A stretch of DNA of 64,000 bases from Ascoidea asiatica JCM 7603 (lineage: Eukaryota; Fungi; Ascomycota): contig BCKQ01000005.1 of the NCBI GenBank assembly GCA_001600695.1, forward strand, positions 655,543 to 719,542, written 5' to 3'. Under the pieces are notes generated by a model. The model was not told the DNA's origin. It did no database searches and saw only the letters and a program-made list of their open reading frames with translations. A program made the position numbers and the translations under genes. Numbering within the stretch: the stretch's first letter is position 1; the number at the start of each line of letters is the position of its first letter. Positions 1 through 64,000 of this stretch are shown one piece after another.

Positions 1-380
1 AAATCAAAAGAATTTAAAGAAAAAGTTTTAACATAAGATTTTGGAACTAAACCTGGATTACATAATCTATTAATTGGTTTAACTAAAAACCAATCATTAT
101 CAATATTTGCAATTAATTTTAATATTTCACCAGTTGATATTGATAATTCTTTTGGATCTTGAGCTTTAAAATCATAATCAGCAATTAAAATAGTTGCTAC
201 TGAAGAAGAAGAAGAAGATGATGATGAAGATGGTGTTGAAGATGAAGATAAATTATTAATTTGAGATTTTTGAATATTTAAAGGATTAATTAAAGAAGAA
301 GGTAAATCTTTATTTTGAATTGAAATTGGATTAGAAATTTGAAATTTTGATTTTAAACCACGTTTATGTTGATTTGACAT
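1..380 (-). CDS. SH3-domain protein resembling Bem1 SH3b; 5' part only, runs off the left edge
   Basis: Not in the ORF track. Manual translation from ATG at 380: MSNQHKRGLKSKFQISNP...ADYDFKAQDPKELSISTGEILKLIANIDNDWFLVKPINRLCNPGLVPKSYVKTF, open to position 1. It has the SH3 YDF..EL / W / GLVP..YV signature, and WF.KP.NRL..PGLVP recalls the second SH3 of Bem1. Confidence 0.85.
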   Translation of the reverse strand, partial: MSNQHKRGLKSKFQISNPISIQNKDLPSSLINPLNIQKSQINNLSSSSTPSSSSSSSSSSVATILIADYDFKAQDPKELSISTGEILKLIANIDNDWFLVKPINRLCNPGLVPKSYVKTFSLNSFD

Positions 381-1489
381 TTTTAAAAATTAATTTTAAA
401 AATATAATATAAGATATAATTTGATAAAGTTAAAATATAAAATATAATTTAATTGAAGAAGAAAATTAGCGCCAATAAAGAAGAAAGAAATAGAGAAAAA
501 AATAAAGAAGGAAGAAAAGAAATAAAGAAGGAAAAGAAATAAAGAGATTTGAATGAATAGCAATGATAGACTATTTACACTGTTTATACTGTAATTTGTT
601 TACACTATAATCAGCTCAATCAGTATTATAAATATTATAAGTATTATAAGATCTGAGATTTATTAGAATTTATAACAATTATCAAATAAATAGAAATTAT
701 AAGATTTATCTAATTGATATAAAAAAAAATATTTCTTTATTTACTTATTTATTTAATTTAATTTTTGAATTGTGAGTAAGATTTGAAAAATAAACAAAGG
801 AGTGAAATTAATTCTGTATTATTTAATGATTGATTAATACGTTGTGGTGAATATTTAATAGCTTCTTTTTTTAATAGCTTATTTAATATGATAAATAATG
901 AATGTGATAATATTTTTTTATTATTTTAATGAGAGAAAGAGAGATGATCTGAAATTTGAATAACTTTATTGGAAAGGCTCAATTAATAATTGTTTTGAAG
1001 ATTGTTTTGATATTTGAAAATGAAAATATTAAAAGTTTTGTATGAGAAAGATAGAAGTTTTAAGTGAAAAGTAATGTTATGAATTATAACAAGTAATGCT
1101 GCTACCGTCGTACTTCCAGTATTAATAGATAAAAAGAGTGCCTGTTAAGGGGGGGGTAAATATCCACAGCTCACAGTGAGATAAGTAAACAAGTAACCAA
1201 ACAGGTAACTGAACAGGCTATTAAACAGGTATTTTTACTATTATTACTATTATTACTACCAGTAAAGCTACAATGATTCTAGAAAGATGAAAAGATATAG
1301 AAATTGAAAAACAAAAGGGAAAAAGATGGGCAATATATAGAATTAATATAAATCAATATGCTTGATATTCACAAAGAAGTTACTGGAAAGCTGAACAAAG
1401 AGAATTGAGGAAAAAAGAAAGAGGAAAAAGAAAGAAAGCGTTAGAAAACTGCAATTTTTCTATTGTCTGCTTCTTTTCTTACTCTTTTT

Positions 1490-1960
1490 CACTGCTAAAG
1501 GTTCGGCAGTTTAAAGACGGCAGTTTAGACACGGTACATCCCGCATATGGTTTAGGTATTCTGTTCACGTTAACGGCGCTCACAAATCTCTCAGTCTCAC
1601 GCGCTAAGGCCAGAAACAACAGCAGCCAAAGAAATGCTCTCAGTGCCGGTTAGGAGCACCAGTTCAGGCGATACCTGCAGAATTGGGACAGGCGGCTTCA
1701 TTAAAGTTATTGTTATCTCAAAATGACTAAGCACTGACTCAGTAACGTCACGTGATCTATTTTTTTTAACAAATTTGCCACTAGCTATCGTTATCACGTG
1801 TTTATGTTTTAGCCACACTTTCTTTTTTTTGTTGTTTTTGTGGCTACTGTTTCAAATGTGAAGTCTAGACTTCGACGATGCTTCCACACTGCAGGGGGCT
1901 GTCGCTTGGGCGGCATCGCTCCGGCGAGGTTTAACTTTAATGCGGTCTTCTTCCTTCTCA
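1490..1960. promoter_or_regulatory. GC-enriched divergent promoter island with candidate Cbf1/E-box, Rpn4-like and Ndt80 sites
   Basis: GTCACGTG at 1747-1754 and ATCACGTG at 1793-1800 (RTCACRTG); TTTGCCACT at 1774-1782 (AGTGGCAAA on the minus strand); TTTTGTGGC at 1836-1844 (GNCRCAAAW); 14-bp palindrome GAAGTCTAGACTTC at 1860-1873. Confidence 0.5.
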
Positions 1961-2317
1961 AACAGGATACCATATTGAAATCCAAAATAATCTTTAATTA
2001 AAAATTAACAAACGTTACTTTTCTTCTAAGAAAAAACTCGATAAAGTTAAAGTTATTGCTATTACTCTCTGAGATGAAATCTGATTCGATTGAAGCCATC
2101 GAAATCATACGAATCAAAACTTCCATTTCTGCAGCCTTAATATTATAATATATTATTATCTATCATAATATATTATTATCTAATATTATATATAAAAAAA
2201 CAATTATTCCTTTTTTCACTAGTTTAAAACTAATTTATTTCTATAGTTATTAAAAGCACTATTATCTTAAAGTATCTTGAAATCATATTATTTTATCATC
2301 CTATTACTTTATATATA

Positions 2318-3244
2318 ATGAATCAGATTCCAAATAATTCAAATAATTCAAACAATTCAAATTCAAGCTCAAATTTTCAATTATGCCAAATAAATGATAG
2401 TTTAGAAAATTCTTTATCCTATAATCTACAATTGAAAGAAAATTTAGATAAGCTATATAATATGAATAATGATATAAAGAGTATAAAGGAGATAGAGTAT
2501 ATAGATGATATAGAAGATATAGATGATATAGACGATAGCTCAGATTTACTAGATCTTATAAGTTGCTATCAAGATAATTATGATTCAAATGATGAATCTA
2601 TTGATGAATCTATTTTTTTTAAATCAAATTCTATCTTAGATTCTCCAGTAACTTCTTCAACTTCACCTTCAACTTCATTTTCTATCTCAACTTCAAATTT
2701 AAATTCTCCTCAATATTCTTTTCAAAGTTATAATAATAATATAAATAATAGTATAAATAATAATAGATTATCATATTATACATCTAAATCACGATCGAAC
2801 TTACATTTAATATCAAATTTAAATTCAAATAGACCATTAATAAATAGATCTAATTCATCATTATCATCTTCTTCAAATGTTAAAAGATTAAGTTCATCAT
2901 TTAAAAGATCTTCTTCTCTTTTTTTAAAATCCATATCTACAAAAGCAATTCTTAATAGTAATAACAATAATATTAATAGTAAAAATAGTAATAATAAAAA
3001 AATAAATATTTCAAGACCTTTAAATTCAATAAATTCATCATATTTTAATCATCAATTAATTAATAATCAATTGACCAATAATAATAATAATAAAATTAAT
3101 AATAATAGTAAGAATTTAAACTCAAATTCTAAAAAAATTAAAAAAATGGAAGATACTTTAGATAATGATTATAAATATAATTATAAATTTCCAACAAAAG
3201 AAGATATATTATATAATTTATATATATTAGGTAATGAAAATTAA
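2318..3244 (+). CDS. Hypothetical low-complexity Asn/Ser-rich protein (308 aa)
   Basis: Long ATG-initiated ORF with codon usage like neighbouring genes. It has an acidic patch, several RSSS/RLSS motifs and a short ordered C-terminus (YKFPTKEDILYNLYIL). No domain recognised. Confidence 0.7.
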   Translation: MNQIPNNSNNSNNSNSSSNFQLCQINDSLENSLSYNLQLKENLDKLYNMNNDIKSIKEIEYIDDIEDIDDIDDSSDLLDLISCYQDNYDSNDESIDESIFFKSNSILDSPVTSSTSPSTSFSISTSNLNSPQYSFQSYNNNINNSINNNRLSYYTSKSRSNLHLISNLNSNRPLINRSNSSLSSSSNVKRLSSSFKRSSSLFLKSISTKAILNSNNNNINSKNSNNKKINISRPLNSINSSYFNHQLINNQLTNNNNNKINNNSKNLNSNSKKIKKMEDTLDNDYKYNYKFPTKEDILYNLYILGNEN

Positions 3245-3272
3245 TTGGTTAATTATTTAGTTAATTAATTAG

Positions 3273-4124
3273 TTAAGGAGCATCAGTACATTCCCAATCA
3301 CTTGGTTCATAAGCATTTGGTTGATCAATTTCATTCATTTCATCTTTGGTTAATTCAAAAGAATAAACATCTAAATTAATTTTTAATCTTGAAATTGTAG
3401 AAGTTTTTGGTAATGGAATATTACCATGTTGTAAATTCCATCTAATTAAAATTTGAGAAGTTGAAACATTATATTTTTTTGAAATTTTAATTAAAATTGG
3501 ATCATTAAATCTACCACCATGATTTAAAGGTGCATAACTTTCAACTTGAATATCATTTTTTCTACAAAATTCACTTAATTTACTTCTCATAATCCATGGA
3601 GAAATTTCAATTTGATTAATTACAGGTTTATATTTTAAATTTTTATAATTTAATAATTCTAAAATATGTTTTTCACCATAATTACTTACACCAATATTTT
3701 TAACAAAATTTAAATCAATTGATTCTTCCATTGCTTTCCAAGTTTCAATTCTCTTTTTTGGACCACATAATGGACTATGAATTAATAATAAATCAATATA
3801 ATCAATATAATTTTTAATTTTATTAAAAGATTCATTAATTCCAATTTTTGCATTATTATAACCACATTGTGAATTCCATAATTTTGTTGTATACCAAACT
3901 TCAGATCTTTTATTATTTATTGGATCTTCTTTTAACCATTTTGAAATACCTTTAGCAACATCAACTTCATTTGCATATAAAACTGCAGAATCAAAATGTC
4001 TATAACCAACTTTTAATGCATTATAAACAATTTCTGAAGTTTTATCATGTGGTATATCCCAAGTACCTAAACCAATTGTTGGAATTATTGAACCATTATT
4101 TAGTTTTAAAAATTTCTTAACCAT
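3273..4124 (-). CDS. Aldo-keto reductase, YJR096W-like
   Basis: LNNG..IP.IGLGTW, GYRHFDSA.LY, TTKLW, LLIHSP, IGVSNY, QIEISPW and PLPK motifs. The C-terminus AYEPSDWECTDAP matches the YJR096W type. Confidence 0.95.
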   Translation of the reverse strand: MVKKFLKLNNGSIIPTIGLGTWDIPHDKTSEIVYNALKVGYRHFDSAVLYANEVDVAKGISKWLKEDPINNKRSEVWYTTKLWNSQCGYNNAKIGINESFNKIKNYIDYIDLLLIHSPLCGPKKRIETWKAMEESIDLNFVKNIGVSNYGEKHILELLNYKNLKYKPVINQIEISPWIMRSKLSEFCRKNDIQVESYAPLNHGGRFNDPILIKISKKYNVSTSQILIRWNLQHGNIPLPKTSTISRLKINLDVYSFELTKDEMNEIDQPNAYEPSDWECTDAP

Positions 4125-4413
4125 TTTTAATAATAATAAAAATAATAATAAGAATTTTAATAATAAGAAGATCAGGAAAAAGAATTGAAGGAAAAGTTAT
4201 TCAAGTAAGTATTCCTTTTAATACAAATATAAATATAGATGAAATATGAATTACATTTGCTTATAAAAAATATATGGGATAAAAAGGATAATAATGAGTA
4301 TACTCGACTTATTCAAATCATCGATAAAACTAATTTAGTATGGTAAATAATAGAGGATTAATTTCCTTAAATATCTTCGGGATAAAATACCAGATTTAAA
4401 TCACGAGGTAGCA

Positions 4414-4483
4414 ACAAAGATTACGACTCCACTTTAATGGTTCTTCTTTAAAAAAACCATTAAAGTGGAGTCGTAATCTTTGT
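4414..4483. repeat. Perfect 29-bp inverted repeat with 12-nt loop
   Basis: ACAAAGATTACGACTCCACTTTAATGGTT (4414-4442) is the exact reverse complement of AACCATTAAAGTGGAGTCGTAATCTTTGT (4455-4483). Confidence 0.97.
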
Positions 4484-6019
4484 ATTCTAGGACATATGTT
4501 GAAAATAATAGGACTATGATCTTGCTCTTGGGATACATATTTATTAGGGTCCGGGTGTTCAGTCTTCCGGTGCAGTGTTTTACAACTACTCCTTCCAAGA
4601 AAGCTTAGCAGGGGCTGGAGAGGCACACAGAAGGAGAGACGTGGCGGGGGAAGTCAAGATGACTATTTATAGACATCGTGACACGCACACCCCTCAAGAA
4701 CCAGGATACCTCAGCCATATAGTCAGGTGCTTCAACTGGGTCTGGTGCTACTTCTTCTACATCTGCTTCAGATGTAGCTGTTTCTGCGGTGTGAGCTGGA
4801 TGTGCTTGCTGAGAATACTTTTCTGATTTTCCTGATTTCTCTGATTTCTCTGAAACAGCTGATTGAACTGGCGGTGCTGATTGAATCTCGAGTGTTTCAA
4901 TTCAAACTCAGCTTGATTCAGCTCGATTCAGACTGATTTGGATTTTGGGAGTTGAATACGAATTAATTCAAGTGCAACGCTACAAACGCACATATTCCAC
5001 AACATGTTACCAGCCGATTACAGTTCCCAGTAATGCTTTACAGTGCTCGTTCTGTCCAATTGTTGGCCATTCCACGCTTTTTAAGTTCTCTTTGTTGTTA
5101 AGCTTTAGCACAACTTAAATATATTTTGGTTATTGAAATAATTGGTTATTAAAATATTTGGTTATTTGGTTATTTAGTTATTTGTTAAGTTGCCTCACTT
5201 TTTTTTCACTGAAAATTTCTCACAACTTGCAAAAAACTTACAGTAACGTTAACTTAGAAACTTACCAAAAACTTACCAAGTATTTTCCCAAAAGTTACCA
5301 AAAACATTTTCAAAGCTAATTTAGACTGGAGCTGAGTGTTTTAAATCGATTTAAATTGATTTAAAATGATATAAATCAGTTTAAACTGATTTAAAGTAGT
5401 TTAAACTGGTATAAACTGGAATAAACTGGAATAAACTGGAATAAACCTCAATTGACATATTTCGATTATTATTATTATTTATTTGCCTATTGAAGTATTA
5501 TTAAAATACCTAATAAAAATATTAATTATCTGTAATAACTTCAATATTTTCAATAATATTAATATTAATTACACTCATCTATCATCATTCATATCAAATT
5601 ATATCATATCATATCATATCATATCTTAGTATCATTCTTTTAAATCACTTTAGAATCTAGGAACGTTTTTTAAATTGATATCATAAATATCTTTAATACC
5701 TTCAATATCTTTTATATTATCTGGAGTATCCAAACTACAACAGTACACTTCATCATTAAATTTCTACTTTATTATTTTCTTTAATCATCTATCACCAATA
5801 ATCTCATCAACTATATTCAATTATATTCAATTATATATAAACACATATACTCTATAAGCATATATAAATGTATATATAAACAATCATAAAATATATACTA
5901 ATATATATTTGTTTATTTATTTCTTTATCTCTTTATTTATTTGTTTATTTTTCTCATTTTCAAATCTATATTCTAAGCGCTGATACTTTTATTTCAATTA
6001 TTAAACAAAAAAAAAAAAA

Positions 6020-8263
6020 ATGTCTGATAAAGCTGCTTTATCTTATTTTATAAGAAGAAGTGTAACTTCAGAAATGATAGATTATCTTGCAACTTCTACT
6101 CTTTCAATAGTTTCAATAAAATCAATATCTCCACCAAATTCAAATTTTAATAATTCTAATAATTCTATAAATCATCCTTATATAAATAAAAGACTTAATA
6201 TTCCTTCAAATCATTCAATTCAAAAAAATAATTCAATTCAAAAAAAATTTAATAATAAAAATAATATACCTTATTATCCTCCTTCTCCTCCTCTTTCACC
6301 TTCAATTAAAAAATTATCGTTATTATCCAACAATAACAATAGCAATAACAATAATAACATAAATATTAATATTAATAAGAATAATAAAACTCCTTTGATA
6401 CCAAATATTAAAACTTCTTTAAAAAAATTCATTCAAGCTCTTATAAAGCATTCAAATGTTCAAGTTCCAACTTTAATGTCTTCTTTAGTTTATTTAATTC
6501 GTTTAAAAAATGCAATTCCATATTCTGAAGTTTTTGGTAATCCAACAACTCCTCATAGAATTTTTATTGGTTGTTTAATATTAGCTGCTAAATTTTTAAA
6601 TGATTCTTCTCCTTTAAATAAACATTGGTGTAAATATACTGATGGTTTATTATCAATTCATGATATAAATTTAATTGAAATTCAATTATTATCTTATTTA
6701 AATTGGGATTTAAAAATTTCAATTAATGATTTATATATTGCTTTTGCTCCTTTTTTATCTCCAATAAAAAATCATTTAAAAATTAAAAATGATGAAATTT
6801 TAAAAAAAAAATTAACTAATTATAATAATTATAATAATATTAATAATAATAATAGTAATAATAACAATAATAATATAATTAATAATAATTTAAATAATAA
6901 ATCTAAAATTTTCATAAATTCAAATAATAATGATTCTTTATCAAATTTATTAAATCCAAAATCTTCAATTATAACTTCAACTAAATTTCCAAATTCTAAT
7001 TCAAATTCAAATCCAAATCTAAATCCACAAAAATCTTTAAGATATTCAACTTCTTTAGGTTCTTTAAGAAATTTCAATTTAATGCCACCTCCACTTCAAA
7101 TTCCATTAAATTCTTCTCCTTCTTTTTCAACCTGTTCTTCTCCATTAAAATCATCTCATTTATCAAATACAAATCATTCAAGTGTTAGTTCAACAACTCA
7201 TTTACCTTTACATCCTCCAATTACTAGATCAAATTCAAATTTTTCAAATGATTCTTTAAAATCTTCTTATTCTCAGACTCCTATTCATAATGAAGGTTCA
7301 ACATATTCTATATCTTCTGTTTCATCAAAGGAAACAAATATAAATATGAATATAAGTTTAAATTCAAATAATAACAACTTAATTAATAATAGTAATAATT
7401 TAAGTACTATTTCTGCAAATAATTCCAAAAAAATAAATTTAAAAGAATTTGAAGCTCCTCCAAGTGCTGCATTTAATAAATCTCCATTTAAAGCAAAATC
7501 TCCTTTATCAAAAGAATATCATCAAAATAATAATTCAGTTTCCTCAATTTTCTTAAGCCCATTAACAAGTTTTAGAAAAAATTCAATAAAATTAAAACAT
7601 TCAATATTAAAATTAAATAAAAATTATATTGGAAGTAGTAATTTAAATCTTGAAATTGAAAGTGAATCTGAACATTTTACTGATAATAATCACATTCATA
7701 ATCATATTAATAATAGTAATAATAACCATAACCATAATCATAGTAATAATCATAATCCTAATCATAATAAACAAGAAAATGATGATGACGATGATGGTTT
7801 TAATTTCGTTCATTCAACTACAACTATAATAAATTCAAAGTCAAATGGAAATTCTAATATTAGTCCATTATCACATAAATTAACTTCATTAAATACTAAT
7901 TTACCTAATGGAAATATAAATAAACAATATTTTCATTCCAAAAATTCAAATCATACAACTTCAAGTTTTATAAATGGAAATATTACACCAGCTAGAACTT
8001 ATTTTCGTATACCACATCATAAATCAATGGTTAATTTACATTCAAATTCAAATCCAAATTCAACTTCTTCCAATTTTAATAAAAACTTAAACATTGAGAA
8101 ACCAGCTACAAACATTAATCAACTAAATCACAATCAAAGTCAATGTTATAAAACCTCTAAAACCAGTTCAAATGCAAATATAAATTTAAATATTAATATC
8201 AAAGAAAATTCAAACCTTTCTAAGAACAATTCCAGTCATCTAAATAACAATCATGAAACTTAA
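6020..8263 (+). CDS. Pho85 cyclin, Pcl1/Pcl2/Pcl9 subfamily, with long Asn/Ser tail
   Basis: N-terminus MSDKAALSYFIRRSVTSEMIDYLATST; cyclin box SNVQVPTLMSSLVYL..RIFIGCLILAAKFLNDSSPLNKHW..EIQLLSYLNWDL. Confidence 0.93.
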   Translation: MSDKAALSYFIRRSVTSEMIDYLATSTLSIVSIKSISPPNSNFNNSNNSINHPYINKRLNIPSNHSIQKNNSIQKKFNNKNNIPYYPPSPPLSPSIKKLSLLSNNNNSNNNNNINININKNNKTPLIPNIKTSLKKFIQALIKHSNVQVPTLMSSLVYLIRLKNAIPYSEVFGNPTTPHRIFIGCLILAAKFLNDSSPLNKHWCKYTDGLLSIHDINLIEIQLLSYLNWDLKISINDLYIAFAPFLSPIKNHLKIKNDEILKKKLTNYNNYNNINNNNSNNNNNNIINNNLNNKSKIFINSNNNDSLSNLLNPKSSIITSTKFPNSNSNSNPNLNPQKSLRYSTSLGSLRNFNLMPPPLQIPLNSSPSFSTCSSPLKSSHLSNTNHSSVSSTTHLPLHPPITRSNSNFSNDSLKSSYSQTPIHNEGSTYSISSVSSKETNINMNISLNSNNNNLINNSNNLSTISANNSKKINLKEFEAPPSAAFNKSPFKAKSPLSKEYHQNNNSVSSIFLSPLTSFRKNSIKLKHSILKLNKNYIGSSNLNLEIESESEHFTDNNHIHNHINNSNNNHNHNHSNNHNPNHNKQENDDDDDGFNFVHSTTTIINSKSNGNSNISPLSHKLTSLNTNLPNGNINKQYFHSKNSNHTTSSFINGNITPARTYFRIPHHKSMVNLHSNSNPNSTSSNFNKNLNIEKPATNINQLNHNQSQCYKTSKTSSNANINLNINIKENSNLSKNNSSHLNNNHET

Positions 8264-8918
8264 TCATTCAATTCTTCATTATCATTCAATTCTTTGCTCT
8301 TGCTTCATATTTTTTTTTGTACATTTCAAAAGCTTTAATTTAAATTTTTCAATACTCTCAGATAATTACTTATTCACTTTTCCACTTTTTATTATTTTCT
8401 TGACCATTCATTTATTCAAAGAAACATTTTTTTTATTACTTTATTGCTTTACAATTCTGGTCAAATTTTTATTGTTTATTGTTACCTTTTATCGTTATCG
8501 TTTATATGTTCTTGTTTATTGTTAAATCTCATTGTTAATTGCTCATATTGTTTATTCTTATTAATGTCTCTTCTTTTTTTGCTTTTTCTTTTTTTTTTTT
8601 CTTAATTCTCAAATTTGACAGTTTAATTTACTTAAGTTCTTCTTTTTTCTTTTATCATTCATATTGGTTCTTATTTTTATTATTATTTTCAAGTGATTGG
8701 TTTGTTAAAATCTATCAATAAATTAATTAAAGTCGAAAAGATAAATTGGTTTTTCTTTATTGTTTAATGACACTTGATAAATTAATAAATAGTAAATAAT
8801 GAATAATAAATAATAAATAATACATTTATTCGATTATATTAGATATGTATATTCAATTTAAAACTAAAAAAAAAAAAAATTAGGAAAGGAGTATATTGAA
8901 TTCCAATTAAATATCAAT

Positions 8919-9380
8919 TTATTCTGATTCTGATTGAGATTGTAAATTTTTTAAAATTGATTGTTGTAAAGTTTTCAATTCATCCATATTTCCTTTCTTT
9001 GCAGGCCAACCAACAATTAAACCATCATTTGAATCATTTTTTGGAATTAAATGAAAATGAACATGATCAACAACTTGATGAGCAATTCTTCCATTATTTT
9101 GTAAAACATTATAACCATTACCTAAAGGAGATTCATTATTTAAACCTAAAGAAAAAGATAATTTTTTAACAACAGGTAAAATATCTTTTAAGTAATCATC
9201 AGGTAAATTATGTAATTTTGCACCATGATATTTTGGGATAATTAAAGCATGTCCCTTTGAACATGGTTCAATATCAAGAAATGAATAAGAATATTTTGTT
9301 TCAATTAATTTAAATGAAGGAATCTCACCTTTAATAATCTTACAAAATATACATGAAGCATTGAAAGCACAAGAAGACAT
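8919..9380 (-). CDS. HNT1: HIT-family adenosine 5'-monophosphoramidase
   Basis: CIFCKIIKGEIPSFKL, GHALIIPKYHGAKLH, YNVLQNNGRIAHQVVDHVHFHLIPK (histidine triad). Intronless here. Confidence 0.96.
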   Translation of the reverse strand: MSSCAFNASCIFCKIIKGEIPSFKLIETKYSYSFLDIEPCSKGHALIIPKYHGAKLHNLPDDYLKDILPVVKKLSFSLGLNNESPLGNGYNVLQNNGRIAHQVVDHVHFHLIPKNDSNDGLIVGWPAKKGNMDELKTLQQSILKNLQSQSESE

Positions 9381-9602
9381 TGTTATTAAGTTATAGTTAA
9401 TGAACTGTTGAATATTATTTGAATTGAGTTAACTGAAGATATATAAAAAGATTATGAAAAGATTATGAAAAGATTATGAAAAGATATATATGAAATATAA
9501 TATTTATACAAATTAAAAGTGATAGAATGAATGATAGTTAAAAGGAATGGAATAATTTGAATGGATCCTTTAATTCTTAAATTGAATTTCCTTAGACCTA
9601 CT

Positions 9603-10283
9603 TTAGAGGGGAAGAATGTTTGAAATTTGTCTTGTACCCACGGAGGTTAAAAGACTTAGAGACTGTCTTCCGAAAGGAAAATAACTAATTATATAATAAA
9701 TAACAGCAATAAGTTCCAATACTGCAAAAATAATAGTTAAAATAGTTGATTTAACAAAAACAGAGAAATAAACAGTTAGGAATATTAAAGAAAAAAAAGA
9801 AATTGTAAATGGAAGTCTTTCTTTTGATAAAAGATGTTTTATATAATTATAAGGTCCTTGAATAAAACCAAAAGAAATAACAAATAATAAAGAACCTAAA
9901 CTCCAAAGTAAACCAAACTTTCTTGGTTTCAAAGCAAGAACAGGAAATAAGAAGAAACTTAGAAAAAAAAATAAAGCAGAAGCAAGAAGAGAAGCAGCAA
10001 ATAATGAATATCTTTCAAACATGGATAATTTAAAGAAAAAAGAAGGTTCCTCTAAAACTTCTGGATCATTATTCAAGGTTGGCAATCTTTCATAAGCATC
10101 AGAAACAGAATCTTTGATATTGTTTGACCATTTAGAGAAAGTTATTGAAAAAGGATTAGAATCTTCATTGATATTGTTATTATTGCTGCTAGTATTGGTA
10201 GTGTTGGATGAATCTCGATTGGAACCCCATTTCCATTTAGGACTGAAGGGAGAATCGGTATTGCCTAAGCTTATTCCATTCAT
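9603..10283 (-). CDS. SFT2: Got1/Sft2-family Golgi membrane protein
   Basis: Four TM segments; FPVLALKPRKFGLLWSLGS, RLPFT, YYIISYFPFG. Divergent from RTG3, as in S. cerevisiae YBL102W/YBL103C. Confidence 0.92.
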   Translation of the reverse strand: MNGISLGNTDSPFSPKWKWGSNRDSSNTTNTSSNNNNINEDSNPFSITFSKWSNNIKDSVSDAYERLPTLNNDPEVLEEPSFFFKLSMFERYSLFAASLLASALFFFLSFFLFPVLALKPRKFGLLWSLGSLLFVISFGFIQGPYNYIKHLLSKERLPFTISFFSLIFLTVYFSVFVKSTILTIIFAVLELIAVIYYIISYFPFGRQSLSLLTSVGTRQISNILPL

Positions 10284-10479
10284 TATATTACAGTGATTTA
10301 TGAAACGTTTATTTATTTCAAACTATCACATATATATTTCAAATTTTAATGTCTTTTGAAAGTAATTAATCCAGTTATTTCAATTGATTCAGTTAACTTC
10401 AATAATTTTATTGATTCTTTTATGCCATATGTAGTCGTTTTATGGAAGTTTTGAATAGACAGACTGGAATCTATTGCCA

Positions 10480-10930
10480 TACACAAAATTTAACTGACTT
10501 CACTTTACCGTAATTTTGCGGCTGCGCCACAACATCTACTCCATAGCGCGCGGTTTCCAATCCACGCACTATTTTAGTGATCAGCGCAAAACTCCCTCCA
10601 CCAAAAATTGAAATCGACCCGAAGATCTGAAAAAAAACACCCCGCAAAGTAAACAACTACCGAACCCGCGCAATACCCTTTTGATATATCATACTTTTGC
10701 GTGATAAAAGTCGGTGCAAAATAAAATACATGTGATCGTTTAACTTCCGGGGTGTTGAGGGTGTTTTTCTAGTCTTTTCGGTCCTTTTATTTCCGCAATA
10801 TCCGCTAAAAAGCACGTGGTCTGTTCTTTTATATTTGGTCACATGCTCCATGATAATTCATTGTTGTTACCGGTAAAGTTGTTAACTTGCAAGACATGGA
10901 CCTGAATTAGCTATCGGCAGGCACTGCAAG
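10480..10930. promoter_or_regulatory. GC-enriched SFT2/RTG3 divergent promoter
   Basis: Local GC rise between divergent ATGs; CACGTG at about 10813 and GGTCAC at about 10837. Confidence 0.5.
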
Positions 10931-11202
10931 CACTCCAAACACTGTATAAACATATATTCTTATATTAATATGAATTCTATTTCTACTCTCTTCAATATTC
11001 CTATTATTATAATATTTCTAAATTAATAAACGTCTATTACTTCTCCAACCTTCTTTTTTTAATTCACAATCAAAGAACTATTGTAAAATAAATTTATGTT
11101 AAACGATACCATAATATAATATACTATATTATCTTCTATTAACAAATTGAACAATATTTTACATTTTCGATTTCAAATAACCTTGCTTCTATTCATATAA
11201 GC

Positions 11203-13134
11203 ATGAACACCTTATCTCCAGTTCAATCTTATGATTATAATCAAAAAAATAATCAAAATAATCAAAACAATAATAATTCTGGTAACTCAAATAATTCCAG
11301 TAACTCTATCAATAAAAGTAATCGAAATATAATTCAAAAAAATAATCAAAATAACATTAATAATTTAAATAATATGAATAATATGAGTTCTGTTAATAAC
11401 ATGAATATGAATATGAATTCCATTGATAATAATAATAATAATAATAATTCAAATCAAAATTTAGATAATTCCTTTTTATCTCCACAATTCACTCCATTTA
11501 ATGGTCTTTCTGATTTATCTTTAAATTATTCTTTATCTTCACCTCAACCTATTCCTTCAAACGGTAAAAATATTACTAATAATAATATTGGTAACAATAA
11601 TAATATGTCTCTTCAATATAATGAAGACCTAGATTCTTTAGGTTTGATTCCAACAATCACTAATACTAATACTAATAATAACAATAATAATGTCAATATT
11701 AACAATGGAAATCAAAATTCTAATAATCAAAATTTTGCTGATTTATTAAATTTACAATATTTTTCACCACCTCCAATTACTCCAATGAATTTAAATTATT
11801 CTCAATCCAATAATAACAATAACAATAACAATAATAGTAACAACTATAATAATTATAACAATAATCTTGATTCAAAAAATATCTTAATCAATAATAATAA
11901 TAATAATTCAAAAAATTCTTACTTCAATAATCCAAATGGCAACAACAATAATAATAATATAAATATTTTATCTCCAAGTTCTTGGGGTGGTAGTATAGAT
12001 TTACTTTCTCCATTTCCTGATAATTCTTTAGATAATATTACTCTAAAATCTCCTCCTTTTAGATCTCCTCCAAATAATTCTTCAATTAGATCTCCTTCTT
12101 TACAACCGATTTCAAAACAATCTTTAACAAAAGAAGAAAAATTAAGAAGAAGAAGAGAATTTCATAATGCCGTAGAAAGAAAAAGAAGAGATAATATAAA
12201 ATTTAGGATTAAAGAATTATCAAATTTAGTACCACAATCTTTATTATTATATGATGATAATGGCAAAGAAATTAAACCAAATAAAGCTATAATTTTAAAT
12301 AAAACTGTTGATTATATTACTCATTTACATCAAGTTTTAAAAGATCAAGATAAAAGAGAAATTCAAATTCTAAAACAGATTGATATTTTACAATCTTTAC
12401 CTGATCTATCTCTTGATATTCCTGATACTTTATCTACTACAATAACAGGAACTTCTATTTCTAATTCGAACTCAAATTCAAATTCAAATTCAACAAATAT
12501 ATCAAATACAATTGATACTTCAAATACAATAAATCAGTCTTATAATAGTAAAATAAAAGATAATACTAATAATATACCACTTGATCTGAATAATATTATA
12601 AATGATCCTCTTTTGCCAATAATGTCAACTTTCAATGATAATGATCCAAACTTATTACCAATTTCTGATATAAGTTCTCTATTAGATAATAATCAAAATA
12701 ATTTAAACTCAAATCCAAATCCAAATATCTTACCGGATAATGAAACTTTAATTAATGATTTCTCTTTTGATCCATTTTTAAATTTAACAAATAGTTATTC
12801 GAATTTAAATCTGAATTTAAATTCTGAAAATATTTCAGATATTCAAAATATTCCAAGTAATAATAATAGTAATAATAATAGTAATAATAATAGTAATAAT
12901 AATAGTAATAATAATAGTAATAATAATAATAATATAAATACAAATAATAATTATAACTCTAATTATCAAACTAATAATGACAGTAATAATAATAACAGTT
13001 ACAACAATAATTTCAATTCTCAAAATACTGATTTTAATTCAAATAACAATACTAATAATAATAATAACAACTTCATGGGAAATATTAATGATTATTGGGA
13101 TATTAATAGTGGAATGGATATGAAAAATTTATAA
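11203..13134 (+). CDS. RTG3: bHLH-Zip retrograde-response transcription factor
   Basis: RRRREFHNAVERKRRDNIKFRIKELSNLVPQSLLLYDDNGKEIKPNKAIILNKTVDYI matches the Rtg3 bHLH; adjacent to SFT2. Confidence 0.9.
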   Translation: MNTLSPVQSYDYNQKNNQNNQNNNNSGNSNNSSNSINKSNRNIIQKNNQNNINNLNNMNNMSSVNNMNMNMNSIDNNNNNNNSNQNLDNSFLSPQFTPFNGLSDLSLNYSLSSPQPIPSNGKNITNNNIGNNNNMSLQYNEDLDSLGLIPTITNTNTNNNNNNVNINNGNQNSNNQNFADLLNLQYFSPPPITPMNLNYSQSNNNNNNNNNSNNYNNYNNNLDSKNILINNNNNNSKNSYFNNPNGNNNNNNINILSPSSWGGSIDLLSPFPDNSLDNITLKSPPFRSPPNNSSIRSPSLQPISKQSLTKEEKLRRRREFHNAVERKRRDNIKFRIKELSNLVPQSLLLYDDNGKEIKPNKAIILNKTVDYITHLHQVLKDQDKREIQILKQIDILQSLPDLSLDIPDTLSTTITGTSISNSNSNSNSNSTNISNTIDTSNTINQSYNSKIKDNTNNIPLDLNNIINDPLLPIMSTFNDNDPNLLPISDISSLLDNNQNNLNSNPNPNILPDNETLINDFSFDPFLNLTNSYSNLNLNLNSENISDIQNIPSNNNSNNNSNNNSNNNSNNNSNNNNNINTNNNYNSNYQTNNDSNNNNSYNNNFNSQNTDFNSNNNTNNNNNNFMGNINDYWDINSGMDMKNL

Positions 13135-13954
13135 TCTATAATTTATACCTTTTAATAAAAATTTAACGATCCAATTATCTAATGATATTGTTTTTTTTGC
13201 TTTCATATATTTCATTCATCTATTGCTTTTTCAACTCTTCTTTTGGTACTAATCTCCTCTTTGATTATTGTAAATTAATTTTTTATCAAAAATCTATACT
13301 ATTTGTCATTTATATATAAGAGTATATATTACTATATTCGAGGTAATATTCAGGTATTATTAATGTTTTATTTTCTGAATTATTTATATGAGTATATTCA
13401 TATTTATAGCTATTATACAAATGATTTTTTGTTATTTTTTTTTTAAATTTTTGTTTCTCATATACTTTTAAATACATTTATTTCTGATTAAAAATATATA
13501 TGTACATTATTTGATTAATAATTTGATTATATTGTGTGTATTTATTATATTTGAGTCTAAATAGTTTCAATAATAGTAAAAGTAAAAAGGTCATTGCCCA
13601 AAGTTTAAAGTCATAATCATGAATAATAAATAATGAATAATAATGGTTAAAGTAAAATAGAAATAAGTAATAAATAATAAAATAATAGAGCAATAACTAA
13701 TAAAATGTATAAAATAAAGAATATTGGAACAAAAAATAATAAATAATATAAATACGGATAATTACAAATATATAGATACTTAGAAAACAGTAAAAGTAGT
13801 AGTAATAGTAATGGTAACAAATAACAATGAGAACAACAAGAATCTGAAACAATAAATTGAAAAAAAAAAGATTAATGAAATAAATGCAAAAGAATTAAAT
13901 ATTAAAAATAGAAGAGTAAGTTGAGAAAATCAAAAAAAAAAAAAAAAATTCAAA

Positions 13955-15725
13955 CTAATTCCTTTTTTCAAAAGACCATTTAAAGTTCGGAATATTCTCA
14001 AGCACAGCCCATTCAGTTAAAATTGCACAACTGTAAGCAGAAACTTGTTGTAAACCGAGATAATTATTAAAAGGTAAATAAAAGAAATCCTCAATTGGAT
14101 TTTGAGAATTATTTTCATTATTTTTCATATTAAAAAATTCAATCATTCCAATTTTTTTTGAGTTTAAATTTGAATTTGAATTTATTGATGGTGAAAAGAA
14201 ATATTTATTTTTAAATGATAAATTTTTAGAAAAAGTTTTTGGAAATGACATTTCAATAGTTTTAAAATTTAAATATTCTTCACCTTTTAAATAATCAGAT
14301 TTTGCACAATCAGTAAATTTTAAAATTGAAGGCATTAAATTAATAATTTTATCATTAATTTCTTCAATTTCTTCATTATCTTCATTTGTTTTTGATTGTT
14401 GATTTTTAATATCATCTTTTCTTTTAATTAATCTATTAATTTTTTGAACAATTAAAGATCTCATATGTTCAAAAATAGTTGATTTAATTTGAAAACATAA
14501 ACCAGTAATAGCAGTATTTATTCTATTTGTTTTAATTGAAAAATCAATAATTAATTGAATATAAGGTATTAAAGTTTTCCAATTTCTTTCAGTTGGTAAT
14601 AATTTTTCATGAATTTTTGCTTTATCTTCATAATTAAAAGCTAAAATATAAGTTAATAAAGAATCTAAAGAAATGATAATATATAACATTCTATTTGGTA
14701 AATTATTTGAATTATTATCTCTAATTCTATCAGCTTCACGTTTTCTTTGTTTTGCTCTTTCAGACCAATAATTTTTTTTATTTAATAAATGATTTCTAGT
14801 TGAGTCTTTAATATTTGAATTTCTTTCTCTATATGGTAAGTGATGAGAACCTAAAGAAGAAACGGATCTTGGAGAAGCAGTTCCATTTGAAGTTTTATTA
14901 TTTAAAGGTTTATTCAAAGGCAAAGTTACTGGTATAGATATAGGTATAGGAGTAGGTTTTGATATTGGTTTTGATATTGGTTTTGATATTGGTTTTGATA
15001 TTGGTTTTGATATTGGTTTTGATATTGGTTTTGATATTGGTTTTGATGATGTTGGTTTCGGTTTTGGTATAGGTATAGGAGGAGATATAGATGGTGATTC
15101 AGATTTGATTTTATCTTTAGATTTAGAATTAGAATTGGAATTAGAATTAGATATAGATATAGATATAGGAGTAGGTTTAGGAATAAGAATTGGATTAGAG
15201 ATTGGAATATTTTTAGAAGTATTTTTGGAAGTATTTTTAGAAATTGAAATTGATATAGGTGGTTTTGATATAGGAACAGGTGAAGATTGATGAATATTAT
15301 TATTATTAATATTATTATTATTATTAAGATGAATTGGAGATAATAAGCCAGTATTTTGATTATATTTTGTAATTGGTTTATTGATAATATTTAAATCTTT
15401 CAAATTTTTATTTATTAGAGGTTTATTAATATTTTTAATATTTTTGATATTTTTAATATTTTTAATATTTTTAACATTTATTGAATAATGGAGTATAACA
15501 ACTAAGGATTTTTTAGATGAATTTAAAGTATAAAGATTCAAACCATTTTTAAAAGTTTTTATTTTACTATTTATATTATTATTTATATTATTATTTATAT
15601 TATCATTATTGATATTGGAAAAAGAAGTATTAAAAGAAGATGGAGAATTATAAATTGAAGGAATTGTTGGAGATAACATTTTTGGTAAATCATCATCATC
15701 AGAATCTGAGTTATTAACTTTTGAA

Positions 15726-15756
<31 letters not shown>

Positions 15757-16219
15757 TATTATTATTATTATTATCAGTTGTAGAATTGTTGGAGATATCA
15801 TTATTTAAATCTAATTTATCATTATTTAAGTTATTTAAATTATTTAAATCTGATAAAGAATTAGTCCAAGGAGGTAAAGTTGGAGATAATATTGGAGGTA
15901 AAGAACCATTTTTTTCGAAATTTAATAGAGTTAATTTTTCATCCCAAGTTAAATTTGAATTTGAGTTTGAGTTAATAATATCTTTATTTGGTATATTAGA
16001 TTGTGGTAAGGGAGTTGAACTTCTTAAAGAAGTATTAGATTGATTGTTATTATTACTGTTGTTGTTGTTGCTGTTGTTGTTATTGTGGTTGTTGTTATTA
16101 TTACTATTATTGTTAGTATTAGATAAATTGTTTGCTTGTTTAGCTTTCGATTTCTTTAGTTTATAAGCGGCTAAAACAGAGGCATTTGAAGAAGTTGTAT
16201 TGGTAAATATAGTAGACAT
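13955..16219 (-). CDS. Low-complexity protein with C-terminal helical domain; candidate Ebp1/AF4(AFF)-like ELL-binding protein
   Basis: Two LPP(I/M)LSPT(L/I)P-like motifs and a KPIS repeat. The C-terminal YWSERAKQRKREADR...SLDSLLTYILAFNYED...RNWKTLIPY resembles the Ebp1_C / AF4 C-terminal homology pattern. The ORF is certain; the family call is from memory. Confidence 0.55.
14955..15047 (-). repeat. 12-bp tandem repeat (about 7.7 copies) encoding (KPIS)n
   Basis: (GGTTTTGATATT)x7 plus a partial copy on the + strand. Confidence 0.95.
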
Positions 16220-16639
16220 TTTAAATTAAAAAAAAAATATAGAATATCGTCATTATATTTCTAAAAGTTGGGCATATCAAGAAGTTTCTTGTGAATGTTG
16301 TTTAATGGATATGATTGATTTTTTAAAAGGGTAGTTTTAGTCTTTTGAATTAAGGAACTATTAGTCAGATAATTTGAATATATTCAGTTTGTTTATTAAT
16401 TATAATCTATTGAATGGGGATCTATTTATTGTCCATTATTTATTGATTCAGTTACTTCTGATTTATTTATTTCTTTATTTATGACTGTTATTGATTGATT
16501 ATTATTTATTCTTTATTGATTATTGATTACTGTTTATTGATTCTTTATTTCCATGTTCTTCAGCTGCTTCTGCTTCTGCTTCTGCTTCTGTTTCTGTTTC
16601 TGTTTTTGTTGTATTTTCTTCTTTTTTGTTTCTGACAAT

Positions 16640-16970
16640 CTCAAAACTGGCGTCGGCCGGGTGACCGCCGGCTGCATGCCCAAGCGGTCCACCACGAGAC
16701 CAGCACTGCGGGGTTCCTCCAGGTCTGGACTACTGGTCTTTATATTATCAAATTAGTACGTAATATCACGTTTTGTAAATTTTATACGGAAATATCCGTA
16801 TAAAAGTTCCGTTGCATGGTCAGGTTCTATACGTATTGGTTTCTGCTTCGGATGGTTGTTTCAACTTATTCTAGTTGCCGGCACCTGACTGTCCGCCTTC
16901 TTTCTCTGTATAAACACCAGTGCAACAGTAACGTTACTGTATACCGGTACAATTATGTACCGGTATGTTT
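16640..16970. promoter_or_regulatory. Divergent promoter island with three palindromes
   Basis: TTTTATACGGA-aata-TCCGTATAAAA at 16780-16805; ACAGTAACGTTACTGT at 16925-16940; ATACCGGTACA-atta-TGTACCGGTAT at 16941-16966; Reb1-like CCGGGTGA at about 16657. Confidence 0.6.
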
Positions 16971-17352
16971 TTTAAAAAATAATAAACTAAATAAAATACT
17001 AAGTTACTTTGATTTATATTTTAATCAATATTTAAAATAAAGGTGGAATAGAATAGTTATTATCTGATTTAATAATCAAATTTAAATATTTATCCATTTC
17101 ATTTGAAATAATTTACTGTATTATTGGTTTCATTTATATAAATATTAAAGAAGAAATATACAAAAAAATTAGAAAACGAAATTTTTGAAAACAAATTGGT
17201 ACGTTTTTTATTCATTTGCAATTTTTATTTTACTAACTTAAACCTTTTTAATCCCTTTCATATTATCTTATCTTATTTTATTTCAATTATTACTTGATTA
17301 TTACTTGATTATTATTTGGTTATTATTTGGTTATTATTTAATTATTATCTTA

Positions 17353-19116
17353 ATGTATTCTCGTCAGTATAATATAGTCGAACCTCGAACTTCACTTTCA
17401 AATCCTCAATCTCAATCTCAATCTCAAACTAAGACTCAATCACGCTCTGAAACTCAAAATACAAACATGAATCAAAATCAAAATCAAAATACTCAATCAA
17501 ATTCATCAAATAATAATAATAATAATGGAAAAGATTATCCAGATTCTTTACAAACTTTTTCAATTAATTGTTTTAATTTATCAAAAAAATTAAATTTTAA
17601 TAATAATCAAAAAAATTTAATGCAATCTCAATTAAAAGAATTAATTAAAAAAGCTGCAATTGAAAATAAAATTTGGTCAAATGATTGGTTAAATCAACAT
17701 TTACCAATATTCACTAATAATAAAAAACCACTTGATTTGATTTGTAATTTAAATATCACAAATAATAATACAATTAATAATTTAAAAAGAACTTTTTCAA
17801 ATATAAGTGATAATAATAATAATAATAATAATAATAACGAAAATAATGATAATGATGATTTTAATAACGAATTTTATAATGAAAATAATGAAAATAATGA
17901 AAATAATGAAAATTACTTAAGTGAAGAAAAAAAAAAATTAAGATCTCAAAGATTTGCAAAAGAATTAAATTATAATCAATCAAATTCTTGTGAAGATGAT
18001 ACTTCAAAATATTCTGGTCATGTAATTGGTACTTGTACAACCATTGAAAAATCTTATCTTAGATTAACTTCTGATCCAATTCCATCAAATGTTAGGCCTT
18101 TATATATTTTAAGTCAAGCTTTAAATTTAGTTCTAGAAAAATTTTTTGATCCTTTAAATCTTTCAACTTATAATTATTTAAATGATCAATTAAAATCAAT
18201 TAGACAAGATTTAATAATTCAAGCTCTTGAAAATCAATTTACAATTAAAGTTTATGAAACTCATGCAAAAATTGCAATTTTAAATAATGATCTTGGTGAA
18301 TATAATCAATGTCAATCAAGATTAAAATATTTATATAAAATTTCTCCAATTTCTTCAAAACCAAATGAAGATGAATTTATTTCTTATAGAATTTTATATT
18401 TTATTTTAACAGAAAATTTTCAAGAAATTTGTTTAATAAAATTAAATTTAAAAAAATTTTTTATTTCAAATTCAAGAGATTTAAATTATTTTATTAAAAA
18501 TTCTTTAGAATTATCAAATTATACTTTTAATTCAAATTATCATTTTTTTTTTAAATTACATAATCATCTCTTACATCAATATCATAAATATATTAAATTA
18601 AATAAAAATTCTTTACCAAAAGATCTTGATCAATTTAATTTCATTAATCATCATAATAAAGTTGATTTATTCAATTCTTTTTTAAATCAATCAAATTCTA
18701 ATTCCACAAATTCTTCTTCAAATTTAAAAAATTTAGATTCAAAAGAAAAAAAAAAATTAAATTCAAATTCAAATATTAATAATATTAATAATAATAACAG
18801 TAATAAAAATTTTCCAAATTTAATTTTTTTTTTACTTTTAATTAATAATTTTTTAAATAGAGAAAGAATTAAATCATTATCAAGATTTTGTAAGATTTAT
18901 ATGAAAATTTCAACAAATTTCATTTTAAATGAATTAAAATTTTTAAATAAAAATAAATTAGAAGAATTTTTTAAAAAAAATAATTTAAATCAATTTTTAA
19001 TATTTGATTCATCAAAAAATGATGTAACTTTTTTTGATACTAGAAAAGCAAAACCATATGTTGAAGAATTGGAAAATAAATTATGTAGAAAAATTGATAT
19101 AAAAGGCCAAGTTTGA
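17353..19116 (+). CDS. THP3: SAC3/GANP-family PCI protein Thp3 (LENG8 orthologue)
   Basis: VIGTCTTIEKSYLRLTSDP..VRP, YLNDQLKSIRQDL, VYETHAKIAI..DLGEYNQCQ and C-terminal KIDIKGQV. The first ATG is at 17353; the track's start at 17305 is TTG. Confidence 0.9.
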   Translation: MYSRQYNIVEPRTSLSNPQSQSQSQTKTQSRSETQNTNMNQNQNQNTQSNSSNNNNNNGKDYPDSLQTFSINCFNLSKKLNFNNNQKNLMQSQLKELIKKAAIENKIWSNDWLNQHLPIFTNNKKPLDLICNLNITNNNTINNLKRTFSNISDNNNNNNNNNENNDNDDFNNEFYNENNENNENNENYLSEEKKKLRSQRFAKELNYNQSNSCEDDTSKYSGHVIGTCTTIEKSYLRLTSDPIPSNVRPLYILSQALNLVLEKFFDPLNLSTYNYLNDQLKSIRQDLIIQALENQFTIKVYETHAKIAILNNDLGEYNQCQSRLKYLYKISPISSKPNEDEFISYRILYFILTENFQEICLIKLNLKKFFISNSRDLNYFIKNSLELSNYTFNSNYHFFFKLHNHLLHQYHKYIKLNKNSLPKDLDQFNFINHHNKVDLFNSFLNQSNSNSTNSSSNLKNLDSKEKKKLNSNSNINNINNNNSNKNFPNLIFFLLLINNFLNRERIKSLSRFCKIYMKISTNFILNELKFLNKNKLEEFFKKNNLNQFLIFDSSKNDVTFFDTRKAKPYVEELENKLCRKIDIKGQV

Positions 19117-19778
19117 ATTTTTATTTTTTATATAGTATAATTTAGTTTAGATTTTTATTTATTTCTTAATTTTTTTTTGTTTATTTATTTATCTAGTTGT
19201 TTATTTTTCTCCAATTGTTTATATATTTCATTTATTTTACTTTCCATGAAATTCTTTAATCCATTAATTAATTGGTTTGTTTTCTTATTTTGCTGCTTTC
19301 CAAAAGATATGTTTTGATAAAATAATTTTATAAAGTATTTCAATCCAATTTGTTATTTCTCACATTTTTTTTTAGGTTTATTTTCTTTTTGGATTTGAAC
19401 TTTTTGTTAGCTTTATTTGTTTTTATTTCATTTCGTTATCATCATTTTTTTTTCCATTAGAGATATGCCTTTAAAGATCAAATTAATTTATACTTTGAAA
19501 CTAGGGTTACAATTATATTAAAAAAAAAAAATTATATGGTGAAGTAATTCAGATCAAATTGCTGGGAAAGAGAAAAAAAAGAATTATTATGAACTAGAAT
19601 TCAGAACCACATCAGTGAAAAAAAAAAAAGAATTGACTTGTTAGAATATTTGGAACAAAATTGTTAGACTATTAATTGATAAAAGGAAGTTAAAGTATAT
19701 ATATATAAATCCTATTTTGAGTACACAGCTGAATTATATAAAAAAAGAAAAAGTTCATATGGAAAAAAAAAATAGTCT

Positions 19779-20495
19779 TCAATCAAAAGATGGTGCAAGT
19801 GCTAAAATTGAGAAGTTGAATTTATTAGCATCTCCAGAACTATTCATATAATACAGAATTTTGTCTATAATTTTTTTTTCATTTAAAATATCACCATTTG
19901 GATCTTCAGCTTCTCCAAGATCAATTGGTTGAACTCTTCTACCATCTAATTCATATAAATGATTATCTTTGATACTCTTAGTAAACGTTATAAAATGTAG
20001 ATCCATTTTTGTATCAGCTGAAGGAGCTTCAGTATCTCCATCTTCTGCAATACTTGAATATTCTTTTTCAAGTTCATCAACCATTTGAACTCTTTGATCT
20101 GAAGTTGAAGTTTTTGCCTTCAAAAAGAACTTTTTAATTTCTGAATCTGGCCTTAAATATTTATCATAATTGATATTTCCTAGACAGTGAAGTAAAGCAT
20201 ACAATCCACAAGCATTATTGATGACCTGTTTAAACCACATTATATTCTCTTCATATCCATATTTGTTATATGGCTTCAATTCTTTATCTTGTTCTGTTCT
20301 TTCAATTTCAAAATTATTGGTGATTGGAAACAATAAAATAAGTCCCAAGCAAGGTCTTGGAATAAAAGCAAGAAGTTCTTTTTCTGTTAAAGAATAAACA
20401 TCTTGAAATTCTACTGAACTATTCAATCCGAATCTTCTAGCAAGTTCATTGAATATTCTTGGATTCGACTCCAAAGGAACCACAGCTTTTGGCAT
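19779..20495 (-). CDS. YUH1: Ubiquitin C-terminal hydrolase (peptidase C12)
   Basis: VVPLESNP, KQVINNACGLYALLH (catalytic Cys), LHFITF (His), LYELDGRR (Asp). ATG at 20495. Confidence 0.95.
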   Translation of the reverse strand: MPKAVVPLESNPRIFNELARRFGLNSSVEFQDVYSLTEKELLAFIPRPCLGLILLFPITNNFEIERTEQDKELKPYNKYGYEENIMWFKQVINNACGLYALLHCLGNINYDKYLRPDSEIKKFFLKAKTSTSDQRVQMVDELEKEYSSIAEDGDTEAPSADTKMDLHFITFTKSIKDNHLYELDGRRVQPIDLGEAEDPNGDILNEKKIIDKILYYMNSSGDANKFNFSILALAPSFD

Positions 20496-21472
20496 CTTTA
20501 TAAACAATAATGGAAATTTAATTATTCAGTTGAATTGATTGTGATTGGAATAGCAAACAAATTTAATCTAGAAATGCTTTAGCAAGAGATACTGAATATA
20601 TATACATAACACCCTTTGGTGTGCGAGTGTTTGATTGCCTTTCGACGTGAAGCTGCGACGCTAACCCCGATGCCATCTTTTATTTTCACCACTCATTCTA
20701 AAACGGGTTTAAAAAAAAGGTTTATTGATAAATCTTGAAGGCAGTGAAATATAAAATGAAAATTGCCAAAATCATATCAAATTTTATAGTGAAGCTAAGT
20801 ATTGAAAGCTAATAGAATTTCCTCGGAATTCTAAAGACCTTTTTCACTGATTAAAGAGCTCAATATTAATGGTGATCTATTATATCAGTATCATGCATTT
20901 CATGATAAGGATATGACAAGAATACGCGTGAAATAATAAATTGAAAAAGGAACTAAGTTCATACATAATTCATAATTTATTTATTATTATTTATTATTTA
21001 TTATTTTCTATAGTACAAATTAAAAAATTACTGTTAATATCAACATTTAAACCAAGTGGATTATTGAAACGAGCCAAACCTTATATTATATATACAAATA
21101 AATGAATCAAGCAAAAGTTAATCAAAAAATAAAACAAAAAATTCATTGGAATTGAAATAAGCTTTCAACACGAAAAAGAAATATTGAAAAATGAAATAGT
21201 GAACAAAAAGGGAAATAGAAGTGAAAAATTAAATGAAATCAAAAATGAGAATGAGAACGAAAATGAAAATAAGAATGAACATGAATATAAATTTAAAAAT
21301 AAAAATAAAATGAAACTGAAGGCGAAACTGAGAATGAAAAATAAAATGAAAAATAAAGATAAAAAAGAAAAATAAACTAAAAAGAATAAAGTGATTTAAG
21401 AAATTGAAAAAAATTGGACATTCAAACATGAAAATATATTATAAGAAAAATAAAAAAAAAAAAACCATTCAA

Positions 21473-24400
21473 TTATGCACTGATTTTCATTTTTTTTATT
21501 TGCCTTTCTTCCATTTGTTCTTCATTGATAAGATTTATATCTGGAACACTATTCGAAATATTAATACAAGTTTTTAAACCTGGAATTTCAATTTTTCCTT
21601 CTATATTCATTCCATTTATTTCAAATATTTTATCAAATTCAGAAAATGAAAATCCTCCATTTTCAGATATACTATATTCATAATCTTTCAAGCGTTCTAA
21701 TTCTGGAAATATTAATGGAATATATTTTTCTTTTATCAATTTCTTTAATGACAAAACTTTAATTGTTTTCTGTTTCGAACATCCAATGTTATCAAATAAA
21801 AGTTTGATATCATTTGTAAAATCTAATAATGATTGACTATAAGAGTTCAAAGCAAACTTTGATAAAATTTCATTTAAGTTTAAAATATCAATATTATATT
21901 GAATTTTATTTTCAACACATATTGAAGGTTTATATTCTATCATTAAATTATTATTTTCTTTATCAATCTTAAGTATCAAATCAAGAACTGGTTTAATCAT
22001 TTTCATCGGTGAAAAATATACTGTTCCAATATTTTCAAGTTCTCGATCATATTTACTTAAACATAATTGTTGTCTTTGTATAATATCTTTGGAAATATCC
22101 ATCAATGCTTTCATGTCTTTATTTAAAGTATTTGCTGTTTCAATTTTTTGAGGGATATCTTCTATTTTAACATTTGCTAAATTTGTATGAAAATCAGAAA
22201 ATTTAATTAATGGTGCAGTTGTATGTTCCCTCTTTAAAGCCCAGTATCTACAAAGGTCAGAAGCTAATTTCTCATATCCATCAATTTCCAAATATTGAAT
22301 TAATTTAGTCAATCTTTCGAAAATAATATTAGGTAAAATTGGCGTCCCTAATTTTGATTCCCATCTTAAAATATTACCATTTCCATCTTTCAAAGCTTTT
22401 CTGGCATGGGTAACTGTTAATGGAATTGGAGTAGGAGTATTAGAATTTATAGTCGAATTATAAATATCTTTTCTTTTTTTCTTGTTCTGTACATTAAGCT
22501 TATTTTGTATATTATTAAATTCGCTTAGTGTTAATTTTCTCTTAAAATGAATATTTCCATGTTTGTTTTTTTCAGAGTCTTCATTGAAATAAGATCTTGT
22601 TTTCTGAATTCCAATTTTAATTTTGCCTTTATTTGGTGATGAAGAAGGAGTATGTTTATCACAAAAACTTACAAAATTTTTACCATATAAAGAATTTTGC
22701 ATTCCATTATCAAGATCTTGTTTCATATATAGTCCACTTCTTTTGGCGCAAGTTACATGATACGATTGTGCACAATTTTTACTAGAACACTGAATACAAG
22801 CTCCCACTTTTTTTTTACAAATAAAACATGTTAATCCCCATCTTCCCTTTGGAACATTTTCAGTATTATCAATAGTTTCCATATAAACTGGACTTTTAAA
22901 GGATAATTCAGGTATCCAAAGACCACAAATAACATGAGCCCAATCTCCAGCATCAGTTTGTTTAAAAGCTCCTGTAATACTAGGACAAAATTGACAATTT
23001 ACATCTTTATTTTTAGAATCCATACACCTTCTACAATACCATTGACCTTCTGGGATATAAACAATTCCATAACATTCTTGATGAACAGCTATATCACATC
23101 CATCACAGAATACAATTTGATTAGAATTATCACATTCTGAATCTTCACAAATAGCGCAAGGTTGATCTTGTTCAGGAGCACATCCAACTCCATCATCTGA
23201 TCCATATATTAGAGCACTTAAAACAGAAATATTATATTTTCCTGCTATTAAATCTGGAAAATTTTTAAATTCGTTTAATAAAGGATCAATAGTTATATAT
23301 TTTTCCTTTGGAGGAATCCTTTTTGATAGTAAGCACCATTGTTTTTCAAGAAAAGTCATACAAATTTCAAAAATTTCATGAGAAACATATTCTGACTTAA
23401 ACTTCAGTCTTCTTTTATTAATCACACTCAAATATATATCATCTTGTTCATCCATATCATATGCAACTTGAAATTTGTAATTTTTCAAATTAAAATTGCT
23501 CAGATTGAAATCTCTATTGAAATCAACTGAAAAATGGTCTAATTCTATTGAATCAGTTTCTCTTATATATGTTTGTGGTATACTGGAAAGTCTTTTTTTA
23601 TTTATTTCACGAAATCCAAATTTTTTGAAAATTTTTTGCAAAGGAATAGTATCTTTGATGATATTTTCTTCATTTGTGTTAAGATTTATCTCTTTATTGT
23701 CGTCGGCTATATTGTCTGATGTAGCTATAATAGCTTGAATTTGCTTGGGTTCTTTTTTACTGGAATCTTCTGTTATTATATTCTCAATAGCCGGCTGTTC
23801 GGGTATAATTTTCTCCTGTTCAGTTTCTTTTGATAGTTGTTTTGTATTTTTTATAACATTGTAATCTATTTTACTGATTTTTTCATCTAATAAATCATTA
23901 TCACTAGTTGAAGAAGATGAAGCTGAAATATTTAAATCATCATTGTTATTAAATGTTAAAGTTGAAGTAACATTAGAAATATAATTTGAAATATTTTTAT
24001 TTTCTTTCTCAATTTCTTTTTCAATTTCTTTGATTTTTTCATCAGTAGTTAATAACTTTGAATCTTTCAAAGGAAAGTTTTTGTTATTAGCATTAGGAAA
24101 TATGGATGGGCTTGAAGTCGGCACTAAATCTTTTTCATTTTTATAATTATTATTATTAAAGTTATTGAAACTATTATAATTATTGTAGTTATTATAATTA
24201 TTAGAAGTTAAATTTAAATCATAAGTAAAAGTATTTGAAGCCAATGGATATTGAAACCCATCATCATAAAGATAATCTATATTGTAGGAATTTATATTTT
24301 GTAAAGTTATATCTTCTTCATTTTTGAATCTATTTGGTATAAATTGAGATATATTTTCAGGTATAATATTATTCATATTATTCATATTATTTACATAGGG

Positions 24401-24841
24401 ATTAAATTCAAAAATTCTATTAACATTAGATATTTTAATTATTGGATTATCATATTTATTATCTGAATTATAATAATTATCAAAAAAATTAGGATTATAA
24501 CTATAATTATAATCTGGAATTAAAACTTTAAAATCTTGATTATCAGTTGGAGTTGAAGATAAAACAGAGGATTTTGAATTATCAGTATTATCCATAGGAG
24601 AATTCTGATCTATAGGAGAATCTTGATATATTGGAGAATTTTCTTTTACTGGAGAATACTCACTTGATGGAGATTTTACTAATTTAATGTCTGATTTAAC
24701 GTCTGATTTACTCTCAGATATAATCTCAGACTGTATAACTTTAGGTGAATTGATAATACTTTCAATTACTTGAGAATTTGTGCCTAATAATTTTGGTGAA
24801 TTTATACTACCATCTTTATCTTTATTTTCATTTTTATTATC

Positions 24842-24876
<35 letters not shown>

Positions 24877-26035
24877 CATTATCATTATCAATAACAATAT
24901 CATTATTATTAGCATTATTTTTTTTTTTTAAAACATGAACTTTATAATTTTTTATACAATCTTGTTTATAATTTTGAAAATTATAGAAATTTGAAGGATT
25001 ATCAAATTTGAATGGAATTTTTCTAAATTTTTCTATATAAATTTTTGAACTTTCAAAATTATTTTTATTTTTATTTGTAGTAGTGCTTATAGTGGTATTT
25101 GTAGTTAAATTGGTTTTATTTGAATTTTTTGTTGAATTAAAAGAAATTAATAAATTATTTTGATTAAATTTTTTAATAAAAACAGGTAATGGAAAAGAAT
25201 CATTTAAATCAGGATAAAACTTTTTAAAATCGACTTCTTCTCTTGGTTTTCCATCTATTAGAATATTATTAATACCATTTTTTTCAACATTTTTATTGTC
25301 GTTTTTGTTTTTGTTATTATTTTTATTTTTGTTTTTATTATTATTGCTGTAATTTCGAATATTTTTGGTGTTTTTTATATTTTTCATATTCTTTGACGAT
25401 CTATTTGACAATCTATTTGAAGATTTATTTAAAGATTTATTTGAAGATTTATTTGAAGATTTATTTAAAGATTTATTTGATTTGATATTAGAGTTATAAG
25501 AAGGATTTTTAAATTTTATTCTAGTTTTTATTGCATTTTGAACATTTGAAGTTGATCTTCTAGTTCTTACATTTACCGGAGAATTTCTTAATTTTGCTTT
25601 ATTCCTCGTTATTATTTTTGAATCATTATTTAGGTTATTGTTATTTTTGTTGTTATTTATCTTATTTATAGTATTTATATCAGTTATATTAGGTATATTA
25701 TTATCCTTATTATTATTATTATTATTATTATTATTAGTCTTAATAGTATTACTATTTGAATTATTCTGAAAATTTAATTTAATACCAGTATGTTTATTAA
25801 ATTCATGTAATAAAGATATTTGAGTTCTTCTTATTCTAGTTTTTGGAGAGATTATAGATTTTGATATATTATTAGTATTGTCGTTATTGATATTATTATT
25901 GATAGTATTAGATAATCTATTTAATAGTTGATTTGAGTTTAAATTGATTTGAGAATTTGAAGAATTTGATGAAATTGAATTTTGATTTAAATCCTGATTA
26001 GAATCTTGATTTGAAATTATTGGTTTTCGAGGCAT
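21473..26035 (-). CDS. NTO1: NuA3 HAT scaffold subunit (EPL1 + PHD + zf-HC5HC2H)
   Basis: YDMDEQD..FEICMTFLEKQW; CAICEDSECDNSNQIVFCDGCDIAVHQECYGI..IPEGQWYCRRC; CQFCPSITGAFKQT; YWALKRE. Confidence 0.92.
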
Positions 26036-26895
26036 TATTAAAAAAAAAAGGGAAACTTATAAAAATACTTTATATTAAAAGTAATTTAAAAGTTTTAAGA
26101 ATATTCTCTCTATTTTTCTCTTTTTTTTTTAATTTTTTTTTCTTTTCTTTATAAATTATTTCTACTCCAAATTAAATATCTTTATTGAAGGCATTTGATA
26201 ATATTATATGAATGTTAAATAATCAATTAATTAATATAAGAGAATGATAGAATTAGTTTTATTATTAAAATCTTTTGATTTAAAAAATTTGATCTTAAAT
26301 TTTGAAGGATTTAAGTGAAATTAAAGAATAAAGAAAGGAAACTTGCAAGGAAAGAGAACTTGATGAAGAGCCAAAGCAAGAAATAAATATATATCTGTTG
26401 ATGATTATATCTGTCTGTTAATGATTATATATCCAGTGATTGTTATAGACTGATGAAAGGAAAAGAATAATAATGATCAACTTCTATATTTATATTTATT
26501 TACCAGATTATTATTTTTTTATTACTTATATTTATTATTTATTTATTGTATTTATTGTATTAATACATTGGTACATTGTTTATCGGATTTGGCTCAGTAC
26601 AATTAGCTTCTCGCAGGCTCTGCGCGGTGAGTCGTTGTCCTGGCCAAGCTCATTTGTGCTGCTCAATCCAGCATTGCAGGTACAGCCACAGCACTCGCCA
26701 CAGCACGGGACAATTTTGAAGCCACGTAAACGGAAGGCCTTTAATTGTATGGATGCAGGGTGTTATGTTAGTTTATGTAAATACAATTATGTGAAGGTTA
26801 ATAAACGTAATATGCAGTAAAATATACATCAATTAACATTAAACCCTCTTTAATGGTTTTTAAGAGAAGTGCCGTATTACTGGCTCAATTTCTTA

Positions 26896-26953
26896 TTTTG
26901 CCTTTTCACGCCCATCGAGTGAAATGCAATAACTAAAGTGTTATAGAGGCAAA
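26896..26953. promoter_or_regulatory. Two Rpn4/PACE-like sites upstream of PBA1
   Basis: TTTTGCCTTT at 26896-26905 (AAAGGCAAAA on the minus strand) and AGAGGCAAA at 26945-26953 resemble the GAAGGCAAAA variant of non-Saccharomyces Rpn4 sites. Confidence 0.4.
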
Positions 26954-27092
26954 TGATGGATTAAATGATGGATTAAATGATGAATCAAATGATGAATTAT
27001 ATAATAAATCAAATCAACCATTTATTGTAACAATTGATAATAACAATCTTAATCAATTTTTAAATTGGAATAGAACTATAAATCCAAACAAG

Positions 27093-28147
27093 ATGCTAGT
27101 AAGTTTTCTGATTCTTTCATTTTAGTTTATTCCTCTCTTCTAAGTTTTTCAACTTCTAATCTTAAATCATTAACTCTAACTATTTATTTATTTATTCTAA
27201 AGTTTAAACCATGGTCTGAAGTTGCTCCTTCTCGTCATAATTTAAATGATTATGATGATGATGATGAAAATATTGAATTATTATCTGATCCAATTTTACC
27301 AAATTTTAAATTAAATATAATTGATCATCAATTATATTTTAAAAATTTAGATAATACTTTATTTATAGTTCCTTATAATCTAAAAATTTTAATTCTTTCT
27401 TTACCATTCAAAACAAAATTATCTGCAAAAATTGAAATAACTTATTCAAATTCATCAAATTCTAATAAAGAGAAGAAAGAAAATGAAGAGAATGAAAAAA
27501 ATGATAAAGATAATAAAAATTTAGAAAATTTAGAAAATTATAATGAAGAACAACAATTATATTCAAATGATTTAGCAACTTTAAATCCTTTAAATTTTTC
27601 TTTAAAACCTTTTGAGATTGAAATTTTCAGTTTAAAAATTTCTGATAATTTCAGTATTAATAGAATTATTATGCCAAATTTATCAAATATAAATCCAATT
27701 ATTTTTAATTTATTTTCTGATTTTTTATTATCAAAAAAAATTATAATTCCATCTTTAATATTATCAATTTCTCCATGTTCTTTACCTTATAATCAACTTA
27801 TAAATCAATTAAATAATTTAAATTTAAATAATAATTCAAATAATAATATAAATTTTGAAATTTTTAAAAATATAAATTTTTTACCTCCTCCTCATTTCTT
27901 AACTGGAATTTCTGCTTCAATATCTTCAAATGCAATAAAAAATAATTTATCATTTATAAATTTATTATTAGATTCTGAAGGCATTCAAAATTTTGAAAAA
28001 ATTGATAAATATTCAATTCAATCTACAATTGAAATTTTATGTAATTTTTTAAATTTAAATCAAAATTTATCTCAAATTTATAAAAAAAATGTTCAAAATT
28101 TTTTAAAAATTTCAAATCCTTATACAACTAATGGAATGTATATTTAA
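27093..28147 (+). CDS. PBA1: Proteasome assembly chaperone Pba1/Poc1, two exons (27093-27098, 27203-28147), 316 aa
   Basis: ATG CTA|GTAAGT...CTCTAAC...AAG|TTT AAA CCA TGG gives MLFKPWSEVAPSRH (cf. Pba1 MLFKQW). The frame is open from 27203 into the track ORF. It has the LPPPHFLTG and DSEG..FEK motifs and a C-terminal HbYX (GMYI). Convergent with NOP56. Confidence 0.9.
27099..27202 (+). other. Spliceosomal intron (104 nt) in PBA1
   Basis: 5'ss GTAAGT, branch-like CTCTAAC at 27174-27180, 3'ss AAG at 27200-27202. Removal restores the conserved N-terminus in phase 0. Confidence 0.85.
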
Positions 28148-28338
28148 TTTAATTAATTAATAAAAAGTTTTTTCTGTTTATTTATTTACTTGTGATTTAA
28201 AGTACAAAACGTATATGTAAATGATATAATAAGATAAAAGTAATCAAATAAATGTATTTAAATAAATGTAATTCGGTAATTTGGTAATTTGATAATTGCT
28301 AGATAAAATTGGTTAAATGAAATTTGTTATTTAAAAAA

Positions 28339-29943
28339 TCATTTCTTTGACTTCTTTTTTTTCTTTTTTGGAGATTCTTCCTCACTATCATCTCCTGATC
28401 TTTTTTTTTCTTTTTTATCTTTTTTATCCTTTTTAGATTTCTTTTCTTTTTTATCCTTTTTATCCTTTTTAGATTTTTTATCTTTTTTAGATTTCTTACT
28501 TGATTTTTTTCCTTCATCATCACTATCATTATTTATTGTAGCCATGGTAACATCATCATCATCATCATCTCCACTTTCATCATCATTATCTTTTTCTTTT
28601 ATTGTAGTTTCATTTTCTTTTTTATCTTTAAGTATATTCATAGCTTCAGAAATAGCATCTGAGTTTTTCATTGGTTTTTTACCTGAATCATAAAAATCTA
28701 ATCTATCTTCAACTTGTTTTTTTAAAATTGTACCAAATACATTGTTTGGTTCATCTGAAAAATTATCAATTCTTGAAGCAATTGAACATTTATTTGCTAA
28801 ATAACGTGAAATTCTACCTTTATTTTTTGCATTAGCTTTTGCTATAAATGATGAATGATAAATTAAACCATATTTTGGTGTATTACCTTTTGTTTTTAAA
28901 GCTCTGAATAATGCTTTTTCTGCTCCTAAAATTTGAACTGTTGATGCTGCTTGTTTTGATAAATTTGTTAAAGATCCTGCATGAGATATTAATCTTGCTC
29001 CAATAACTTCACCTATTAATTCTGATAAATTTGGTGCAACTGTATGCATTTTAGTTTCTAAATAAGTAAATAATTGTTTTCTATAATCTGAAATATCTAC
29101 AACTCTTTTTGCAAATGTACAAACATTATTCATATCTTCTTCAGAAATATCTTGACCCATTGAAATTTTTGCATTATCAATAACTCTTTTTGCAATACCA
29201 GAATCTTCATCTAGTATTTCAGCCACATCATGTAAAGATTCATCATTAAGACTTGCTTTATCTCTAATGAATAAAACTAATTTTGCAAAATTTTGATTAT
29301 CAGGTACTAATTTTGCTAATTCAGGAAAATGCCATCCATACCATTCTTTTACTCTCATTGCAAATGTATTTATATCTTTATCTAATTGATCTAATAAAGC
29401 AATTGCTTGAATAATATGATTATCATTTTTTTGTACAGAAAACTTAACTTTTGCTCTTGAATAAGCATGACCAAGACCTAATTGAGCTCTTTCAATATCA
29501 CCATCTTGTAAATTTGAATTTAATAATTTTGTTGAATGTAATCTTAAACCTCTTAAAAGATCTTGAACTAATTCATTTGATATACAATCAATATATGGGA
29601 AAACTTCTTTAATTGAAGGACCTAAAAGTTTATCAGATATACCAAGAGTAATATTTTTTTTTGAAGATTTTTGATTTGGTAAATTTAAATCTAAAATTGA
29701 TTTTAAATATTCAGATAATAAACCTTCAGAAATATCATTTGCATTTTCTAAAGCTTGAGCAGCACCTTTAAAAGGAGCAAAAGAAACTAATTGAACAATT
29801 TTTGCAATTTTTTCAAATTCATTTATTTGTTCTTGAACTTCTTTTAATTTAAGACCAATACTATCACCTTTTCCAATGACTTTGAATACAGCATAACCAG
29901 TTGCTTCTTCAAAAAGAAGAAAATCTGGAGAGGTGGTTGACAT
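28339..29943 (-). CDS. NOP56: Box C/D snoRNP core protein Nop56
   Basis: AQLGLGHAYSRAKVKF, RVKEWYGWHFPEL, ASTVQILGAEKALFRALKTKGNTPKYG and a KKE/D tail. Confidence 0.98.
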   Translation of the reverse strand: MSTTSPDFLLFEEATGYAVFKVIGKGDSIGLKLKEVQEQINEFEKIAKIVQLVSFAPFKGAAQALENANDISEGLLSEYLKSILDLNLPNQKSSKKNITLGISDKLLGPSIKEVFPYIDCISNELVQDLLRGLRLHSTKLLNSNLQDGDIERAQLGLGHAYSRAKVKFSVQKNDNHIIQAIALLDQLDKDINTFAMRVKEWYGWHFPELAKLVPDNQNFAKLVLFIRDKASLNDESLHDVAEILDEDSGIAKRVIDNAKISMGQDISEEDMNNVCTFAKRVVDISDYRKQLFTYLETKMHTVAPNLSELIGEVIGARLISHAGSLTNLSKQAASTVQILGAEKALFRALKTKGNTPKYGLIYHSSFIAKANAKNKGRISRYLANKCSIASRIDNFSDEPNNVFGTILKKQVEDRLDFYDSGKKPMKNSDAISEAMNILKDKKENETTIKEKDNDDESGDDDDDDVTMATINNDSDDEGKKSSKKSKKDKKSKKDKKDKKEKKSKKDKKDKKEKKRSGDDSEEESPKKKKKKSKK

Positions 29944-30513
29944 ACTGATTGATGAATAATGATATATATAAAGATCTTTATTATCAATATATTATAATAT
30001 ATATGTGTCTATTCAATAATATTTCAATGTTTTAAGATAAACAAATGAATAAATAAATTTCAATAAAGATTTGAGTTGAAATTTCACAGTGTAAAAAAAA
30101 AATTTGGAAAATTTAAAAAAAGAACAAAAAAAGTAAAAATTTGCAATGCTCGCAACCGGCCAAAACGTGACTTTCAGAGACCGTTTTTAAGGGTGTTATT
30201 TTTTGAATATTAAATTTATTTATTTATTTATTTGGTAAACGTTTGTTGATAGCTTTTAGTTGATTACAAATAGATGTAAATATAGATAAATATAATGAAA
30301 GAGTTGAGTTTTACAATGGTGTTAAATTATTGAAGATCTGTATAAATTAAAAGTTCTCATAAACAAGAGAAAATGATAAAGCAAAGTGTTAGCAATTAGA
30401 AAGAATAAAAAATTAATTAGTTTGCTTTCAACTTTCACTGATATTGTTAGTGTTATTGATTTTTATTATTATTAGTATTATAAAAATTTAAAAGAGATTG
30501 AATAGAAAGAAGA

Positions 30514-30628
30514 AAAATGAGTAAGATTTAAAGAGATGAACAGAATAGACAAGATAAACAATAAATTAAAATGAGTAAGATTTAAAGAGATGAACAGAAT
30601 AGACAAGATAAACAATAAATTAAAATGA
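30514..30628. repeat. Perfect 54-bp tandem duplication
   Basis: AAAATGAGTAAGATTTAAAGAGATGAACAGAATAGACAAGATAAACAATAAATT at 30514 and 30568, plus a partial third copy. Confidence 0.95.
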
Positions 30629-30640
30629 TCTTGAAATTGA

Positions 30641-31009
30641 CTATAAGAGAGTTATAATGTCAGCTTGACAATATGGGGCCAATTCATCTTTATCTTCAGC
30701 AGTTGAGGTATAACCAATAACATTATTTGAATTTCTATTAACACAATAAACTTGTGGTTCTTTAAATTTTTTGAAAATTTTCTTAATTCTTCTTTGAATA
30801 GTTGAATATTGAGCATCTAAATCACAAGATGTAGTACCAGTTGAGATAACTTTTATTATATTTGAATTTGAAATATCCTTTGAAGTTGAAGTAGTACAAT
30901 GAATTATATCATAATTTTGCATTGTCCAATATTTAAAATATTCAACAGTAGATATGAATAATAAAACATATAATACACCTGTTGATAAATTCTCAAATTT
31001 ATTTCCCAT
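30641..31009 (-). CDS. Small single-pass membrane or secreted protein (122 aa, 4 Cys), function unknown
   Basis: From ATG 31009: MGNKFENLSTGVLYVLLFISTVEYFKYW...HC...SC...YC...YC. Complex sequence with one hydrophobic segment. The track's upstream ATG at 31042 lies within a probable intron end. Confidence 0.75.
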   Translation of the reverse strand: MGNKFENLSTGVLYVLLFISTVEYFKYWTMQNYDIIHCTTSTSKDISNSNIIKVISTGTTSCDLDAQYSTIQRRIKKIFKKFKEPQVYCVNRNSNNVIGYTSTAEDKDELAPYCQADIITLL

Positions 31010-31017
31010 TTTTAAAT

Positions 31018-31521
31018 CTGTTACAGTTATTGTTAGCTTCATTTTCTATTTAAAAATAAATAAAATATATTTAACCTATATTTAATTTAAATTCTGATTG
31101 TATTTTTCTTAATTTTTATACTTTTTTTTAGGTTCTCTTATAAATAGATACTTTTGAATGATATTAAATTTTTTTTGATGTTTTCTTTAGTTTTTTGTAA
31201 CTCTAAATTCAAGTTACTATGTTTGTTTATATATTACTTGTTTATCATACTTTCATTTATCTTTGTCAAATAAAGACAAGTAAAACATTTTGAATTCAAT
31301 CTAATTGAATACACTAAAATTACAATGTATGGAAATTTTGAAGTTTATTCATTTAAATAATTTTTATATTCACTTATCTTTATTTTGGTTCGAATTTTCC
31401 TTTTATTCTTTAATGATAATTAATTTTGAAAAGAGACACTTAAAAGAATGAAAACTCAGTTAAAAAATATAGGTTTTGAGAATGAATGGTTGGGGGTTTA
31501 AGAGAAATAAAAGACACATAC
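31018..31521 (-). other. Candidate 5'UTR intron of the small membrane-protein gene
   Basis: Minus strand: GTATGT at 31521 (alternative GTATGA at 31250), GCTAAC at 31037-31032, CAG ending at 31018, 8 nt before the ATG at 31009. Confidence 0.55.
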
Positions 31522-31968
31522 TATAAAATCAATAATTTGAATTCTAAAGATATATAAAAGCTGTAATAAAATTCTAAAAAAAATATAATCTAATATAATA
31601 TAATACACAATAATAATATAATCTAATAATTTGAATAAAAGTGATAAAACCTATTTAAATATAACAAACTCAATAAGAAACTGAAAGTTGAAAAGAAACA
31701 AGCATTATTACTAAACCATTGAAAATATCGAATGAAATAGAATCCAGTCACTGTTCGCTGTGAATACAACACCAGCTATCCACGACCCACCTTTCTGGCT
31801 TCTGTTTTTTCTGTGTGGCACTTCGGCACGGAAGAAACGGAAAAAATGGAAATCACGAAATCCAACACAAGCCACACTAAGTGCAGCGCAAAACATAAAT
31901 GCAAAACAAACAATCCCACAAAAAAAAAAAATTGGCCCACGCAAAAAGTAACCCACATAATTCCTAGT

Positions 31969-34900
31969 TTATGCAAAACTCAACTCCCATCCAACTTTAC
32001 GCACAACTTCATACCAATCGATATTTTTGGTTCCATTTCCATCCATTTTCCAGATTTGTTCCATGAGCATTTTTACTCTTTTCACATTTTTACATCTGTA
32101 TCTATCAAATAATTCATCAAATCTTTTTATCATTAATTCTCTATCACATTTCAATGAACAATTCATTCCTGCAATAAATAAAGGAAAACAAAGAGATCCC
32201 TCAACTGATGTTCCCAATACAACATCTAATCTTTTTAATAAATCACTTACTAAAAATTGAATTTCAATACATGAAGAATTCATCTTAAGTACACTTTGTT
32301 TTAAATGAATTTTTGAAGTAAACTGAAATACTTCATATAATGTTAATTGTAATTCTAATTCTTCATTATTCAATTCTTTTAAATCGTTATAATATGGCCC
32401 AATTTGATCAATTCTACTTAATATTTCAACTGATTTATTCATAATTTGTTCCAATAATTCATATCTTGATAATTGATGACAATCATCTATATGAGCTTCA
32501 TTAAGATCCCAAGATTCATTACTACTACTCACACTTCCATTATCATTATCATCTTTATGATCATTCAAATTTCTGTTCAAAATTTCACTCTTGTCATTCT
32601 TAGTGTCTTTATGAATACCTTCATCTCCAGTTTTATTATTATTATTGTTATTATTGTTATTATTATTACTTTCATTTCCCCCATCTGAAGCTAAATTTAG
32701 TTCATTTGGTACTCTTTTCATCAATCTTTTACATTTTAATGCCAATTGATTAATTTCTGAAATTATTTGATATAATGGTTGACAGCATCCATGTAATGGA
32801 TCAATAGCTAATTTAATATTTTTAAAAGAAAAATTTTCATTGAAATTCTCATCATTTATTTCATTTATACTTCCAACTTTATTCATACTCATATCAGAAT
32901 TAATATTCAGATTAGAATTCATCATATCGCTCAGATTCATATTATTTTCATTATCATTATAATTATTTAAAACTTTTGAATATTCTTCTTGAAAAAATAA
33001 TCCTCGATCAGTTGAAGTTATATCATGATAATGAAAATTTAATCCAAGCCATTTTTTTTCAATTGAATTACTTCTAATTAATTTTGAAAAACCTCCCTGA
33101 AATTTAATTAATTTAGCTCCGGATTCAAGACAAAGTCTCCATAATTTAACATCTCCATCACAAATTAATGCTCCACATAAAATTAAATAATTTGATAGTC
33201 TAATTAAAAAATTAAACTCATTCATATTATTATCAATTGGATTTTGTTTAATATAATTTAAAGCATTTTTAAGATATAATTGTCCAATTTCTTCATATTT
33301 ACCACCCAAATGAAACCCAGACCAGGCAATTATACTATATAAAACCCCAGGATCAATATGTGCCATTGGTAAAAAAACAGATAAATAATAATTAGTCGAT
33401 TGTGGTGAAATACAAATTAATTTACCTAATTTATCTCTATAATAATCAAATAATTTAACTCCTGTTGGAGATATATTGAATAAATTAGATGGTATTGATT
33501 CATATAATGGAAATTGATTATAATTATTATTAAAATTGATATGAGTAAAGTTAGTAAAATTATTATTGAATTCATTATTAGATCCTTGACTAGGGGATAA
33601 TGGATGGTAGGTATATTCATTCTCTTCACCATTTATATAATTAAAATCTTTATTATTAGATGAGCCAATTAACTGCTGTCCATAATGATAATGATAACTG
33701 TTACTATTGTTATTATTGTTATTGTTAATCGTAGAATATTTTGTATCATGATTCACAATTCTATTCATATTTGGAATTTGATTAATATTATTTTGATTTT
33801 GATGGTTTTGACTTCTATTATTCAAAGTTTGATGATTCTCATTATAATTATGATTATGATTATTGTAATCATTTGGATCTAGTACCGCTTTGATTGCAGT
33901 TAAACTTGACGGTATAATTGAGTTTAAAATTTCCTGATTATTATTATTATTATTACTATTATTACTATTATTACTATTATTACTATTATTACTATTATTA
34001 CTATTATTACTAATATTACTATTATTGTTATTGTTGCTATTATTATTTATATTAGTATTATATGTGATTAAATCAGTTTGAATGGAAGTTGATAATATAT
34101 TTGAAATTATATTAATATTAGAAGGGGAATTTGCATCTTCATTTAAAGGATTGGGATAAACATTATTTTCAATATTATTGATAAGAGGTTGACTATTATT
34201 TTGGCTTTGATTTTGAATTCGATCTTGATTTTGGACTTGATTTTGAACTTGACTTTGAACTTGACTTTGAATTGGGACTTGAACTTGATTTTGATTATAG
34301 TTTTGATTCATATTAGCTTTTTTTATGGTAGAAGAGTTTGAATTAATTGGAGAAGAAATAATAGTTGAAGGAGACGGAGATAAAGATAAGGAAGAAGAAT
34401 TAATTTGATTAATTTGATTATTTTTTTTGTTTAATAGATCAATTTTTTTCTTTAATTTCAATTTCTCTTCATTCAATTCAACTTTTTTTTTAATTTCTCT
34501 AATTTGATGAACAGACATTCCAGGTTTTGCCCAAACACATTTTTTATTTAATCTTTTACAATCTGTACAAATTGGTTTAATTTCATCACATCTTTTTTTT
34601 CTGTATTTACAAGTTATACAACCATATTTTGATCTTTTCGATTTTGATAAATAATTGAAATTTATATCAAGATTTGAGTTGCTATCACTATTATCATTGA
34701 TATCATTAGTAATATTATTATTATTATTATTATTACTGTCATTATTCATAACAATATTATTGGTGGTAATTGTATTATTATTGTTTATGTTATCGTTGTA
34801 ATGTATAAGCTCATTATTAGATTTAATTGAGTTATTGTTAGAAGAAATATTATCACTTTGTTGAAATAAAGATGCATGATGTTGATTTAAAGATAAAGAA

Positions 34901-35304
34901 TTTGATTTATAATTTGATAAAGTTAAAACAGTTTGAGAAGTAAATTTCAATTTAATTGGATCATTTGAGTTAACTTTTTTGAAATTATTTATATTTTTAT
35001 TTGAAAGTTTATTTGATTCAACAATTTTGAAATTTTTTTTCCTAATATTAGTTTTAATATTTTTTGTAGTTTTTTTTACACTTTTTTTGGTACTACTTTT
35101 TTTAAGTTTAATGGGCCCTTTAATGAGTGGTTTAATAAATGGTTTATTATTATTATCCGATATATTATGAGAATTGATGTTAGGATTTGTAGATGAATTG
35201 ATATTATTAGTATTTGTATTACTTATATTATTATTAGTATCACTATGATTATTAATATTAATATTATTGATAAAATTTAAATTTTGATTGGAATTAAAGG
35301 CCAT
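31969..35304 (-). CDS. Zn2Cys6 transcription factor, Uga3-like (Fungal_trans_2 C-terminal domain)
   Basis: RSKYGCITCKYRKKRCDEIKPICTDCKRLNKKC; IDPLHG, LCFPLFIAG and C-terminal DWYEVVRKVGWELSFA. Confidence 0.85.
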   Translation of the reverse strand: MAFNSNQNLNFINNININNHSDTNNNISNTNTNNINSSTNPNINSHNISDNNNKPFIKPLIKGPIKLKKSSTKKSVKKTTKNIKTNIRKKNFKIVESNKLSNKNINNFKKVNSNDPIKLKFTSQTVLTLSNYKSNSLSLNQHHASLFQQSDNISSNNNSIKSNNELIHYNDNINNNNTITTNNIVMNNDSNNNNNNNITNDINDNSDSNSNLDINFNYLSKSKRSKYGCITCKYRKKRCDEIKPICTDCKRLNKKCVWAKPGMSVHQIREIKKKVELNEEKLKLKKKIDLLNKKNNQINQINSSSLSLSPSPSTIISSPINSNSSTIKKANMNQNYNQNQVQVPIQSQVQSQVQNQVQNQDRIQNQSQNNSQPLINNIENNVYPNPLNEDANSPSNINIISNILSTSIQTDLITYNTNINNNSNNNNNSNISNNSNNSNNSNNSNNSNNSNNNNNNQEILNSIIPSSLTAIKAVLDPNDYNNHNHNYNENHQTLNNRSQNHQNQNNINQIPNMNRIVNHDTKYSTINNNNNNNSNSYHYHYGQQLIGSSNNKDFNYINGEENEYTYHPLSPSQGSNNEFNNNFTNFTHINFNNNYNQFPLYESIPSNLFNISPTGVKLFDYYRDKLGKLICISPQSTNYYLSVFLPMAHIDPGVLYSIIAWSGFHLGGKYEEIGQLYLKNALNYIKQNPIDNNMNEFNFLIRLSNYLILCGALICDGDVKLWRLCLESGAKLIKFQGGFSKLIRSNSIEKKWLGLNFHYHDITSTDRGLFFQEEYSKVLNNYNDNENNMNLSDMMNSNLNINSDMSMNKVGSINEINDENFNENFSFKNIKLAIDPLHGCCQPLYQIISEINQLALKCKRLMKRVPNELNLASDGGNESNNNNNNNNNNNKTGDEGIHKDTKNDKSEILNRNLNDHKDDNDNGSVSSSNESWDLNEAHIDDCHQLSRYELLEQIMNKSVEILSRIDQIGPYYNDLKELNNEELELQLTLYEVFQFTSKIHLKQSVLKMNSSCIEIQFLVSDLLKRLDVVLGTSVEGSLCFPLFIAGMNCSLKCDRELMIKRFDELFDRYRCKNVKRVKMLMEQIWKMDGNGTKNIDWYEVVRKVGWELSFA

Positions 35305-37401
35305 TTAATGAGGAAAGTTATGAGGATAATCAAGAATATGGGACAGAAGTATATTTTGGCAGAAGCTTTATTATATAAAATAATAGTGGAAGTTGCGAGT
35401 GAGTAAGTAATTAACTACAGTAAACAATCTCCTTTTCAATTGAGAATAATAATGAATGTAAATATTTATAGATTTTTTTAGGAAAAGATGGAAAAATTGT
35501 TATTATTTATAATCAAACTTATGGAATTATAATATTATAATCTTATGCTATTTTGTATTATTATTATATTTATTTATATCATTAACGATAAAGTATCAGT
35601 GTATGATATTAAATAATATTTTATATGCTCGAATGTTAACCCATCTTCCAGTCAATCAGATTCATATTCTTGTTCTATTTCCTACTCTCGTTCTCAGTGA
35701 TAAATAATCATGATTGCAAAGCTCCAGTCAATGATAATATTTAGGAGCTGATATCTGCTGAATCTTGGGTGATTCTTTTTTGCGCGTTTTTTCGTAGATA
35801 GCAGTCGGAAATACTAGCCACGTTATCGCCACACTATAGACGCATTATAATGATTATATCCACGCAAAACTCAAAACGGAAACTGAGTGCACCCCAATGC
35901 GCCACACACACACTAGCTTGGCCGGTAATCAGGCGCTAAATTATGCAGCTTAAACTCCCAAATTCCGGTCCAATGAAAAAACACAGCACGTGAAGTTTGA
36001 TTTATCTCCGAAGAAACATTTAAATAATTTAAATCCAAATATGAGGATCCAATGCAGTATTGCTCAGCCATACGTATACCATGTACGGTTGTGAGACTTA
36101 CCTCGGAGTGCACTTTCAAACGCACCAATAAATTTTATGGCAGCCCTAAACATTGAATCCTCAATCATGGTAGAATATTTTTCCATTGAAATTGAAAACA
36201 GAATTCTATGTTTGTTTATGTATTTCCTAAAATGGAAAGCATTCCTGATACGGAGAAACAATAACAACTGCAATAAATCTTCATTTGGATAAATGAAATA
36301 AGTAAAATAAATGAAATTGAAGAAATTAAAAAAGGTAAAGAAATTGAGAAAAAAAAAAATAATAAGTGAATCAAATTCAATAAATTTATTCATATTATAA
36401 TATTATATCAATTTCTACTATTGATACTTTCAGGTTATTGACATTCTGTTTGCTGTGATTGGTTATATTGCAATAAAGCACTAAATTCAAAGCTTTTTTA
36501 TGATTTTTTTCTTATCCTTATCTCTCAATCATCATTTTCAATATTTTATTTTAAGCTCACAAAAATTTTAAAGATTCCTAGTGCAAGTGCAATAGTGTTT
36601 ACATATTTACTTCAGATTACTCTTTTTGTTTACTTATTTACTTATTTTTTTATTTACTTATTTACTTATTTCTTTTCTTGTTTCGGTGTTTTGAAACTTT
36701 CTGATTAGCTTGCAACAATTTTTTCTTTGCTGTTTTTGCTTTTCAAGTTTTTTAAACTTTCATTTCATTCAAACTTCATTTCTATCATTATTAAATCATA
36801 AAGATAATCTTAAAGATAATCTTAAAGATAATCATATTGCTAAAGAAAATTTAATATATACCTAAACTATTAAGGATAATCAATTTGCTATCATCACTAT
36901 CAAATAGCCCAACAAAAAATTACATCTTTTTTTCTTTCCAAATTATATGAATAACTTCATTCGAAAAAATACTCTATCACATAATCATATTCAATCATAC
37001 TCTATTATTTTCAACTATTTCTAAGTATTTTTAATTATTTTATTATTTAATTATCCATTCAATCTATTATTCAAAAAATCCTTTATCATTTAATCATCTA
37101 TATTATAAAATACCCAGAGCCTTTGATTATTAAAATTTTTGCTATACTATATTCTATTTTTTAGTATTGATATTTCTAAAACTTATTTTTTTATTTTTTT
37201 GAAACAAGAGTCAATTTTAAAAATTAAGTTCCAGTTTCATTATTTTATAAGCTTATAAGAATATCATAATAATCCACTAATATAATATAATAATAGCAAA
37301 ATAATATAAATATTTATATTCAGTTATTCCCTAATTCTTGTGTTTCTATTCTTTTTTTATATTCTTACCACTGGTTCCTTCAAATATCAACTCAATAAAT
37401 A

Positions 37402-40400
37402 ATGGATACCTCAATAGCTCAAATTCAACAGGTTTCCCAACCTCAATCTCAATCTCAACCCCAATCTCTATCTCAATCTCAATCCCAATCTCAAATTAAT
37501 TATAATCAAGCTGATTTACAGAAATTACAAGAACAAATTCAGAATCAATTTCAGAACCAATCTAATATAAATAATTTACAAAATCAATTTCAAAATATAA
37601 ATAATGGGAATAATCAAAATAATTTGAACAACTTGAATAATCTAAGTTTTAATAATTTCAGTAATTTAAGTAACATTCAAAATATAAATAATCTAGATAA
37701 TATAAACACTATAGGTAATCTAAATAATTTAAATAATATTCAAACTATTAATAACTTAAATAATAATATACCTCTAAGTTTAAATACAAACATAAATACC
37801 CTCAATAACTTAAATAACTTAAATAACATAAATAACCTAAATGATTTAACTAATTTAAATGAATTAAATAATCTAGATAATATAAACACTATAGGTAATC
37901 TAAATAATTTAAATAATATTCAAACTATTAATAACTTAAATAATAATATACCTCTAAGTTTAAATACAAACATAAATACCCTCAATAACTTAAATAACTT
38001 AAATAACATAAATAACCTAAATGATTTAACTAATTTAAATGAATTAAATAATCTAGATAATATAAATATGGACTATAATATGAGCTTAAATGAATTCGAT
38101 TTATCTCAACAATTACAACTAGATTTAAATATTGAATTAGGAAATAATATTAATGAAAACATAACTCCTACAGATCCAATGACTTCAAATGATTTTCAAA
38201 ATGATTATCTATCAACTTTAGATTTTTCGAATTCAAATCCCAGCTCAAGTTTTCAAAATATTTTAAGCAATAATTCTCAATTACCAAATTTGTCAAATGT
38301 TTCCAATATCCAAAATTTAGAAAATATTTCAAATTTTCAGAATCTTCAAAACTTACAGAACTTACAAACTTTTCAAAATCCTCAAAACCCTCAAAACCCT
38401 CAAAACCCTCAAAATCTTCAAAATTTCAAAACTATTTCAAATCTTTCAAGCATTGAATCTCCATTGAATATATCTTCAAATAATAATTATATTACGAATC
38501 CCAGACTACCAACCAGTGATTATGAATTTAATATATTATTTCAAATGAAAGCTAAAGAACTATTATTATTACAACAAACTTATCAGCAATTACAACAAAA
38601 TAAACAATTATCTAATTTACAAAATAATTTGGTTACTTCTCATAATCAAAATCAGAGTCAAAATAATCCTCAGACCCCTTTGCTTCAAACAGCCCAAACT
38701 CCAAATCAAGCTCAAGCTCAAACTCAAACTCAAACTCATAACCAATATGTGAATAGTTTATACCAACAGGCCCTGTTACAGAAACAACAACAACATCAGC
38801 AACAAATACAGCAGATACAACAGCTTCAACAATTATATTTATTACAGCAGCAGCAACAGCAAAATGATCAAAAACAAAAAAATAATCAAAATCTCCAAAA
38901 TGGGACTCCGATATCCATGAATTCACTACATTCAACTCCAAGTATTGATTATAATTCGGTATTTCCACACAATAATAATTCAAATAGCCAAAATTCTTCG
39001 AATAATACATTACAAAAAGATGCTTTGAGCCCTCCAGCTTTGATAAGACTAACTCAATCACGTCAGTCAAATCAATCCAATCATTCTAATCGGTCAATAC
39101 AATCAATTCAATCAATCCCTAATCTACATCATTCTAGAAATAATAGTTCGGCCTCTGGCTTGATGAGCCCGATTCTCAACCCCAACAATAACCTGAGTGA
39201 TATTTCCAATCAAAATAGTCCAACATTGAATCAAATTCCATTCACTCAATTGAATAATCAATTAAATAATTTAGAATATCCTTTCCTATCTGGATGCCTG
39301 ACTAATAATACTAATAATAATGCAAATGTTTCTAATTCTAAACAAAATTATCTTGATTTTTCAATATTGAACAATAAATTCGATGGTCAATCAAAATCTT
39401 CTCCAATAACAAATGAAGATGATATTTTAAATCAATCCATTATTGAAGTAGAAAATGAAATCAAAAAAATGAATGAAAGTGGCTTGAATGGATTATTGAA
39501 TGACCTCAAGCCTTCAAGTTCCAGCACAAACTCTCAAGATATTGATCAATATTTAGCCTTTGACGATTGTGTAGATTTTAGTAGTGATAACAACACACCA
39601 AATTCGTGTGATTCTACTGATTGTTGTGATAATTTCATCAAGAGTGATAACTTTAATAGAAACCTACAAAGCTCTAAAACTTCAATACAATCTAATGAGA
39701 ATAATTCTAAAGGACCTCAAAAATCTCAAAATACTGATTCCAAAGATATAGATAATAATGGGAAGGTAAAAACTAAGGATGGCGACAAAAAAACCACTTC
39801 TCAAACCGAAGAAGAAAATAAAAATGATGATTCGTTTTTTGATGAAGGGGATACCACTATCATAATGAGCTCGCTGATGATTGACAATGATAAAACTAAT
39901 CCTAATATTGTAAATACTAGTATCTTGAATGATCAAATACTCGAGGAAGTAACCTCTGAAAATTCCAAAGTTTCAAATAATAAAACTACTGATAAATCTG
40001 ATGATATTTTTGCCTTGCCTTTAATGAAACCAATAAGACATATTAAAGAAGGATCTATACCCAAACTAAGTCCCCCAGTCATTTTAGGAAACAACTCAAA
40101 GATATCTAAATATAATGTTGGATGCAAAAAATTGCCCGCATTAAATGAGAAATTAACCTTTATAGATGAAGCAAGTATTTTAAGAGATGGAATAGCTAAT
40201 CCATCATTCTCTTCCCCCTCCTCTTCTCCTATTCAATATAATCGTGCAAGATCTAAATCCCCTACCCGAAGGTCCTATCATCAAAGATCTAGATCCAACT
40301 CTCCTATTAAGTCTAACATAAATGTACAATATTTAACTAATCTTGCTTTCAATACTGAATTACCTCCGGCTTCACTTCAATATCAGACACCACCTTCATC

Positions 40401-41037
40401 TCCAAGCCGAGCAATGAGTGGTCTAACGTTGTCTTCACCTATGGGTTCTATTGGTCTTTCAAGCTCAACTCCTTTTACATCTCCTCAACATGAAAATCCA
40501 TCCCCTGGATTTTTATTGAAGCCATATGCAAATAGAAAAAGAGTTGCCACTTCCCCTCGATCTAAGACAGGATGCTGGACTTGTAGAATAAGGCATAAAA
40601 AATGTGATGAAACTAGGCCTGTCTGCAAAAACTGTTCGAAAATCAGTTTAAAATGTGACCAATATTACGATCCAAAACCAAGTTATATGTCAAATGAAGA
40701 GGAGAGGAAAGCGAAACTTCATGAAATAAGTGAAGCCTGGAAATGCAGATATAAAACAAAAAAAATTATTTCTACAGAGACAAAAGCTCAGAAAGTTGAT
40801 AAAACAGAAAATGAAAGTAATGGGAGTGTATTGTCTGAAAATGATAGTAACAAAGATGGTGATAATGATACATTGAATAAATCTGATAAACTCAAAAATG
40901 ATAGTATTATTGGTAAGCATAAACAAGTGGACTTGAAGGTTAGACCTGACAACAAAGATATTACTGATACTTTAATGACTTCCAATGAAAAAAGTGATAA
41001 ACTGAAGAGTTCAGATTCTAAAACCTCCACATCCTAA
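37402..41037 (+). CDS. Zn2Cys6 transcription factor with C-terminal cluster, Ume6-like
   Basis: PRSKTGCWTCRIRHKKCDETRPVCKNCSKISLKC..KPSYM near the C-terminus, after a long Q/N-rich region; this is the Ume6 architecture. Confidence 0.8.
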   Translation: MDTSIAQIQQVSQPQSQSQPQSLSQSQSQSQINYNQADLQKLQEQIQNQFQNQSNINNLQNQFQNINNGNNQNNLNNLNNLSFNNFSNLSNIQNINNLDNINTIGNLNNLNNIQTINNLNNNIPLSLNTNINTLNNLNNLNNINNLNDLTNLNELNNLDNINTIGNLNNLNNIQTINNLNNNIPLSLNTNINTLNNLNNLNNINNLNDLTNLNELNNLDNINMDYNMSLNEFDLSQQLQLDLNIELGNNINENITPTDPMTSNDFQNDYLSTLDFSNSNPSSSFQNILSNNSQLPNLSNVSNIQNLENISNFQNLQNLQNLQTFQNPQNPQNPQNPQNLQNFKTISNLSSIESPLNISSNNNYITNPRLPTSDYEFNILFQMKAKELLLLQQTYQQLQQNKQLSNLQNNLVTSHNQNQSQNNPQTPLLQTAQTPNQAQAQTQTQTHNQYVNSLYQQALLQKQQQHQQQIQQIQQLQQLYLLQQQQQQNDQKQKNNQNLQNGTPISMNSLHSTPSIDYNSVFPHNNNSNSQNSSNNTLQKDALSPPALIRLTQSRQSNQSNHSNRSIQSIQSIPNLHHSRNNSSASGLMSPILNPNNNLSDISNQNSPTLNQIPFTQLNNQLNNLEYPFLSGCLTNNTNNNANVSNSKQNYLDFSILNNKFDGQSKSSPITNEDDILNQSIIEVENEIKKMNESGLNGLLNDLKPSSSSTNSQDIDQYLAFDDCVDFSSDNNTPNSCDSTDCCDNFIKSDNFNRNLQSSKTSIQSNENNSKGPQKSQNTDSKDIDNNGKVKTKDGDKKTTSQTEEENKNDDSFFDEGDTTIIMSSLMIDNDKTNPNIVNTSILNDQILEEVTSENSKVSNNKTTDKSDDIFALPLMKPIRHIKEGSIPKLSPPVILGNNSKISKYNVGCKKLPALNEKLTFIDEASILRDGIANPSFSSPSSSPIQYNRARSKSPTRRSYHQRSRSNSPIKSNINVQYLTNLAFNTELPPASLQYQTPPSSPSRAMSGLTLSSPMGSIGLSSSTPFTSPQHENPSPGFLLKPYANRKRVATSPRSKTGCWTCRIRHKKCDETRPVCKNCSKISLKCDQYYDPKPSYMSNEEERKAKLHEISEAWKCRYKTKKIISTETKAQKVDKTENESNGSVLSENDSNKDGDNDTLNKSDKLKNDSIIGKHKQVDLKVRPDNKDITDTLMTSNEKSDKLKSSDSKTSTS
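37685..38066 (+). repeat. Perfect 180-bp in-frame tandem duplication (60 aa)
   Basis: 37685-37864 is identical to 37865-38044, with 22 further matching bases to 38066. Confidence 0.97.
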
Positions 41038-41902
41038 TTCTATTTCATCTAGAATTTTTTTGCTAAAAATAGCCAAAATCCTCCTTTCACTTCTCAGTCA
41101 TAGACTTAAATTTCTGCTATTCTTTCTCCATCTTTGTTTTTTTCAATTTTCAATTAGACTATTATTTTCAATCATTAACGAATTGTATGCATTTTTTATT
41201 TTGTATTATTTTTTAGAATAAATCTTTTAGTTTATAAATAACTATTTATAAGTACTTTCTTTTGTTTTCTACTTTGTTAAATTTAATATTTTTACTTTTC
41301 TCTTGTTATTATTCAAAATTCTCACAATCAGTAGTAAAGGTAGTGCGATATCGTTTACATGTTTGTTGACTATCAGGATTGTTTTTTCATTTAAAATTTT
41401 TTTTCGATTCAAGAAAGGCATAAAAGAGGTCACCTTAAAAGGTCAGAACCACTGGATAGACAAAATTATATTCAGGGTCTTAAGATAACTTGTAAAATTG
41501 TTTATTATTTTTCCATTTAAAATGAAACTTTTTTTTCATGTATAAAATTTTTGAGTTCAACAAACTTTAATTCTAATTAAACTTAAAATTTGAAAAGCAA
41601 AGAACCGAAAATACTCGGTTCAAAAATTTGTGAATCATCAATTACAGAATATCCACAATTTAAGACGATCTACCCAAAAATAGTAGATATAAGTAGTGAA
41701 ATAATAGAATTTTATATAAAACCAAACAAAAAAACAGGAAATAGTCTAACCTTAACTTGAATTCCTTTTTTATTCTACATTTTTCAAAAGTAATCTTTAG
41801 TACTCAAAATTGAAATTGAACTGAACATCAACAATAATAATAAAAACAAAGGGTCAGCCCCTTTAGGCTAATGTCCTTGAACATACTTAAACTAAAGTGA
41901 AA

Positions 41903-44542
41903 TTATTCCCATTCTGGAAACTCGCTCACTTTTTTAAATGCCATTTCATCTTTTCCAATGATATATAACAGATCCTCATCAAAGCCAATCCATGGACCTT
42001 CTAACTCATCATAAAGTTCAGGATTTTGATATTTTTGAGTTTGATTTCTTGCTTGATCAAAAGTTGCTCGCCTTTGCCCCATAGAATTTCTAACAACGTT
42101 AATCAAGCCAGCTGTTCGCAATGATCGTTCAGAGTCATTATGAATGATTGGATTCTCAAAGGAAGAAGTATTATTAATCGAATCTGATTCATTATTTTCA
42201 TCTTTCCTTATGGCTCTTAATGCAATGAAATATGATAAAGGCAAATAGTTTTTATGAAAGTGATAAAAAAAACCAAGTGTTATAAACGGCAAAGGCACAA
42301 TTAATGAGGCTAATACATATGCATTCAATAAAGCAAAAGTTCCAGCCATTGTCAATTGAAATAATACCAAACCTAAGCATACTCTTTTGAATATCATAGG
42401 CCATACTTTTCCTGTTGAGTTTTGAGGATGAACCATTGAATACATTAGTTGATATTTATAAACATAATACCCTAATATAAAATAAACCACACCTGCAGCC
42501 AAAATTTTGGTTGATAAAACTGAATACATTAAGACAATTATTGACAATAATAATGGTTGTGGTAAAATCAAACCAAAATCAAAAATTGATGGTTTATAAT
42601 AAATTTCTCTATAATCTCTAGGAGTGCGAGAATAAAATAATTTTGTGATTGACAAATAAAAAACATCACCAACTTGCAATAGCTTGAAAGGAAACATTCC
42701 TAATCCTTGAAGTAAAATAAGATCAACATAAAATAATGATAATCTTGAAACTGAATCGGCTAACAAATAAGCAATTTTTGTTGTATCACTTAAAAAAGAC
42801 CAATAATTACTAACAGTTCCAGCTAAAGTAAAAACTAAGAAAAGATTAAAAAAAATATAAAAGAAATTTTTTGCAACACAAGCAAGTTCAGAATCTCCAT
42901 AAGATACATAACTTTGTTTTAGAGATAAATAAGAATAAAAATAAGGTAAAAACACATTTAATAAAGTGAATAAAGTTGGTGGTAATATACCTGTTACAAG
43001 AGTTGTAAGTACTTTAGATTCTGAAATAAATTTTCCAAGACTTGGCCAAAATTCAGTAATCGTTTTTATATTCAACAAAGCAGCAATATAAGAAACGGGA
43101 AATACTAAAGCTACTGAACTTACAGCAATAATAAATGTAATGAAATAGTCTTTTAAGGTCTTTTTATAAGCAGGAACAGCAAATTGATCCCATCTAACAT
43201 CAGCAGGAGAAGGTGCTAGTTTTGCAATTAACTGACCGACATTTGGGTCTAAAACAGCTTGAGCAGCAACTTGAGCAGAAGCAACTGATTCCATAGTTAT
43301 GAAAGCTGATGAAGATGCTTTGAAATCATTATTTTTTCTAATAATTTTTATTTTTTCATCAATTTTTTTTAATTCCCATGTATAATGATTAATTGCATCC
43401 ACTTCTTTTCCAAATATTCCAAGGAAGCCTAATTTTATTTTCGGTCTTTTTGAGGCTTTTTTAATTTTAAAAGGTTGATTACTTAGAGAAGCTGATATTT
43501 CATTGGAATTAATGTTTAATAATAGTCCAGAATCATCCGAATCTTCGAATTCGGAAGAGGTAATAGTATTATTGATATTATTACTGCAATCATTTAAAAT
43601 ATCTCTATTTTGAGGTAGATTTAAAGGAATTACAGAAATTCTTGGATTTTTTGAAATTTTTAAACCTAAATAAGTTGAATAATAAATTTCAAGAATTTTA
43701 ATCAATTCAAATCTTTTTTCAAATAATTTTTTTAAAACTAACCAATTATAACAAATTGAAATATTATTAATTTTTCCAATATTTAAAGATTCAATATACT
43801 TTTTTAAATTTTTAGAATTATTTAAATGTTTTGGTATACCAGAAATTAATAAAGTTTTATCAGTAATTGAAGTTTGAGAACCTAAATAATTTTGTCTAAT
43901 TGTTAAAACTTTTTTAGTTTGATCAAATAAGAAATATAAAACAATAAATGAGAAAATATAAGTGAATAAGAAATAAACCCATAAATAAGGTAAAACAGTT
44001 ATTGGTAATGGTTGAGGATTATTAGTATCATCATCATTATTATTATTATTACTATTAGAAAAAGTTTGAAAATGATTATAAGTATCATTACTAGGAATAT
44101 GATTTGGATTATCAGGATCATCAGGATCATAAAAATCATATTTTCCAGTATAATAATAAGTAATTGGTGTTATTATACAAACTGATAATATTCCTAAAGT
44201 TGAGAAAATTTTAATTAACATTTTAAAAAACCCTAAAAAAACATAAGCATCAAGTCCTGCACAAGATAAAATATCTTCATCTTTAATTCTATATAAAGGT
44301 AAAATCCAACCAAAATAAGATTTTGGCAATGGATTAATATCATCTCTTCTTAAAGTTCTTATAGCATATAAATTCGGCCATTTTGATCTTAAAATTGTAA
44401 AAGTTAAAAAAGTTATAAGACCAAGAAAAAAACTAATTGCTAATTGAGTTTTAAAAACAGTTTGTGGTTGATTTCTTGGGTCCATTGGTGGAATTAAACC
44501 ACCTCCACCTCCATCATCATTATTTATTGATATATGATCCAT
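41903..44542 (-). CDS. CSC1: OSCA/TMEM63 calcium-permeable stress-gated cation channel
   Basis: GLDAYVFLGFFKM, AFITMESVASAQVAAQAVLDP, AP.P.DV.W, KYQLMYSMVHPQNSTGKVWP. ATG at 44542. Confidence 0.9.
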   Translation of the reverse strand: MDHISINNDDGGGGGLIPPMDPRNQPQTVFKTQLAISFFLGLITFLTFTILRSKWPNLYAIRTLRRDDINPLPKSYFGWILPLYRIKDEDILSCAGLDAYVFLGFFKMLIKIFSTLGILSVCIITPITYYYTGKYDFYDPDDPDNPNHIPSNDTYNHFQTFSNSNNNNNDDDTNNPQPLPITVLPYLWVYFLFTYIFSFIVLYFLFDQTKKVLTIRQNYLGSQTSITDKTLLISGIPKHLNNSKNLKKYIESLNIGKINNISICYNWLVLKKLFEKRFELIKILEIYYSTYLGLKISKNPRISVIPLNLPQNRDILNDCSNNINNTITSSEFEDSDDSGLLLNINSNEISASLSNQPFKIKKASKRPKIKLGFLGIFGKEVDAINHYTWELKKIDEKIKIIRKNNDFKASSSAFITMESVASAQVAAQAVLDPNVGQLIAKLAPSPADVRWDQFAVPAYKKTLKDYFITFIIAVSSVALVFPVSYIAALLNIKTITEFWPSLGKFISESKVLTTLVTGILPPTLFTLLNVFLPYFYSYLSLKQSYVSYGDSELACVAKNFFYIFFNLFLVFTLAGTVSNYWSFLSDTTKIAYLLADSVSRLSLFYVDLILLQGLGMFPFKLLQVGDVFYLSITKLFYSRTPRDYREIYYKPSIFDFGLILPQPLLLSIIVLMYSVLSTKILAAGVVYFILGYYVYKYQLMYSMVHPQNSTGKVWPMIFKRVCLGLVLFQLTMAGTFALLNAYVLASLIVPLPFITLGFFYHFHKNYLPLSYFIALRAIRKDENNESDSINNTSSFENPIIHNDSERSLRTAGLINVVRNSMGQRRATFDQARNQTQKYQNPELYDELEGPWIGFDEDLLYIIGKDEMAFKKVSEFPEWE

Positions 44543-44949
44543 TGTAAATAAATACAAAATCGAAGTAATAATAGAAAATATAGTTAATTCTATACTTGTT
44601 ACTTGATATTATTCAAATTGGTTATTTATTTGATTGTTTATATTTATTTATCTATGTTTATTTATTATTTATTGTTTAAATAATGAAAAAGCCGAATTGA
44701 CAGCAAGCAAACATCCAACATACAAACGGGTTAAGCCTTGAAATCGGGTCGAGTTTAAAATATTTATTTAAAATCAAAATCTGGAGTCGAAAGAAGTGCC
44801 AAAAAAGTACTTAAGAGACAGACTGATTTTATGAATTAAGTGTGCTATACATATTTATTTATTTGTTAAAAAGAGAATAGAAGGGAATAGAAGGGAATAG
44901 AAGAGAATAGAAGAAATGGAAATATATAATGAGAACTGAAGTAAAATTG

Positions 44950-46317
44950 TTATGTATCGATCCAATCATTTACTTTTTTGATTCTATCAGCTTTAAACTT
45001 TGAATCATAATATTTGATAAAATCTCTAGATTTATAATAAAACATTTGATTTTTTTCACCAAATGGAATTTGTAACTTCAAAAAATGGCCATTATTATCT
45101 TCACCTGTATCACTTTTTTGATCTTGATCGGAATCGGAATCGGAATCGGAATCGAGATCTTCATAACTATAATATCCAGTGGTAAAAGATCTTAAATTCC
45201 TCCTCCGATTCTTCATTGCTGGTTCAATAATACTGAGAAAAGTTTTACCAAAAATTTCCATTGATATATCTCTATTATCATAATTATATTTAGCTGTTTT
45301 AATTATATTCCAATCAAAAATATTATCATTTTTAAAATTCAATTTTAAAAATAAATTTTGAAATAAATTAATCATATAAGAATAATCAGGTTCTTGATCA
45401 AATTTTAAATCATTTATATAATTAAAAAAACTTGAAAATTCGAGAGGTAAATCGTTTGTTAAATCATTAATTGAAGTTGATTGTTTAGATAATAAAATAG
45501 ATTTTGAACCAAGTTCTTTTTGATTATTTTTTAAATCAAACCAAGGTAAAGTACCTTTTAAAAAATAAATTATCATATAAGCAATACTTTGTAAATCATC
45601 TTTTCTTGAAGATTCAAAACCTAAATGAGAATTTATTGAAATATATCTAATAGTACCAGTAATTAAATTATTTTTAATATGGTTTATATGAGTATTATCA
45701 TCAAGATTTTTATATAATTTTGATAAACCAAAATCTATAGTATAAAGATTATTTTTATTACTATTTATACCCATTAAAAAATTAGAAGGTTTGATATCTT
45801 TATGAATATAATTTTTTTCATGAATAAATTGAATATTTTTAATTAATTGAATAGCTAATAATAAAGTTGTTTTATAAGAAAATTGTTTACCACAATAAAT
45901 GAATAAATCTTGTAAAGAAGGACCTAATAAACTCATTACTAAAATATTATGATAATTAAAAGTTCCAATCCAATTAATTGTAGGTATAGGTATATGCATA
46001 GGTATATTTGAATCTGAATCTGAATCTGAATCTGAATCTGAATCTGAATCTGAATCTGAATCTGAATCTGAATCTGAATCTGAATCTGAATTTGAATTTG
46101 AATTTGAATCTGATTTTTTATGTAATTGACAATAGATCATTGATTCACTTTTTAAGGTTTTAAAGTGTTGTAAAGTATTTTCAAATTTTATTGCAACTTT
46201 TTCACCGGTTTCAATAATAATACCAGAAAATATTACACCATATGAACCAATACCAATTTTAGAACCTACTTCAAATTCCTTTCCAAAATCTGAACTTAAG
46301 ATTTTTTGGTTATTCAT
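44950..46317 (-). CDS. Divergent casein kinase I-family Ser/Thr kinase
   Basis: KIGIGSYG, VAIKFE, LLGPSLQDLF, HKDIKPSNFL, IDFGLSK, GTIRYISINSHLG.E.SRKDDL, LPW, PDY. Confidence 0.92.
   Translation of the reverse strand: MNNQKILSSDFGKEFEVGSKIGIGSYGVIFSGIIIETGEKVAIKFENTLQHFKTLKSESMIYCQLHKKSDSNSNSNSDSDSDSDSDSDSDSDSDSDSDSDSDSNIPMHIPIPTINWIGTFNYHNILVMSLLGPSLQDLFIYCGKQFSYKTTLLLAIQLIKNIQFIHEKNYIHKDIKPSNFLMGINSNKNNLYTIDFGLSKLYKNLDDNTHINHIKNNLITGTIRYISINSHLGFESSRKDDLQSIAYMIIYFLKGTLPWFDLKNNQKELGSKSILLSKQSTSINDLTNDLPLEFSSFFNYINDLKFDQEPDYSYMINLFQNLFLKLNFKNDNIFDWNIIKTAKYNYDNRDISMEIFGKTFLSIIEPAMKNRRRNLRSFTTGYYSYEDLDSDSDSDSDQDQKSDTGEDNNGHFLKLQIPFGEKNQMFYYKSRDFIKYYDSKFKADRIKKVNDWIDT
46009..46112 (-). repeat. 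Hexamer microsatellite encoding (SD)n/(SN)n inside the kinase N-lobe
   Basis: (TGAATC)n then (TGAATT)n on the + strand. Confidence 0.95.
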
Positions 46318-47123
46318 TTTTTACTTTATTTTATATTATTTTATTTTATTTTATTTTATTTTATTTTATTTTATTTTATTTTATATCTAATAATAATAAA
46401 AATAATATTATAAGGAAATAAAGTTATAATTTTTTGAATATCATATCATAACATCTTTTATTATTTTATATCATTTTATATTATTTCACACTAGAAAATA
46501 CAATAACATAATAAAGAAATAGAAAGCAGTAAAGTAAACAAAGCAATAAGAACTATTTCCTAAAACTTAAGTAAAACATCATTTACTTATTCATTTTTAT
46601 TACACTTCTGAGGTCCATTTGAACATGAGAAGTAAGAAACAAGAAACAGCATAATCAGAATAAAGAGAGTACGACTGTAGTTAGTATTAAAAGTGTAAAC
46701 AATCTTTATCAAGTTTCAAAAACAGCAGAAGAAAGAAGTTGAAGATTACAAAGCCAGAAAGCGAAGAAGAAGAAGAAGAACAACAAGAACAAGACAAGCA
46801 CAATGAAACAATGAAACAATGAAACAATGAAACAATGAATCAAAAACGAGATCCGAGGTTCTTCAACCCTCTTTTGAGTGGCACAGTGAATGAGGTTACC
46901 CGCCACAGACGTGGATGGTGTTGTTGTGATTTGATCTGAGCGAGAGAAGCGAAAATAAAGTGAAGGAGAACAGAAATAGAACAGAAATAGAAATAGAAAT
47001 AGAAATAGAAATAGAAATAGAAATAGAAATAGAAATAAATTGAATTTGGATAATTAAACCAACTGGAAAGCTATTTCTGTTCCAAGAACAAGTCAATTAG
47101 AAGCAAAAGAACAGATTTGAATA

Positions 47124-47619
47124 ATGAGTGACAAAGAAAAAGTGCAGAAAATATCAAGAGAATATTCTGCTATTCAGGAAAGTATGTTCCAAAATATAAT
47201 ATAATATAATATAATATAATATAATATAATATAATATAATATAATATAATATAATATAATTTAATTCAATACAATATTCTATACAATCAACTAACAATAA
47301 CAAACCCAATTGAAATAATCTATTTTTTTTTATCATCTTTTTAGAATTGAATTCCTTTATTGTTCAAAGACAAAAATTAGAAACTCAATATCAAGAAAAT
47401 AAAATTGTTAAAGATGAATTTGATAAACTTAAAGAAAATGAAAATCCAAAAATTTTTAAATTAACTGGTAATGTTTTATTACCAACTAATTTAAAAGATG
47501 GTAAATCAAATGTTAATAAAAGAATAGATTATATACAAAATGAAATTAAATCAATTGAACAAAAGATTCAAGATGCTCAAAAAGATATAGAAAAAAAAAG
47601 ATTGGAATTAGCAGTATAA
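47124..47619 (+). CDS. YKE2: Prefoldin subunit 6, two exons (47124-47181, 47345-47619), 110 aa
   Basis: MSDKEKVQKISREYSAIQE-K-LNSFIVQRQKLETQYQENKIVKDEF..IFKLTGNVLLP..NVNKRIDYI. The phase-1 splice joins in frame. Convergent with COQ9, as in YLR200W/YLR201C. Confidence 0.93.
47182..47344 (+). other. Spliceosomal intron (163 nt) in YKE2 containing (ATAAT)n
   Basis: GTATGT...AACTAAC (about 47289-47295)...TTTAG. Confidence 0.92.
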
Positions 47620-47693
47620 AAAATATAATTTATACTTTATATACAATATATAATATTTATAAATATATAATATTTATAAATATATTAATTTAT

Positions 47694-48605
47694 TCAACTT
47701 TTAGCTAATTGAGATTTTATTAAATTAATCATTTGAAATCCATTAAATATTAACCAATTTTCACTTTCATTATAATAATATCCTAAATTTTTATATTTTA
47801 AAATTAATTCTTCTAAAAATTTAAATGTATCTTTAAAACCTTTTGATGTATCATTTAACATATATAATTCACAATTTAAATAAATTCCAATTATTGAACA
47901 TCTTTTTGAATACCATGAAAAATCATGACTTTTATCTAAACTTAAATATAATAAATCATCTGATAATTGAAATAATTCTTTAATTGATTCATTTATATTT
48001 CTTGGTAAAATTAAATATGTTAATAATTTTTTTAAATTTTTTAAATTATTTAAATCATTTATATCATATTTATAATTTGAATTCAAAATTAGATTTAACT
48101 TTTCTTCTTCTTTTTCTTCTTCTTCTACTTTTTCTTTCTCAGTTTCTTTTTCAAAATCTTTAATTTCTTGAAGTTTTAAATTCATTAATAATCTTTCTTT
48201 AATTAAAAAATTTAATTTATCTTCTTCTTCAACTAAATTATCAAACTCATTTTTTCTCTCTTTAACAATATCAAATAATCTTAATCTTGAACTCTTAAGA
48301 TGAAAATACATCAATTCATTAATTTTATCTTTAAAAATAACATTTAATGAATCTTCATATTTTAAATCTCTAATTGAATTAAATATTGATTTTTCTTCAA
48401 ATCCATATCTTGGAACATATTTTTCAATTGCATTAAAAAGAATTTTATTTTTTATTGTTAAATTCTTATTGAATTCTCTTTCTTCTTCAATATGATCAAT
48501 TGAAAAATAATTTCTCTTGAATATTAAATTTTTATTAATAAAATAATTATTACTCTTTGAAATTGATAATTTCGATATTGATCTAAAACTTATTTTCCCA
48601 ATCAT
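47694..48605 (-). CDS. COQ9: Ubiquinone biosynthesis lipid-binding protein Coq9
   Basis: Basic Ser-rich presequence, YVPRYGF, ELFQLSDD..LDKSHDFSWYSKR, C-terminal NLIKSQL. ATG at 48605. Confidence 0.92.
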   Translation of the reverse strand: MIGKISFRSISKLSISKSNNYFINKNLIFKRNYFSIDHIEEEREFNKNLTIKNKILFNAIEKYVPRYGFEEKSIFNSIRDLKYEDSLNVIFKDKINELMYFHLKSSRLRLFDIVKERKNEFDNLVEEEDKLNFLIKERLLMNLKLQEIKDFEKETEKEKVEEEEKEEEKLNLILNSNYKYDINDLNNLKNLKKLLTYLILPRNINESIKELFQLSDDLLYLSLDKSHDFSWYSKRCSIIGIYLNCELYMLNDTSKGFKDTFKFLEELILKYKNLGYYYNESENWLIFNGFQMINLIKSQLAKS

Positions 48606-49423
48606 TATTATAACTACCAATATTGTCTATAATAAGTTATCAAACCTCAATTAAATGACAAAAATATTCAATGATTTTTTCAATGAATTAGTTTATCATT
48701 TTAATTGATTGATTATTAAAATATTCAGTTTCTTTCTTCTTACTTCTCGCTTTCTGTTTTCCCTAAAAATCACTCCACGCATAGTAAAACTATACCTCAC
48801 ACTAATTTGACACCGTTTTTACTTTTCAAATTCATTAAATAAACAGGTAAATTAAAAAATATAAATTATCCCATTAAAAAAAGGTAAATAAAATATTACA
48901 TTAACCTCAATATTACATTACTTTCAGGAAACACCTTTTTGATGTCAATTTGAATTAAATTTATGAAAAAATATGATTATAAAAAAAAAATTATTAGACT
49001 ATTAAACTATTGGATTACTAAATTATCACTATATCAATATATGACATATTAAAATATGACTTAACAATTAAATATATGCCAAAATTTTCATCATTATCAA
49101 CACCAACAACAAAATTCATTAAACTCGATTAAATTCCATTAGTTTTTGAATTCCCCAATTAAAATCAAAATTAAAGTTCATTAATCAAGAGAACAAAATA
49201 AATAACTAAATAAAAAGAAAAGCAGAAAACTAAATTTAAAATGACCAAAAAACGTAAAAATAAACGCAATAAAAAAATTTTTTTTTTCTCTCATAATAAA
49301 ATGAAAATTCAATGAAATTTAACAAACCTTTTAAATAAAAAAAACCAAAATGCCGTCCTATTCTATAATATGCTAAGATTTCTCTGCTTTAAAATAAAAA
49401 AAAACTAATAGATGAATGATTTG

Positions 49424-50747
49424 TTAAGCTAATATATCATTACTGTTATTATTAATATCACTAAGATTATTGAGATTAGCATTATTGATATTATTGATAT
49501 TATTAATATTATTGATATTATAATTATTAATATGATTTGATTCCAATTCTAAATTACCAACTTTATGAATAATAGTTGCATCATTTCCAAAATTATTAAC
49601 TTGATGTAAAGATTGTCTGGCTCTAAGATTATTCTCATTTAAATTATCAGAATCACTCATTGAATTGAGATTACTATTATTTGTATTGAAACTAATATCA
49701 CCTAAACTAGCAAACCTGTTACCATTAATACTTTTTGTATTATAACCATTAATATTTTTACTATTGTTTTTCATGATATTAATGCTATTAATATTATTGA
49801 CATTATTATTATTATTATTATTATTACTACTAGTAGTAATGCTAGTACTAGAATTAACGTTATTACTATTTACACTATTTGAAATATTTTGAATCGCATT
49901 ATTAATTGAATTGTTGTTAGAATAAGTAGATAAATTTCCAGAAACATTTCCTGAAGTGGTTGAATTGATACTTGAGATACTATTACTCATTGAATTATTA
50001 GGAATATGAGCATTATTATTACCATTATTTGAGTTTGAAGTTAAAGATAAACCTGAAATTTGGGTTGAAATTTTCATAAATTCATCATTACTTAAACTTA
50101 AATTATAATTCCCATATTGAGGAGAATTGTTTATATTACCGTTGATGTTATTACTATTATTATTATTATTATTATTATTGGTTATAGAAGAAATATTGTG
50201 CTGATTCAATTGACTATGGGAATAATGATGAGTTAATTGATGCTGAACAACTGGAGCAGTTGGAGGAGGAGGTAAAATACCTGCATTTCTGGGAAAACCA
50301 CATCTTAAACAATAAACATTTTTTGCAAAATTATGATATGAACAATTTTCATTGCCACATTTCCAGTCTCCTGCTCTAAAGGGAACGGAATTCATCCTAT
50401 TTGATAGCATATTACCATTATTTGTTACTGTATTATTATTGTTATTACTTGTATTATTACTGGTACTATTATTAGTATTTGTTGAAGAAATATTTGAATT
50501 CAAATTATTGTTTGACGTATTGCTTGTATTATTGATGATTGAGTTATTGATACTACTAATTGAATTATTGTTAATAGAGTTTGAATTCCCATTACCATTA
50601 GAGTTAATGTTATTTATATTGTTATAAAAACCATTATTATAATTCATATTCAAATTAGCATTTGCATTAATATTTGAAGTTGAATTATTTGAATATGCAT
50701 AAGTATTAGCGTTATTACTATTACTGTTATTATTAGTTGAAATGTTA

Positions 50748-50781
<34 letters not shown>

Positions 50782-52195
50782 TGTTATTGAAATTATTGGA
50801 ATTATTATAGATAGAATCTTGTTGAGCACCAAGAGCTGGAAAAGAACAACGAAAACAAGCTGTACGCCTTTGAAAATTGGAAAATCCACAAGATGGACAA
50901 GTCCAGTCACCAGGCCTTGGCCTATTCTTATTTTGAGGGAATGGGGTTAAAATTTCTTGAGCTTTATCTAATAATCTTGTAGTTGAAGGCTGTACTTCAA
51001 TTGATCTATCATTCAAGGTTTTACCATTCATTGCTAAAGATTCACTTGCTTCTTCATGAGTTGAAAAAACAGCAAAAGCAATACCTAGGTTTTTATGAGG
51101 ATCAGGTGTTTTCAAAGTCCAAAATGCAGTTGGCTTTGTTGAACCAAATCTTGTGAACCAAGAATCTAATTCTGATTGAGTGATATCAAAGGGTAAATTT
51201 GTTAAAAATAAAACATTTGATCTTTCGCTTAAAAAGGCTCTAATATCAGCATCACCATCATAAGGATTAGTTAGTACATCTGAATGTTCATCATTTGGAT
51301 AAGACTTTTTAATTAAAGCTTTTAAAATTCGGGCTATAAGAAAAGCTTCATCTAAAGCTCTTCTAGGTAAAAACAAAGGATTACTGTTTATGTTAACATT
51401 AGTGGTAATATTAGTGGTAGGTGCATTAGTATTAGATGTAATAGATGTGGAAGGAGTAGTAGAAGGTATAATAGAACCGATTGCACTAGCAGGTTGTTTA
51501 CTAGAAATAGAAGTTGTTGTAGATACTTCATTAACACTGGATGAAGTATCATTGTCTTTGGTAACATTGGAAGTAGTAGTATTACTATTACTAGTATTTG
51601 AATCATTATTTTCAATTACAGAATTTGAGGAAAGAACTGAAGGTGGTGTTGGAAATAAATTTGGATTATTATTTTGAGTTATAATATCGACTTCAAGTGC
51701 AGCAAAAATAGCATTGATATTATTTGAGGAATAAGATATAGATTCAGGATGATGAGCTTGCCATTTTGAGTATTCAGATTTAATATCAAATATTTTTGGG
51801 TATTGTAAAAATAAAGGTAATAATACATTTTTATCTCTTGCTTCTCTTGAAATTTGAACTTTTAAATCATAAGAATTTAAAGTTATAAATATGAAAGATT
51901 TTTTTAAATTAATTAAATTGGTCTTTAAGAAATTTTCAAAATTTAATATTGACTCTCTAAAATTGTTTGCATTTTTAACATGATCCCAAGTTAAACCTGT
52001 TAGATTTGTACAAAGATTTGTTATTGGATTAGAAGTTGGTTTTATGAGGATGGAGTCATATGAGATTTCATTAAGAGTTGCAGAATCAACTAATACCCAG
52101 GCTAGCTCGATAGTCTCAGCCAGATCTTTATTTGTAGAAAGAGAATGTTCATCACAGGTAGTTGAAACATGGAGAATAACATAGACATCAGGCAT
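49424..52195 (-). CDS. NRP1: Asn-rich RNA-binding protein (exonuclease-like fold + RRM + 2 RanBP2 zinc fingers)
   Basis: HVSTTCDE; RRM LFLTNLP.D.TQSELDSWF; RPRPGDWTCPSCGFSNFQRRTACFRC; PFRAGDWKC..CSYHNFAKN..CLRC. Confidence 0.93.
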
Positions 52196-52866
52196 TCTAA
52201 AGGAGAGATTGAGAAGGCTTTCATTACCTAGTTGAGCAGTGAAAAAAATGAATGAAAAAAGAAAAGAAAATATAACAGAGATTGGAGATTGGAGATCAGA
52301 TATCAGATATCAGATAATAGTTATATTGTAATTAATAATTATACTTATAAATAAATAAGTTAAATGAAACAATTTTCAATATAAAAATGAATATGAAGAT
52401 GAATATAATGAATATGGGTGAATAACTTGGATTAAACAAGATCTTAAATAAAAACTAAAATATTTTTCAAGTGGAAACTGCAATAAACGTTAACTAACCT
52501 TTCTGTCGAGGGCTCTTGTTATTGAACATCTCTAGCGCCAGCAGCGAAGATTCCCAGAGCCGCGCGAGTTCACAAGTGTTCTCGTCCAGCACCGCCACTT
52601 ACAAAGACAGCCTCAGATTCGGGGTCTACTCAATGTCTCAATTAACCATCTACAGAATCATATGAAATCCGAGGGTTTCCTTATTTGGGTTGGAACTTTT
52701 TATGCGTAATTAAACAATTTAACTTTATTAATCTATTCACACTTTCTAAACAGAAAATTAATATAATAACAATAAAAAATAATAACAAAAAAAGTACAAA
52801 ACAAAAAATACAAAAATTATACAAAAATTATACAGAAATAATACAAAAGTAATACAAAAAATCACT

Positions 52867-55800
52867 TCAAATATTAGCTAATTGACTGAAGTATTGACGA
52901 AGAATTATAGAAAGCATTTCAGGTAGTTCATTAATATCATGAACAACAACGTAAAACTCAAAGGGAAAGGTATCAAGATATTTATCAATTTGTAGTTTCA
53001 TTATCCCAGTTTCTTCATCGGTAATATACCTTACTTGGCTCATATCTAAAATACTTTCTTTATTTTCTCTACTATTTTTTTCATGATTCATATTATCTCC
53101 ATTTAAACAATCAATAATTACAAACACAATCATGATTTTATCTTCTCTAGCTTTACGCACCATTCTTTCTATACTTTCATGGTCTTCACAAACTCCATCT
53201 GATAAAATTATTTCTAATTGCCAAAGTTCTTGGCTTTGAGTTCTTCTAGCATTGGTAAATAATTTATTTGAGATATTAATTAATTTCTTTATATCTGTTT
53301 TTTCTTCTTTAAAATTGAACCATTTCAAAAGATTTGCTCCTTTTTCAACTGACGATGAAAAACTTTCACTAAATTTATGTAAAACTTTTATGGTTTCACC
53401 AAATTTGACTATACAGATTTCTCCGGTTTCTAGTTGTGTTAATGATTTATAAAATAAACATAAACTATCAAATGCGAATTTAATTGCTTTACTTTCTCCC
53501 ATAGATTTAGAATCATCAATTGCTATCATAATTTGATATTGCCTCTTACTAGGTTTATTTCTCTTTAACCAAATTTTATCTTTTCGAAATTCACTTGCAA
53601 TATATGGTATAATTTTTTTCATATTTAGTCTTTTACCAGTTCTATAATCTCCTTTTAGTTTGGTAGCCAACGTTGGTTCTAAAATCAATCTAAGTTGTTC
53701 ACTTAATCTTGATGATAATTCTTGTGTTTCTCTTTCACTATCTTTCCAAAGTTGACGAGCAATTTCAATATTCATACCTCCATTCCTCATAGGTTCATCA
53801 TTATTATTAAGGAAAATTTTTTGAAATTCTTCTTCCATGTATTCTTCATCTTTATATTTATCTTCATCTTTATCTTCATCGACAATATCATCAACATTTT
53901 TATTCTTATCTTTCTTAAAACCAATATTAATTAACTCTTCATTTTCTAATGTGCCATCTTCATTTTTTCTAATATCTTCATCTTTCTGTTGTTCTTCATC
54001 TTTCAAGTCACTAGTTGCTTTACCATTGAAATTACCCTCTTCATTATTCAATTCTTCTTCTTTTTTATCTTCTTTGTCATCTTCATTTTCAACTTCAATC
54101 ATTTCTCCATCTAACCCATTTTTTTCTTCTGATTCGTCAATAATTTTTTCTTCATCGATAGTTTGAATTTGCTCTTCTTTTGCAGCTCCTAATGCCTGAG
54201 TTTCGTTTTCAGAATTTTTACCATCTAAGTGTTCAAATTCATCTGGCCTGGTATTCGCTTTTTCTTTTTCTTTTTTATCTTCATCTTCTATATTAGAAGC
54301 TTCTTTAATCTCTTCATGGCGACGATAAAATTCTTTTAATGAATCTCCTAATTCTTTCAACGTTTGATTAACCATTTCTCTTGCACTATCATTATTATTA
54401 TAATTTTCTTCTTCTTCTTTATTATCATTTTTCTTTTCATCATTATTTTCTCCAATTGTTCCATTAGATCCAATATTTTCTTCTTCATTTTTAACTTCAG
54501 AATCAGCACCTTCTCCTTTTTCTCCGGAATTTTGTTTATTTTCAGCCTGATTTTCCTCTTTATTTTCATCGATATTATTGTTCATTTCTTCAATTCCATC
54601 TAATCCTTCAACCCCATCTAAATTTTCCTCTTTAGAGTCCTTAGAATCAGGATCTTCATCATTTGAATCTTCTTCAATATTTTCTTGTAATTCAACATCA
54701 CCGTTTTGATTATTGGTTTCTGTTTCTTCAGGCTCATTTAGTTCATCAACATCATTGTCATTGTCATTGTCATCATCTTTCATCTCTTCATCAATTCCAT
54801 CCTCAAAATCAGCGGCAGATTCTTCTTGATTTTCATTTTCTTTCTCATTAGAATCGCCATCCACCTCCTCTAAATTTTCTTCTTTTTCATTTTCATTTAG
54901 GTTTAAGTTTTCATTTTCTAGATCAATATCTAAATTGTCTTCGAATCCCTGGTCTTCATTGTTATCTTCTTTTTCTTCTTCTTCTTTATCTGATGTTTCA
55001 TCATCAAGATTTATATCTTCTGGTAAATCTAAGATTTCTGAATCGGGTACGTTTTCATCAAGTCTATTATCATCTTCCTTATTTTGAACCGCATCTTCTT
55101 GCTCTCCAAGATTTTCTTTGGATTCTTCATCTTTATTTTCAGAATCCCCTTCTTTGTCGTTATCTGAGTTTTGATTATTTTCATCTTCTTTGGCTTCTAA
55201 ATTACTTTCTCCATCTTTATTTTGTGGCATGTCTTTTGAGTCTTTTTCTTTCATATCATTTTCTTCTTCTAATTCTTCTTTGTCATTCCACATTTTCTCA
55301 TCAATAGCATTAGGGTCAGCATCATCTATATCATCGATTTTTTCGTCAGCATCTTCCTTATCATTATTTTCATTATCAGAGTCGGTATTATCTTCGCCTG
55401 GAGCGTTCTCCATTTCACCGTCTATATCGCCATCAATATCTTGCGCATTATTCTTATCATCTTCGTTATCTTCATTATCATTATTCTGATTTTCATCATT
55501 TGCAGCAAGTGCATCTTCATCGAGATCTTCTTCATCTAAATCTTTGGAACTATTCATAGCTCCAGAAGTATCCCCATTTCCTAATCCACTTCCTTCTTCA
55601 ACTTCATCTGATTCCTTTTCATCATGTTCTTCATTATCCGGTATACAAAAACCGTTTACTGAAAGATCTAAAAGTGCAGAGCATAAAATATACGTAGCTT
55701 TAGAAGAACAATAATAATATTTACAGTAACTGTTTTTCACAAGAATAACCGTTTCCTTATACTGTGTAGCCAAAGGTTGAAATAAGAGTAAAATAGATGA

Positions 55801-58800
55801 AACAAAGTCAGAATTGCTTTCATTATAATTAAACTTTGAGACTTGATAATAGAAATTTTTTATCAAAGCTGAAATTTTTCTATGTTTTAGCAAATTTGAA
55901 ATCTCAGCCAACCTGTTTTCAACAGTTGGAATCCAATTTTCTTCTTCTTCTTTTATTTCTGAAGAAAGTCGAAGTTGGGTGATATTTTGGGACGAAAGGA
56001 TAATTGAAGTAGAAACCGAGATGAATTTTTCTAAAATATCAGAAACAGTAGAACTATTGAATGAAATTTCTTGTTTTCTAGTTCTCTGCAAGTTGGACTG
56101 AATCCAGTTTAGTATTGTATCTGCTAAAAAGGAGAAACTGCTTTCTTCTGACTTCCATTTAGTAAGGTCAGTTATAAAAGTTTGTAAATTTAAATTCATG
56201 GTCTCAAGCTCTAATTGTTTTGCTGTTGTATAAACAATAGCACCATTAGAAGGTTCTAACTGTTTTGATATTGACTTTACTTTAAATTTATAATTGATTA
56301 ATATATCTGAAAGAGCATTCTTTCCTTTAATTGGTGTGACTTTAGAAACACAATTCATAGATTCTAGACAAAAATCAATAAGTTGAACAAGGCAACGATT
56401 GCATTCGTCTAACCACTTTTCATCTAGAATAATAGATTTACAGTTGATAAGCTTTTCACCCTTATTTAGTGATGATGTTAAATTTTCAAATAGATCGATA
56501 GTAGAGTGCAATTCTGTTACGGATTTAAGCAATTGACAAATTGGTTCTCTGTCCTTTATCAAAAAGAATATAAGATTTTCAGATATAGCAACACATCTCT
56601 TTATTTCGTTTTTTGGTAAATTCTCTTCGCAATTTGAAGTGGCATTTTTCAATTTTGGAAGTAAGTCTAAAATTCTAAAGAAATAGGTATCAATCTTACC
56701 GTCCTCTGTGTCAGGGAAAGATTTAGCAGTACTGATGATTAATGTAGATGATTTTTGAACTTCATGAATGTCACCTCTCAAATTAGTTTTCAAACCACTA
56801 CGCTTTAATTCTTTCACTGTTTCATTCAAAAATCGCATTTTTCTAGACTTTAATAGTCCTTTGTTTTGCTTGTTCGTAGAAAAACTCTCTTTTCTTAACT
56901 CATCTATCCCTTCAATTATTTCAGTGGCAAATGAAAGTAAATCTGGATATGTTTCCTGACTTAGACTTTCATTGTAAAAAAGCAATTTGTTATTTAAATT
57001 TTTGATATTTCCAAAAACTTTGGGCTTTGAATTCCACAAAGAAATTTCAGAAAGCTTATCATAACAATTTTGATATTGGGAAATACCTATAAAGTTATTT
57101 TGCAAATTCTTAGATGGATCACACCCATAGTGTGCAACCTTGAGACTTTTTGGCAATCCTTTTTCGATAACACTAATTATTTTCCCCGAAATCATTTCTC
57201 TGTATTTTCTAACAATTTTATAAAGACTTCTATGAGATTTATGCGCACTTTGCTTAAGAGCATGAATGTTTACATCTTTCCAACTTGCAAGTAAAATGAT
57301 TTCTGTCATCTCCTTCTCCAACTTTTTCCTTCCATCACAAATATGCTGAGTGATATTCTCAGAAAATTGTTGAAAAAAAGATATAGTATTAGAAACAGCG
57401 TTATAATAAGACTTGTTTATATTAAGTAAAATCATACTATTTTTGAAAGCCTTCAAAAGTCTTAAGCGTCCCTCAAACTGCCCATAAGAAGAATCAGCAA
57501 GAAATTCAGAAAGAGCAGTGACCAAATCAGGAATATTCTTAGAGGTACTTTCTGTTTCGGAAACCAAAAGAACCTCGAATAAATGAACCCACCATTTTTG
57601 TAACTCTGTAGTTTGAAGTTTATCCTCGTGATGAAATAAAGATTTCCATGATTTCAATTCTAATTTTCTCCAAGAAACAATAATGTTAGTGATTTGTTCA
57701 GTGAAATTATTTAAAGAAATTTTTTGATGGGCGTATTTTTCCCACTCGGTTAAATAAGTATAAATCTGTTCAACCTTCATTATAAGCTTAACAAGTGGAG
57801 TTCTAGAAGCAAAACCTAGATATTCATTACAAGCTCTAAAAAGAATTTGTAAAGTTGCATGTTCTGGCCATTCATTCAACAAATCATTAACTTTTCCTTG
57901 AATATTCTCTATAACCTTAACAGACTCCTTTAGTTCTTTAGGGGCACTACCATAATAGAAATCAACTTCACTTTCATCTTCAACAGTTTCATAAGCAGAA
58001 GTTACTGAACTAATTCTATTCAATAATAATATCAACGCGCTCGGTGTAGCTGAATTCAAAGATTTTTGTCTATCATGGTCAAAATTACTCAAAAAAACAT
58101 TCAAAGATAAAGCAGGACCATCTCTTAAAAATATTCTGATAAAACTAGTAACAATTTCGTTAGATGTAGAATTATCCTTTAATTTTAATTTCGGTGAAGC
58201 TTCTTGAATTTCACTTTCTTCATAATCAGGAAACAAAAGAGCAATTTCATCTTCCTCATTTTCCAACGATGCAGAGTATTTATAAAGTCCCTGGGGTTCA
58301 TTGGTCTCCTTGAGAATTTTAATCTTCCATTCTCTATAAACAAGTTCAAAAACTAGGAAAATATCATCAACAGCAACATTTGACAACCCATTAGTAACAT
58401 TCAATTCAATCAGTTTAATGATATCAAGTAAATTGTCTTCAGGATTCTGCATTAGGGAGAGATTCTCTTGATTTAATAATTGCATTTTTCCAAAATTATC
58501 GATTGGGTTAGAGTGCTTATCTGTTTCAGCAGTTGAGTTAAAATCAGCTACTAAAGAAAAGCCAAGCTTCAATCCATAAATATAGCCCTTCAAAATATCA
58601 TTTACATCATCATAGAGAAAGTGCTTATTTGATAAACGATCTAGGAATCGAGAGGAGTTTTGCTGGAATATTTCAACCTTTCTTTTAGATGTTTCTGTTT
58701 TTTCTAAAGCTACTGTAAGTAAAGATTGTACAGGTTTCTCATCGAGGCAAGCTGACATAAAAGACTTCCATTCTTCAAAAACTTCTCTCATGGAAGTATT

Positions 58801-61800
58801 GGATCTAAAGACTTGAGGCTTATCTGGAACTGCAAAATCCGACTCCTTTGGTAAATAATTTTCTATGCTTAATTCTGTTTCATCGCCGTTTATTATCTTT
58901 CTAACTGATTTCCAATGCTCTTTCATTTCTTCGCAAAATGATCTCTGAAGCATATAAAGATCATGTTTAACATAATCTTCAATAGCAGGATCATAGGGAG
59001 AGCTAGGGACAAATAACTGGATCATTCCACATGAAAAGAATATCCATGCTTTTCCAAGCTCTTCGATTTTCATATTTTCATTTAAAAGTAATGTGATAGA
59101 AGGGCAGAGAAACACCGCACAAATTCTAGAAAAGTTTTTGTTGGTTGATGATACAGAGAAATTTATAAGTTGAATAAAGTCAACTGATTGCGATTTTAAT
59201 GTTTCAAGTAAACAGTTATTGACTTCCTTTGGAAAAGTATCTCTGTGAGCGTAATATATCAAAGAAATCCACTTTAAAAGGATACTTTGAAAAGCTTTCA
59301 CTGGACTACCTAGAATCGTATTTGAATCCCTAATAAGCATTGCCGATAATGATTTTAAATCCTTTAAGGACTCCAAAAGTGAATTTCCAGATACATCTGC
59401 AATGGCGTTAGCATGAACCAAAATATTGCCGTATAGAGAACAACTAAAAATATCCCTTACAATTGAAGACATAGGGTTACTCCATATAGGATTTAAAACT
59501 GTAGGATAAGCCAATGATTGCGCTTCTGAAAAATAGGGCAATAAAGAGTTTGTGTTTCTTCCCGCAATCATTTCTGAAATTAAAAGTTCCTCTTCATTTT
59601 GAAGTCTTTGAGAAAAATTATTGCTATTTAACTCAATCAAAATTAACAACAAATTATAATCCTTTTGAAATAAAGAAGAGCGCTCATTTAAAAACTTTGA
59701 AGAAAGTTTGTTAATAGAGTTAATTTGAATGTCAATTTGTGTAACAGCAGCTTCATACTCAGAAAATTCTATTTCTCCAAGGCAAATTTGATCTTGTATA
59801 TGTAAAACACTCTTTTGAAGTATAATGGCTGACGAGAGTTGATTAAATAGTAAATTTGAACAAGTAGAATCAAATTTTGTACATAGAGACCTGAAACTAG
59901 TAAAAAGCTCCCAATGTTTAATACTAGAAGGGTAGCTTCTTTTGAAAGCTTTCCATAATAGGGCCATAGAAGTCCCAGAAACAAGAGTTAATTTTTTGCT
60001 AAATCGATTAATTTGATTTTGTAAATTTTGAGTATCGTTGCCAAATATCGGTTTATGATCATCAACCCAAGTACGTATCAAATTTGAAAATATCCTTATT
60101 TTTTCCTCATCCTCACATTTAATTATTAAGCAAAATATGGTGTAGAGCACAAATAGGGACTTGGATTTTTGATTAGGCCCAAATCCAGTTTCCATGGAAT
60201 CAAAAATAGACTTCGAAATAAATTCAGACAAAGAAAGCGCAAAATCATAAAGAGGTAGTGAACGCGCAAACTTGAGCTTTCTTCCCAAAGAAAAAGCAGC
60301 AGATTTCTCAATAAACGATAAAGTATTTGGATTTAAAACTAAAGAATTTTCTTTTGTTTTTGACAAAAATTTCAAAGAATTAAAAAACCTCAAGCAAAGT
60401 TCAAAAAATATTACAATTTCAGCCCTAACATAAGATTCTCTCAACGGGTTTGCAAAGTCGAAAGCATTTATATTTGAAAGGGGATTCATAGCCTGATATT
60501 GAGTGAATGAAACTTCTGAATTGCATATCATATTTGCTTCTTCTCCTACCAAACGATATATATCCAAAGATCTCGATAATACTCTATTTTTTGTTAAATA
60601 ATCTATGTCCATATTCATAGCTTTGATAGCATCTAAATTAAACCGTTCAAATTCAGAACTCAGATCAACTAATGACGACAAGCCTTCCAAAAGAGGAAAT
60701 AGAGCAAAAGGCAAAACGGTTACCAAGGTGTGCATAAAACTTTGGGTGTTTAGATTCTTGATAAATTTTATTGAATCAAAAACAAGGCCAAAAAAATAAT
60801 TCATAGAACCATTGCAAAACATAAAAGACAAAATTGGTCTATATTCAGTATCGTTAAATTTAAGATGTTCCAATTTCTGAATTAAATTTAACGGCATTTT
60901 TTGATTGCTTGAAATGTTCAAGCAGCTTTGATCAAATGAAGATCCACGATCTTTAAGGTTTTCCATATAAATTTCAACTCCTCGATTTCGCATAGCTCTA
61001 GATAGTTCTCCAAATCTAGGATTTATTGTCAAGAACAATCTGAAATTAGGATGTGGTTTAATTATACGAGGGTGGCCATCTGCCAAGCTGCACTCGTTGA
61101 TTATTAATGAACCATTAGTTTCTAAAAGAGAATTGAGTCTATCAAGTACCGACAGACTACAAAGGTTTGCATTATCTAAAACAAGCCAATCTCCATTTTT
61201 CACAGCTTCTACTAATAAACCGTCAAACCACTCAAAATTAACTGTTTTAAGCTGTGTTAAGTTATTCAAAAGAGAAGAACCTTCCGAATGAATATCTATT
61301 AAAATTTTTTCACTTGAAGTTTTTGCAAGAGTTTTCAAATTGTCAAGAAGATATGCAAACTTTGTTAAATCAGAAGTGCATGAATCGATTTGAGCTAAAA
61401 TTGAAAGACCCAGCATATGATCAGAATAATCATCTGTGGATAAACTCCTTGCAAGATATAAATACAAGCAATATTGAAGTTTTTGAGAAAAAATGGTCAT
61501 TTTTTTAACAGGATCAACCTGCTCATAGCCACCAAGAATATCCATACTATCAACATCACTGTTCATAGAAAATTCAACTAGATTTGCTCCGATACTATTT
61601 GCCAAATATCTTATGACTTCAGTTTTTCCTGAACTGGAAGGACCTGTTAAAATCAAAGGCCACTTTTTATTGATAGCCATTATCATTGACTCTAAAATTT
61701 GCCTATTACAATTCATATAAATGTTCCTATTTCCAGACTTGTATTGTAAAGTATTAAATCTTCTCATCAAAGCATTTCCCGATTGGACAAACTTTTCACC

Positions 61801-64000
61801 GAGGATGAAATGAGAATCTGACATATCAAAGTTTCCAAAAAAATCTTGAAAAACTTTATAAGCTCTTTTTCTATCTTTTTTGTCACGGAATCGTTGACTA
61901 ATGATCATTTTTAGAAAGTTTTCAGGCCTTTCACTAGGTGATAAAGTTTTACAATTCAACATTTCAAACCATCTTAAAGAATCTCGAAGATTAAACTCCC
62001 ATGGACTTCCAGAGTTGCCCCATAACTTTTTTACAACCACTTCCTCTTCAATTTTGCCCATAAATTGAATAAGCTTGGAATATAAATCTTCATTCATATC
62101 AGGAAATAAATGTTTTGAAATTAAAAAAAGATCTTCCATTGTTAATACATCAATATAAACAACTGTGAAACGATTGATGAAAGACTTGGGAAGACCTTTC
62201 CTTCCCCCACCTTGATATTGAGGATTTTGTGCAGCAAACACAACAAAACTAGGGTTGCAACTAAAAGTTTTGTTTAGCTCTGGAATGTAAACTTCTGATC
62301 TATGATCCAAACAAGCATTTAGCCCCTCGAGAACTGATTGCGAAGCAAGATTCATTTCATCCAATAAAATCCATTCTCCCATTTTCATAGCGCGTAAAAA
62401 AGGTGCATCTTTCCAAGTAAATTCCCCTGTTTTACCACCTTCGGTTGGAGAATCAGACCCAAATAAATCAATCAAATCAGTTTGTTCTGAAAGATTTATT
62501 CTGGTTAATTTATTGCCTGTTGCTTTTGCTATAACTGAAACTAAACTAGTTTTACCTACACCTGGACTTCCTTCTAATAGAATTGGCTTTCTAACCTGCA
62601 TTGCTCTAAGCGTTCGGAAAACATTTTTAGCTGTTGTAGGAGCGTTCAAATTGAATGAGTTGATTTCAACCGTATTATGTCTAGGTATCGAAAAAGGACC
62701 ACATGACAATGTAGTTTCAGATAAAACTGTTTTATAATTATTATCATAGATAGATGTTAGCTCCAATTCTGAAATTTTTGCTAATCTATCCAAGCAGATT
62801 TTTTTCTCTCTTAAAAGTGATTCTTTGGATTCTGCTAAATAAGCAGTATTATTTGTTCCTAAAGAATCAATAAAAACCATACAAGCACCGTCAACTATTG
62901 CTTGATTAACACCGATGCTCTTGAAAGAAACATTAATAAATTCGCACCAAGCTAAAATATCACGGATTGAAATGACCCCACTGTTTGCATATCCTCCTCC
63001 AAATCTTTTTCCAAACCATTCGGAAAATGCAGATATGACTATAGCAAGATAAGACAATTTTGAGTTTAGCTTCCCTTTTATGATCATTTTCACGTCTTCA
63101 AAATTATCCATAGATGGAACCCAGATTTCGGTAAATCTGTTTCTAAGTGCAAGAGATAATTCCTTTTTACCATAATCTCCACCTGGATTCATTGTTGCAA
63201 AAAATTGAAATCCAGATTTGACCACAATGTTGTTTCCAACAGAACCCTTTTCTGCCAAAAGTAATGTTCTCTCAGTTTCCAAAACACTATTAAGTCTTTC
63301 TAAAACCGAATCGTCAGCCAAGGAAATCTCATCTAATAAGAAAAAATTTCCTTGGAGAAGAGCTTTCACTAGAGGGCCATCCGACCATTCGAATAGAGTA
63401 TTCATTGATTCTCTAAGCTTCTTAATATCAAATAGAGTATTTTTGAGAATTGTCGACTTGTCTTTGATATTATCAAATATTTGAAGGAGTTCTGACAAAT
63501 TTTCAGAGCCAGAGAGTACTATGAAATTCTTTGTAAGAACTTCTTTAAGGAGACCTACAAGTTTAACTTGAATTTCACTTTTATTTCTCATTGGTCGCTG
63601 AGCCCCTAATATATCACTGGTTTCAGTATTCTGATGTGCATTCACAGATATTAATTCTTTCTTGTAAAGTTTCGATAGTAGTTGACATATTGTAGTTTTT
63701 CCACACCCTGTTTCACCTACCAATAAAACTGGCTCGTTATTTTTTAAGGCTGTTGAAACAAGAACAAGCAAACGTCTCATTCCATGTGTCCATATCACTG
63801 AGTTTTCAACTTTTATTATATCAGAGGGAAATAAACTTTCATATAGTACTTCCATATTTAATTTTACCCTCATTACTTTTTCAATAACTGTTCGCACTAC
63901 TTCTTTTTCCTCGGTACGCCTTACCCTTTCGGCTAGTAGCATATATCCATTTGATGCTAATTCTTCGTATCCAACAGCTTCTCGTCCAGCCCAACGAAAT
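52867..64000 (-). CDS. MDN1: Midasin/Rea1 AAA+ ATPase; 5' part lies beyond the window
   Basis: Walker A motifs GETGCGKT, GSPGVGKT and GPSSSGKT; long linker; D/E-rich region; MIDAS/vWA (IDDSKSM, ILSDG). The frame stays open to 64000 (FRWAGREAVGYEELASNGYM). Confidence 0.98.
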   Translation of the reverse strand, partial: FRWAGREAVGYEELASNGYMLLAERVRRTEEKEVVRTVIEKVMRVKLNMEVLYESLFPSDIIKVENSVIWTHGMRRLLVLVSTALKNNEPVLLVGETGCGKTTICQLLSKLYKKELISVNAHQNTETSDILGAQRPMRNKSEIQVKLVGLLKEVLTKNFIVLSGSENLSELLQIFDNIKDKSTILKNTLFDIKKLRESMNTLFEWSDGPLVKALLQGNFFLLDEISLADDSVLERLNSVLETERTLLLAEKGSVGNNIVVKSGFQFFATMNPGGDYGKKELSLALRNRFTEIWVPSMDNFEDVKMIIKGKLNSKLSYLAIVISAFSEWFGKRFGGGYANSGVISIRDILAWCEFINVSFKSIGVNQAIVDGACMVFIDSLGTNNTAYLAESKESLLREKKICLDRLAKISELELTSIYDNNYKTVLSETTLSCGPFSIPRHNTVEINSFNLNAPTTAKNVFRTLRAMQVRKPILLEGSPGVGKTSLVSVIAKATGNKLTRINLSEQTDLIDLFGSDSPTEGGKTGEFTWKDAPFLRAMKMGEWILLDEMNLASQSVLEGLNACLDHRSEVYIPELNKTFSCNPSFVVFAAQNPQYQGGGRKGLPKSFINRFTVVYIDVLTMEDLFLISKHLFPDMNEDLYSKLIQFMGKIEEEVVVKKLWGNSGSPWEFNLRDSLRWFEMLNCKTLSPSERPENFLKMIISQRFRDKKDRKRAYKVFQDFFGNFDMSDSHFILGEKFVQSGNALMRRFNTLQYKSGNRNIYMNCNRQILESMIMAINKKWPLILTGPSSSGKTEVIRYLANSIGANLVEFSMNSDVDSMDILGGYEQVDPVKKMTIFSQKLQYCLYLYLARSLSTDDYSDHMLGLSILAQIDSCTSDLTKFAYLLDNLKTLAKTSSEKILIDIHSEGSSLLNNLTQLKTVNFEWFDGLLVEAVKNGDWLVLDNANLCSLSVLDRLNSLLETNGSLIINECSLADGHPRIIKPHPNFRLFLTINPRFGELSRAMRNRGVEIYMENLKDRGSSFDQSCLNISSNQKMPLNLIQKLEHLKFNDTEYRPILSFMFCNGSMNYFFGLVFDSIKFIKNLNTQSFMHTLVTVLPFALFPLLEGLSSLVDLSSEFERFNLDAIKAMNMDIDYLTKNRVLSRSLDIYRLVGEEANMICNSEVSFTQYQAMNPLSNINAFDFANPLRESYVRAEIVIFFELCLRFFNSLKFLSKTKENSLVLNPNTLSFIEKSAAFSLGRKLKFARSLPLYDFALSLSEFISKSIFDSMETGFGPNQKSKSLFVLYTIFCLIIKCEDEEKIRIFSNLIRTWVDDHKPIFGNDTQNLQNQINRFSKKLTLVSGTSMALLWKAFKRSYPSSIKHWELFTSFRSLCTKFDSTCSNLLFNQLSSAIILQKSVLHIQDQICLGEIEFSEYEAAVTQIDIQINSINKLSSKFLNERSSLFQKDYNLLLILIELNSNNFSQRLQNEEELLISEMIAGRNTNSLLPYFSEAQSLAYPTVLNPIWSNPMSSIVRDIFSCSLYGNILVHANAIADVSGNSLLESLKDLKSLSAMLIRDSNTILGSPVKAFQSILLKWISLIYYAHRDTFPKEVNNCLLETLKSQSVDFIQLINFSVSSTNKNFSRICAVFLCPSITLLLNENMKIEELGKAWIFFSCGMIQLFVPSSPYDPAIEDYVKHDLYMLQRSFCEEMKEHWKSVRKIINGDETELSIENYLPKESDFAVPDKPQVFRSNTSMREVFEEWKSFMSACLDEKPVQSLLTVALEKTETSKRKVEIFQQNSSRFLDRLSNKHFLYDDVNDILKGYIYGLKLGFSLVADFNSTAETDKHSNPIDNFGKMQLLNQENLSLMQNPEDNLLDIIKLIELNVTNGLSNVAVDDIFLVFELVYREWKIKILKETNEPQGLYKYSASLENEEDEIALLFPDYEESEIQEASPKLKLKDNSTSNEIVTSFIRIFLRDGPALSLNVFLSNFDHDRQKSLNSATPSALILLLNRISSVTSAYETVEDESEVDFYYGSAPKELKESVKVIENIQGKVNDLLNEWPEHATLQILFRACNEYLGFASRTPLVKLIMKVEQIYTYLTEWEKYAHQKISLNNFTEQITNIIVSWRKLELKSWKSLFHHEDKLQTTELQKWWVHLFEVLLVSETESTSKNIPDLVTALSEFLADSSYGQFEGRLRLLKAFKNSMILLNINKSYYNAVSNTISFFQQFSENITQHICDGRKKLEKEMTEIILLASWKDVNIHALKQSAHKSHRSLYKIVRKYREMISGKIISVIEKGLPKSLKVAHYGCDPSKNLQNNFIGISQYQNCYDKLSEISLWNSKPKVFGNIKNLNNKLLFYNESLSQETYPDLLSFATEIIEGIDELRKESFSTNKQNKGLLKSRKMRFLNETVKELKRSGLKTNLRGDIHEVQKSSTLIISTAKSFPDTEDGKIDTYFFRILDLLPKLKNATSNCEENLPKNEIKRCVAISENLIFFLIKDREPICQLLKSVTELHSTIDLFENLTSSLNKGEKLINCKSIILDEKWLDECNRCLVQLIDFCLESMNCVSKVTPIKGKNALSDILINYKFKVKSISKQLEPSNGAIVYTTAKQLELETMNLNLQTFITDLTKWKSEESSFSFLADTILNWIQSNLQRTRKQEISFNSSTVSDILEKFISVSTSIILSSQNITQLRLSSEIKEEEENWIPTVENRLAEISNLLKHRKISALIKNFYYQVSKFNYNESNSDFVSSILLLFQPLATQYKETVILVKNSYCKYYYCSSKATYILCSALLDLSVNGFCIPDNEEHDEKESDEVEEGSGLGNGDTSGAMNSSKDLDEEDLDEDALAANDENQNNDNEDNEDDKNNAQDIDGDIDGEMENAPGEDNTDSDNENNDKEDADEKIDDIDDADPNAIDEKMWNDKEELEEENDMKEKDSKDMPQNKDGESNLEAKEDENNQNSDNDKEGDSENKDEESKENLGEQEDAVQNKEDDNRLDENVPDSEILDLPEDINLDDETSDKEEEEKEDNNEDQGFEDNLDIDLENENLNLNENEKEENLEEVDGDSNEKENENQEESAADFEDGIDEEMKDDDNDNDNDVDELNEPEETETNNQNGDVELQENIEEDSNDEDPDSKDSKEENLDGVEGLDGIEEMNNNIDENKEENQAENKQNSGEKGEGADSEVKNEEENIGSNGTIGENNDEKKNDNKEEEENYNNNDSAREMVNQTLKELGDSLKEFYRRHEEIKEASNIEDEDKKEKEKANTRPDEFEHLDGKNSENETQALGAAKEEQIQTIDEEKIIDESEEKNGLDGEMIEVENEDDKEDKKEEELNNEEGNFNGKATSDLKDEEQQKDEDIRKNEDGTLENEELINIGFKKDKNKNVDDIVDEDKDEDKYKDEEYMEEEFQKIFLNNNDEPMRNGGMNIEIARQLWKDSERETQELSSRLSEQLRLILEPTLATKLKGDYRTGKRLNMKKIIPYIASEFRKDKIWLKRNKPSKRQYQIMIAIDDSKSMGESKAIKFAFDSLCLFYKSLTQLETGEICIVKFGETIKVLHKFSESFSSSVEKGANLLKWFNFKEEKTDIKKLINISNKLFTNARRTQSQELWQLEIILSDGVCEDHESIERMVRKAREDKIMIVFVIIDCLNGDNMNHEKNSRENKESILDMSQVRYITDEETGIMKLQIDKYLDTFPFEFYVVVHDINELPEMLSIILRQYFSQLANI

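Follow-up and report, generated by a model that had tools for sequence, protein, structure and literature searches.

The reassignment of CUG in the CUG-Ser2 clade of budding yeasts (Ascoidea and Saccharomycopsis), and the dual decoding of this codon as serine and leucine in Ascoidea asiatica, are already known: both go back to publications of 2018, with further work in 2021 and 2024. A. asiatica carries tS(CAG) in two copies and tL(CAG) in one, while A. rubescens is devoid of tL(CAG) (PMC6041473). Mass spectrometry of A. asiatica, with 929 spectra over 110 CUG positions, yielded 53.9% leucine and 45.0% serine, both found at the same positions; CUG amounts to ~1.2% of the serine box, and in the 26 proteins analysed there it did not occur at conserved serine or leucine positions and was shared only at background level (PMC6041473). 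The tS(CAG) of the clade arose from tS(GCU) (PMC5951914). [quoted passage not shown]

In this work we followed up a CTG codon that a sequence-only reading had singled out in a window of 64,000 nt (the whole stretch of DNA analysed), and compared its genome with these systems. Nothing that we tested differs in kind from what has been described in A. asiatica (PMC6041473). As in that species, two tRNA-Ser(CAG) genes one base apart coexist with one canonical tRNA-Leu(CAG); the serine tRNA is of the GCU family, with A37 and G73, and the leucine tRNA combines G37 and A73 with an extended variable arm; CUG accounts for ~1.1-1.2% of the serine or leucine box, and the columns in which it falls are inconsistent for one amino acid. 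The Ser2 yeasts that read CUG as serine only (A. rubescens and Saccharomycopsis; PMC5951914, PMC11342251) have in common with this genome a tRNA-Ser(CAG) from tS(GCU) and introns in their tRNA(CAG) genes, and Saccharomycopsis also has KRE9 near a tS(CAG) copy. However, A. rubescens lacks the tL(CAG) gene that is present here, and the tL(CAG) genes of Saccharomycopsis have enlarged D-loops and have lost conserved bases, whereas none of the checkable defects is seen in ours.

The CUG-Ser1 yeasts (Candida, Debaryomyces; table 12) also use a serine tRNA with anticodon CAG and a purine at position 33, which is G33 in Candida and A33 here. Their reassignment has an independent origin: the Ser1 tRNA comes from the UCN-reading serine tRNAs, while the one studied here is closest to tS(GCU). 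Also, tL(CAG) is gone from the Ser1 species, and many of their CUGs stand at conserved serine positions, unlike what we observe.

Two kinds of tRNA(CAG) gene

We scanned the genome (20.3 Mb) with sequence patterns, with confirmation by Rfam model RF00005, and obtained three tRNA(CAG) genes, two of serine type and one of leucine type, all of them intron-bearing and followed on their 3' side by runs of T6-T7. The scans, which revealed no other tRNA-like CAG gene, required an AAGG motif in the D-arm and a GTTCRA T-loop, so that an aberrant fourth gene could escape them. There is no tRNA gene in the window itself. On account of their introns, the three tRNA(CAG) genes escape standard tRNA finders, something that annotation of such genomes has to take into account. 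Indeed, ARAGORN in its default mode, which does not handle introns, gave no CAG anticodon in the window and 46 tRNA loci, and an Rfam tRNA search did not find this anticodon among the best 63 of ~1728 genome candidates. Our early patterns failed too, since introns push the T-loop past the permitted gap; the tRNA-like sequences that they matched are genes for Ser(UGA) and Ser(GCU) with 'TCAGG' in their introns. Three sites of the form 'AAGGC N8 CAG' (C2:40081, C1:2686100 and C1:2243340) are not tRNAs.

The two copies of tRNA-Ser(CAG) lie on the plus strand of contig C4 (G000:C4 ~1039950-1040080; L080:1481-1611; Rfam 37.1 bits) and on the minus strand of contig C11 (G000:C11 ~18890-19025; L085:1486-1617; Rfam 40.1 bits). 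Both have a serine body with a long variable arm, G73, A37 and an anticodon loop that reads C-A-CAG-A, with introns of 49 and 50 nt, and once spliced they are 99% alike, differing by one base. With introns removed, as in all our tRNA comparisons, their identity is 83-84% to Ser(GCU), but falls to 68-72% with Ser(UGA/AGA) and 63-68% with leucine tRNAs; these genes probably derive from the AGY-reading tS(GCU) family, and not from the UCN-reading serine tRNAs. Parsed canonically, both genes align with tRNA-Ser(GCU) at every base, down to a compensatory C28:G42 pair, and the 5' exon ends of the two copies are conserved while their introns have diverged.

For these serine-bodied genes, ARAGORN run in intron mode suggests a different parse, with anticodons TGA and TGT, and this is one argument in favour of a standard code in which the serine-type tRNA(CAG) would be inactive or mis-parsed. 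We rejected it because its intron would sit at 32/33 instead of the eukaryotic 37/38, and because it gives different anticodons to genes that are 99% identical, one of them a threonine anticodon on a serine body. The canonical parse, by contrast, gives CAG and A37 in both genes, in a register anchored to tRNA-Ser(GCU) by the C28:G42 pair.

Some minor features of these genes deserve mention. Both copies have A33 in the anticodon loop (C-A-CAG-A-A), while tRNA-Ser(GCU) has C-T-GCT-A-A; tRNAs almost always have U33, and the text of the literature that we searched makes no mention of this A33. The introns of the two copies are unrelated except for a common ATCTTG just before the 3' exon, and that of the C11 copy contains two N bases (L085:1540-1575), an assembly ambiguity. 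KRE9 is found ~1.5 kb upstream of the C4 copy; the 6 kb on the downstream side of this copy yielded no MTQ2.

The single tRNA-Leu(CAG) gene lies on the same contig as the window, 176 kb upstream of it (G000:C5 ~479225-479367; Rfam 41.4 bits), and ARAGORN in intron mode does call it Leu(cag). Its anticodon loop reads TT-CAG-G, with a 62-nt intron at the canonical position, and it has a long variable arm, A35, G37, A73 and an 8-nt D-loop with a G13:A22 mismatch and no insertions. It is 85% identical to tRNA-Leu(AAG), for which we found three genes (G000:C6:551800, C12:100698 and C20:84925), and shares with it exactly the same variable arm and T-arm. Its D-loop is one C shorter than that of tRNA-Leu(AAG), GGTTAAGG versus GGTCTAAGG, and resembles the D-loop of serine tRNAs. 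A scan with the leucine pattern did not find tRNA-Leu(UAG), a gene whose D-arm may differ or which may be interrupted by an intron.

One genome thus encodes tRNAs of two kinds that have their anticodon in common but opposite identity elements, and every gene has intact A and B boxes, a canonical intron and a terminator. The sequence-only reading had suggested the dual Ser/Leu tRNA(CAG) situation of the clade, and it is borne out by the finding of a well-formed tRNA-Leu(CAG) beside two tRNA-Ser(CAG) genes; genome-wide typing showed both types, and not tRNA-Leu(CAG) alone.

CTG codons of the window

CTG is a very rare codon in the window, which has 25.5% G+C: it accounts for 18 of the 14,773 codons (0.12%) of the 19 ORFs of at least 150 aa, that is, for 1.2% of the leucine box, or 1.1% (18/1615) if it is grouped with the serine codons. 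We aligned every CTG located in alignable sequence, namely one in Nrp1, four in MDN1, two in NTO1 and one in YUH1.

The codon that motivated this study is located at 52121-52123, where CAG on the plus strand gives a minus-strand CTG flanked as K-D-[CTG]-A-E. It is codon 25 of an ORF of 923 aa (49424..52195, minus strand) that, by its domain matches, is Nrp1-like: an N-terminal RNase_T-like exonuclease fold is followed by an RRM, RanBP2 zinc fingers and a long low-complexity tail. A 1613-base contig from sequencing run X1 spans positions 50791-52368 with zero mismatches, but this run is possibly the assembly's own source, and the match is not independent; a second sequencing sample covers the region only patchily. 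In an alignment of the N-termini of the best 120 of 479 homologues retrieved by word search, the column is serine in 119 and threonine in one, and its neighbours are nearly invariant as well (K118, D120, A118, E120), so the claim that this CTG occupies a conserved serine position holds. At this codon a small residue such as serine would suit better than leucine, a preference that, coming from a single site, proves little.

The Nrp1 codon is weaker evidence for a serine reading than it appears at first. In the window, five of the six near-invariant residues just N-terminal of the CTG are altered (HGVYVT to HSLSTN), and the syntenic orthologue of A. rubescens has alanine (GCT) in the serine column, adjoining a 44-residue insertion rich in Asn and Leu. 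From these changes, the serine column is apparently not under its usual constraint in Ascoidea. More generally, there are signs that the exonuclease-like domain at the N-terminus of Nrp1 is decaying in this genus (A. rubescens L093:18362-21472 compared with window 49424-52195): the A. rubescens protein has TTFDD for TTCDE, the 44-residue insertion after the DE motif and no PITALCT...TWEHV block, while the protein of the window keeps this block and has its GVYV segment changed.

The four MDN1 codons fall in columns of very different kinds. MDN1 (midasin) occupies 52867..64000 on the minus strand, with a frame that is open to the end of the window (63943-64000) and a start outside it; by comparison with A. 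rubescens, ~960 N-terminal residues lie beyond. Codon 930 (61153-61155, minus strand), in the AAA motif NANLCS[CTG]SVLDRLN, was said to be in a column of proline, alanine or serine, and it is indeed proline in 113 homologues and alanine in six, with no serine. Codon 1844 (58411-58413, minus strand) sits in a column that is ~77% leucine, with isoleucine or valine in the remainder and isoleucine in A. rubescens; this contradicts the impression that conserved leucine positions avoid CTG. The columns of the other two codons are variable: that of codon 1094 (60661-60663, minus strand) has a serine plurality of about 28-34%, and that of codon 844 (61411-61413, minus strand) a plurality of leucine and isoleucine in a local alignment, and Ala, Gln, Ile or Leu in a global one.

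The other alignable codons say less. YUH1 codon 218 (19854-19856, minus strand) is aligned to alanine in S. cerevisiae Yuh1 and to lysine in human UCH-L3, a non-leucine position as had been stated, though an uninformative one. In the NTO1-like gene, codon 877 (23405-23407, minus strand) is in a column with 65 Lys and 43 Arg across fungi and with Ile, Leu or Phe in budding-yeast relatives, and codon 845 (23501-23503, minus strand) belongs to a lineage-specific insertion, where 99 of the 120 homologues have a gap.

The remaining 10 of the 18 CTGs lie outside alignable domains, mostly in Asn/Gln-rich or other low-complexity sequence. The low-complexity codons previously pointed out in the RTG3-like bHLH gene and in the UME6-like Zn-cluster gene are present where expected. 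The first, codon 537 (12811-12813, plus strand), belongs to an AAT-TTA-AAT-CTG-AAT-TTA run and is Leu-like by periodicity only; the second is codon 458 (38773-38775, plus strand; QQA[CTG]LQ). The RTG3-like gene has another CTG outside its HLH domain (codon 462, 12586-12588, plus strand) and the UME6-like gene four more (39193-39195, 39298-39300, 39874-39876 and 41002-41004, plus strand), all five of the latter gene being outside the Zn-cluster domain and most of them in low-complexity sequence. Two CTGs (codons 791 and 799; 32908..32934, minus strand) are in an Asn-rich part of a Zn-cluster factor, within a Fungal_trans_2 match, and the last one is codon 863 of an RSN1/PHM7-like gene (41969-41971, minus strand), in a C-terminal tail outside Pfam domains.

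As a control, we took the ordinary leucine and serine codons of the window genes from the same three alignments as the CTGs. Among 198 non-CTG leucine codons, none falls in a column with at least 0.9 Ser, none in one with at least 0.9 Pro, and 61 fall in columns with at least 0.7 Leu. For 180 serine codons the corresponding counts are 19, three and one. Judged against these columns, Nrp1 codon 25 and MDN1 codon 930 behave like serine codons, and MDN1 codon 1844 like a leucine codon, a set of three that neither pure code accounts for. Altogether, the CTG columns of the window do not align mostly to conserved leucine; they are mixed, with one Ser-like, one Pro and one or two Leu-like, and with so few sites the codon is not assignable from the window alone. 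Such a mixture is the outcome that a dually read codon would give. Codetta likewise meets mixed columns in the Ascoidea/Saccharomycopsis clade and returns '?' for CUG (PMC8629427).

A CTG shared with A. rubescens

The best midasin match is that of A. rubescens (E 5e-248 versus 1e-213 for the next one), with 37% identity in the divergent region. NRP1 adjoins MDN1 in the window and also in A. rubescens, where the NRP1 orthologue is downstream of MDN1; the locus has 31% G+C in that species, and its proteins are far from identical to those of the window, differences that, with its reported lack of tRNA-Leu(CAG), exclude A. rubescens as the source of the window. At the column of window MDN1 codon 930, A. 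rubescens midasin has CTG too, as its codon 1889. Given that CTG amounts to 5 of its 4,646 codons, the number of shared CTGs expected by chance for the four MDN1 codons of the window is ~0.004. This differs from the 26 proteins of the A. asiatica study (PMC6041473), with their lack of CUGs at conserved serine or leucine positions and sharing at background level only: here we find CTGs at a column that is serine in 119 of 120 homologues and at one that is ~77% leucine, and one of the CTGs is shared with A. rubescens.

What we add to the published picture is limited to these cases, and we do not generalise from them: CTGs at conserved columns (Nrp1 Ser 119/120, midasin Leu ~77%) and one CTG position common to two Ascoidea species, in an AAA motif of midasin that otherwise does not vary. 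It is tempting to read them as CUGs that have been kept at strongly conserved columns, with one more kept in both Ascoidea species since their split in place of an otherwise invariant proline, and to propose that ambiguous codons can persist, and even be selected, at important sites. We consider this unlikely. Still, should the pattern extend to the whole genome, the view that ambiguous codons are cleared from important positions would need some qualification.

Reading of the CUG codon

By its nearest relative, its synteny and the type of its tRNA-Ser(CAG), the genome is assigned to the CUG-Ser2 (Ascoidea/Saccharomycopsis) clade. We hold it to be very probable that this is a CUG-Ser2 (Ascoideales) budding yeast, in all likelihood A. 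asiatica or a species very close to it, in which nuclear CUG is served by two competing tRNAs and read as serine or leucine. In this scenario, the two tRNA-Ser(CAG) genes derived from tS(GCU) would be charged with serine through the determinants of their long variable arm and G73, and A37 would work against leucyl-tRNA synthetase; the single tRNA-Leu(CAG), with A35, G37, A73 and a normal D-loop, would be charged with leucine. Each CUG would then be read as one or the other by competing tRNAs, and the codon would be kept very rare and mostly where either residue is tolerated. Nrp1 codon 25 would be one such ambiguous codon, found by chance in a serine column that is near-universal among fungi, in a part of the domain that may be under relaxed constraint in the Ascoidea lineage. 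By analogy with the A. asiatica literature (PMC6041473), we suggest that both tRNAs are charged here and take part in translation, in a proportion of about 50:50. The claim that CUG is decoded as serine was sound as to the clade and the two serine-type tRNA(CAG) genes, but too simple, since the proteomics of A. asiatica show serine and leucine in nearly equal amounts (PMC6041473). In practice, a plain leucine translation of CTG is to be avoided in such a genome, and table 12 does not describe it quite correctly.

A first alternative is that CUG is read essentially only as serine, as in A. rubescens and Saccharomycopsis, and that tRNA-Leu(CAG) is a retained relic without use in translation. Several observations are in line with it: serine-type tRNA(CAG) genes outnumber the leucine type two to one, a CTG occupies the invariant serine column of Nrp1, and the CTG of the invariant proline column is common to A. 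rubescens, which reads CUG as serine (PMC6041473), while the tL(CAG) that most Ascoideales keep unused (PMC11342251) provides a precedent for such a relic. However, our tRNA-Leu(CAG), with its 8-nt D-loop, long variable arm and A35/G37/A73, is free of the defects known from Saccharomycopsis, and its T-arm and variable arm are those of tRNA-Leu(AAG). Besides, a CTG is found in a column with ~77% leucine, of the kind (Leu at least 0.7) where only one in 180 serine codons falls, and the tRNA set matches that of A. asiatica, for which ~54% leucine was measured. We regard this alternative as improbable. As for the standard code, in which CUG would be leucine and the CTG of Nrp1 would simply reflect replacement of serine by leucine as its domain decays, it could draw on the Leu-like look of some CTGs, on the several invariant residues missing from the exonuclease-like region and on the alanine of the sister species, but it is barely credible when two CTGs stand at Ser or Pro columns (at least 0.9) where none of 198 ordinary leucine codons does, when the TGA/TGT parse fails as shown above and when CUG reassignment is proven for the clade of the nearest named relative.

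Other features of the genome

The searches for tRNA genes brought up some further observations. Default ARAGORN labels intron-bearing Lys(UUU) genes as 'Leu(tag)': the 94-nt genes called 'tRNA-Leu(tag)' (among them L010:906-999, L012:1297-1390 and L015:1905-1998) have the loop CTTTTAG and look like intron-bearing tRNA-Lys(UUU). As a consequence of this mislabelling, automatic tRNA tables of this genome would be wrong for several isoacceptors. Dense tRNA clusters are found in G000:C4 1.33-1.46 Mb, C15 110-170 kb, C19 180-265 kb and C23 55-166 kb (L003-L019), with up to five genes per 3 kb and a recurring order Phe(GAA)/Glu(UUC)/Lys-like/Leu(UAA), which suggests duplicated tRNA arrays. Chance pattern matches were obtained in strikingly G+C-rich stretches (G000:C1:2049738-2049798, C17:60216-60290, C17:155186-155246 and C19:168687-168750), which point to compositional islands in a genome that otherwise has ~25% G+C in the window.
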